Of a stretch of 64,000 nt of DNA, positions 1 through 64,000 are shown in pieces. The DNA is from Perna viridis (Eukaryota). A model generated the notes under the pieces. That model saw only the letters and a program-made list of their open reading frames with translations, did not search any database and was not told the origin of the DNA. Position numbers and translations under genes: made by a program. Positions within the stretch are counted from its first letter, which is position 1, and the number at the start of each line of letters is the position of its first letter. The stretch lies in the NCBI GenBank assembly GCA_037379345.1, contig CM074511.1, forward strand, positions 13,516,001-13,580,000. The letters are read 5' to 3'.

Positions 1-38
1 ACAAAGTCCAGCGCCCTAGACCACTCGGCCAGCTAGGC
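1..38 (-). other. 5' half of a tRNA-like sequence (tRNA gene, pseudogene or SINE head), cut by the window edge
   Basis: Reverse complement reads GCCTAGCTGGCCGAGTGGTCTAGGGCGCTGGACTTTGT: Pol III A-box TGGCCGAGTGG, D-arm and start of an anticodon arm (CTGGACTTTG). The B-box would lie outside the window. Confidence 0.55.
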
Positions 39-347
39 TATATGAAAATATAGCTTTCGCTGGCCGTTTCATTCCTCCTCGTAGGATTAATATAGGGCTG
101 TAACTTAGTACACGATGTATGGTAGAACGGGACAGTTCATTTAGATGTTATTATGTAGAATAGAGGTTCAAATTAATGATGCATGTCACGACAAATCAAT
201 ATTATACAAACGTCTCAGAATGTGACGACTCTATTCACTACACTGCTCTATCGGATCAAATTGATACAGGGAAGATACGTAAACGTATAGAAAGGTCTGA
301 AAAATTCTAAACAGTGTAGTGAATAGAATATGAAATAAGGGTCATCC

Positions 348-785
348 AGGCTAGAAACCACTAATTCCACTTCCCATAGGCTTCTCTGGACTTTACCTTA
401 ACTTTAACCTGCAGAGGACTATATATCAGCATGATTCTACATATGTCAGCTCACAATCCTCAGAATGGCATGTGGGGTTAGCAGACTTGCAGTGCAGTAC
501 TGGTCACCGGAAGTGAAGTGTCTATAAATAGCATGGGAAATCCCAGTGTTTTCACAAGATAGGGATATATTTAGAAATCATTATGGAGATTAGGCTTCAC
601 ATCACAAGAAGCAAAATGCACCTATAAAATGTACAGAAATGTTTTTCCTTTCAGAAACTGTTTAAATTTTTTAAATAAGATGAGAACTTTTTTCACAGCA
701 CTATGAGGAACAGGGGTAATTTCTGCGTAGGACTATTTTTGCGTACGTTCCAAATGCTCATTGGTTGAATTGGTGGTCTGTAACC
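348..785. repeat. Near-identical inverted copy of 8508-8975
   Basis: Reverse-complement match read by eye. This copy lacks 30 bp lying between two AGAAGCC direct repeats (8908-8914 and 8938-8944); I saw one substitution. Confidence 0.9.
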
Positions 786-1894
786 TCCATGTAACTGACA
801 TATACCACACTGTAGGTTTCTATTAATTTAAAAAAAAAAAAAACTGAGAGTCCATAATTTTACCAAGCAAACCTAAAGTGAAGTGGTCAATTTTTGACAT
901 AACATAGCAAGTTTAACACATTGTAATATGTATATGACTTGTCTTATGATTGTGGCAAGCCATTGTGGAACTTTTTCACCATTTAGATATTTAGTAACAT
1001 ATGCTAATGGATATTTATACATGTGCATAATTCAATTATTGATATTAATAAATGGAGGAGTCTTCTAGACAATGCAAAGTTCAAGACAGAACGCATGTAT
1101 GTTCAAATTTGCTCTTCAGGCAAAACCAGTCTGCGTCCATACTTGCCCGTCGGGCAAGAGTGTCCACACTTGTAAAACTTCAAAATAATTGTTGAAACTT
1201 TGGTTATGGGATCAGAACAGATATAATTAAGTATAAAAAATAAGATAAAATGAAATGTTGCATACGAAACTTCAATCAGCCCTTTTTGGTCGAAATTGTG
1301 TCTCAAATTTAGTACAAAAGAGCATCACGAAAAATTTTACTAACTACAGCTTTAGCAGAAATTTGGATCTTTTACTTTGAACGTTAGATATAGTACTTAA
1401 ACGCCCGTTTGTTATGAGTATCGTTTGAATGCAAAAATACCAAATGGATTATATTGATATCGCAAATATGACAGATATGAAACATCATTTTCAAGTCTCT
1501 AAAAGCACGTTTGTTCAATAAATTACAAAAAGCCTCAATTTAAACTGAAATTTGGCGAAATTTTAATTTCTTATCAATATGTAAGTATACTTGTTTTACC
1601 TTTATGGATATCCTTTCATCGTAACTGTATTCTAACCAATGTAGCGATATTACTAAATATTTTCCTCTTTACCTTAACAAAATCCCCTTATCTAAATCTG
1701 GAAGATGTCACATGAATAAAGTATATAAGGAAATATGATTAAGATAAACACTTTAATAACATAAATGTGTTCATAGTTCAAAGCTATTTTAAGGTAATCG
1801 AGTGTATTTATAAACATGAACTGAAAAGTTCAACTTTTGATGTGTTTAACCAAACTAAGTCGTGAAATAAAGGCAATCTAAATATATAAATATC

Positions 1895-1917
1895 ACCCAC
1901 CCACCCACCCACCCACC

Positions 1918-1951
<34 letters not shown>
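1895..1951. repeat. Compound microsatellite (CCCA)n-(CA)n
   Basis: cacccacccacc... followed by acacacac... Confidence 0.95.
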
Positions 1952-4568
1952 ATAAGTAGGGTAAGCTCCCCTCAACTACCGTTTTGCTTGTATCTTCACT
2001 ATTCTATTGATAGTAATTTAACAGACTGGACAAGACAAAACAGGTAAAAAATACAACAAAATAAACTAAAACTGCTGCTGATGAGAAACTGGTCATTGCA
2101 ACACAAGTACAGCTCATAGAGAATTACAATATTTTTCTTTTAAAAAAATGACGACACCACAAAATATTTCCATCTTTGCCTTTCAAAACCACCTTGTATA
2201 AATTTGGAAGCTGTCACATGAATAAAATTTATATTGAAGCACGTAGGTGTACAGCATACTGAAATGTGCAATGTTTGTTTGATTAATATTTTTTTGTATT
2301 AAAAAACCAGTGGTTAGATTATACCGCAGATGGGCCACAAATCCTGCAGAGCATTGACCTGCCCACTAGCCAGACTTGTCTGACCCGAACTACTTACCAA
2401 AATTTTTCGAAAGCACAAATTTTGAGATCCAAACAGATACATTATGGCTTAATTTCTTCTGTTGAACATGCTATCTACAACCTCGATATACTTTGGTAGA
2501 ACTTGTTGATGCTGGGTATGTCTTCCTATTTCGATATTTTTGGTTTTGAGCACTTCTTGTATACACTTTACTTTTATATCTTGAACTTCCTTAGTATTTG
2601 TTTCTGATGCTGCTAATGAGAAATGAGAATTTGTTCCTTTAAACGTGTGTACAGAATACTGAAATCTGCAATAACTATATGATTTATATTTATGTTACAT
2701 GAATGAATTCATATTTGAAGCATTAAGTCGATGCTACTGCTAATGGTTTAGACGTCCCATAGGAAATTAACATTACTGATCGTGACACTTGAATATATCA
2801 TATCTTGATTATATAACATATATTCATGCCATTACGTTCAATTACGCGCCATTTCTTGTAACATCGTTTGACAAATTTTGTTAACTTTGTGCAAAAATTG
2901 TGAAAAAATAAGCTTATATAACAGAACATCTGAATTTCTCGACAGGGATCAAGCATTTGCTTTAAATTGCCAGAAACACTCCTTTTATTTACTACAAAAC
3001 CTTGCGTGCTGTTAAAATTGTCGATTCATATGGTGTGTTACTGTAATGCTCAAAGAAATCATTGCATTAGGTTGAACATTTGCAGATAAGATTATTATAT
3101 AGATCGACATCCTCGGTTGTAGATTTGATATGTCTTGTCATTTTGAATGATTTTGCGTAAATTTATTCTGTAATATTAAGTTGCTTTTAGTTGTGAAATA
3201 AATTAATAAAAGCCGATTCGCCTTTTTGAAAAGACGGACTCCACATTCGTCTTTTGTAAAAATGTTTCTCTCAGAAGTCGCTCTGAGCAAATTAAAAATC
3301 ATTTTCATCATCATCAGAAAACACAGCAACAACATTCCGATATGTACCAAGTCAGTCATGGTCTTGGTTCATATAAGCTCTACCTTCATATTTCCTTGAC
3401 CTGTTTCACAAAGACACAATCTTCGTTCTCCATTTACTATTAATACAACCTGTATGGAGATTTTCACCATAAGCCGGAACCGAAACAGAAACCGATAAAG
3501 TAAACACATTTAAGTAGCAGTCTTTATAAAAATCAGACAGAAGGTGATTTATGCATGTCAAAATCTCACCGAATTCACTTTAATTTCTTATTTAGAATCA
3601 GTTACAGACCACATAATCAGTCATAGATTTTCATTTGGGTGTTGCGCTTTTGAGATAAAATTTATATATATTTATAAAATTAGCAAGATTTATCGTTCTT
3701 GATTTTATTCCCTTTGGTTGATTTTAGTGGGAGATAAATGTATGATATTCTCAAAAGTACAGATCTGAATATGGAAAAGACAACTGTTATGTAATAATAT
3801 AGCATATGTAGATCGAAAAAAAAACATTGTTTGTTCGGTGGGTTTTTCTTCACCATGAATCACTTTAATATGCACTGTTCTGAATTTTATTTAGACTGGT
3901 TCTTAAGTGCTTGTATAACCAATGGCATTAAACTACTCATTTTTATTGTAAATAAAGACATGTCTGCGAATTCGTAATAGTGATATTGCAGATATAGACA
4001 AATATTTTATGGCCAGTTACGCTGAAATAGGAAATGATCTTATTTAGTCGCTTAATAGGTTTATGGGTTTGAATAAGAATTTTTACAGTCAATTTCTGAA
4101 TATTTGTCTACACATTGAGTAGCCCCTGTTACATCTCCTTCTCCCTTCTTATTAGTTTTTTTTCGCTGATGAGGAGTGATCATGATCATGATCATCTTCA
4201 ATCTCGGGTTCTGATATATTGATTCAGTAAATGATACCTTTTTAAAAAGTTCTGATTATTTGTATTTTCAGGCTTACACTTAAGCAATTTAAATATGGTA
4301 TCAATTATTTAAAAGTTTTGTACACATCGCATATTTTCATACTGTGTCAACATTTTAAATAAGAATTAAAGCAAGGCAGTTATAACCACTCTCGACTAAT
4401 TCTAAATATTTTCAGAGACATTCTAGGCCAACACTTGTAACGTTACGATATGTGCAGTGTCATCGTACTTGTGACATTCATATACTGATCAGTACCCATC
4501 CAAGCATCAAAGCAAGCTATATTTAATTTAGTCTAATAGAGACCGATCTCCTAACCCCTCCGCGATAT

Positions 4569-4586
4569 TGGTGCTGTGACCAGGAT
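4569..4586 (+). other. Primer-binding site of the BEL/Pao element (tRNA-His-like)
   Basis: TGGTGCTGTGACCAGGAT resembles the complement of the tRNA-His 3' end (TGGTGCCGTGACTCGGAT) and follows the putative 5' LTR. Confidence 0.6.
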
Positions 4587-4640
4587 GACATCTAAGATAC
4601 GCCAAGGCCACAGAAGTGTTATTACTGTTATTATTATTAT

Positions 4641-4773
4641 TGTTACTTTGTATGTATGATTTTAGTTACTTTATGTTCTTTGTTGTGTATGTCTGTTTTC
4701 CATGTCTGGTCTTTGTCCCTGGATTGCATTCTTTTGATTACCGCTATAATCTTTGTTTCCTTGATTATTCTTT
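4641..4773 (+). mobile_element. 3'-end fragment of Naiad-type Penelope-like element
   Basis: Matches the 3' UTR of the RT-bearing copies at 50356-51470 and 51955-53110 (tgtatgtatgattttagttactttatgttc...ccttgatta). Confidence 0.85.
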
Positions 4774-5020
4774 CCAGACCTTTGAGAAAATTCGTAGAAA
4801 TCCGTGATGACAAAAATGAAACAGTGCACGCACAGGAGCAAGCAAAAATATTCGGAAGTATTAGGGGACTTTACAAAAATTAGTTCAAGAAATTTTACAT
4901 AGAAGCAGACATCGTTAGTACAGATATGTATGCTTACATATTAGATGATAAAATAAGCAAAATTCCATAGCTCCTTCCTCGCAACACAGTTTCTAGTGGA
5001 GACCGAATTACTCATTTACT

Positions 5021-5138
5021 CTTGTTACTTTATGTTCATTGTTGTGTTTGTCTGTTTTTTGTTCATGTCTGGTCTTTGTCCATGGATTTCATTCTTTTGA
5101 TTTCCGCTAGCTAGAACCTTGGTACTCTTGATTACTCT
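5021..5138 (+). mobile_element. 3'-end fragment of Naiad-type Penelope-like element
   Basis: Same family 3' terminus (tctggtctttgtcc...ctagaaccttggt...cttgattactct). Confidence 0.8.
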
Positions 5139-7085
5139 CTCGCTCAACACAAAAGGAGCAGAATCCGTTAGTTAAATAGAAACTTTTTTGGCACAATCGC
5201 AGCCGCCTACACATGTTCATCCCACACTTGTTTAATCCATATATGCTCAACCCACACAATTTCAACCCGCAAATCCACAGTCTGTTCATTATCACTATAA
5301 TTATAATCACTCCAATGTAGAAAACATTACAGCATTTTACTATCACTTGCTTACTATGAGAAAGCTATCACTTAGCTCCTAGAAAGATACGGACATCCCA
5401 TGTGATCAGACGTAAGAACATGTAAGCAGCAGTCAATATCCCAGCACAATATATCCCGGTATACATTATCTAGCATAGAAAACTACTAACAACATTTTTT
5501 TATTAACTGCAGGTGAAATCCGCAGAAATGTAACCTTACAGTATATGTCGACATATTTAGGTTTGAGTGATTCATGTCGTGCATGTTTTGACAAACTTTA
5601 CATCATACATACAGGAAAGATGTTTGAACAAAGTGAGCCGCATACAGCAACAGCTGCTTTTCTGAAAAATATTGAATCGAGAAACCGCATTGACTAAAAG
5701 CACACTGAGAGAAGTAATAACAACAGAAAAACAAACTGTAATAACGGTACACAAAAAATATATTGTGCATATTGTCAAGAATCACACTCATCTATATACT
5801 GTACAAAAACTCCAGATGCCCAATATAAATCATAAAAATAGATCGCCTTTTTTTAACTGCTTCGCACACCAAAATGCACACACACAGGAATCCAGGAATC
5901 GTCTTTGACAACAGGATAAAAGAGTGAAGCCGCAATACAGCACAACTCCGAACCACTTGGACACAGCAATTAACACTGTAAGTGCGAGACATGCCATTAT
6001 TGAAGCAAATCTATTATTTTATTTTATTTTATTTTGATTTGACACATTAGGAAATTCAGAATGCATATGAAGATATGCATTTTTGATACAATGACAACAG
6101 ATACTACGTTACGTCATTGTGGAAAGAGAATCGTCCAACGTTAATGGCAAATGTAATGTACTGCAAAAGACATTACTCGTGAAAATCGGTAAAATAATGG
6201 ATTAGAAGGATAAAACGGGCTTTTTGGAGAAGGTTGATATACGAATGTAAACGAGGAACCGACGACAATTAACTACATACCTCAACATACAGTGAAAAAA
6301 ACACAACGGCAATCAGAAGTTTGAACGTTTTAGTCTGCCTAATACAAATACTTCGTTTACACAGGTTTCCCCTCACATCTGATATAGAGATGACATTCTT
6401 GATTATTAGATTAGAGGCACCTGATCGAGATATCACACGTTCCGTTTTGTTCGATACAATGGATCCGTCAACACTAATAGCAGCTTACAGATTGTAGTCG
6501 GGGCTTCCTCCACACTATTCCTATCGAACGTTATTTTACATAAACACTTGAAAGTAAACCCATTTAAACGAACAGAAACCCTACTGAAACATTTGTTTGT
6601 GGATAACATATTCAAGTTTCTTGACAGAAAGTGGGTCAATCAGATATTTCGATACACCAAGAGAGTAACTCGTAAAGTCAGGCGTCAGCCTTCGCTCTTG
6701 GGCGCCTACCTAGAAATCGCTGGGCGACCGAGCAGATAAGCTTATATACTAGACAAAAGATGACTCAATCAAAGTACTTGGATTGATTTGGAATATGTGT
6801 GAAAACACACTTACTTCCGCAAATCGAAATACGCCGATTTTCGAGATTCAAAATCTACGATATGCTTGGATTAATTAGCCCACCTTCATTTCGTAGTGAG
6901 ATAAAACTATCCTGCCTGAAATTGTGTCACTACAAGACGAAATTGAATGCACAAAGCTACGGGAAAAAGAGCGTATTTACGAACAGTAGATGATCTGAAG
7001 TTACATGTCTTCACGGACGTCAGCTTTAAGTCGTATTGGGTATGCACATATCTATTAAATATTCATAAAACAATTTTGCATTATC

Positions 7086-7208
7086 AAAGAGTAATTAAGG
7101 AAACCAAGATTCTAGCGGATATAAAAAGAATGTAATCCAAGGACAAAAGCAGACATAGCAAACAGACAATTGCAACAAAGAACATAAAGTAACTAAAATA
7201 ATACATAC
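7086..7208 (-). mobile_element. 3'-end fragment of Naiad-type Penelope-like element inside the BEL/Pao pol region
   Basis: aaagagtaattaaggaaaccaagattctagcgg...aagaacataaagtaactaaaat is the reverse complement of the family terminus. Confidence 0.8.
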
Positions 7209-8507
7209 TCAGTAATCGTTAAAATAGTTGATAATACATAAATTACAGTTGAATGCAACATTGATGGAAGCAAAGACAGTTAAATACATCTCAAACCTAA
7301 ATGTAACCGAAGTCGTGATTTGGAACAAAAAGGCAAATCACGCTTAATTAGCTTACTTCTTAGAAGCAGTAAACAGGAGTTTTCGTTCGAAATTAGAGAT
7401 ATTACGAACAAGTGTCAGTGAACATATTGTCCGACAGATTCAAACCAGGCAGGTATGCATTCGAGAGGGGTGCAATGTACAAAGCTGTTAGCGTCAGATT
7501 TATGAATGAAATGGATAACGGATAAATCGAAATGACCATCGTGGAAAATCGACGAATCTCTCATTCTCAACACTACAGCTGTACATGATCAAGGGTCTAT
7601 TAGTTCAGCAAAAATGATTCATAACAAACCAGTCCATCTCGTGAAAGAATCACTAATGTGATTGACATTCGACGATATGAATCGTATCAAAAAAAATTGT
7701 GGACTTGACGCTAAATTATCAGGAAAGTTAAGTGTAAAGGAAATTGACATTGCATCAAGAGTTATGTGATTGAATGTCTTGTTAAAAAAATTAGTGAAGC
7801 ACAACTGAGAATAAACATGGCATATGAACAATATCCGTTGCCGCAAGGTGAGTAAAAATGCGCCCGTAAATATTGGATGCACACGCAAGAATTCTTCATA
7901 TAGGACAAGAAATTTTGTGATACTTATCCGTAATATGAAAGTGCCCATATCCAAATCTTAGTAAATTTAATACAATGCTTCGAATATCCATTTTAGTCAG
8001 AACATATTTATAGTTACTATTTATTTTCAAAATCTGACTAAGGCTATATTCTTCATAAGAAACCCAAGCCTGTTTTTTTATATGTTTTGCCGGTATCCTG
8101 TATTAGAATTTCTGAAGGGGGCTGACACCAGGTGGTTTTATTCTGGAATATATTAAGCGTGTGATAATATTTTAAACATTCTGTTTCCTGATTATTCAAA
8201 GACTTTATTTTTTTTCCATGGTATCCTTTGATTTATTTTATTCTGTTCTAATGAACAAAGAAAATCCGTGATATTTTGATTATTTTTTTTTCATCTCAAT
8301 TTAGAAAAAGTGATATAGTCTTTTAATTTCTGTGCCTTTTATATGCAATTATAGGTGGTTTGTTAAGTAATTGTTTCGTTTCTATATCGTTTTTAATTAT
8401 ATGCCAATGTTTATTAACAGCCCTTCTTAATTGATTGAATACCGGGTTGAAGTGTGTAGCTATAACTAATGGAGGTTTTTTGTTTTTATGTTTTTCTTTA
8501 TACTTTT

Positions 8508-8975
8508 GGTTACAGACCACCAATTCAACCAATGAGCATTTGGAACGTACGCAAAAATAGTCCTACGCAGAAATTACCCCTGTTCCTCATAGTGCTGTGA
8601 AAAAAGTTCTCATCTTATTTAAAAAATTTAAACAGTTTCTGAAAGGAAAAACATTTCTGTACATTTTATAGGTGCATTTTGCTTCTTGTGATGTGAAGCC
8701 TAATCTCCATAATGATTTCTAAATATACCCCTATCTTGTGAAAACACTGGGATTTCCCATGCTATTTATAGACACTTCACTTCCGGTGACCAGTACTGCA
8801 CTGCAAGTCTGCTAACCCCACATGCCATTCTGAGGATTGTGAGCTGACATATGTAGAATCATGCTGATATATAGTCCTCTGCAGGTTAAAGTTAAGGTAA
8901 AGTCCAGAGAAGCCATTGAATATTGTGAAATTTGCATAGAAGCCTATGGGAAGTGGAATTAGTGGTTTCTAGCCT
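8508..8975. repeat. Segment inside the PLE; inverted copy of 348-785
   Basis: Near-identical reverse complement of 348-785. No PLE-like coding recognised. Carries CCGGAAGTG and TATAAATAG motifs on the minus strand. Confidence 0.85.
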
Positions 8976-9837
8976 TAAGCTGAAGCCATGGCAAAATGAA
9001 AAGTTTCTTGGAATAGCTTTAAACTACTTGAAGATCTTGATAAATTTTTGTGTCAAATATATTCGTTGTTTTGAATCTGTTTCCTTTGAAGACAGTTACA
9101 TCGAGAAACTGTAACGATGTGTCCGACATTTGGAATTTGGATTTCTGAAGGGGATGTATTGTGTGCGATTTCAAATAAAATATTCAATTGACTTTGTTCG
9201 CCATTAAATGATATAATCCAATCGTCACGATATACTGACAGTAATAGTATTTTATCTTTGCGGGGGAAAGAATGAAGTAATTGTGTAATAATTTCAAACA
9301 TACGTATTTTTTTTTAACTAGGAGAAATGGTTGATCCCATCGGAACTCTGACTTGCTGTTTGTATAATTTACCATTAAATTCAATTTCATTGTTTTTAAT
9401 ATGATTTCAATAGTTTCTAGAAGTTGTATTTTAGGAGGAAGCGGAATATTGAATTTGATTTTAGTAATTTTTTACCAAACCCTATTAACAGCTTGCAGTA
9501 TTTCTTCATTGTGCATATTTGTGTACATGCAAGTAATATCGAATGGAGCTAAAAGCGTGTTAGTGTTTACTTGTATTTTTTTTTCAATTTTATTTCTAAA
9601 TGTTGTGGTGTCTTTTGTATAGGTCCATTGCTATAACAGGACGTTAGAAATAATCACAAAATTTACTAATACGTTCCAATGGGCTTCCGCACCAGGAGAT
9701 AATTAGTCTGTATGGAAGGTTTATATTAGCTAATATATTATCATTATTATTTTGTGCTTCATCGATATATAGTTGACCCTTTCAGAAATTCCGAAACAGA
9801 ATAACGGCAAAACAAATAAAAAAAAAGGCTTGGGTCT

Positions 9838-9925
9838 CTGATGACGAATATGGCCTTAGTCAGATTTAGAAAATAAATAGTAACCATAGTTATGTTCTGA
9901 CTAAAATTAATATTCGAAACATTAG
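9838..9925 (+). ncRNA. Hammerhead-ribozyme-like motif in PLE pseudo-LTR
   Basis: CTGATGA-C-GAATAT...ATATTC-GAAAC core, with an inner TTAGTCAGA/TCTGACTAA hairpin extending stem II. Stems I and III are not convincingly intact. Confidence 0.45.
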
Positions 9926-11049
9926 GTGGTTGTATTAAATTTACTAAGATTGGATATGGGCACTTTCATATTATAAAACTGAACAATTTAACGCATATTG
10001 TACTCAGAGGAAATTTATACCAAAGCGTGCGCCTGGGAGAGATTCATCGGGATCTCCAATAACTGCATAAAAAAGTGCTAGGGCGTGCACTTGTAGCGGT
10101 CACGTGCTAGAGACTGTGAAATTCGAAATCGAATCAATACTCAATAATCGCCCGTTAACACACGTATTATCAGACCAAAAAGATGAAAAACCACCAATAC
10201 CGACTCATCTTCTTTGCGGGAGATAAATTACTTTTAATTACCTTATTTAGGATCAGCAAGTGAGATTAGTGAACATGACACGCGAAACAGCTAATAAACT
10301 ATTTACTACTCCATCACTCATCATTAATGACTTTTGGAACTGGTGGAGACGAGAATACCTCACCTCACTTGGGGGACACCCCGGGACCACTGGACATGAA
10401 GTTGGCAAAATTGTGGAATTCCAAAGACAATTTGAGATATAGCTATCATAACGAAACAAATTCATGGAGGTGCATAGGTCTGCCATTGTATGCACTAAAT
10501 TAGTACGACATCTAGATCAAGTAGCAAACTATATCCACTCGAACTCTTTTCAAACGATAAAGGTGAAACATCAAGTGATAAATGTCTAACTCTCAGCAGT
10601 CGAGCAAAGTCCGATGCCAAGGAGAAAACCGAGATGGATACAACATCGATGCAAAACATAAGAACGTTTTAAAGTTTATTTATTCAATCAATTATTTTTA
10701 AAAGTTGACACACATTAATTTGATTTTTCGCAACAGTTATTCATTTAGCGAGAGACTACTGTGAAGTTAATATTTTCCATTTGATAATTGTATGTATGCA
10801 ATTTTTTTTTCATTTGCGCGCCGAAGTACGTCGGGATTTATTAAGAGACATTCTAAGCCCACTCTGTAACGTAAGTACCAAAGTAAGCTGGCGTTCTAGT
10901 TTATTTAGCCTAATACAGTCTTATTCCAACTACTCTTTGATATTGATGTTACTGCCAATAATATTTTCCTCCCCGCTGCCCTAGTAAGTTAGCATTCTCA
11001 AATGTCTTTTTTCCTTTTCTTCTCGCTGGCAGTTATATTAATTTTTAAA

Positions 11050-11530
11050 CAGATTGTATCATTTGCATTTGGCTGTTCCACATTGTAGCATTAGATACTT
11101 GTACATGTTTTCGTCCTCAAGGATCTCCGATGTAAAGACTGGTCTGTGTACATGAGACACAATCTCTGAAACTGAAATTTTTGAATTTGTTGTTACACAT
11201 GCATTGAAAGTGTGCATAGTCATTGACTGTAAGCCATGTGCAAAGCGTTAGTTATGTAAAGGGAATAGATTTTCGAAATCATTTTTATCATCATGTAAAT
11301 CGTTATCTAGTTGATATTCATCATTAGGAAAGTCGTCTCCAGGAACTCCAAACTTAAATGATTTTATCACATTTGATGAGTTGTCGCTTATTACACACAC
11401 ACAAAATTTGTCGCTTATATCAAATGATGTTTTGCATTCTTCATATTCCAGGAGAATTTGATTTGAATCAGTTTAAATAAACGGAGCATTCTACTTAAGT
11501 CTCGGGAAAGTCCTCACAGCCGTTTTTGAT
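11050..11530 (-). mobile_element. Degenerate hAT-superfamily transposase remnant
   Basis: Minus-strand translation gives ISDNSSNVIKSF (TDNxxN-like), RFAHGLQ (CxAHxLxL-like) and NATMWNSQ (TRWNS-like) in the expected order, with stops and frameshifts. Confidence 0.7.
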
Positions 11531-12654
11531 GCAATCTCTATCTACTTTTTTCCCCTTTGCATTTAGGTAACAGTAAGTTATTTTTAAAATTTCAAAAATT
11601 AATTCAGACCTTTAACAATTTATATGAAAGTGTCCTATATTGCAGTCCAACCTTGAAGAAAAAGGTAGTTGGTTTCAACATTTATATTGATATAATGTTC
11701 ATCCTTTCTTTTGTGATAAGGGGCATTTTGTACAATATCAAACCATATATTTTTACTCCAGCCAATGCTTAAAAAACTGTTATTCCCCCTTAATTCCTAA
11801 ACACTTAGTCATATATCCAAACATAAATCCTAAGCATTTTAAGGTATTAAACCTTGTGGCATAATTTCACTAATTTAATGGAGATTCATGGTTAAAACCC
11901 AAAAATCAACCCATGTCCGACTTAATTGTTATGAAATCTAGTAGTACAATATAATCACTTCATACACTTTTATTCAAGCTATTTTTCAGAATACAGAAAA
12001 TGTTTGTTAAAGCCATGTTTTGTCCCCTTATTCTAAAACAGTTAAAATTATACAATAATTGTTGGTTCTATTTTGTCCATTGCTTGTACTGCTATCCATC
12101 TGTGCTAATCAAAAGTAAAGAACATACAAGTATTCATATTTTATTGAAAAAAAAATCAATAATCATGATAACAATTTATTCAACAATATCACATAAATAG
12201 ATGTTTGATAGGTATAACACACTGTTATACACTTATTTTAGGTATATCCCAACAGAAGTATAGCAAGATTTCTGCCACATCTTACTGCATATCGAAGGAA
12301 ACACATGTTGCAAAATAGGTTCAGACAACGGTCTGTCAGCAGATTGTTGTAATACTGGATAGACAAAAAAATAATTAAAAAGCACCCCCTTAACTAATCA
12401 TTAGTCCATTAATCATTTGGCTGTTAAAAGGACATTAGTGTCCATTGTTAGGTAAGGATATATATGTCCACCTCATACAAATTTAAATGTATTTCTTTAT
12501 GAAAAATAATGAAAATTGTTGTTTTTTATTAAATTAGCCACCTCAGACATGACATAAAAGCAATCAATGTCCCAGCCTTCTACCATATCAGGTTACTTGA
12601 AATGTCAAGTTTGTTTTTAAAGACATTGACAACAAAACACATTTAGTAACATTA

Positions 12655-15600
12655 TCAATGGGCATACTGTTGAAAGAATGCTACTTTAATCTTTTCTATA
12701 TGATGGCACAGTTTTATAGCAGGTCCAAGTTTTAGATCCAGGTATTCTTGTACTGTTGGCAAGTTCAGCAGTAGTAAAGCTTGTCCATCTATTTCCTGAG
12801 CAAGAAAAAAACACATCAAGTTTTTCTGTTATACTGCATAAAAAATTAATAATGTCATTTTTGTCATGTAACAAGATAAACTAGAAAAATTGTAAGCAAT
12901 GCCTACTTAATTGATATCGCACTCCCCTTTTATTAACAATAACATTTTGACCTCAAATTGGTTTGGATCAAAATTTAAAATGGGACATGAACAATGGGAA
13001 TATGTAGTAAAGATACTGTGAAAGTTTCATAGAATTCCATTCAAGGTGTAAGAGGAATTACAGATAAGAAATGCATATCCCTCTATGTAATGGTAGGAAG
13101 TACGGACTTAAGGGCAGACACCTCTATCACAAAATACCCCACTTTTGCAAGTGTGGATAGGGATGATGTATAAATTATGATTTTGTTTCAGTTTGCAGGT
13201 GACATTATAACCTCATGCTATTGCTTCTGTGAACTAGCATATTGAAAATATAGCTAGGGTTGTATAAATACAGAGCAAGGTCTGTTGGATTTATCAAATA
13301 TTCTCATCCAGGAACACATGAAATTTCAGCCACAGGATTTAAACCACAATCAATCAATGTTCAAGCTTTGTTTTGTTTCACAACTTTATGGTCCTAGAAC
13401 ATTACATGCCATTTCAGTTCCCCATAGTTTCTTGGAAATCTAGTACAGTATTTTACAACAAGTCTATGAATTACATTTATTTAGACCATTACCTGTTCCT
13501 TAAACACCCTTGCAATAGGTGCACATTCAGTCCCCTTGATAAATTGTACCACCTCCTGGACAGACCAATATAAAGGATTACTATCAAGTTTCATAGCAGT
13601 CTTTACAGGAGAAATGTGATGTGGAGAAGTTGTTGTCTGTTCCTCTTTGTTGTGGGACTTTCTCTGTTGAATATTAAATTGTATACTCTATTATTGGCAA
13701 ATAAATCAATTTCAGAAGTAAAACCCTTCATGATGGGATAAAAAAATGTGTCCATCATCTCATAGACCAAATGATTTACTTGTTGAATTTTTATACTAAA
13801 ATTAAATTATAAAGAATGATTGTTATACTTCTTTGAAATAACCTCAACACTTGAAATTACTGCTACACAGTCATTTAGTGTACACCACATGATTGAGGTT
13901 ATTTCTTCATTGACCAAAAAAATGTAACAGTCATTCTTTAATGAATTTAAAAATTCTGTATAGCTAGATACTTTACAGAAATATTAAAATAGATTAAGTG
14001 AGTGCATGATTAGATCATTTGTTCACAAAATTATAAATTAATGGTTACCCTGTTAAAAATTGTAATGTTTATTTCCAAAAAAATATTGCATTTCTTCCAT
14101 GAAAAATAAAGGTTTCCGTTCACCAACATGCATTGATAATAATGTTATTTTGCACTAGCTAAATTGTAAGGATAGACAAATAGAAGATATGGTAGAAAAT
14201 GATTTTCATAGGTAAAACTAAATCAAGAACGTCCAAGTATATATTAGCCTATTCTGGATATAGCCCAAATAACTGAAAAACCTTATTTCTAGACTAATAT
14301 GATCTAAGGCTTAGCCCATGAGAGATAGAGCTTTTTGTACACAGTTGACTTAAGTGATAATGCAATGCCATGTTGTTATATTGCTCATGTCTTGACCAAA
14401 GGGAATATGGGAGATTTTATACTTGCATAGGTCATTTCTGAAATCCGCCACCCTCTGACAATGATTTTGAGCCATTCATGTTTCAGAGCATCTACATAAA
14501 CAGGACAAATCTGACACTCCTTCCCTACATTAAAAATGTGATCCAGTTGTTAACATTGATTCATGTTTCTTTAATCATTTGTTAATAAAAAAATATAAAC
14601 AAAGAAAATGCTTACATGTGGCTTTTGCAGCGGTTTTTCCTGAATAGGAATCTTTTTATGTGTTTTCCTCTCGAAGCTATATTTGGGTAACTTAGCACCT
14701 CTAGTTTTAATATCTGATGGTAGAGGTACTTGATGAACATATTTGCGCTTGGCTGGTTTTTCACCATTGTCATTATTCTCCACAGTCTTTGTTTCACTAG
14801 TCACACTTTCCTTATCCTCCTCTCCATCCCCAACACTTCCATTTTCCTCCCCATTCCCACCATTCTCAGATAGAATATTCATTCGTCTTTTCTTCTTCTT
14901 TTTTCCAGGTTTTTTAGGTCCATTTTCTAGATTTGTATGTCCACCAGGAGGCCGTCCCACTTTCTTTTTCGGATTATAGTAAGCTAAAATAAAAGTTTTA
15001 TACAAAAATATACCATTTTAATGGACCTGTTATACTATCTATAAAAAAAGAAAAAATGTGACTCTGTATGCATGTGAAACTGTTCTGAATGAGAAGTGGA
15101 AGATTTTGCTGCAGAACCAAAGGGAGTTTAATCTAGAAGATTAAAATAAACTTAATAAAGCATATAATTTTGCAATGTTCATAACTGTAATCAATACAAA
15201 TTTAACCTTTGACCTTAGAAGCACTGTGGACCTGCTTTCAGTTCGACAGGAAGTTAACCTGTAAGACCAAGTAAGAATCTTTACTATGATAGCTTCGTAT
15301 CTTCGACAAACACAAAATGTTTATTTGTGTATAGCTCACATCTTAAATTTTGTTAAAATATGAAAAAAATAATTTCTAGTTAATGTAACACTGTAAAAGG
15401 TGTAATTATTTTTAAAATATCAATATATTCTTTGTCCTTTTTCAGGTTACACTTGCCACATATTACTCATTTCACCTCAGAAATGGACAAAATAATTAAC
15501 TTAATTCATTTTGATGGTTTAAAGTACATATATAACTTATAAAGATAGTTCATGACTTTTAAAATACTGAAATGTCGGTGAATGAGCACATTATAATATA

Positions 15601-18600
15601 TTGAATAATAACCTTCACAAACCTGAATTCTTCTGACTGTGTACTGAACTTTTTTTGTATAAATAGTTCATTTTGTGACACCACAATAGTGTAACCTTGT
15701 AACAGATCACATCCTTCCTACTATTTTATACTGTAAACAATACAGCAACCTCTATGTTTAAAAACCTAAAATAATCTTTACTTTTTTCTCATTCATAAAA
15801 AAATCTATAAACAGAAATCTAATATAGATAAATTTTTAACAAAACATCATTTTCATGTTGTTGTATGCCTAAAAAATAAAAATATTAAATATTGACAGCC
15901 TACTTACTATACTGTGTTTTTGTCAACAGCGAACACTTTTCGGGACATTCATTATTTATATATGTAGGGCTGATTAGATTTTTACAGCATTCTAACTTCA
16001 AACAAACATTTCGACAGAATTCTGGTAGATTTTCAGCCTGTCTACAAATCTCTACAATAGCTCTGTAACTTTTGCCTTTGTACCTGTAAGGCATAAAAAT
16101 AAACAAATTGCTTTCAATCTTGCTCATTAAATACCCTTTCAATTCAAGAAAGTACACAGAATTAAAGTTCAAAATACTTCATTAAAATCATGGATGTATT
16201 GCATTTCTAATAATCTTACTCCCTGTAAATATCCATTAGCAAAAAAGGTAACAAAAATGTCACAAATATATGTTCGATATTAGTTCAGTGATTGACTTGA
16301 AAAAAAATATAAAACTCTTATACATGTTGTATTATTAATCAGTTCTTTTAAAAGTATACATTTTTTTCGAACTGAAGGAACATGAAAGTTGTTTTCCCTA
16401 CATGGGAGACCAAATAGTACACTGGCAATTTTTAAGTTATTTTTTCACTTCTTATCGGATACTTATAAAAAGAACATGTAAGTAATAAGCAGGGATTTTT
16501 TCCACTAAAAATATGAGTAGGATTCTTGACATATTAAGGAAAATCTTGAAGCAAGCATCAATGCTTAGATAACATGGGGTAATTTTGACTGGTAACATAA
16601 GATTTAAAAACAGCATAACATTTTTTTGGCAGTGCATTATATTTGTATCTAATAAAAACTTTTTTCATTTGTAAGTAAAAATTTGTATAAAGATTGTATT
16701 GAGGTGTACAGATGTATTTCAGGATGTATCATTCCTATTGTTAGGTATGGCAATGCCCAATTCTTACAGAGACATGTACTTAAACCAAAGCTTACTTGGC
16801 TTTCAATGTCTGTTGATGCATATCAGGACTAGGCCTTCCTTCCAGCTGTAACTCTTTAAGAACACGGCATGGTTTGTATGCCACATTAATCAGCATGGAG
16901 AGAACTTCTTTCATCACCAGATTTATTGGACCAGGTCCAACACATTTAGGTAATGATGCAATCCTCCCTTTACTAAGATGAGGACCAGAAAAGCACTGGT
17001 GGTTGTAGTAAACCTTTGGGCACCACTCCCCACCTTAAGAAAAGTAATATTTTTTGAAAAAGTCACCTTATAAGCCATGGATTTGCTCGACAATTTAGAT
17101 AAATATATACATTTGTACAATTGTACAATTTTTTAAATCCATGAATGCACATACATACATGAAATTTATACATTCACTGAAGTTGTTTTAGTTATCAAAA
17201 TATTTCCTAAATTAAACAAATGTTTGTAACAGGGGATTTCTATAACATAAAATCCATACAGCCAAATTCTGCAACAAGTAAAATAAGTTTTATGTCTATG
17301 AATTACAATTTACAAAATTCTTGCAAATAGAAACATTGAATAAAATCTAGATTGGTGATCAGTTTGTGATGAAAACCAACTGACACAATTACTTTTTTTT
17401 TAACAAACATAGATTGTCTAGCAATATTACTTTTTATACATTCACCTGTATTAGAATGGTAGGCTTCATTTGTTGCATCATAAGTCCTAAAAAAATATTA
17501 CATAATAGAAAGAAGCATAAACATCATCACAAAGAAAAAGTTGCCTCCAAAATTGGTCACAAAGACCAAGAAGAATGGAAAGTTACACAAGCCTTGTTAA
17601 GTCTTAATTAAACCTATATAGTGACCAATATTGATTTATAAAATCTTTCCTTTACAACTTTATCTGTTTGATTCAAGTTCAACAGTTAATTAATTCTATC
17701 TATTGTCAGTTGACCATACTCAACATAGATGTATACATGCTGTGCAAGTTGGGGAGGAAGTAATTTGAGTAAGAAAAATGTAGATGCATGTAAAAGTAAC
17801 AAGTTTCAAGTTAATGAAAACTTGATGAAAGCTGACTTCAATTCATGTAGTAAATTGAAATGTATCTAGTAGAACAAAGGAAATTGAAACATATGCATAT
17901 TTTTTCATAGTAGATTTAAAATTCTGAAAAGAGTAAAAATAGCATACTCAGGAAGAACAGCAGCAGTTCTTTTAGATATAACAGGAAGTCTGAGCTGGTA
18001 TCCATTGCTTTCACACCAACCAACAGGGAACAAGTTGTGTGATTCAAAATGTTCAATATGGCTACTTCCATATATACGACTATTGTCTAGATGTATCCAC
18101 ACCAATGGTTCCACTACCTTAGAAATGGTAGCTACACAGATCTGGTTTGGATTTTCAGGATTCACAGCTTCACATTTCATTCCTTGAATGAACTCAAAAT
18201 CAAATGCTTTCTAAAAATAAACAAAATAAAATGCAATGAATTGTGGTTAAGCATCTTGTGGCAGATATTCCAGGCTTTTCAGAACATTTGACCCACTGAA
18301 CAGACTCTACTTTGTACTAGCCTGATGTTTATTATGCTAACTAGCCAAAAGCAACAGACCACAGGAAGGTATATCAACCCACTTAGACACATTATTCTAA
18401 CACCAAGTCAAACAACTGTCACTCTATCTCACTTATGCCACTTGCTTGATGGAGGAACAGTGACTACCAATGTCTATAGTCTTTAGTATGTCTCAGCCTA
18501 GAATCAAACCAATGACCTTCTACACATGAGGTGAGCAACTTCACACACGACAATCTGTGCTGGTTTGAATTTATATGAAAGTAACTATTACATTGAAAAC

Positions 18601-21600
18601 ATTTTCTATAAATCTTCATGTGTATCAAATGTCATAGAATGAAAATTAAGTTCTGACATGTATTCAGTAAAAAGATAAGGTAGCAGCAAGTTGACTAAAT
18701 ATGAAAGGAAGACTTTAATTTTCATCTTGATTACTTTTACAATCAAATTAACAATTATGTACTTCTGTAAATATTGTGTCTACAACCCAGATATGGTAAT
18801 TTGTCATAATCTAGCTTATACAGGTTTTCTATCCTCACTTTTATTCCAGTAATGTCTTATGTGGTTTTTTCAGATTGGATTTTGGCCCATACCATGCACA
18901 AATGACTAAACTAAATGTATTTATCTGCAGTGATGTCCACAAAAACTAAGCAGACACTGTAGTAACTGAAGTTGCAAGTTTATCTGACTTATAAACCAAA
19001 CTTATATCAAAGAGCCTTTAGTAAGGAGTAAATATGCACTATCTGACTGCTATACTTGTTTGAGGAGTATAATTTATCTTTTGACCAAAATACCTGTGCA
19101 AAACAACTTTCAGGTGCTGCCTCTGCATTACAATGTTCTAGGTAGTCATTCCAGGATAGTTTGGGTTTAGGCCAACCTGAAACCAATGAAACAAAGTCTT
19201 GGAAAAAACTCCCAAATAATTAATCCATATATGGCTCAACCTAAGTATAATTGTCAATACATAGCCATGCTAGATTTCCTTAATATGACAACCCCATATT
19301 AAGCTAGAATATGTGCATTATCCTGTAAACATTTGACAGATTAGAATAATTACTTACAGAACAATCATATTTTAGCCAATGTATGTGAGAAATTTCCATA
19401 ATTTGCACAATAATTTGCACAATGACAATCAAGTACTTATCATTTTATTAAGTTTGATGTACATCAAGTATGAGACAATGTATCGAACATCAGCTATCCT
19501 CATGCATGATTGGGAAATCTTAAGATTTCATTGGGTAAGATATCATAGTTGGCTAACTTGGTCCAGCCTCTTTATGGAATGATGAAATCACCCTTAAGTG
19601 ATTGAGATCTTACCTCTGCACGGAGCTTTAGATTCTTAATACATTGTAATTGAAAAAGTAACAACTGCTGTGAACACTTGACCATACATTAACTACCTTT
19701 TGGGGGAGAGACAGAGACTCCTCCATTATAGTGACACCATTTGACTGGAAAAATACATTTAGAACCAGAATGGCAGCAAAATCTGATTTTGTACTCTGGC
19801 TCAGTGTTCTCTAAATCATCAATCTCAATAACAAAGTACTGTGAATTCAGAACACTGACAACAGTAGCTGGACAGATCTGGGTTTTGTTAATAGGATTCA
19901 ATGCTTCAAGTTTCATCCCTTTCTGAAATTTATGGTCAATTATCTCCTCTTGATCCTGTAACCAAACAATTATAAAGTAACTGGAATGAATGTGAGTATA
20001 TACATATATTTACGGTTTTCTTTAAGAATCAGAGAAAGAAAGAGGGGAGAAGTTGTACATAAATCCCCCATTTTTAACAGTCTTAGTCAGTAGTTTGTGT
20101 AAGAATTGTACATCATTATAATTTTGATACAAAGAATTCTTCTTGTAAAAGGTTATTATTAAACAAAATGGTAAAATTATTCATATTATGGTCTACCCAT
20201 GACTTATATGCTGGATGGAAGAATTCTCATGTATTGTATTTTGAAACTATCCTTAGCCTGGGCAGAGGGCAACAAAACATAAAATTTCAATGGGGAGCTT
20301 GGATCAAAGAACTGAATATCATTTATTGTTTTCTCACAGGCATATGCATTTACACATGCTCATTGACGCCCTTTATTCAATACCTTTAAATTTAAAAAAA
20401 AATCATCATGATTTATATTTTATAATAAAGCTATTTGTTTTGCTTTATGGACAAGAACGCTGCATTAAGTTTTTAAGTTTTGTTTTCAAGTGTAACCCTA
20501 AATGTACCAATGCTTAGTATTAATTGTTTGTTAAAATATGAAGGCACAGCAATGGTCAGACACCAGCAAATAGTTTATCTTTGTGATAACACCTTGCAGA
20601 TCACATATACCAGTAGCTCTCTTAGAACAAATGCTTTGGAAATTATTCAGGTTTTGCCTTAACATCTTAAAACAAGAACAAGAAGACCTTATGGACAATC
20701 TGCCAGATGCCTACCATAACCATGTCCCACCTGGGGGTTAAATCTATTTTACAGTTTGCATATCTTTGGTGTGGTACTGAAATTTCCCACAAATTTTTCT
20801 CAGATATTTTCTTGGTATTTATACATGTAATTGGATTATCTCTTAGCTGACACATTAACTATGCCATATATACCAACTTCATTACCTTAAATACTGCCAA
20901 AGGTAATACACATTTTTCTGCTTCTTTCATGGATAACTTTAGAACATTAGTCCAGTCTACTTCAGTGTTTTCACCAGTTAACTCTAAAAAATATAATATT
21001 GACATTTATATGTTCCATAGTAAGAAAAATCTGAAGTAATTCAAGGCAATGTAATCCATAAACTTCTTTTCTTTCTTCATGAACATGTTGCATGCATTGT
21101 AGTGTTAGGTATACCTACACTCATACATGAAGTTAATACATGTATTGTAGTTAGCAACCAAAATCACTTACAAAATATGCCCCATGACCTACATAAAACA
21201 TTATACATCAAGACACACACCAAATTTGAAATCAATCCATCCATTTTGAGCCAAGTTTTTTGTGATGAACAATTTTCTAGATGTCATTCCTTATAGTGAT
21301 AAGTGGCAAAGTCCCATGAACCTGGAACTTGATATACAATGTATGTCCCATCTACATGAAATTACACACTAAATTTGAAATGAATTCATCCATTGAGAGG
21401 CAAATTTTTTTATGAAAATTTTCATTCCATGTAGTGGAAATTAGCAAAGTCCCACTAAACATGAAGTTGATACCAAAACCTTATTAATTAGAAGATAAAT
21501 TGTAATATAAATACCTCTTGGTGGTTGATATTTCAGCCCATTTGCCTTTGCCCAACCAACAGGATGAAGACGATGATTAAGATAAAACAACCAGAAGTCA

Positions 21601-24600
21601 TGGGTAGCTATTTCTAACCCTTCAAATCTTAGGTAAAGACGGCCTCCAACATTTTCCAAGATTTTAACCAGCCACACTTCCACAGAATTGATAGGATGCT
21701 GAAGTTCTAACCTCATTCCTTGTTTCAGTTGGTCTACTGGCGTGATTCCAGTGGTCTAAATAAAATCAAAGTAGCCCTGATGTATTTTATTTTGAATATT
21801 GCATGCCTAAATGTTTAAACCCAAACAAAACTACAAATTTATGAACATACAATGTCAAAGAATGACTGAATCAATATTATTCCAAGAAATATACATGTAT
21901 TTAATAAAATAAACATTTATTTAGAAGTATATGTGCAGTAACTGAACCGATCAATGCAACTAAAATTGTGATCGGTCACTGATAACCAATCAGTTATCGA
22001 TCCATCAAACTGATCCATTAAACCGGTGATTGCATCATGTCTATATATTTTACGGATTCCATTTTTTTGTTTGTCAATTTTTACACAAACAAATTTACAT
22101 AATGCAATAGATTTAAACACTGATTAATCACTTTTATTTTAAATTCGTTTTATTCCTAACAAAATACAATACATGGATTTAGTATCTTAAAGTAACTTCA
22201 ATATGGTTGTATATAGGATTCGTTCCACTTGAAATTCTTAAATTCACATGAACTAGTCATCCCTCATTTTACATAACAAAACTGCAATCAGATCGATCAT
22301 AGGTCATCAGTTATCGATCAGTCAGCAGTCATCATTCTGTCAAATAGTTGCTTGGATGGGTTCAGGGACCGTAATGTGAGCAAGCCAACATAAAGAAAAA
22401 CCCCTGTCGTATTAAGACTCTAAAATATGGGTACCCTAAAGTTTGATAATCTACCATTGCAGGGATTCAACAATTACTATCTTCTTCCGTACACATAAAC
22501 ATGTGATCTAACCTTTCTATTAAGTTTCATAAAAAATCAGGAGGATGTGTAAGTACAAAGGGTCCACATAACAAGATATACCTTATTCAACAGGTGGGTT
22601 GGAGTATTGCAAACATCCATTAAAGATTTGATCAACAAGCAAGGAGCCACAGAATAAGATAAACATTATCATGAATAAAGTGGCTTGAGTATTAAAAATT
22701 CCAGTCAAAGATTTGACCATAAATTAACCACGGACTTGCAGAAAAAAACATACCTTGTCCAATAAATATGCTGGAGCAGTACGAGCACCAGTCAAAGATT
22801 TTACCAAAAAATCTCTCCAATCTTCAAATTTATCTTTGATTGCTGTAATAAATTTAATCTTAGTTTCATAATGCTTAATGTGTGTGTGTATATATACCTA
22901 TATATCCAAAAAAAGCACTAAAGGCAAAACAATGTATGCTTCCACTGTTTTCTCCAAATTAAATTGTCCACTTGATTTTTTTTCATTTGAAACCTGGTGA
23001 AATAATTATTTTACTGCAATTGTGTTATATGCATGTATTTAAGTACCTTCAGGAGGCTGTAAAATCTGGTTGTTCTGTGCACACCATCCTATTGGATGAA
23101 TTTCTGAAGTCAAAAGGTCACACCAAAAATCAGCAGCACTGTCATCCTCATAGCCATCAAATCTCAGTCTCAGTAAAGGTCCACATGTCATCAACACTGA
23201 TGCTACCCAATAGGTATCCTTATTACATTTATTTGGGACTTCTAGCTTCATACCTTTCACAAAACCACTTTCCAGACTACTTTCCACCTTCAACCAGCAA
23301 TACCCAATATTATACAATGACAACTTATTCATATTTGTTTTGATAAATCAGTGAAATCTTCATAAAATTATGGTAACATAAATTCAAATGCATTTTCATG
23401 CTTAATGTTTTTAAAATTCTTTTCAAGAAATGTAGTGAAATCACATCTTTTCCTATCAATAAATAGATGATTACAGTTGTAAAATCTAGAACTTCGATAT
23501 AAATTTGGGTTTTTAATCATCAAATTACATGTATGTACAATGTAATTTTTATTATTAAAATATCTTAAAGCCCCTACCAGTATTTCATAGAAGACGAAAT
23601 CTCCACTCCTTTTCATATACATGTAAATTACACATATGATTTTACAAAATATGTTATATTTATCTATAAAACCCAATCATTACATGTTTAAAGGTTGTAG
23701 GTGGAACAGCTTGGGACCCTGTTTCTTCGAGATGTTTTTCCCAGACAAACTCTGGTTCCTCATCAACTTTCTCTTCAGCTGGAAAAAAATCAGTTTTATT
23801 TCGTGAATATTTTAGTCAACTAAATTTGACAAGAGCATTGGTAAACATAGTTTTGAAAAGCTTAAAATATGAGTAAAAGGATAATAAAACGGAAAGGGTG
23901 AATACTAGTAACCAAAATATGATCATTAGTGCCAAAGAAAGCCCAGAATCAATGAGTGCATAGACCTTGTTTTGTATACTTGAAATTTAGCAATGAATAA
24001 TGGAAGAAATCTATATAATAAATAGGATAATCAATAGGTTATCATGAATACCCAAAAAATGATCACTTGTGCCAAGAATGAATATGAACAAGTTCCGTAC
24101 AATTGTTAAATCTAAGCATTCTTTGGCACTTGTGATCATATTTTGGTTATTCACCCTTTCCAATTAATTGTCCTATTATTGATGCACTTGTTTAGTGGGT
24201 GTATAATTACCAAAGATTTAGACCTCATCCTTAAATGTTAAAACATTCAAGTTTTTATACTGATAGCAACAAAACAAAAAATGTGTTAGGCATCGAAATG
24301 TATTATATTTGAAATATTGTAAATAAGTTTACATCACTGAATACTGACTAGTGCTTTTAAACTTACATATATAACTTCATGGGTAAAGAATGAAAGGGTC
24401 TAAATTTAAAGGTAAATACCTTTCTTTTTCTTCTTGTTCTCTTCACTTTTTTGTCCCTCTTTCGATTGAATGGTAGGTAAAGGACCTTTTCCATCTTTCT
24501 CTTCAGATTCCTTAAACTCACAAGTTGTCAAAAAGTCACTTTTACCTGTATTATCAGACACTAATTTCTCCTTTTGTTCTGGTTCAGGAGGGCCACTGTC

Positions 24601-25626
24601 TTCTGTAAGGGAGATTGAAACAGTCTTATTTTGTAAAATAAGGTCATGCATATAAACATTTCTTTCTTTTTGATCTTCTGCATTGTAAGAAATTGATTCT
24701 TTGTCATTAGTTTTAACTTCAAGTAGACTGTTTTCTTTCTGATCTGTCTCCATGCACATATCTTCCTGGTGAAGTAAACTAAATTTAACATCCTGTACTG
24801 TATTTACAGACACTTTAGAGAATCCAGTGTTGGATGCATCGCTCTGTAAAATACCAGCCTTACTATTGTCTGAACAAATATTTTCTTGTATCTTGTTTTC
24901 ATCTAATGGGAGCAAACTTTCAACTGATTCACCAGGGTTCATAACAGAATTTGTAACAGAAACAACTGTATTATCTGTAGGAGTTTTCTGACCAATGACT
25001 TCTACCACAGATCCTTCTAAACCTTTAGCACTAATGTCTGAGTGTACTCCCTGGGAGTTTCCAGCAGCATCTGAGATACATGTATCCGTAGATTCGAATA
25101 GATTTTTATCACAAGCACCTAAAGTCAAAGAGGAGTCCAATTCTAATTCAGCTCTAGAAGTGCCAGCAGCAGAAGATGGAAGCATCTCTGCTGGCAGATC
25201 ATTTTCAACAGCAATGTGACAGACTTGCAAAATACTTTCAACACGTTCACCGTGATTAGTTAAAATCAATGATTCACTTCCTGGCACATTGGGTTGTAAC
25301 CTTATGTCTTCCTGTACTTCTGGGATTTCAGATGCATCTAACAAGTGAGACTGTTGAGTACATGTCTCTAACACAGTATGCTGTCCTTGAGTAGAGTCAA
25401 CTACATTTTGTTGAGCAGAATCAACCACACTTAAGCCAGATTCACACTTGCCCTCCCAACTCTCAGTTTCCATAGCTACTGCAAACATTTCTTCCTGGCC
25501 TGTTGACATCATCTGATCTCCCAATGAAGTACAGTTTTGAATGTTGATCAAATTGTTCTGCAGATTGTCTTCATTTAAGATGATCCCTTCCTCTGTCATG
25601 TCTGTAATGTTGTCAAGTGAATCCAT
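12655..25626 (-). CDS. SFMBT1: Scm-like with four MBT domains protein (SFMBT1/2 orthologue; 4x MBT, SLED, SAM), 15 coding exons, about 1236 aa
   Basis: Phase-consistent GT-AG exons: 25626-24420, 23778-23684, 23287-23047, 22842-22754, 21755-21515, 20983-20886, 19955-19697, 19176-19094, 18210-17948, 17486-17446, 17033-16796, 16083-15908, 14983-14616, 13663-13493, 12795-12655 (sum 3711 nt). MBT motifs GMKLEV..YWVASV..IHPIGWC, GMRLEL..LHPVGWA, GMKLEA..IFPVKWC and [66 protein letters not shown]...[10 protein letters not shown]...LKLGPAIKL. Confidence 0.93.
13190..13358 (+). mobile_element. Decayed SINE body and 3' tail in SFMBT intron
   Basis: gcttctgtgaactagca... ending in ttaaaccacaatcaatcaat; resembles common bivalve tRNA-SINE tails as I recall them. 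Confidence 0.45.
13811..13941. repeat. Foldback/MITE-like hairpin in SFMBT intron
   Basis: aaagaatgattgttatac...gaaataacctcaa pairs with ttgaggttatttc...tgtaacagtcattcttt. Confidence 0.6.
18315..18560 (-). mobile_element. Decayed tRNA-derived SINE (bivalve Meta-SINE-like)
   Basis: Minus strand has B-box-like GGTTTGATTCT followed by a body (actaaagactatag...gaataatgtgtctaagtggg...ctgttgcttttggctagttagca) similar to widespread bivalve SINEs as I recall them. Confidence 0.65.
23875..24178. mobile_element. MITE/foldback element with ~75-bp imperfect TIRs
   Basis: ggaaagggtgaata...aaccaaaatatgatcattagtgccaaagaa pairs with ttctttggcacttgtgatcatattttggttattcaccctttcc. Confidence 0.75.
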
Positions 25627-26212
25627 TTTAAGATTAATTTTACCTGTACATCATCTGAAAAGGAAAGATTCATAGTGATCATGGATTCCAATGATTATAT
25701 TCCTGTTAAATCCAGTCATATGTGTAAAAAAAATAAAGTGTCTGATTAAAAAAAAAAATTTCATATTTATTGTGTATATTTAATGGTGGATAAGCTACAA
25801 AAGAATAATTATGAAGTAAGGGTACAGGTAAAATATAAGGAACTACAACCAAAAATTACATGGGCCATTGACAAACATGAAAATCATTTCATAGTAAACT
25901 TCAAACAGAAGAGGTGTGTTCCAACTAAAACTGAAAGCTGAAAGAAAATGTACATATACATGTAAATTCAAGTGGGCTTTTGGGATGACACTAACACTTT
26001 TTTTACCAAGAAGAATATGTGCATGGTCAAAAATGCATTACATCAATCTTGAATTGTAATGGAAAACACAAGCATGGGAAAATGTATTAAAATGTACAAA
26101 TATATACACTGTTTAACAAATCTATTTTGCTTTTAGGAAGCAATTTTTTTTATGTAAAAAATACAAAGAAGTCTTAAAATTGACTTATTATACTGAACAA
26201 CTATGAGAAGTT

Positions 26213-27233
26213 CAGTGCCTGAAATGAGGGCAAGCCAAAATCTGGCCCAAAAATTTATTTTTCAGTTTTTGTTGAAGTGCACTATCTTTAAGGTTAGGCC
26301 TGATTACAATATGTTTTGAGGGTTTGTTTTTATCTCCACCTCCCTGTCTTTTTAAGAAGTTCCAGCCCTCTTTCAGCTTCTCCATGGTCATGCTGGCATT
26401 CAAACAAATTAGAAAATTTCCACTGTCACAACCTAAATAAAACTTCTCAGGCCTAAGACACCTACAAGCCAGATTTTATAAATACTTTCTTGAAAAATTT
26501 AACATCATTTTCTGAAATTCATATGACCTAGAGATGATGTAAGCATGGCAAATATTGAAATGATTTGAATTAAAAGACCTGAATTTTAATCTTCTTCCAC
26601 TGAACCAAATCATAACTTGTGGTCAGAATTGAATATTAAAAGATCCTTTGTAGGCAAATTTGATCTATGTTCTTCCAATTACAGGCAAAACTTCACAAAT
26701 AAGTTTCAAGTAAAAATATAACAAAATGAGGAAGGTACCTACTACCAAAGTTACACAATGTAGAACTGTATATACAATAAAAAACCAAGGAGAACTAGTG
26801 TGGTCTAGTAATGATTGATATATTGTGACCTTTAATTTGATCTGCTATTGCTCAAATTTACATTGTATTTCTATATTGTACTGGTATTAACCAATAATGA
26901 AGGCTGTTACGTATCCAGACTTTGTAAGACAACTCAGCCCTAATGATGTCAGTCAAATTGTATTCTTGGTACATGCATTTTGTAGTTCAGGTCACACTGG
27001 CATGAATTAACCACTTACCTTAAGTTATGTACAATTGTACCTTTGTCACTGAAGTGGCAAAACATAAAAACAACAAAAAATGATTAAGATTTTTTTATCT
27101 TTCTAGGATGAGGGAGTAGTTATCCGAACATTTTTTTTGGGTTAGCAACTTAATGTCTTTTGGCAACTTTTAATCACCCAAATACAAAACTGGTCGCATT
27201 TGGCAAGCGGGTGACCAGCCTTTTCAGGCACTG
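26213..27233. mobile_element. Candidate non-autonomous DNA transposon
   Basis: 12-bp TIR CAGTGCCTGAAA/TTTCAGGCACTG, flanked by AAGTT on both sides (26208-26212 and 27234-27238). Confidence 0.5.
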
Positions 27234-28372
27234 AAGTTTCATTTAAATCAGTCAAAAAATTTAATACATTTGTATATAAGGCACACACTTAATGACCGTC
27301 ATACATTCAAACACAAACATTAAAAATCAAACAGAACATTTTCAAAAGCCACAAATATTTCAAAATGATGGCTTTATACCTGATTGATTTTCCTACTGTT
27401 TTGGGTAAGTGCCCAGAGTAACTGGCAAACATTTTTTTTTTACTCATTTAAAAAAAATATATATAACAAAGATCCTCAATGAGGACCATTGAAGGTCATG
27501 AGGAGACCTCTGGATGACAAATCTGATACAATATAGTGGAATGAGGATTTTGCAAAACTTACATATCTCCATTTTAATCATGTACAAATCTTGAGATGAT
27601 GTTTCAAGTCACAATTGGTGATTTCAAAGTTGAAATTTGGTAAATGTGGAGCATATTTTTCCTTGGGAATGGGATTAAAATTCAGACCCAAAATCACTGA
27701 ACCCTGACCTTCTTAAATCTCAATATATTGTACAATGTATGTAATAAGGAGCACTTGTTTCTAGATCTGTCGTGTGACTCTAATAGAATTTGCAGCAGTC
27801 TTAAACCACACTTGAAATAATGTTTATTTCCCCTTACCCAAACTTACCTTCTAGCTTTAGGTAGGTAGGTAATTCCCCCTCCCCCTCCCCACAACCAAGG
27901 TTCAATTCATTTGGTAAAATCCCGATAAAAAAAATGAAAAAATGTTGCTTTGAAAATTAAAAAAATCCTTGTGAGAGCATGACAATGAAATTAATTTGAT
28001 GTAGGGCCAACCTTTTGTATGTACAATATAGGTAGAGTAAAGGGAAATATTTTAATTTTAGTCTTATCCATGAAATCTCTTGAAAATGTTTGAAGTCTGA
28101 ATTGCAAAAAAATTTGTTGAAAATTTTGTATTTTTGTTTAACCCTTTAGTTAAGTGAAAAGCTTATCACATTTCTTGGTAATAATACAAATAGGGTAACT
28201 CTATCATAGATGAGGGAGTTTCTCATAGGTGATACATGTGGTGGCATAGCCAGTGCCAAATCATCATGGAAGCTTTTTGTAGCACAGAATAGGAGGGATT
28301 TATTTTTCATTTTTCTTTTGCAAGCATGTTGAAGCCTTGGCTTCTTCTTAAACATTGTACCTACGCTAAACT

Positions 28373-28467
28373 AATTAAAATCAGATCTCGCTCTTGCTCC
28401 CAGTGTATTGATATTCACACCTGAAAAATCAGTTAACAGGGCGCAAGTGTGAGATCAAATTTCAATT
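28373..28467. repeat. Short foldback (MITE-like) hairpin
   Basis: aattaaaatcagatctcgctcttgctccc pairs with gggcgcaagtgtgagatcaaatttcaatt. Confidence 0.55.
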
Positions 28468-28599
28468 GGATTGTAACTATGCCACTGACTGAAATGTATG
28501 TGTTGCATCATATAAATATGCCTGAACAACCAATCCTTTGAACCTATAAGTTACATTATTACTTAAACAAGCAAATCATAGCCATATATCCCAGTGCCC

Positions 28600-29310
28600 A
28601 TCACATAAAAAATGTTGAAGTGCAATAGTACCATAACTTCTGTACAATTAGTCAAATCAAAATGGCAGCACAAGATAATCAACTACATATGGTGACAAAT
28701 AACAATCCTACGAATTCGAACAAAATCAACTGAAAGGTATCTGAGGATTTGCGACCACAAAGTGTTCTTATGGTGTAGCATGTATAATTTCTCTAGCTCC
28801 TGTAAAAATAGTGGCACAATATGATCAACTACAGCATGTTGACTACCAATGCTAGGAAATTTAAACAAAATCCGTTGAGCGGTATCCAAGGAGTTTTGTC
28901 CACAAAGTGTTCCTATAGTCATAGTGCAGCATGTACATATTAAACAAAGTCTTACAACTCCTGCAAAATGTTTTGAATCAAAATGGCAATGCAATATGAT
29001 CAACTACATATCCTACAAAATTTGAACAAAATCTGTTGAGTGGTATCTGAAGAGATGCATCCACAAAGTGTTCCTATAGTGTAGAATGTACAAATTCATT
29101 GAAGTCCCATTACTACCGTAAAATTTGTCAAATCAAAATGACAGGACAATATGGTGGTAACTTACAATCCTAAGACAAAATCTGAACAAAATCCATCAAG
29201 CAATTTCTGAAAAGCTGCATCCACCAGTATGACAGGATGAAAAGATGCAAGGAATCCACAGACTACTGTATTTCTATGTCCCCTTCCCTGTAGCGGCAAG
29301 GGACAAAAAC
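28600..29310. mobile_element. Helitron/HINE-like non-autonomous element with ~160-170 bp internal tandem repeats
   Basis: Recurring units (tcaaaatggca..caactacat..tcctac.aaatttgaacaaaatc.gttgag..gtatc...ccacaaagtgttcctatagt) and a terminal hairpin tgtccccttccc...gcaagggaca. Confidence 0.65.
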
Positions 29311-30429
29311 ACATGATTAAATTCAACATATACTGACAAACATAGAAGTACAATGTATCAACTGTAAGTATTGATAATTTAAATGCAAGAATTTAAATGA
29401 TGGAGCTAGACCCAATTCACTCTATATAATCACTTCCAACTTCTGTTGATTTAAAAACTAATTTCATTACTTACCTCTTACTTTCCAAATTATTTTCAAA
29501 TGGTTTCGTGTGTTTGTATTTTTACATTATAGATTAATTATTAAGTCTAATCTACATACAAGGACAGTAGCATATCTAGGGGAATTCTAGGGTTTTAACA
29601 CCTTTTTAGTAGGAGGCTTTGTTTAGTGTGTGTAGAACCAAGGTTAAAATGAGCCAATGCAGCTTGGAATCCGCCCCCCCCCCCCTTTTCTTAAAATTTC
29701 TTGATCAGGCTCTGGGAGTGTTCCTAGAACATTACAAGTTTCTATAGAATGATACACAAATTTACATTTTACCTCTACACAATAACAAATGTAAGATCAA
29801 TTTAATAAAATGTATAACTCAAAACAGAATAGCCTTTATACCCCCTCCCCCTTTTTTCACTATTCTATATAAAGTGATAAGTACGTGCATGCCTGACAAA
29901 AGGATTCCTTTAAAAATGCTGATGGAGGATCTTGATAAAAGTATATCTATCTGGTAAGACTGGGAATAAACTGTTTAAATGCAACAGATTATTTTTTAAC
30001 TTTCCAACCACATTTTAAATATTTCTATTTTTAGTTCACTGCAAGTTAAATTTTCCGCATATATTTCTTATTCTGTATTAGGATAGAACTCGACCAAAAT
30101 GATCAAACCAAATAATCGTTTTACGAAAAACGACGACGTGTTGTCATGAGTTTATTTTTTAGTATCCTCAATAAAGGAAGCTAAGAATTACGTACAACTG
30201 CAATTTATATACTGAGTACACACGATGAATATTCATGAAGTATCACCGTTTTGACCGCCGATGAAATTATGCTTTGTTTTACAGTTAATCATTCACAATG
30301 TCTAGGAAAAAGATACAAGCAGGTAACACTTGGTTGCATTTTAATGCAAATTAAAAGAAAAATGTAACAGATCGATCATAAGTGATAAAATTTACGTGTT
30401 CGTCTTCTTCTGTTTGTTGCAAACTTCCA

Positions 30430-30470
30430 CGTTCAAGATGGCAACTCATTTACTAATGCGCATGTCAAGG
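30430..30470. promoter_or_regulatory. Possible promoter region of SFMBT
   Basis: Locally CpG-richer stretch upstream of the minus-strand gene, with YY1-like AAGATGGC and NRF1-like TGCGCATG. No transcript evidence. Confidence 0.3.
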
Positions 30471-31199
30471 CGAGCACAAATACTGCGGGTACTTATTCAA
30501 TATTATTAGATATTACATTTGAGTCGCATATGCCAATTACCTTACAATCGATCATGCAATCCGATACAATAAACAGATCAAGTGGAGGTGTCCGGGTGTC
30601 CTCCAGGACGTCCGCGTTCAGGTTTCAAAACAGAAAAAAAGGGGGGCTCACAATGTATTCATTTACCATCCCATAGTCGTGGTCATAGCATCCGTACCGA
30701 AGAGTACCTTCACCCTTAGCTTGCAATTAGTTACCCCTGAATACAAAACAAGAACATATCACGATGTGCACCATTTATTTAATATTACATGTAAATAGGG
30801 AGGAGTGTATGATATAAATTAATTCCTTGGTGTCTGTTAAGGTCATCAACTTGATTTTATTAACCACGACAGGGCCAGATCCTGGTGTATTGTCTATTAG
30901 ACGGTCAGCAAACTTTATAAAAGATATTAAACAGTTTTAAAAAAGACACTTTACAAAAGAATTGGTATTAATTGATCTACAATTAATAGTGAACTTCCGT
31001 TAACACAGATGCTTCCGTCCACCCTTTTTTTACAAGAACCATTATTTCCGTCTGATTCGTTAATTTGATTTAAAATCTTATTTTTACAAAAAAAATTTAG
31101 CACATTAAACATGATTTTAGATATTCATCTAAATACATTATTTACTTAAGTATTTATTTTATATATCAGTTAAGCTTGTGCAATTCACTTTAATTGAAT

Positions 31200-32149
31200 T
31201 GATAAAGGAAGTCGAAACCCATAAGCATCTTGGTTTAACTTTTAGTGAAGACGGTACTTGGTGTTCACATGTAAACTCCTTAATAGATAAGGTTACCCCT
31301 CGTATTAATGTTCTAAGAAGTCTGAAGTTTAAATTAAAACGTAAACATCTCCAAACCATTTACTTTAGCTTTATACGACCCATCTTGGAATATACGGACA
31401 TAATTTGGGACAACATTCCTCAATATCTTGCTGATAAGCTAGAAAGTTCACAAATTGAGGTAGCCAGAATCGTTACTGGTGGAACAAAACTAGTGTCTAA
31501 GGCTAACCTTTATGAGAATACTGGTAGGGAACCACTCTCAGTAAGGCGTCAAAAGCACAAAATTCTAAAATTCCATGAAATGTTTCATAACAAAACACCC
31601 GAATATTTAAGTAGCTTAGTGCCCCAACAATTATTACAAATTCACAATTATAATACTAGACGGACTCACGACATTCAAACTGTTAATAGCAGAACGGCGT
31701 TTTATCAAAATTCATTCTTACCATCGGTTGTTCAATTGTGGAACGGACTCCCGGCTGAAGTTCGAGAAAACTCTTCCAAGCAATCTATTAGGAATCATCT
31801 TAACCAAAACATAAAATGTCCTCCTCGATACTACAACTTTGGAAAACGCAAATCTCAAGTTCTTCATGCCAGACTAAGATTAAACTGCAGCGCTCTAAAC
31901 GAACAGTTGTTTAATCGGAATATTACTGATAATAAATTTTGTTCTTGTGGATCTGTAGAAAATAATAGACATTTCTTACTACAGTGTCCTAATTATACAG
32001 CTTTACGACAAAGAACTATACGCACCCTTAGTAATTATAATACCAAAATTCTTCTTTTCGGTGATCCTTCGAAAAACGATCGCGAAAATGAAAATATTTT
32101 CGAACAAGTTCAGAATTTCATTACTGAGAGTAGACGGTTCGCTCTGTAG
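31200..32149 (+). mobile_element. 5'-truncated CR1/L2-group LINE, ORF2 C-terminal part (post-catalytic RT region + Cys/His motif)
   Basis: Uninterrupted ORF: HKHLGLTFSEDGTWCSHV, YFSFIRPILEY.D.IWD, SFLPSVVQLWNGLP, HARLRLNCSALN, CSCGSVENNRHFLLQC. Confidence 0.88.
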
Positions 32150-32604
32150 ATGCTTAGCAACATTGCTTCTCCACCCTAATATTTACGATTCTGACTGCCT
32201 AGCTTTGTTACATGTAGTTAACTGCATCTATTATGTCTCCAATTGACCGGACTATAAACATAGCCAAAGATATACTTCTCACACATCGCTGCAGTTAGAA
32301 TTACTTTTTAACCTTAATTTAGCTGATTTTTGCATTGAAGTTGATATGTTCTTAATATATAATCACGATTTATTGATGTTATAATCACGTTCTATCTGAT
32401 TTTTTTCTGGGGGAGACGGATTAATATTTATTTTTCATGAAAGGAATAATGGTTTTCCTATCGATATTTTGACTCTTTCCCTGTATTGACACTTGACCCT
32501 TAGGTCTTTTTTTTGTTAGTCTTGAGAGTCAGGGCAACCGTATTAAGGGGGGAGGGGGCGTCTGGCCTGTAAAACATGTTCATTCGCAAAATGCCTGTAC
32601 CAAG

Positions 32605-32776
32605 CACAAGGGCTTGCTCCCACTATGAAATACTGGTATGCAGCCCCACTAGCATACTAACGTATAGGTTATTATATTAGTGGGGCCGTATATTTATGCA
32701 GCCCCACTAGCATAATAACGTATAGGTTATTATATTAGTGGGGCTTTATATTTGATAGTGGAAGCAAACCATTGTG
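32605..32776. mobile_element. MITE with TIRs, 7-bp TSD and two internal hairpin repeats
   Basis: TIR CACAAGGGCTTGCTCCCACTAT / ATAGTGGAAGCAAACCATTGTG; TACCAAG at 32598-32604 and 32777-32783; partial second copy at 35415-35460. Confidence 0.8.
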
Positions 32777-32913
32777 TACCAAGTCAGGGGTTTGATGGCT
32801 GGCATTGTTTGTCGAGTGCTCTTGTTCGGATTTCAATATTGTCATTTTTATTTGTGTCGATTGTTCTTAAATCAACGTACTGAATATGGCATTTAGAGTA
32901 GATTTGGAGAACA

Positions 32914-33190
32914 ACAAGAGCCTCCCAGGAGCCTGAATCGCTCACCTTGTTATAACTCTCACAAGGAGCTGTCCAACAATTTTGACTCCAAGAAGACTTT
33001 GGAAAGACTTATCATATGGATCATTCCATAAATTGAACGTTCATTCTATCTATTATAGTTCTCAAGATATTGGCTGAAAACTACTAAAACATAATATTTT
33101 GCCTTCCAAGGGCAATAACTCGAACAAGGAGCCGTTCAACGTTTGATCCCCTCAAACTTTCGTAGGTCCTATCATAAGGATCATTCCAGC
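32914..33190 (-). mobile_element. Helitron/HINE-like element end
   Basis: aacaagagcctcccaggagcctgaatcgctcacct is close to the reverse complement of the terminus at ~42704-42738. Confidence 0.65.
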
Positions 33191-33196
33191 AATTGA

Positions 33197-33832
33197 AAGA
33201 GTAATCAAGGGAACCAAGATTCTAGTGGAAATCAAAAGAATGTAATCCAGGGACAAAGGCAAGACATGGAAAGCAGACACAAACAACAAAGAACGTAAAG
33301 TAACTAAAATAATACATACAAAGTAACAAAAGTAAACGAGCAACTCGTACTCCACTAAAAACTGTGATCATGGACTACGTGCACCGGTAGGGTAAGTGTC
33401 CTCTGCTTTTCTAGAGACACCTGTCGAGTTGCTCATAAAAATTCAAGTCCGGGGTAGACGAAAGAGGAAAGGAAAACTATGACACGTTGAACTAATCAGT
33501 TTTCATGGTACATATGGATACACCGTAACGATCCACGAATTCACGATGACGACCATTAAACTTCTGTAGTGATGACTTCAAAGTTGTAGCAACATAACCC
33601 AGTTCCAGAAGCCTAATTATAAGAAGTCCAGCGCGATACATAAAGTCTGCGTAGTCCCGGCAAGTTCTGGTATAACGTATGAGTTGTGATATGAACACTC
33701 CATACGCAGGTGCTGAAGGGATGTTGCCACAGGTGAAAGGAAAGTTAACAATTCTGAATGAAAAGTCATCACGTTTGTCGTAAAATTTGTTCAATAGTTT
33801 TCCTTTACCATCGATTTCTAAGTGCAGGTCAA
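33197..33832 (-). mobile_element. Naiad-type Penelope-like element, 5'-truncated (RT C-terminus + 3' UTR)
   Basis: LDLHLEIDGKGKLLNKFYDKRDDFSFRIVNFPF..GNIPSAPAYGVFISQLIRY. The ORF ends after the RT thumb with no C-terminal GIY-YIG. Confidence 0.8.
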
Positions 33833-36041
33833 GAGTCGAAACAGTCACGGGTCAGAGGTTTCTTGTTGTAGTCTTCTGCGCTTAGGTCCTGCATGCTTAA
33901 GCTTGTTTATGGTTAAAAATTGTTGATGTATAACTATAGGTGGCAATAGGGACAGATTGACTTTTGAAGTATGGTGGTGTTTCTTTCATAATTTTTTTCG
34001 GTTGAGAATGTTCTTGATGCTAAGCGCGTCAATACCTTTATTTGTAAATCGGATCTGCAAAAATATTCTGCTGTTGTGAATAAGGGGCTCCGATCTGACA
34101 GTTTTGAAAAGTTGGAAAGATGCCTCATCACAAATAATACCCACCAGGGCCGGATCCAGACACTTTGAAAAGGTGGGTGCCCCTGAGGTTTTTAAGAATA
34201 TAAACAGGCAATGAAAAAAAGATTTATACGAATTTTATGTAATCCAAGATGCTGTTTAAGCTTCTAAAGAGAGTCGCTAAAGATTTTGGTAATGATATTG
34301 ACTCTGATGGCTTTCAAGCATTAGGTTGTTCATGTGGTTTTCGACCACGTAGACTTTGTCTTAGGTTGAGTGTTAAAGAGACCCATAACATTAACTTCAC
34401 TGCTTTGAGGACTTGACGATAGATTCTCAACACCTTTGATGTTATCATTACATGCAGCCGTAAGGCATTTCAGTACCAAGCTCCCTTACCCAATACATTT
34501 CTCTTCCTGCACGGAGAGGTATCCTAAGCGGTGAGCTATTTGTACGGTGATAAATTGTCTGAATGTTGCGTACATTCATCGACAATCACCGGTCATGAAT
34601 TGGTATGTTGAAATGGTTACATTATATAGAATTATGTAATGTAGATCTTTAGCATCGAACCGATGTTTCATCTTGGCATAATACAGGTTTAAAATAGAAT
34701 AAAACATTTCCAGGCACGTGTACTATGTTAAAAAGACGAAAAAAAAATTCTCAAATTTCTTTATATGTTTTATTTAAATTAATTATAAACTGGAGACGAT
34801 TGTGAGCAAAGGTAACTATGGGAACACTGGTTACTGACGTGATTCTACTAAATCAGTTTTAATTCTGATTATAGTTAATTGCTCCAATACGAAATTGAAG
34901 ATTAATTTATCTAGGACTCACACAGACATAATCCAGAATTCATATAAAGCAGCTAGTTAGTAGTAACTATAGACACTTTGGCCGTGTATTTAATCATTTA
35001 TTTTGGTTATTTCCCATGTCTAGTCATTATCCATGGATTATATTATTTTGATTACTGTACCTGGTGCCTTGATTCCACTCACTTCGCACACTGAAATACA
35101 TGTATAAGGGAAAGCATTTACAGTTAATTTTAATAAGTGAATTTTTTAGAAGTTGAATGCATTTTTGTTATGCATTGCACAATTTTCATAAATTCTCCAA
35201 GCTTAAGAACACAAAAGTTGTCACAATAAGTCGTTCTTTCTTGTGAAAAAAGGGACACTCCATAATGTAATGAATTAAAAGGAATACATTTATTATAGGT
35301 AGCTTTAGTTCATCTCTATCGGGCCCCGTTCCTCAGACATGCTTTAATTGACAGCTAATATATGGTTTGTGAAACTGTTGATAAAAAAATCAAATTTTCA
35401 TCATGCACTTAAAGCACAAGGGCTTGCTCTCACTATCGAACACGCAGACCCACTAGTATAATTATGCTTAAAAGTCAGACGCTTAAGATCTATAGCAGTT
35501 GAAACATTTAAAATAATCAATAAGCAAAATCCTGTATATTTACAAAATGTAATAAATGTGAAAAAAAAAAAAAAATAAATATTCTTTTTGATATTATCTA
35601 ACAGCTGACATTACAAATGTTCGAACAACAAGTTATGGTTTGAAATTATTTAGATACTTTGCAGCAAAAATGTTAACTGAGTTACGATGAATTATAATCA
35701 ATTTTTAAAACTTATTAATACATGGAATGGCAATAAATGTCTGTCTTTAATATGTAATTATATGTATGTCTGTATTGTTATATACGCTAATATTTATAGT
35801 TGATTATACAAGTTCAACTTACAGTGCTTGCTGAAAGGCTTAAAGTCTATCTGATCTCTGAATGAATTGGATATTTTGGATTTAGGTTATGCGCTGGAGC
35901 AGGGCTTAATATTACTTATAAAGTCCATGTCAGGAGGATTTGTTGCGTTTCACCATATCCATGTATATGTTTTTCTGTTGGATCCCGGAGAATTTGCATA
36001 ATTTGTTCGAGATAGTTTGAGCAATTACAATCGCCTTGATA

Positions 36042-36050
36042 ACTTCCGGT
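36042..36050. promoter_or_regulatory. ETS-type motif upstream of STIMATE
   Basis: ACTTCCGGT about 265 bp upstream of the ATG; typical of housekeeping promoters. Motif only. Confidence 0.3.
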
Positions 36051-36312
36051 AAAGAAAGACATTTGTCGATTTGACAACAAGAAAAACAAAAAATTAATGG
36101 TTTTGAAATGGAAATGCGATCATAGATGTACTATTTCCATTAATCAAAATGATTAGTTCATTTGACAGTGGCAGATTTTTAGAAAACCACGGTCCTTAAG
36201 AATCAAGTTCATGGCACTGGTAAAATGACGTATACATGTAGCTGTAGCTTAACTTATCTTAGGCTCAGATCAACATACTTTGTAAAACTTAAATAGAATT
36301 TTAGTATTTGCT

Positions 36313-39300
36313 ATGTCATCAATGAGCAACAGTTCCAACATGAGTGATAAAATTAACAACACTGTGCAGTCAGTGAAGTCTGGATTTCAGTACCATTGTT
36401 CAACAGGAGATTTAATGGGACCACTTGGTCTAATGGTTCAAGGATTGCTTGCTTTCCTGGCATTTTCCTCTTTAATAGGTAAACATATACACAGTGCATA
36501 ATGTAAGAAGAAGCTTATAACCAAGTGTGATTTTTTTTTCACTTTGAAACTTCAGGGGTCTAGAATGATTAGTATGAAGCTTAGTCTGAGATTGCTCTGA
36601 CATTAAATGGCTGATTTGCCAGACAAGCCATTGGACATCTGAGATTGTCCCATATGGAAAATACTGGATTTTGCTGGAAAACCAAAATTCTATAAATTAA
36701 AAGAAAGACCGTTATTTGTTGTTACATGTATATCCGACAACACTATTGACATATTTTTCACTCTATATGAAATTTGCACACTGCTTAGTGTTACAAAATT
36801 CACAATATTTGACTCTGTAATCTTGAACCTCATAAGTTTGAGGTCACAATATTTTGGTATTTAAAAAAAATTTTCATTCTAAAAACTCAAATTACTGCAG
36901 AGAACCAAACACATACAAAATGTACAGGTGATAATGTTAATAGTATAAACCGTCATGACATACCTACATGAACAATGTAGTTGTAGCTTTTCTAAATGAA
37001 AAAAAAAGTATTAAATTTAAGTATTAAATTTACACAAGAAAATCGGTGAACAAATCGAACGTTTTTGATACCGGACAATCTTTGAAGTCCCACAGCCCCA
37101 GCTTGTCTGGCATATGAGGCATTGGATGTCAGAGCAATCTCAGACTTATATCAGTTACATTTTTGTACATTTACCTTGCCATTCAAGCAGACTTTCTCAC
37201 TTTGTCAAGCTTTCTGATTTTTTCTGCTACAAATTTTAAGTATGATGCTGTTGTTTTTGAGAAAACATTTTTTTTAAAAAGTTACATCTCCCCCAAAATA
37301 CATCATAACATGTACCTACAGTGTAGATGTTCAGTTCATACATGTACATTGTATACATTTGTAATTGTATCCTGCAGGTTTCATCATTTTCTGTATATAT
37401 TCGGTGTCTGCCAGGGTATTTACTTTACGATATGAATTTTATAGATCTTTGACATTTCATACCCCATGGTGACATAACACAAAAGGCTGGCTTGGATTGA
37501 ATTTAGAGGTGTAACTTTTGAACTGTTTAGGAATTATGGAAAAAGGGGCCAGAAACAAACATTTTCATTATGTCTGGACAACTTGACTATGAATGATGGA
37601 TCTCTTTGGAATTGTACCACAAGTTGCCGAAACACAAAAGGAGGCTTAGGGGGATTTTGAATGTTGTGACTTGTACTGTTTAAGAATTAGAGGCCAAAAA
37701 GGGACCAGAAACATGCATAAAGTTTGCATTATATTTGAAAAATAACTTGGCTTTAAATGAAAAAAAAACATACACTTTGATTTAGAATTGAATTCTTATC
37801 CTGTGTCAAATATTTTATCACAATCAAAATTCATATCTATATAAAGCTTGAATAGTGTGTTAATACTAGGCCATGGAAAAATGTTCAAGGTTTGACCTAC
37901 AGTAGTTGTATCAAGCTGTGCCTTGCAAATCACTTTATTTAACCATACTGTTGAGTTGTTGTATTTCTACCCTATAAATTCTAGATATACATTAACCCTC
38001 AAAAGTTCAGAACAGATATGGAATATTAAGGCAGTCATAAACAACACTTTTTAAGAGCTTATTTTTGAAATAGATGCAATATTCATCGTAATTTAATTTG
38101 TAAATTTACAGAACACTTAGAGTATTCTATAAAGCTTAAATCTTTTGGCTAAACGTGTGGTCTTGCAAGTCTTTGAAATACTTATTAAAAGAAATAACTG
38201 ACCTTCCAACAAAACTGAATTAAATTCCTGAATTGTTTGCTGGATAGTTTGTCAGACAGCCAAAAATATTCAGACAGACTTTCACTGCCTTTGGTCTTGC
38301 AAATTTCCAGAAGATTTGGACTACTTTGCATACTTAAAATACTCTCATAAAGCTGAATGACATATGTTCACATAACAGTTTTTGATGTGGGAAGTATAAC
38401 AAACTTTAATATATAGATATATACTTATGTATATATATATATAAGTTATGAACACCATTGTTACTCAACAGATTTGTTTCTATATTGCAGCAAAAAGATA
38501 TTGTGAACCAAAGTATGAGAGAAGACCATGGAAAATATGGTAATTATATTTGGTTCTCTATTAATTAAAAAGTAATAAGGCCATAATAGAAATATCATGT
38601 TTTTACTTGCTTTCATCATTACATTATTTCAGTATCCTTTGCTAATTTAAAAAAAAAATATGATAAATAAAAAATAAAATATGAAATTTTGATATGGTTG
38701 AATAAGTCAATAAATTTTATTAGCCCTGCATATGCACATATTCTGCATTCCTGGCTATGCAGCCATATAAGTTGATATGATATTATAAAGGTGCAGGGAG
38801 GTATGATAGTTTAATAACATGGTAAAGAAGACATCATGGATTTTCTTTCTGTGATGTCAGGTTAAAAGTTCAAAAATTTTGGTCATAACACTCCCTTTTA
38901 AAATTAAAATTTTAATAATAATGCTCTCAAATTAATATATTTATAAGATACTCTTTGTTAGATTATCCTGGAGACAATCATTTTTACTTTCCATTCTAGG
39001 TTTTTTGACACTTCAAAACAAGGCTTTGGGGCATTCATCATACATTTTGCCAATGTTTTTCTTGCTGATATGTTTCAAGGAGACCCATGTACTTGGTTTG
39101 TATGATATTATTTTAACTTGTAAATATCACCCCTATAGAACTTGAGAATGTATAAAATATTAAATAAGCTTATGCCTGGACATGTTTCAGTTTATCAAAC
39201 CTTGAATAAACTTGCACAAAAGTTAAAAATAAAGTTTTTAATGTAGCAAAGTATTGATAGAATTTAGTCAAATTTCACTTACTTTAATCATACAATTTCC

Positions 39301-42300
39301 ATTAATCCCTTGAACGTCTCTGGAAGTTTTGAATTTACAAACATTACGCAATTAAAGATATTACTTTTGTATGCTTAGAAAAATTTAGTGAAATAAGAGG
39401 AACTTCAGACAACCCAATCAAAATGCTTAAGGTATGGAAAATCGGCACCTTTTCTTGAAACTGTTAATTGTTTTTTTGTATATTGTCTTTATTTGAATGT
39501 CCATCCTTCTGAAATATCCCACCCTCAATATTTAAAGTGGCACATTTTCTTCATGTATTAGTAAAAAAGAAATTGACAAGGATTGGTACTACTTGGTCTT
39601 TGGTAGAATACATTACCACAATTGTTTTTTTTACCCTTAGTTCATACTTTTTTTTATGTTAAATACCAGTAGATTTTCCTTGTATGATTTGACAAAAAAT
39701 TACAAATGTGAAAAAGATTTGTACATGAAGAAGACAGACATGTAATTCTTAAAAGTATCTCAAAGATATATGTTGTCTTGAAATTACAGATTAATCAAAG
39801 CCAATTTAGGTGGTTCATGGCTTTGCTCATTTAAGTAAATGTATGCTAATGTTCTGTCCTGTGCTTGCACTTAAGGTTGTAATTAGATACGTGGCATCAT
39901 TTTAAGTTTCACTGTTTATTTTGTATTATGAACACACATCTCAAGGTCTATGGAAATATTAGTCATATGAAAGCATTTCTATTTATTTTACAGGTATGTT
40001 GTGAGCTTCTTACTGGATTCTACTATTGGATTAATTGTAATCTACATTGGTCTGAAGATAACACAAATTATTGTTAGAAAGTATAAGTGTGAGACACTGA
40101 TATTTGGAGAATATGGTATGTTTAGTGACCTGTTAATGAAAGAAGTTATGCCAGTTTGTTCTTGCTGTTCCTTCCAATTCAACATTTACATTAGTTATTT
40201 GATAAACAAATCTACTCATACATGTGCAGCTATATTAGATGTTTGAAATCTACTCATCTTTAACATAGTGTCATTGAGGAAATGGAAAAGTTAAGAATGA
40301 AAAAGAATGACAGATTACAGTCTGCTAAATTTTGAAAATTTTTTTTCAAAATAAAGAAGTTTGTTTTTTCTCCTCCAGATTTGTGCCTGTTTATAAATCA
40401 TTTTAGTCCTGCTTAGGCCATGGGTCCACTATGGTGTAGCATTTATGCCTATACAAAAATGTACTTGTACTTTATTTATATATATATGTGTGTGAAGTGG
40501 TTTTTATAAATTTTGATTTAGAAAAGTTTTGGGAAGAATCAGTGCTACAGCTAATACATACTGAATATTACATGTCAAAATCTGAATAGCATGCTGTATC
40601 AACCAGAGACTCTTATAACACCCCAAGGGCCACCAGCCCGAGGGGTGATATAGGTCAGGGGTTGATACAGCATGTGATACAGATTTTAATATGTCATATT
40701 CATTATATCATATATTTTAACCGTACTTCAAGTTTAGTCTGTGAATGGGTGTGATATAAGGTATGCGATATTGGTCTAGGTGGTGTAATATAAGGTATGC
40801 GATATAGGTCTAGGTGGTGTGATATAGGGTATGCAATATAGGTCTCTAGGTGTAATATAGGGTATGCAATATAGGTCTCTAGGTGAGATATAAGGTATGG
40901 GATATAGGTCTAGGTAGTGTGGTATAGGGTATGTGATATAGGTCTAGGTGATATGGTTTAGGGTATGCGATATAGGTCTAGGTGGTGTGATATAAGATAT
41001 GTGATATAGGTCTAGGTGATGTGATATAGGGTATGCAATATAGGTCTAGAGGTGTGATATAGGGTATGGGATATAGGTCTCTAAGTGTGATATAGGGTAT
41101 GCAATATAGGGTAGAGGGTATAGGGTTTAAACAAACACTTATAATGCATATACAAAAACATTATATTTTAATCTGAATATATGACATAAGGTGATACCCA
41201 ATTCTGAATGTTTTGTTGGCACTGGTTGTGATCAGTGAAATAGTGTAAACCTATTGAACCTATTAAAATTTAATGTAAACATGACATATTCTTTTGTCCT
41301 GATATCTCTATACTTAATGTGTATAATGTTTTGTCCTGTAAGACTTGGCTCAGACATGTGATTTTTCTATTTTTCAGGGAGTCCACCAAAATGTAATGCT
41401 TTCATAGGACAGTGTGGTTTGTATATACTGGTGATGATAATTGAGAAGATATTAATGACACTGCTGATATTGTTCCATTTCTGGAAAGATGTAAGTATGA
41501 ATTAGCTTGGATGACATCAATGTAATATCATATACAATTCTCTGATTTATTACATTAATCAAAGCATGTATTAAATTCTGGTACAGGTGTCTGATTATTC
41601 ATCAAGAATTCTGCTAAAATCAACATAAATGTCTTTAATTCAGTATTTGTAAATGGTTGTTCTGTGTGATTAAGGATAATACACATTTTTAGCTCACCTA
41701 GCCGAAGGCCAAGTGAGCTATTGCCATTACTTGACGTCCGTCTTTGTTAACAATTTTTCAAAACTCCTCTCCTTTGACCCTATTTGACCAATTGGAACCA
41801 AACTTACTATGAATGTTCCTTGGGGTATTGTGCATAGAACTGAGGTGGGGATTTTCAATCCATTGAAAAACATGGCTGCCGTTACTAAAAATAGAACGTA
41901 GAGGTTGACAGTAGTTTTTCGCATATATCTCCATATTCTTTAAATTTAGCCAAATTCTGACATGGTTAAAATCTTCAGCATGGTGAGGTTTATCCTTGGT
42001 TAAATTTTCATTTTAATCTGTTAACCCCAGTTGGAGTTATTGCCCTTTTTCGACGTTTTTTGCAAATTTTAATGTTATTTCTTTCAAAAATCTTCTCCTC
42101 TGACATTACTTGACCATTTGTAACCAAACTTGGTATGAATGTTCCTTGGGTTATTGTGCATAGAATGGTTGTAGGGATTTTTGATCCGTCGAAAAACATG
42201 GCGGCTGTTACTAAAAATGAAAGATAGGGGTCAGACAGTAGTTTTTTGCATATATCACCATAACCCTTAGGTTTAGCCAAATTCTGACATGGGGGTTAAA

Positions 42301-44286
42301 GTATTCAACATGAGTAGATCTATCTGTGGTGAAATTTTCATTTTAATCTGTTAAGCCATGAAGGAGTTATTGCCCTTTTTTTGGCGTTTTTTTTTTTGCT
42401 ACTTTTGATGTTACTTCTTTCAAAAATCTTTTCCTCTGACACTACTTGACCAATTGGAACCAAACTTAATGAATGTTTCTTGGGTTATTGTGCATAGAAC
42501 TGATGTGGGGATTTTTGATCCGTTGAAAAACATGGCCTTTGTTAAAAATAGAACAAAGGGGTCAGACAGCAGTTTTTCACAGCAAAATTATTTCTATTGC
42601 TGAAATGACCCTTATTATGATAGTTCTACCAAAGTCTTCTTGAGTCAAAATTGTTGGACAACTCTTTGTTAAATTTATTACCCTTGAAAGACGAACTTTA
42701 ACCAGGTGAGTGATTTAGGCTTCTGGGAGCCTCTTGTTTTCAGAAATTATGGATGTGTAAAATCAGACTTTTCACTCACAAACTTGACATGAAGTACTTT
42801 GGACTTCTATATTTTTATGTGTGAATCATCCGATTTTACTATACAATGATAAATTCTGGAAAAAAACCATTGTTTTATCCTATAATGAAATTCCAACAGA
42901 AAAATGGATATCTGAAATACTCAATGTCCTCAGTTTAGCAAATCTGAAGCATTTAGATTATTTTGTTTTTAATTAATTGTTTTTCAGGTGAGAAAGTTCA
43001 TAATGTCACCAGTCAAAGATCCGAGGGTAGAATTAGTCATAGTAATGTTTATAATACCTCTTGTTGTTAATGTAAGTTAAATGTTAGCTATTTTATGTCC
43101 AGACAACAAAATTAGAATTGGGTGCTTATAATTATATTAATATGGGATGACATGATGAAAGTATAAACATGTCCATAATGATACTTTTGAAGATTTAATT
43201 TTCATCGGAAACTACTTTTATGGTTTATTTTCAGTCCCAAAAAAGAATATCGAAATATTTGGCTGTAACAGAATCCACAAAATAAAAAACATTTTGTAAT
43301 ATACAAAGTTAGTAATATACAATGGAGTTAACTACTGGGAAAAAAATTGGTTGTCCATTTGTTGAATGGCCATTACCTGATGAAATGTCAACTTGACATA
43401 ACTTAAGTGTTTTGATTTATGTTTGATAGAAAGTTGATGTCTCTTTGTTAATTGTCCATTTACCTTCCCCAAGAATGTTTATCTGATGATTGTCATTTAA
43501 TCCAGAAAAGGCAACAAATAAATCCTGAAGTTGACTTAATTTCTCACTGTAATTTACAAATTAAAAAAAAATAAGTGTTATGTTATGAACATCTTGAAAG
43601 GATTTTGATTTTAATTCATACCACTTGATGAGTAAGATAAAGATGTTTTTTGGTGTTCACTGCACTTAAAGTAACTTAATCACTGGGTATACATGTACAT
43701 ACATTTTTCTATTAAAATGTATTTTTAGGGAAGATATCTAAATTTATTAACAGTTTTTTTTTTAAATCTCAGTATATTCTATATCTAATACTCTTTTCAT
43801 TTGATAAGATATTGTATTGTGTTGTTATGAATTCTTTTGACTTCAAAGTCAAAATTGAAGCATTTTGGAAAACTTACTGATATATGTATTTTGTCCACTT
43901 ATAGAGATATTAACATGATGTTTTATTGCATGAATATGCCTAAGGGATTTAAGTTAATATTATTATTTTCTGAGAAAACCATACTATCTTTTACAATCTT
44001 TAAAATGATAAGAAATTCAAGAAAACAGGTTTGGAATATATGATTTTGTCTTTTCCAGGCATTTATATTTTGGGTTGTTGACAACTTCCTCAAGTTAAAG
44101 AAAAGAGGCACAAAAACAATATATGTAACAGATAATGACCCTTCAGTTACTTACCATAGGCGATCAGAAAAGGCCAAATCTTACAATAAAATTGAAAGAT
44201 CTGAAGAATCTGATTTACTTGCCTCTACAGATGAAGAAATTGATATCAGACACAGGTCAAGTTCTATGGATCATTTATTATCATGA
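36313..44286 (+). CDS. STIMATE: Store-operated calcium entry regulator STIMATE (TMEM110), 7 exons, 285 aa
   Basis: Phase-consistent exons 36313-36478, 38491-38539, 39000-39095, 39994-40115, 41378-41490, 42988-43071, 44059-44286 (858 nt). Family motifs [91 protein letters not shown]. Confidence 0.95.
40562..40703. repeat. ~140-bp foldback hairpin in STIMATE intron 4
   Basis: tgaatattacatgtcaaaatctg...catgctgtatcaacc pairs with ggttgatacagcatg...cagattttaatatgtcatattca. Confidence 0.75.
40749..41125. repeat. Minisatellite, ~33-34 bp unit, about 11 copies
   Basis: Unit about GTGATATAGGGTATGCGATATAGGTCTAGGTGGT, itself made of two GATATAGG-containing halves. Confidence 0.92.
41686..42738 (+). 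mobile_element. Helitron/HINE-like non-autonomous element with ~330-bp internal repeats
   Basis: Start TTTTTAGCTCACCT..CCGAAGG..AGTGAGCTA hairpin; three repeats starting ~41757, ~42082 and ~42418; end CAGGTGAGTGATTTAGGCTTCTGGGAGCCTCTTGTT. Confidence 0.8.
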
Positions 44287-45749
44287 TGTTACAGGAAGTT
44301 TTAAGAAAGAGAGACAACTCATTGAGATGGTTGATCATGTGATAGATTTGTTTGGTTTTGTCTTAAGATTTGAAGTGAGATATTTTGGTGCTGATGTTTA
44401 TGTATGTAAATGTGTGTAAGAAACCAAACATGACAATTTAAAAGTGCAATGTTGGTAAGTATGCCATGCTTTTGGGCAGAAGTCAGTATTATTGAATTTT
44501 AATATAATTTCTTTTTCCAGAATGCATGTAAAATCATTTGTGTGTTTTAAAATTACAATTTTCTAGAATTGAGAACTATAAATGAAATATTGCTGTAGAA
44601 ACTGATTGGCTATGCTCATCCAATATTCATTATCTTTACTAATTGGATATAAAAAATAACAATTTAAGATTTGAAACCCAACATTGAATGCTGCTTGTAC
44701 TTAGATTTCTAATTTACACTCAGGTTTGTAAACTTAGGATAAAGTCTTTTTTCGAAATTACATGATATTATTTTTGTGTAAACATATGAACTCGCAGTAA
44801 AAACACTTATATAATAAAAATTTGCCTTCAATATGGCTGGCAAAAATCAAAGTACTTACTTGGTTCTCAGGCTTTCATTTTTCTCTATTTAGAGAGTCTT
44901 AAAATTTATATTTACAACATGCATAAAGTAAAAGCAAAAAAAACACATCCCTCTGGGAAAGGCAAAAAGCACCATATCACATTTTGGAATAATGAGAAAG
45001 TAAGAAGAATATATACCTTTCTCATTGAATTATGTAAAAACGTCGTTAGAAGCAAGAAAGTTGGGTTAATTAAGATAATTTAATTTTAACTACTATTGTT
45101 AAGTATATATAGAGGTAACAAAAAGATTCATTTCTAAATAATGTAACAAAATATTTCAGGTATTGATATCATAACAACTAGGACCAACAACCAAACATCA
45201 ACTATCTCTGTGGCTATGAATGATTTAATGAACATTTTAGGGTTAGATATATGAAAGTCCTAGTTGTGATGCTTTTAACTTGCAGTTAGTGTAGATTCAG
45301 TTGAAATACATTGAAGAAGTATAGGATGTTTATTTTCTGTTAAAAAATGAAGGGGTTTGTTTACTTTTGCTGTTTTAACAAGTGTATTTAAAATAAGATA
45401 TTAGAATAAACTTTTTTCAAGTGTTAATCACAGAACTACTTTTTTATGATAGTTATATTAAATTCTTGTTGGGTAATAAAACTAGTTGAAAGTGTACTGT
45501 GTTAGTATTCATAATATAGACTGTATGGTTTTACTTTTAGAGGGTGGTCTTTATAGGATTTCAATTAGAGGAAAGGGAGTATTCTCAAATCAACTTTGTA
45601 AAGCACATGAGATGATTAGTATTTGTTTAGATAACTTGAAAGTTTTGTAGTTGCAATTTACAATCAAATAATATATTTAGAGAGGAAAGTATATATATAG
45701 TTGCTAAAGTAAATTTAGAAGTTATTACAAATAAAGTAACAAGGTTTTA

Positions 45750-46120
45750 AGAGAGTGTCCACGCAAAAACTGGGCACTGGGTGGCACATGACAAATTTTG
45801 TTTTAAATAAATTGTCATTAATGCATCCTTTCTCAAAGTTGAATGTTGGTTTATGATTAACTGCAATGATTAAAGAGAAAAAATTGAATTGAAACCGTCG
45901 AAATTCATTACTCTTTCATTTTGTGCAAAATTTGGTTGCTTTCCTTGGGAACTGTAAAATTATTTCTAAGCCATCCATTAAAGATTAAAATAAATCTTTG
46001 TAATATTGGACATATATATGAATTAAAAATTACATTGGAATAAAAAATTCTGTTGGATAAAATTTACTATGTGCCATCCATGTCATAAAAACTGCCTGGT
46101 TTCTAAATGGACAATCTCTT
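45750..46120. mobile_element. MITE-like element with imperfect TIRs
   Basis: agagagtgtcca...gggtggcacatgacaaattt pairs with aaatttactatgtgccatcca...tggacaatctct. Confidence 0.5.
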
Positions 46121-49100
46121 TGCAACTGATAAAACTTTGCAAATTAGAAATTTATCTTTTATTAACCAAGTAAGTAATACTTCATCTAAACTAAAGTAGG
46201 TTATGAAGTTCTAAAAATTTACATTATGAGTGCAATTAATCATTTTAAATTTTGACTTAATACAGTTGATTTTATTTTAGTTGATTGAAAACATTATTGT
46301 TATATTTATTATAAATTTGATTGATCTTGCTGCTTAACTATGTAGTATATAAACTGTAGTGCTAATCTGCTAGTCTTGAAAATGTAAGGTATGTACTGTT
46401 TTCAATTGTTTGTGAATTGTACTGATTATGTACATTCAGGATATGAAATTGTTTTCTCATTACATCTATTGACAGATTGCCATCCTAAGTGTGTGAGCAC
46501 TCTGGATTATCTGTTCTTAAAATAATCTACTTAATATGCATTCATTGCTCTACTACATACAATGTATAAATGATAATACAAGTCATCTTGAATTTATCTT
46601 TCAAGGATATACGAAAAAAATCATTCTTTATTCTCATATTGTGTAGAATTTATCATAAAGATGCATATTTGAATGCAGCTTTTAAATTTGAAAAGAGGTT
46701 ACTGATCACCAATCAAGAAATATTTGGTGTTCATTTACAAGTTATTTCTCTTGACATTTATTAAAGATATATATTTGATCAACTTATTGATTTATTTAAA
46801 ATTTGGTAATTATGATGTGAAAAAAATTGTACATTTGTTTTTGTAGATGCTAAGTTATGAGCTCAGAGTTAGTATTTTGCTGAATTTATTTTAGTGGTTC
46901 TAGAGAAAATAAAAGTATGTCAAAATTAACATCCCATGAAAATAACCTGCTGTACATTACCATCAAAGCTGGCCATTATGGTAGAAGTGTTAAATATTGT
47001 ATACATGGTGCTACTGAAAAACTTGCTGTTAACATGATTGAATGAAAATGTGACCAGAAATGTTGTAGATCACATGTCTTTAAATGATCACATGATATAA
47101 GTTCACTCGTTTTTTAATACAGATATACGGAAATCTTGACTACCATATATGAATAAAAAGCAATTTGGAACAATGACAACCCAATTTGTACTTGACTGCA
47201 TTTGTCAGAGGCACCAAATCTCTTTTCAACTTCTCTTTCTTTCCGAATACATTAATTAAACTGTTCAACTATACAATATAGAAAATTATTATTACATGCC
47301 AAATAAGTGATCTGAAAAATACATTTATTTGTTTAAGTTTTTTTAATGAAAAAAAAGTCAAGTGTTCACTTTAGAGATGCCTCCTGTCTTTTTTAAATCT
47401 TGCAGGTGATTTCTATGATGACAATATATGATATAAGACAGTAAATCAAATAGAATGTTTTGCAGAAGTTTTACTTTTTAACCATTGTGTTCATCTTTCT
47501 AGTCTCAGTTAATATCGATTAATTTTATAATTTATCTTATCATTCAATTACATGTACTTAAAAATGTTATATGTGGTCTCCTAGAACAAGGTGTATCCTT
47601 AATTTTCAACAAATCTAGAAACTTAATTTAAAGAAGCTGAAGTTGACTGTCTGATAAGAAAAAAAGATGGTTGTCAATCATTAAAATGTCAATAAAATGA
47701 AATTTCTTACAATTATGGAAAGGCAAGACCTAATTTATTTCATGTTTTATTGGGTATTATTCTGCAAGTATTTCTATGATTAAAAAAAAAGAATTACTGG
47801 TATCTGTAGAAATGTTTGGGATAAATATTGTTCCAATTATTTTTGTAAATGAGTTTTCACTTTCATTTCTAAAGAATTGGAAAGATCGCATAAAACAAAA
47901 AAAATGAAGTGCTGCATTTTTGGTTTAATGTTCTCTTATTTTTATCAATAGCAGTCAACCAAGAAAAAAAATCATATACATTTATGAATACATGTGTTTT
48001 ATTTTATGCTCAACTTTATACATTTAAATATTAATTTGCTGTTTTAATGAATTACTTGCTTTAATATATGCAAAATTGTGGGATATTGAAAGGATCACTT
48101 TCTCAATCATATTTGAAACTTAAGTATGCAGGACTCAGCTGTTGTTTTTTTTTAATTATAAATTCTAAAATGTGATGAATGAATGTTGGATTTTTTTATT
48201 CATAACATATTTATTTTACAACGAATATTCATTTATGTCATGGAGGTCAGTTCATTTATACACATTGCCGATATTTTTTTTTAAAGAAGTGTTGGATGTT
48301 CTCTTAGCATTCAAAGGCATAGGCATTTTCAATCGTGCTAAGTAAAAGGTTTATTAAGAATCAGTATGGATATAAGCAAAATGAGATACGTGATGCTTTT
48401 AGAGCTTTGTTGTGTAAAAAATCAAAACTAAGGGAATTTTCATTGAATTAAGTCAGTAAAATGATGGAGCTTCTATTTATATCCTCTTTTAAAATCATTG
48501 TGATAAAGTTGATTCACACAGCCAAATAAATACTACATCTGTCTGTGACTCTTTTCAGTACATGTATTTAATTTTGCACTTATTTATTCATTAAAAAAAT
48601 TCATAAATTGTAGCTTGAAATCTACAGTCAGTATATGTAGCATGTTTGAAAAGGATCAAAATTAGATGTTGATGTAATGAATTAGCTACATATTGTTAAT
48701 AAAATTATAGTGTACTTGGACGAATTGTCTTCAGCATAGGAATTTGTGCAGACTGTTGTTGAATGTCTGAGCAGAGAACAGGGTTGGAATTACATCAATC
48801 AAATCAAAAGCAAATCTTGCCTCTCTCCCGGTTTTGTGTTTTGTTGCTCACACAAAATCAAGAGTGATGTGAGATCAGCTTTAAATTCCATTTGAATGCC
48901 ACAGATTTGATTTATATACATGTATGTGGAGCCACACAAATTATATTGAGGTACAAAGATCTCCTATGATAGTATATATAATTACAAACATTATTTACAA
49001 TTTAATTATTATATTGGATAAATTGAATACAGTTATCCAAAATATTTGCATTCAATTCTTACCTATCAAGCACATGCTTTGACAATCGAATACTCGAAAG

Positions 49101-49941
49101 TGTGTAATGTTTATATTGCTTTTTTGTAGTGGTCAGTTTATATTATTTGATGAGTAACATGATTTAATTGCCAAAATTTAGTTAAAATATTTATGTTTGT
49201 ATTACACTGTTTAATTTTTACACTTGGCTTTATGTGTTCAATTTTATGTACGTGAATCAGTTTTAAATCTCACCATTTTGTTTTGCCTTGACTCAAAGCC
49301 GCAAACTAGCCCAAGCATAAAAAAGAAATCAATTAAAAAAAAAAAGAAAGGAAGAAAAGAGGTTAATATTTTTTTTCTCTGAAGACTAACGGCTTTAAAG
49401 ATCATAACTTAGTTAGAATTTAAGATCTGAGAATCATTGTACACTTGGCAATCGCTTAGTTTGCTAGTTATTCACTATTATTTATACGTTTGACAAAAAC
49501 TGTTAATAACTTGTCTTAATTTACGAATGTAATATTACAAGAAATTTCTTCCCCATATGGACACGTTTAATGATTTTGAACATGGACTGAATTGTGTGTT
49601 TTGTTACATTTTTCATATGTAAGCTTACTATGTTATAAAATGCCAAAACTTAATTTTGATAATAAAATATATCAAAATGCATTATTCTGTATGATTTTAT
49701 TTGACATGTTTCAATATAATCCAAAAAAATTTTCATATTCTTATTTATTATTCTCGTCAACAATAATTCATAACTACGTTTTAACGTCCTTGACTACTCT
49801 TTCGAATTTCAACTTGATACATAACATAGGCGTTTGATCATGCACCTTATATGGGAACGTTACAGAAAAAAATGACGATGAGGTTACAACACATTCCTCT
49901 ACCCTGATCGAGGCATACAATCAGAAAAATACATTGTTGTA

Positions 49942-49942
<1 letters not shown>

Positions 49943-49973
<31 letters not shown>
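49943..49973 (+). repeat. Poly(A) tract, 31 nt
   Basis: Direct observation. Confidence 0.9.
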
Positions 49974-49974
<1 letters not shown>

Positions 49975-50355
49975 GGTTTTATTTGATCGTAAATTTATTT
50001 CAACAAACTATCTAGCATTAAGAAAACGAACTGCTCACAAAAAAATTACTCACAAAAGTTCATTGCATTTCCAAGTCTGAATATGAAGGTGAATACGAGC
50101 TGTTATTACGTGTATGCTTTTTACATTTAAATGAAAGAAGTGGGTTCATTATTTTATTTCAAATCATTTATAGATGTACTGGTATAAATACGACTATGAT
50201 TCTTAAATTCAGTTTCACCTCTTAACCGATAGAAAGAAAGGGAAAAAATAGTATGGAAATGCCCATGTCATGAAAGATTACACTACTGACAAAACAAACG
50301 AGATTAAAAAGATTGCATTTAGTCTGCAAGATACAAAGACGACATATTCTTCAAT

Positions 50356-51470
50356 AAAGAGTAATCAAGGGAACCAAGGTTATAGCGGTAATCAAAAGAA
50401 TGTAATCCAGGGACAAAGACCAGACATGGAAAACAGACATACACAACAAAGAACATAAAGTAACTAAAATCATACATACAAAGTAACAAAAGTAAATGAG
50501 CAACTCGGACTCCACTAAAAACTGGGAGCATGGACCAGGTGCACCGGTAGGGTAAGCGTCCTCTGCTTTTTTAGAAACACCCGCCGAGTTGCTCATAAAA
50601 AGTCAAGTCCGGGGTAGACAAACGAGGAAAGAAAAACTATGACCCGTTGAATAAATCAGTTTTCATGGTGCTGATGGATACACCATAACGTTCCACGAGT
50701 TCATGATGACGACCATAAAACTTCTGTAGTGATGACTTCCAATCTTGTAGCAACATAACCCTGTTCCAGAAGCCTATTTGTTAGAGTTCTAGCGAGATAC
50801 AAAAAGTCTGCGTAGTCCCGGCAAGCTCTGGCATAACGTATGAGTTGTGATATGAACAATCCATACGCAGGAGCCGAAGGGATGTTGCCACAGATGAAAG
50901 GAAAGTTGACAATTCTGAATGAAAAGTCATCACGTTTGTCGTAAAGTTTGGTCAATAGTTTTCCTTTACCATCGATTTCTAAGTGTAGGTCAAGATATGA
51001 GGCTGACTTCACAGTGTCTGTAGTATCTTTTATCTCAAGATCTTTTGGGTAGATGCGATGTATCAAATCTTGAACTGATTGTCTCCAAAAGATCTTTTGA
51101 ATTTTTCAGGATTCACATTGAATTAATACCACTACGGGAGTAACAAGTGTTGTGGTAGGACTGTAGACCCTCTTTGACAGTTATGAGTATAGAAATTAAA
51201 AGTTTTGAAAGAGGTTTGGAGGTACATTTTGCAGATCCAGCTATGAAACGTTATTTGTATGGATTCTTGTGAAGTTTAGGAATCCAGTACATAGACGGTA
51301 AATCACAATCATCGTCCTTGGTAGAGAGACCAAAAGAGGATAGCACAGATTTATGGTTTTCCACAATCTCTTCTTTGGAAAGAGTGGTAGCAGTGTAGGT
51401 CTTATCACTGCTATTATTTTCTACGTCTACCTCTGATAATAAACATTGGATATAAAACGTTTTGCAAACA
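50356..51470 (-). mobile_element. Naiad-type Penelope-like element, truncated and internally deleted
   Basis: FVCKTFY...LPSMYWIPKLHKNPYK*RFIAGSAKCTSKPLS...YSRSGINSM*ILKNSKDLL, then a deletion joining to IHRIYPKDLEIKDTTDTVKSASYLDL...YGLFISQLIRYARAC, then the family 3' UTR. Confidence 0.85.
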
Positions 51471-51954
51471 AAAACAAAAAAATAGCAATATTGAAACTAG
51501 ATATTCAAATTCAGACTTTTAAATTTTAAACTTTTAAGTGAATAACTCAAAACTGTAACTAATTTGTTTTGAACTTGACATTGGAAATCCTACCGCTGAT
51601 AGTTATTTTTCCTCAATTATCCATATTTGATTTCTAAACAATAATTACTGTTCGAGTAAAATTTCATTGTAGACTTTGTAAAAATACAGCGTGACTCGCC
51701 TTTTAAATATTTAAAGTTTGAAATGTATTTATCAAATTAAAAGAACGAGATTTTTTCTTGTTGACGTTTGCTAATTTTACACGGAAACTTTCTAAAGCAA
51801 GTATATCTAGGTAAGAGTTGTTTTCGAACATTCATAATTTAATTTGCTTTTATTTGCCTTTTCCATGTTTCATAACCATTTTCTATCAATTCCATTTCAA
51901 GATGTAGTTGATATCTGAAATATGTAATTCTCACCTATTTCAATTTAGAAGCAT

Positions 51955-53110
51955 GTCAAAGAGGGTCTACAGTCATACAATAACTCTTTACTCCCGTAAT
52001 GGTATTAATTCAATGTGGATCCTGAAAAATTCGAAAGATCTTCTAGAGACCTTAAATTCAAGTTTATTATCAGAATATAATAGCATTAAAACCTATGATT
52101 TATACTTCTGTTGCCCATACTCAGTTAAAATCCCGACATATATAGTTCTTGGTAGAGGTTCTTCATATTTTGTAAAAAAACTAAATCCGAATATACAGAG
52201 GAAGATGTTTTCGAAATGCTGGAATTTTTGATCGACAACATTTTGTCCAGTGTGGTGGACGCGTTTTTCAATACACGGTCGGCAATCCAATGGGAACAAA
52301 TTGTGCTTATCTACTTGCTGACCTATTCCTTCACTCTTATGAGGCTAACTTTATACCTGATCTGATCCGAAAGAAAGAATAATTTTTGCTATATAGATGA
52401 CGTATTATCGTAAAACAATCCTAATTTCGGGGATTTGATACATCGCATCCACCCCAAAGAACTTGAGATAAAGGATACTACAGATACTATGAAATCGGCT
52501 TCATATCTTGACCTACACCTTCTCAATGGTAAAGGAAAAGTATTGACCAAACTTTACGACAAAAGTGTTGACTTTTCATTCAGAATTGTCTACTTTCCGT
52601 CCATCTGTGGCAACATCCCTACGTATTAAGTGTTCATATCACAACATATACGCTATGCCAGAGCTTACCAAAACTACGCAGACTTTGTGTATTGCGTTAG
52701 AATTCTAACAAATAGGCTTCTGGAACAGGGTTATGTTGCTACAAAATTGAAGTCATCACTAGAGAAGTTTTATGGTCGTCATCATGAACTCATGGATCGT
52801 TACGGTATATCCATCTCTGCCATGAAAACTGATTTGTTCTACGTGTCATAGTTTTCCTTCCTTTTTCGTCTACCCCGGAATTGACTTTTTATCAGCAAAT
52901 CGGCGGGTGTTTCTCGAAAAGCAGAGGACACTTACCCTACCGGTGCACCTGGTCCATGCTCCAAGTTTTTAGTGGAGTCTAAGTTGCTCATTTGCTTTTT
53001 TTACTTTGTATGTATGATTTTAGTTACTTTATGTTCTTTGTTGTGTACGTCTGTTTTCGATGTCGGATTTTTGCCCTGGATTACATTCTTTTGATAATCG
53101 CTAGAACCTG
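51955..53110 (+). mobile_element. Naiad-type Penelope-like element, 5'-truncated and frameshifted
   Basis: YSRNGINSMWILKNSKDLL...IKTYD, GNPMGTNCAYLLADLFLHSYE, YIDDV (52390-52404), IHPKELEIKDTT, ISQHIRYARA, followed by the 3' UTR. Confidence 0.85.
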
Positions 53111-53568
53111 TAGTTTACAGCTACATAAGAAAAGTCTGTATTTTCGTTATGGGACTTCGAAAGAAAATCCAGTTGGCTTGTCAATATGTTTTATTATACA
53201 GAAACAAAGAAACAAACGATCTATTATACAGTCGCAGTGTTGCTCTTCTACAAATAAAAGTCGTACATGTAACCGTATAGAATATTGTCAGTCTTTGAGA
53301 AATGATAATAAAACCGATACTTTTATTTGTTGATAGATATTCATCAAATGTTTATCAAACTCACACGACAAAAAGTCTTCCATACTTAAATTTGGAACAA
53401 TCAAATAATGTGAGCTCAAGGAAATAGAAAGAGATGATTTGATTCACAGTAACACTGGCATACACACATCATAGAAATAAATCATGAAAGCAAACGTTAA
53501 GTTGTTAATTTTTGCAGCAATCAAACAGCAAAGAAACTTCAACACACATTCCAAAAGAATGTTAAACC

Positions 53569-56500
53569 ATGGTTAAGCTAAGAGTTGTGATTACAACGCT
53601 ATATGTCTTTCTTGGCTATCATCTTGAAAGTAAGTATACATATGTGATGATTATTAAATGGAATTTCAAGGAATATTTTATATTACATGTTTTATAAATT
53701 TCATTTATATTAATACAAAAGCCGTACGGGAATGTGATTTAAAATTATTCAAAAGTCACTGATAACTTTTACGAAAATATAAAGCGGAGCAGCAGAAAAC
53801 TTTTCAAATTCAGCCGCAGAACTTTAATTTCTAGCAAAAATTACAATGCATGTTTTCTCACCTGTATTTTCTCATAAATTAATGCACTTTTAAGTATTGT
53901 AAACCTTTTTTTGCGGATACCCTTTTTTCGCGTTTCAGGATATAAGTAAATTCAATTTTGATATAATTCATTTTCGCGACGAACACACTCTCACATTTTC
54001 CAAACGGTGGGACTCTTTTGCATCGATTTCATATTGCAATATTTTCTTGCTAGGAAAATGAATGGAATAATTTTTTTTACATAATAAAATAAATTGATTA
54101 AATACAAAGGTTCTATTGATGGTATAACAATAGGAAAATGTTAAAAAGGGTAGGACATTTTTCGGGCAGCTTATGTAAGCTATTTGATTTTTAATGGTAT
54201 GAAATCCAATCTGATGAATGCAATAATACAGACAATAGCTGTTTTTTATCAAATGTTTTCTTTTGAATAAAAATTAGATGCTGTAGGATTGGACCGAGTT
54301 TGTACAAACGACATAACCTGTATATATCCAGGTTCCTTGGCAAAAGGTACATCGTTTTAGATATTCATCAAAACCTGCAAGAAATAATACATTTAAAAAC
54401 ATGTAATCATATTATCAAAGAAAACCATTAAGAAAGATATAAATTTACTGAAAAGCGGATAATCACATATACAAAAGTACTCTGACTTACAATTCAGTAA
54501 ATATGTCTAAATCTAAAACAAATAAGACACATAAAAACAATATTTATGTGTCCATATGTACAGCAATAAATTTGAATTTTTCCAGCCTGCTTTTGTGGAT
54601 GCCCAATCGCTACTGTTAACAGAGATTTCCTGAAAGTAAATTTTACGGCATGTGCAGATGTATTGAGGGAATGTCCTTTCTATGAACTTTGGTTGCATAT
54701 TCAGTTTCTGAACGAGGAAGGAGAATACATATCATCCAACAATATCTATCTGAAAGACACCCTCAATAAAACCTACCAGGTTTGAATATTCTGAAGAATC
54801 ATGATTTGATTGATTACCGTTAAAGCTAAAGTTTTCTATTAAAATAAAATAAACATTACAAGACGATGAAAGTAATGGTTCCTTATTATCAGAAACTTTC
54901 TACATATATTACATGTTTTGCATACGATTAACAAACGATTTTTTAATTTATGTTAATGTGGTAAATTAGTAAATAAAAAAACCCCATATTTTTAGATCAC
55001 CTGGTCAAAGGCTATGTGAGCTATTGCCATCACTTGGCGTCCGTCGTCGTCGTCGTCGTTAACAATTATACAAAACTCTTCTCCCCTGAAACTACTTGAC
55101 TGATTAGAACTTAACTTGGTATAAATGGTTTCTGGGGGTATCATGCATAGAACTGATGTGGGGATTTTGGATTCGTTGAAAAAACATTGCAGCCGTTACT
55201 AAAAATAGAACAGAGGGGTCAGACAGTAGTTTTTCACATATATCTCCAAAACCGTTAGGTTTAACTAAATTCTGACATGATTAAAAGTGTTCAGCATGAT
55301 AAGATCTATCTCGGGTCAAATTTTGGTTTTAATCCGTTAAGCCATGTTGGAGTTATTGCCCTTTTTCAACGATTCTTGCTATTTTTAATGATATTTCTTT
55401 CAAAAATCCTCTCCTCTGACATTATTTGATTAATTGGAAGCAAACATGATACGAATGTTCCATGGTATATCCTGCATAGAACTGATGTGGGTATTTTTGA
55501 CCTGTCAAAAACATGACAGCCGTTACTTAAAATAGAACATACAGTGTAGGGGTCAGACAGTATTTTTTTGCATATATCTCCAAAATCGTTAGGTTTAGCC
55601 AAATTCTTTCAATAGCTGAAATGATCCTTATTATAAGGACTACAAAAGTCTTCAGGGATAAAATTTGTCAGATGAGGTCTCACTAACCACTTCTAAAGTT
55701 TCTATTACTTTACATGTTAAAAAAAATAATTTTCAATGTTTCACTGTGAATTCTTAAGACAAATGACACCTGAAAGTTGCATACCATTGCGAAGCTTGGA
55801 AAAGAAGGCTTCCAAAATCATTATTCTAATGGTATGATGACCTTAGAAATTCTTCAAAAAAAATTACTTTTTTTAACTGACAGCATGGAGGCAAATCACT
55901 CACACATGTAAACAAAATTGTTGGACAACTTCTTGTTAAATTTATCGCCTTTGAAAGGCAATATTCAAACAGGCGGACGATTCAGACTCCTGGAAAACAA
56001 ATGTTGGTTTCAAACATTAAATAATTCTTACATGCATCTGATGGTATATTGTTTGTTTAGATTTTTTCGCTGTCTGAAGTGACCAATAAATTTTCCGCTG
56101 ATGATCCATTGTATACACACCAGCACGGCCTACAATTGGCATTTGAAAAGAAATATACAGTTTTAGTAAGTAAAAAAAAAATTATATTCTGAATTGAATA
56201 AAACAAACTATGATCAATGTTGTTATTGTATTGAAATAAATCAAAATAATAAAAAAAAAATAGTAATTCAATTTGAAAAGACTTTTACATCAGTGTTTTA
56301 ATTATCAGGGATATGCTTTTAGAATAAAGAAAGGAATATATATTTTTACCAATGTCTTTGGTTTTGAAAGGTAATCAATAACAATCGTTAACTGTCGACA
56401 AAATAATAACATGTTTTAGATCCACTTTTTTATTTTTATTACTGATGTCACGGGATCTTAATTTTCTATATACATCTTAAAGGGGACTTAAGTACTTATC

Positions 56501-59343
56501 TAAGAATCTTTCATATGACTGATTGAAATGATACGTTTTGATTAATAAAGGGCACGTACTTAACACTAAGTTAATTCCATTGCAGTACATTTTATAATTA
56601 AAAAAATTAATTGTTACAAATATGTCATTATCATTTATAGCATGTATTTTGACGTCACATGAAATCACATGTTCCACGCAGCGGCGGACGTTTGTTTCTC
56701 TCTTACTAACCGCTGTAGACAGGCCTTTCGAAATTCTCGGGCATTATTCAAATCATATGTCGTTTGTCATTCGGAAAACGTCGCGTAAAATCATTCGCTT
56801 TTTCCCCGACTTTCCAAGATTTTTGCATTTTCTGAGAAAGCTGGCGGCAGGTCTACAATGAATTTCGAACGTTCGAAGCTGTTGGGAGCTTGATAAAATC
56901 TACGTTGAGTGTCTAACGCAGGGATAACTTGATATTACATTTTAAAGTTAATATATATCTTCATTAAGAAAACGTTCAATTGTAAATCACGTTTAAGCCA
57001 AAATTGTATTATTTTATGAAGACTAAAAGTTTGAAGCATACGTTGCTGTACTTTTTAAAATTTAAAGATTTTTTAATATTAGAATTTCATTTTATAATAT
57101 TAAAAATTCATTTTCTAATATTACAAATGCCTGCTTTAGTAATGTTATAAAATATCACACATTTTGTAATATTACAAATTGATTTTGTAATATTAGAAAA
57201 TGAATTTGTAATTTGTAAGAAAATCAGTCACATTTTTTTAATATTACAAAATGATTTTCTAATATTAAAAAATCGCAACTGTTTACGACAAATCCATTTT
57301 CAAATATTAGAAAATCAATTTCTTATATTAAAAAATCTTTTTTTTAATATTAGAAATTCAATTGAATTTTTAATATGAAAAAAAGTGTTTTGTGATATTA
57401 GAAATTTAATTTGTGATATTCGAAAATGAATTTGTAATATTAAAAAATCTTTTTTTTAAATATTAAAAAACACTTATTTTCTAATATTACAAATTCATTT
57501 TCTAATTTTACTAAAAATATCATCACTGATGCCAAGAACACTAGGCGTTTTTCGGCGCTCGTTATAATATTGTGGTTAATTTACTACTTTCAATTAATTA
57601 CACTATTACAATTTCAGACGCTGTGACATGACAATCGATTAAGAATATGTTACACTTTTTATTCTTTTATGAAATCCATATTTCATTTTGCCAAAGTCGG
57701 ATGTGAAGTCGTAATAAAATAACAATTTATCTGATAAACCAATCTCACGGGTTCTTCCACTGGTTTCCTTCTTTTCTACGATATACACTACAAGTTTGAA
57801 TACAGAAATTGTATTTGGTTAGTAGTGTGGTAGAGGTGTAAACCTCGCACAGTAAAAAGTATAGAATATCATTTTTGGTATGTATGTGGCTTCGGAATAT
57901 ATTACATCATACTTCCCATATGCATTTTGCACGGGTATTATTTTGATTTGAGATGACGCTAAAGACATTATATATTTTCGACAAACATGAACAATGCAAT
58001 TTGAATAATATTGTTTCTTAATTAAAGGTACCCTTAAGTATCGATTGACAGCGCATTATAATAAAATAACACTATAACAATAAAGTTAGAAAAAGATAGC
58101 ACTAATTGATACTTTTACCTGTTTCAATGCACACTTTTTGAAGAAAATATTGTTTTAAATGACTTAAAGCACTGTTCTCCTGTTTTACTTTTTAATGAAA
58201 CCCACTGATATATTTACACATATTTACAACAGCCGATCAAATAAAGACGTGACGCTGCAAATCGATCTGACGAATCTGCCCATGTGCAAATTTTTGACAT
58301 TTCTGAATAAAACCCGTCGATATATATACACAGATCGTACTACATAGGGCCACAAAAACCGGGTAATAAGGTGGTAAACAAACTTCTATGTTGAATTTTA
58401 TTTGCGTTTTAATAGCTTTGTCAACATTTTTAAAAACATAAATCATGCCTGTGCTTTTGTAAGCGAGACCTTCTTATCAGCAGAAAAAAATATAAATAAA
58501 ATGCTGGTACCTCCGCGATACACTCTTTCCATGTCGATAAGAAGATCTGAACAATAGTTATGCAAGATAAAGGGGGTATAAAATGGTGGTCATAATCTCC
58601 ATATTTTTGACTGGATTTTCATCAAACAGTCTTTGAATCACATATATTGAATTATTGTAAATAGTTTACTTGTAACGGTAATAATAAAAAATGTCAAATT
58701 CATATTTCAGATTCAACCGCATTGTACAATATGTGACGAGTCGTGCAACTTCATGGAAGATACCGGTGTGTATATAATATAACAGTTCCTTCATTACATG
58801 ATACATATGTTTTGAAATGCTCTTACCTATGCATTTATTGTAGTATGGGCCCAAAAACATTATTAAAACCAACCAAAAAGTTAACAGTTGCATTTGTATT
58901 TTTACAGACAATCGAAAGTATGCTTTTGGTTAGTTGTCAAAGAGTAATCAAGGGAACCAAGACTCAAACAACACATGCAATAAAAAGGTCTTTATACGTT
59001 GAAAATCAATAATTGCAAATAGTCCTATATATTAATCAGATGCTGACTTAAATATTGACAAAGTAACATGATTCTTTACAAACCTTTTACAGAAATACCT
59101 GCAGTGAAATATAAGGAGCTAACCCAGAACATTGATCCCACTGGAAGCAAATACCCTTTGATTTTCATATTAACAGTTTGTTTTGTGTTGGCCTTATCAG
59201 TATTAGGACTATTTTCCTGCAGAAGGAGGAGGATGAAAAGATCCAGTGAACCTCACATTTGTAAAGAGCTACATCCAATTAACGTGAATAGAGATATTCT
59301 GACCCTAACGAACGTTACTATAAACAGCACACATGAAGTCTAA
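53569..59343 (+). CDS. Uncharacterised Cys-rich single-pass type I membrane protein, 6 exons, 244 aa
   Basis: Phase-consistent GT-AG exons 53569-53629, 54278-54346, 54586-54779, 56061-56165, 58711-58765, 59093-59343 (735 nt, open throughout). Signal-peptide-like N-terminus MVKLRVVITTLYVFLGYHLENAVG, 10-Cys ectodomain, TM LIFILTVCFVLALSVLGLFSC, stop-transfer RRRR. Confidence 0.75.
54989..55995 (+). mobile_element. Helitron/HINE-like element, same family as 41686-42738
   Basis: TTTTTAGATCACCTGGTCAAAGG..TGTGAGCTATTGCC, (GTC)n microsatellite, two ~330-bp repeats and a decayed end caggcggacgattcagactcctgg. Confidence 0.78.
57068..57510. repeat. AT-rich array of ~21-bp units with palindromic TAATATTA cores
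   Basis: Repeated ttt.taatatta.aaa units; probably the interior of a foldback DNA element. Confidence 0.75.
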
Positions 59344-60675
59344 AAACTCTACATTTGTTCATGGAATACCCTTTAGCCACTAAAGACACTAATGGTTTTT
59401 TTTTAATAGAACAAGAATAAAGGTAGCAAATTAAGAGCATTGTTCTATCATGTGTATCAGATGCTTAAAGAAAATTTAATAGTTTGTTCTTATCAAGTTT
59501 ACAGTGTGACGTTATCCAATTGACATTAGGCTTTGTTTTATTTCGTGGGACATATTTTTATTCCTTGGAAAAGAGTATTACTATTTTTTTTTCTGTGAGA
59601 TAGAACTATGATATCTGTTTATCTTAAGAGCTAAACTGAGACCAGGGTATCCAATTACATACGAAACAAAATAACTTATACATTGTACTTTTCTAAATGT
59701 CGTTCAATGTGTTTTTCTCTTTTTCTGATCCGGGTAATATCAAGGACAAGGAAGTTCTACAGATAACTAAAAGGAAATAATGATCGAACTGAATAATAAA
59801 AATCCTTTTGATTAGCTTGGCGGCTCCACAAATCAGTTTACAAATCAACATTATGTTTAAGACTGAAAATAAAATCAAGAAGAGAGAAACACAACATTGT
59901 CAACAAGATGTTGTCCTGGTGGGTATTGTCACTCCAACACGAGTTCTTGATTTCGACCGTACTCTTTTAGTAACAAGTCTATACATGTGAAAACATCTCA
60001 ATGTTCCAATGGATCATTTGTGTAAGATGTTCAGTATTGCACAAAATACAGGTGGCTTCGACATGCCATAATCTAAAATATTAATTTTTGTGTAGATGGA
60101 TAATCATTTGTCTATTGATTTTTATCGTTTTGTCGAAGTAAGAATTCAAAATGTTATGTTCGAAGATAGGTAGTCAATACTAGTGTCACACTAATAATTA
60201 ATTAATTAAATCTAAACTACCAGTCGTTTTTTTTTTCTACAAAATAATGCCTTATATACTGGATTAAGTTGATAACAAACGGGATTATCGAAAATGTGCA
60301 CATATTTACAATGGAATCACTGGGTTTTTTGTTCCATTTGAAGAAGAAAAAACCTGTTTGAAGAAAAAGGCTTATTTCTATTCTTACGAATGGAATGAAA
60401 CACTTGGCTTATCGAATGAACAGAATTTACTGTCACAAAAAAAGGAATGATTTAGAATTTGGCAGTTTTAAGCAATACCATACGTAATTTTATGTACCAA
60501 ATAATACCAGATTATAGTTATCATTTTATAACTTTAGATGTAGTTCTTGATTTTTGTTTGCGTTGATCCACAATGAAGACAATGTATATTGTCCACCCCC
60601 CAATTTTTGGCATACACTTGTTTCAACATAGTAGGAATATAAAGAAAGTTTGACAATGGAATACCATTAGATAGT

Positions 60676-60940
60676 AAGAGTAATCAAACAAACCAAGGTC
60701 ATAGCGGTAATCAAAAGAATGTATTCCAGGGACAAAGACCAGACATGGAAAACAGACATACACAGCAAAGAACATTAAGTCACTAAAATCATACATACAA
60801 AGTAACAAAAGTAAATGAGCAAATCGGACCCCACTAAAAACTCAGTTCCACGAGTTCATGATGACGACCATAAAACTTCTGTAGTGATGACTTCAATCTT
60901 GTAGCAACATAATCCTGTTCCAGAAGCCTATTAGTTAGGA
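60676..60940 (-). mobile_element. Naiad-type Penelope-like fragment (RT tail joined to 3' UTR, internal deletion)
   Basis: aagagtaatcaa...ccactaaaaact joined to ccacgagttcatgatgacgaccataaaacttctg; matches the 50356-50780 copy. Confidence 0.85.
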
Positions 60941-62361
60941 TATCAACAAAATTATGGAACACTAATCTGATTCATAATCAAGATTAGTCCGAAATATATC
61001 TTGCAAAATAGATATTACACCACCGGAACAGCTGGTACCGCAATGGTCCAGGTACAGGCACTTCAGACGAAATAAAATTAGACACTACAGAAATAACGTA
61101 CAATTTACCACCAATTTTGCTAGTCTGATTTTGTTTCTATTCGAGAGATAAGATGTGTAATTAATTATGATCGCTTTCACCGGTATATCAAACTTAGTAT
61201 TATCAGTTCACATGCAAATCAGTTCACATATACAATCAACATCACATGCTTCTATTTTTATTCAGAACTTATTGTTTATTTCTTTTACTTTAACAATAAA
61301 TGGATACGGGGAAACTGTTTAAGAATGATGTTGTATTTGTTATATTAGAACTGTTTCAACCATCCCACCAGGAGTTCAATTCATACATCTTAAATCATTA
61401 TTTCATTAAACTTTATAGTTAAGAACACCAATAAACTGGTCATACACATCAAAGTCGATGAAAGAGATTATTACAAACCTAAACAACACATTTACATACC
61501 CCTTAACCTTTGAACAACAAGTCACTTATAATATTAACTTCGAATTACAGAGAAGCTTTTTTAGGTTGATGTCCACAAATCGAGTGTTCAATTATCACAT
61601 ATAAACCTTCTCCGTTGACAACATTGAGTGGATTGCAACAAATTTGATCATAAGTATTACTTTTTGATTTTTTTCGATTATTCTGACGCGACAACAAACA
61701 TAATACCAGTCTTTATCATTGCAAATTGAAGTCAGTTACAGTTTCCCAAATTAAAAACAACTCAATTATTAATGAGGTAACAGTAAACTTGCAAAATCTA
61801 AAAACAATTTTCCTAAAATAACATATAATTGACATACGAGTACCCCATATCAAAGTCTATGCAAATGGCAAAGATAGTCGATATACTTGAATGTGAAATG
61901 GAAAAGTAGATCCAAATATATCTTTTCCATGCTCATATTTTATATCTGTTCTAACCAAACAATCAGAATAGCCGGTAGTAAGACAGTTCTAAAGGTTGCA
62001 TAGAACAGAAACCAACTCTTCTGACAGTACTGCCAGAGCCGGTCGAAAACTGTTCCCGTATATTCAACTCTACGAGAACTGCCCAACAAAATGATGAACT
62101 GTACGATCGTTTGTACCACAATATCCGTATAACTAACTTGTTTCACACTTTATCAATTTGTTGTAACAATTTACAAAACAAATTCGTTTATTTGTAATAA
62201 CAATTAGCTGACTTGTTATTCACATACAACTAACTTGTTGAATAAGCGATTTGGAGAGTTCAAGGAAAATTTAATTAACATAATCAATACTTGAATTTTA
62301 GTTTTCTTTAAAAGGAACAGTAAGACATTTTTTATCTAATAAAACTGACGCTTAAACTGTG

Positions 62362-63255
62362 ATGAAGATGAAACTTGCCGTTGCAATTTTAATGATAGAA
62401 AATATGAAGTTGTTTATAATAGGACTGAAAAGAGAGAACTTCTATTCAGTAAACACCAATGTCAAGTTATCACAGATGGAAACATATTCAAAGGGGTCTA
62501 TGTCCTTATTAGCATGTACAGGCAAATGTTTATCGTTAGAAGAAAAATGCTGCGAAGTGACATACAACGAATTCACTAATGAGTGCAGGATTGGAAACAA
62601 CAGCTGCTGCAATTATTCCACAGAATTTTCTTATGGATCGTTTGTCTTAGAAAGGGTCAGAATATTCAGAGGTAAGTAGATGGATTATAGAGTGTTTTCT
62701 TTACTTAAAATTGAACTTCTTGTCAAACAAACCTTCACTTGTGGACGTTCCCTTCAGTTCATGCTTCACCTGATTTGGCAGCCTTCATTTAAAAAAAATA
62801 AGTTTACAGAATTATTTTTTGTTATCAAGCAACTTCGATAATCCAGAAACTGATAATACAAATATGAAAAAAGGTCTACATCGACATCAACTACTTAAAT
62901 TAAAAAACCCAAAGTATTCAAAATGAAATGTAAGAATTCTTTAACCAGATAAAGTAAAGCTATTGAAAATTAAAATAAGAAACCATAGATACAATATAAT
63001 ACAAAACATAGATACAATATAATAAAAAAGTATCAGAAAATTCGATCCATTAAAATTCAAACATTTGAGAATTATATATTCGTGGCAATTATATTCCAAC
63101 GAAATGAAGATACCTGGTGGATACGTATATGAATACATGTATTTATTCAAGATTCGGTACAACCTTTGGTTGTTTCAAATGGTATAAATCTTGGAGATTG
63201 GACCGAACCAGAGTACTGCACTAAAGGGCAGTATGCCATAGGATATAAAATATGG
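62362..63255 (+). CDS. PAN/apple-like domain + vitelline membrane outer layer protein 1 (VMO1)-like domain protein; first two exons, 3' part beyond the window
   Basis: Exon 62362-62671 (SLLACTGKCLSLEEKCCEVTYNEFTNECRI, a CxxxC...C..Y....C pattern) splices in phase 1 to 63152-63255: DSVQPLVVSNGINLGDWTEPEYCTKGQYAIGYKIW, matching the VMO-I start (V.NG..WG.W...E.C..G.FA.GF). Both donors are GTAAGT. Confidence 0.75.
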
Positions 63256-63749
63256 GTAAGTTTCAAGATTGTTTTGAATTAATGGTTAGAATATTTGATA
63301 GAAACAACTTAGTGTAATTTAAGCTATATCCAAAAATATATTATTTGAAATGGAGAATATTGTACAATAACGATGATGCATTAATCATTTCATAAATATT
63401 GAAATATTTGTTTATTACCGTTGATACAAATAGTCAGAAACGGAATTGTCTTCCCTTCAGTGATAGAAAACACAAACCACAGCTAATAAAGACTCACAAT
63501 AAAACAATTGTTCAATAAAATGTTACATCGGTTTTTGTTTAAAAACTTCTCCTGGTAACAACCCCCTCATCATTGTGTATAATACAAACAATCTGTAAAG
63601 GGAATTATATACTCATGATTAAGTGGATAGCCGCACGTCAACACCGCTGCGACGTGTAATTTATTATAACATATAATACATAATATATTCCAAATGAAAC
63701 ACTTAGCCACATACGGTTAAAAAACATACAAAATTTTATCGAACCGATC

Positions 63750-63813
63750 GTCTGAATATAGCTGAAATATTGCTGCTCGGACGTTAAACCCCAACAAACA
63801 AACAAACAAACAA
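63750..63813 (+). mobile_element. SINE 3' tail with (CAAA)n
   Basis: atatagctgaaatattgctg...cgttaaaccccaacaaacaaacaaac resembles bivalve SINE termini. Confidence 0.6.
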
Positions 63814-64000
63814 TCGAACCGATCAGTAGGATGTAGTCGTGCTGAATGAATAATATACACGAAAGCCTGCCGAAAACCCAAAATATTTTGAGCGGGAAAA
63901 TATAAGAAGGATAAGACCATAACAACCACACCTACAGAAATGATGCACATATGATGAAGAAATTAATTTCATTTTAACTCAATACTTCAACCGAATGAAA

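Follow-up and report, generated by a model that had tools for sequence, protein, structure and literature searches.

A spliced Perna viridis gene of likely IL-17 receptor descent, predicted to encode a single-FnIII membrane protein without a signalling domain

The window analysed here (64,000 nucleotides of Perna viridis contig CM074511.1) harbours, on the + strand, a real gene that is expressed and spliced and has an open frame of 244 amino acids, as established by exon assembly and spliced contigs (Table 1). Its six coding exons join in phase, as the earlier note had proposed, but the gene has seven exons in all, the first being non-coding. All five coding introns are of the GT..AG type (phases 1, 1, 0, 0, 1), GC content is 38% in the exons vs. 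29% in the introns, and an in-frame TAA is situated two codons 5′ of the ATG at 53569.

The splicing predicted from the letters alone is borne out by contigs from five studies that skip the introns. Each of four runs (4/4, from four studies) yielded one contig of 1627–1684 nt in pieces separated by the introns, and a further spliced contig came from the fifth study; the RNA status of the source runs is a guess, none being recorded as RNA, and a DNA-like run reads continuously through an intron that the spliced contigs omit. Junctions 1, 2, and 3 are directly visible, either where two pieces abut or from a loose end, and the 55-nt coding exon 5 with both its junctions is based on the exact gap length between the contig pieces listed. 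The seven exons up to 60169 total 1684 nt, i.e., the length of two of the contigs, and the 5′ limit at 51739 is a contig end rather than a mapped transcription start site. Since four contigs run through the stop codon into the 3′UTR, the main transcript is without a SEFIR exon.

Table 1. Exons and untranslated regions of the 244-amino-acid gene (positions within the window).
Feature	Position	Strand	Remarks
Coding exons (six)	53569-53629, 54278-54346, 54586-54779, 56061-56165, 58711-58765, 59093-59343	+	
Exon 1, non-coding (5′UTR)	51739..51810	+	contig piece 51739-51808 abuts next exon; donor TAG|gtaaga at 51810
Exon 2	53518..53629	+	51 nt of 5′UTR; ATG at 53569; predicted signal peptide, residues 1-21
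Exon 3 (coding 2)	54278..54346	+	small N-terminal segment with two Cys; phase 1 to 1; both junctions seen
Exon 4 (coding 3)	54586..54779	+	CxCxC and first half of predicted FnIII; 194 nt; phase 1 to 0
Exon 5 (coding 4)	56061..56165	+	reaches mid predicted strand F; phase 0 to 0
Exon 6 (coding 5)	58711..58765	+	remaining strand F, CxxC...C loop, strand G; phase 0 to 1
Last exon, coding part	59093..59343	+	stalk, TM helix at ~59155-59217, basic stop-transfer run, 41-aa tail, TAA
3′UTR (~880 nt)	59344..60222	+	continuous with stop in all four contigs; ATTAAA at 60205

The protein matches its earlier description in length (244 aa), in its 10 ectodomain cysteines, and in having one TM helix and a short tail. 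Sequons are located at residues 62 and 104, and hydropathy reveals a single hydrophobic helix at ~183–203, followed by the 41-aa tail; together with the signal peptide (predicted by inspection), this helix gives a type I membrane layout. The gene product is predicted to be a type I membrane glycoprotein whose ectodomain holds one FnIII domain and whose tail has no signalling domain. The C-terminal THEV had also been described as PDZ-ligand-like. However, class I PDZ ligands carry Ser or Thr at position –2, where THEV has His, and the C-termini are kept in no relative, so that this proposal was abandoned.

The gene belongs to a tandem cluster that further comprises a broken copy (B) and an intact 198-aa paralogue (C; predicted from genomic sequence), and both intact copies lack a long cytoplasmic tail. 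The only relatives detected are unnamed Mytilus proteins (LOC134707261, LOC134707256, LOC143075863, and CAG2233502-4), which are 26–37% identical (E down to 1e-33) and have a Cys frame in common with the 244-aa protein; a word-index search with exon 3 alone as query gave no match. Some of these relatives are short like the 244-aa protein and others carry a cytoplasmic domain of ~165 aa, which two Mytilus paralogue types retain in open frame across species. Consecutive Mytilus accessions of the order long/short/long suggest that the same tandem cluster may exist there. A long-tailed member was not found in the P. viridis genome by a search that scored top candidates, with tails that diverge fast. 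The family shows a conserved Cys pattern of its own, and its tails vary freely among copies.

In trees, the 244-aa gene groups with the LOC143075863 type (support 77/80, or 97/94 when the paralogue is left out), and an 11-aa insert encoded by its exon 5 (coding 4) has the same length and place in that type. Since the paralogue, when included alone, also joins the LOC143075863 type and long branches meet, one-to-one orthology is not claimed. One M. edulis record carries the label TYRO3, given by its source. TAM kinases combine a kinase domain with two Ig and two FnIII domains, and this identity was rejected for a 229-aa protein with no Pfam family and no kinase. No description of the family was found among the entries listed in searches of the open-access literature.

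The ectodomain is predicted to form one FnIII beta-sandwich, and the FnIII fold put forward by the earlier note is supported insofar as the model of a Mytilus relative matches cytokine-receptor FnIII domains (the models are those of Mytilus relatives and of low confidence, with mean pLDDT of 47 and 49). The best ectodomain matches were class I/II cytokine receptor FnIII domains (IL-7R alpha, LIFR, IFNGR), but these are generic (Z below 8, 8–17% identity, with many FnIII domains tied at Z 6–8), and IL-17R chains were absent among the matches listed for this low-confidence model. Likewise, ESM Atlas gave only class I cytokine-receptor leads for the ectodomain alone (0.75–0.76), and a PDB sequence search returned TM matches only. 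Class I cytokine receptors are marked by a WSxWS motif and a two-domain module. Neither was present in the 244-aa protein or its relatives, and this class was rejected, the likeness being that of the generic FnIII fold.

Searches with IL-17R ectodomain models were silent: Pfam Ig_ILCR1 and IL17R_fnIII_D2 gave no match at E<=10 in the exons or in 11 Mytilus relatives, although the canonical D2 exons of P. viridis IL-17R loci do match Ig_ILCR1, and a family ectodomain HMM run exon by exon against the IL-17R loci gave no match (best E 0.4). Profile–profile comparison of the family ectodomain with IL-17R D2, in contrast, scored 27.2, above 200 of 200 column shuffles, at an HH probability of 34% and with just 10 columns aligned; the profile score to D2 was 21.8 vs. 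10.8–13.4 for three generic fn3 sets.

In five of the seven IL-17R-type loci examined in P. viridis (the remaining two could not be reconstructed), D2 is encoded by three exons of 191–206, 48, and 103–115 nt with phases 1-0, 0-0, and 0-1, followed by a stalk/TM exon. The same phase series recurs in the 244-aa gene (194/105/55 nt) and in the paralogue (191/66/58 nt), exon 4 (coding 3) being the counterpart of the first D2 exon and the start of exon 6 (coding 5) aligning with that of the third. In 6/6 genes aligned under three MAFFT modes, the intron within strand F occupies one and the same alignment column; the first internal intron is shifted by 6 columns in these alignments. In a generic fn3 control (150 of 151 matches listed; biased to one-exon domains), nearly all matches ran in one frame across the domain. 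The three exons of domain 1 (D1) of canonical IL-17R genes have no counterpart in the 244-aa gene, and the tandem pair of FnIII domains typical of IL-17 receptors is not present. Because its three exons share their phases and the intron in mid-strand F with IL-17R D2, the ectodomain is likely to descend from an IL-17 receptor.

That the protein lacks SEFIR, as claimed before, is upheld by the main transcript, by the 41-aa tail, and by a search of 184 kb around the gene, where no SEFIR-like exon was found (best E 0.34–0.54). Pfam SEFIR gave no match in the exons or in any of the 11 Mytilus relatives. Nevertheless, the Mytilus long tail aligned with a SEFIR profile over 97 columns in register, above 200/200 shuffles (probability 2.6%, E 0.017; lost when whole proteins were used), and in ESM Atlas the ten best family-bearing matches of a long relative were all SEFIR/IL-17R clusters (top 0.93). 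A low-confidence model of this tail has alpha/beta order, with unrelated alpha/beta folds as best matches and the IL-17RA SEFIR at E 0.12. The ~165-aa domain of the Mytilus long forms may therefore weakly resemble SEFIR. In the 3′UTR of the 244-aa gene, no SEFIR remnant was found by frameshift-tolerant profile alignment (14–89 of 100 shuffles scored as high), and since no significant trace of the lost domain is left in the UTR, the tail loss appears to be old. Directly past the stop, four codons spell KLYI, as in the first strand of the cytoplasmic domain of the Mytilus long form, and are possibly a remnant of this domain, a match chosen after the fact that 145 of 200,000 random UTR-like sequences also showed.

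The IL-17R-like ectodomain of the earlier note is thus favoured by shared exon structure and by the SEFIR-like tails in Mytilus, but not singled out by Pfam or fold searches, and its alternative of a lineage-specific family holds as well, alongside a likely IL-17R origin. Our preferred account, to which we give a probability of about 0.5, is that of an IL-17R-derived single-FnIII gene whose product would be a non-signalling partner damping cytokine-receptor complexes rather than a stand-alone ligand trap. Historically, the domain-1 exons of an IL-17R copy would have disappeared in a mytilid ancestor, and the copy would then have undergone tandem duplication; SEFIR would have drifted, as in the Mytilus long forms, and some copies, both intact P. 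viridis ones among them, would have shed the tail altogether. This history as a whole is probable. More tentatively, the retained domain 2 may bind, as the second receptor, an IL-17-type dimer to which a full receptor is already attached, through a sequence-independent strand contact as described for IL-17RA D2, and by bringing no SEFIR it would reduce adaptor recruitment. At least 23 IL-17 domain matches are present in the P. viridis genome; complex prediction for a Mytilus ectodomain with one P. viridis IL-17 dimer was uninformative (score 0.00; alignments unused, partner fold uncertain).

The same descent could have led elsewhere, i.e., to a protein repurposed outside IL-17 signalling that binds another ligand or surface partner via its one FnIII domain and a new N-terminal cap rich in Cys, for adhesion, recognition, or ligand presentation. 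The loss of D1, a Cys pattern of the family's own, divergence beyond Pfam detection, freely differing tails, and the lack of a signalling sibling found in P. viridis are in line with this. However, the two Mytilus types with long open-frame tails suggest that the family is still receptor-like, and no alternative ligand is indicated, which makes repurposing rather unlikely.

It is more improbable that the protein is not IL-17R-derived at all, but a lineage-specific FnIII receptor (class I/II cytokine-receptor-like or a receptor-kinase fragment) with a chance likeness to IL-17R D2. The structural and Atlas matches to class I/II cytokine receptors, the silence of Pfam, and the TYRO3 label would fit, but the three-exon series and strand-F intron in common with IL-17R, the higher profile score for D2 than for generic fn3, the SEFIR-like tail of the long relatives, and the absence of WSxWS and kinase from every member argue against it.

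That the possible decoy of the earlier note is of the classical kind, a sole high-affinity IL-17 binder that would sequester ligand on the membrane or after shedding, is highly unlikely. A short tail, a likely IL-17R origin, a large IL-17 repertoire, and the precedent of the vertebrate IL-17RE-like protein, likewise without SEFIR (PMC11136934), would agree with it. However, D1 of human IL-17RA carries sites 1 and 2, i.e., two of the three ligand sites, and the dimer interface (PMC9637376), so that the 244-aa protein has not kept the main ligand-binding domains of the signalling receptor, as decoy receptors do. Because it lacks domain 1 and the P. viridis genome yielded no signalling sibling, a decoy role of any kind, for which the absent signalling domain speaks, is weaker than IL-17R descent and doubtful. 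Another gene on the same contig, 50 Mb away, has both FnIII domains with no SEFIR found, and judging from its sequence would be the better decoy candidate.

That the gene is transcribed but decaying after a nonsense truncation, as the broken sister copy B and KLYI past the stop might hint, is hardly credible, as the old tail loss has left the 244-codon frame and all 10 Cys intact beside the decayed copy, and of the two coding differences listed in the contigs, one is silent and the other changes R to K.

About 23 types of IL-17 ligand are present in mussels vs. six described receptors, all with SEFIR, and those of M. galloprovincialis (A–F, 566–874 aa) were retrieved via SEFIR and BLAST from known receptors (PMC8353272). 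The 244-aa gene resembles these and their P. viridis counterparts in its type I layout, D2-type exon series, strand-F intron, and Cys-bearing loop after strand F ahead of the stalk/TM exon, but differs in encoding one FnIII domain instead of two, no SEFIR, and no Pfam Ig_ILCR1 match; it differs from two of the Mytilus family types, which keep the ~165-aa cytoplasmic domain that both intact P. viridis copies lack. The family thereby constitutes unannotated candidate receptors, long and short, that escape SEFIR-based searches, which bears on how many mussel IL-17 ligands are read and restrained by few receptors, and stepwise loss of receptor domains may be traceable through introns where sequence likeness is nearly gone. 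Speculatively, and with odds against it as a whole, a hidden mytilid IL-17R branch might have shed domain 1 and let SEFIR drift beyond recognition and then drop in several copies, giving paired signalling and non-signalling single-domain receptors, with the 244-aa gene restraining the expanded IL-17 system of mussels as a brake in the membrane and forming, together with the two-domain SEFIR-less gene, a regulatory layer invisible to SEFIR-based surveys.

Finally, vertebrate IL-17RE-like (IL17REL) is, like the 244-aa protein, an IL-17R relative without SEFIR, and has no known ligand (PMC11136934). It is, however, IL-17RC/E-related with a long ectodomain and an unclear TM segment, whereas the 244-aa protein has a clear TM helix and a single D2-like domain, and both appear to have originated independently.

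The earlier note had described a hidden six-exon gene, and joining the GT..AG-bounded exons at 53569–59343 (+) indeed reproduced its open 244-aa protein. The translation contains a hydrophobic N-terminus, an ectodomain with 10 Cys and two sequons (residues 62 and 104), and one transmembrane (TM) helix followed by a 41-aa tail. Splicing was supported in four of four runs (four studies; their RNA nature is a guess only), each with one 1627–1684 nt contig that covered the exons and omitted the introns. A fifth study yielded a further contig, and a DNA-like run was unbroken where the contigs skip. Coding junctions 1–3 were directly visible, and the 55-nt exon 5 (coding numbering) with both its junctions was supported by gap length in the contigs. 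A non-coding exon brings the gene to seven exons, which up to position 60169 add up to the length of the 1684-nt contigs. Because all four contigs cross the stop codon and end at 60126–60222, close to an ATTAAA at 60205, the assembled main form contains no exon for SEFIR, the cytoplasmic signalling domain of IL-17 receptors, just as had been proposed; rare isoforms may still exist. The terminal THEV, previously read as PDZ-ligand-like, does not follow the class I rule for PDZ ligands, and the relatives do not share it. Translation could be reduced by an out-of-frame ATG lying 10 nt upstream of the start codon, whose 5-codon frame (53559–53576, +) runs across the main ATG.

A two-sequence exon profile retrieved 4 proteins at E≤0.001 from 1.84 billion representatives, the named ones being M. 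trossulus LOC134707261 (394/417 aa) and LOC134707256 (225 aa). Additional searches returned 6 and 11 matches, in which every named protein was from Mytilus and the others were unnamed assembly products. These relatives are long or short (i.e., with or without a cytoplasmic tail of ~165 aa), and the consecutive M. edulis accessions CAG2233502, -503 and -504 are of long, short and long type. Identity of the study protein to the Mytilus relatives is 26–37%; an 11-aa insert and a PHCT motif are common to the study gene and the LOC143075863 type, trees leaving their orthology unsettled. No long family member was found in the genome of the study gene. Among the Mytilus records, LOC134707261 X2 lacks a two-Cys exon block (proteins P0001 vs. 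P0005) and CAG2202911 a strand E–F exon block (P0011 vs. P0012), both with edges at the study gene's exon borders; alternative splicing would explain the missing blocks, or else errors of annotation.

Modelling of a long Mytilus relative gave a seven-strand sandwich, at a mean pLDDT of 47 overall and mostly 51–82 in the blocks of the ectodomain. Foldseek returned 15 matches at E≤0.001, with IL-7R alpha and other cytokine-receptor FnIII domains at the top. VIA-align Z-scores of its ectodomain reached 7.2–7.8, none at 8, and unrelated sandwiches score alike; in the Atlas, the ectodomain alone led (0.75–0.76) to class I cytokine receptors. An FnIII fold, as anticipated earlier, is thus predicted from the relative's model; the predicted fold by itself gives no pointer to IL-17R.

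The genome contains 8 SEFIR matches, none close to the study cluster; matches to the IL-17 domain itself number at least 23. The second FnIII domain of IL-17 receptors (D2) was rebuilt as three exons in five of the seven IL-17R-type loci examined (two gave no reconstruction; the C8 locus lay outside the set), namely phase 1-0 of 191–206 nt, 0-0 of 48 nt and 0-1 of 103–115 nt, with a stalk/TM exon next. First D2 exons of IL-17R loci matched Pfam Ig_ILCR1. The study gene and its intact sister, paralogue C, repeat this series. In six of six aligned genes, an intron four residues past the strand-F tyrosine occupies a single alignment column, and the other internal D2 intron is identical in phase and 6 columns off in position. 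In profile comparison the family ectodomain scored 27.2 against D2, exceeding 200/200 column shuffles with only 10 columns confidently aligned. D2 also outscored three generic fn3 sets, with 21.8 against 10.8–13.4. The long relatives' tail matched SEFIR in register over 97 columns, above 200/200 shuffles at low probability; with a smaller profile, 2/60 shuffles equalled the match. Its model (pLDDT 49) shows the strand-helix alternation of TIR/SEFIR, fold matches reaching IL-17RA SEFIR only at E 0.12 amid unrelated folds. One whole long relative grouped with SEFIR/IL-17R clusters in the Atlas (0.93), and Pfam IL-17R or SEFIR models matched none of 11 relatives. Taken together, the exon series, strand-F intron, profiles, weakly SEFIR-like long tail and Atlas grouping support the IL-17R kinship suggested before, and the study gene likely (roughly three chances in four) descends from an IL-17R gene. 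With one predicted FnIII and no SEFIR, its protein is no canonical IL-17R, in agreement with the frequent double-FN3 and SEFIR degeneration among IL-17Rs reported in PMC11087794.

A mussel survey lists six receptors of 566–874 aa, every one with SEFIR (PMC8353272), and vertebrate IL-17RE-like, without known ligand, shares the absence of SEFIR with the study protein (PMC11136934), so a SEFIR-less IL-17R is already known in kind. The literature searched, which included a minority of subscription papers, showed no prior description of a tandem family that has a single D2 and both long and short members.

The study gene is real and its function putative. In human IL-17RA, according to PMC9637376, the first FnIII domain (D1) carries ligand sites 1 and 2 and the dimer interface, and D2 binds site 3, where its strand pairs with the C-terminal tail of the ligand independently of sequence. 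By analogy, a D2-only protein is predicted to be a poor stand-alone ligand trap, because D1 holds sites 1, 2 and the dimer interface. Within the pathway, the most likely role, put forward tentatively, would be a non-signalling subunit that occupies the second receptor position and contributes no SEFIR. The main rival is that the protein was repurposed for another ligand. Two observations argue for selection on the short form: the reading frame is intact next to a sister copy that has decayed, and the UTR is unrecognisable. As a true IL-17 decoy or alternative-signalling receptor, a canonical-type gene elsewhere on the contig (L104–L105) may, from its sequence, be the better candidate. Its predicted exons cover D1, the three-exon D2 and the TM segment, followed by one of 72 nt and a Tyr-rich final exon of about 120 codons. 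Two IL-17Rs that bear SEFIR stand in tandem with it, and no SEFIR match for it was found in the 30 kb analysed at this locus or genome-wide.

Features of the study gene, its cluster and neighbourhood (C1, this contig in genome G000; the window is C1:13516001-13580000)
Feature	Location	Strand	Basis or content
Non-coding exon of study gene	window 51739-51810	+	contigs; brings gene to seven exons
Copy B (broken)	about C1:13588800-13594350, loci L004-L005	+	remnants of five exons, stops, a frameshift; downstream of study gene
Paralogue C (intact)	C1:13619912-13625766, loci L007-L008	+	six exons, predicted; downstream of study gene
Canonical-type IL-17R gene without SEFIR match	C1 about 64082016-64076000, loci L104-L105	-	predicted exons
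MBT-repeat gene, SFMBT-like	window about 14500-26500	-	four MBT-repeat exons; upstream of study gene
STIMATE exon	window 39971-44290	+	upstream of study gene

Paralogue C is 198 aa long with a tail of some 10 residues, and matches the study protein at E 3e-18. It has the same phases and retains a textbook-like form of the FnIII strand-F motif. The CxxC pair is missing, and two other Cys, situated at opposite ends of the domain, may pair in its place. Small Cys-rich exons of another gene (62356–62679 and 63100–63260, +) lie between the study gene and copy B, the one exon tested having no Pfam match.

On human 3p21 an SFMBT-type gene and STIMATE adjoin, and that chromosome arm also carries IL17RB and IL17RD. 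Five of the eight SEFIR-type matches, plus the study cluster, lie on this contig or at nearby paralogous sites; the SEFIR search itself places six matches on C1. At window 44600–49640, one run gives several minus-strand contigs of 1–2.6 kb, and other runs give shorter pieces, over a stretch devoid of long ORFs, possibly a long UTR or non-coding transcript.
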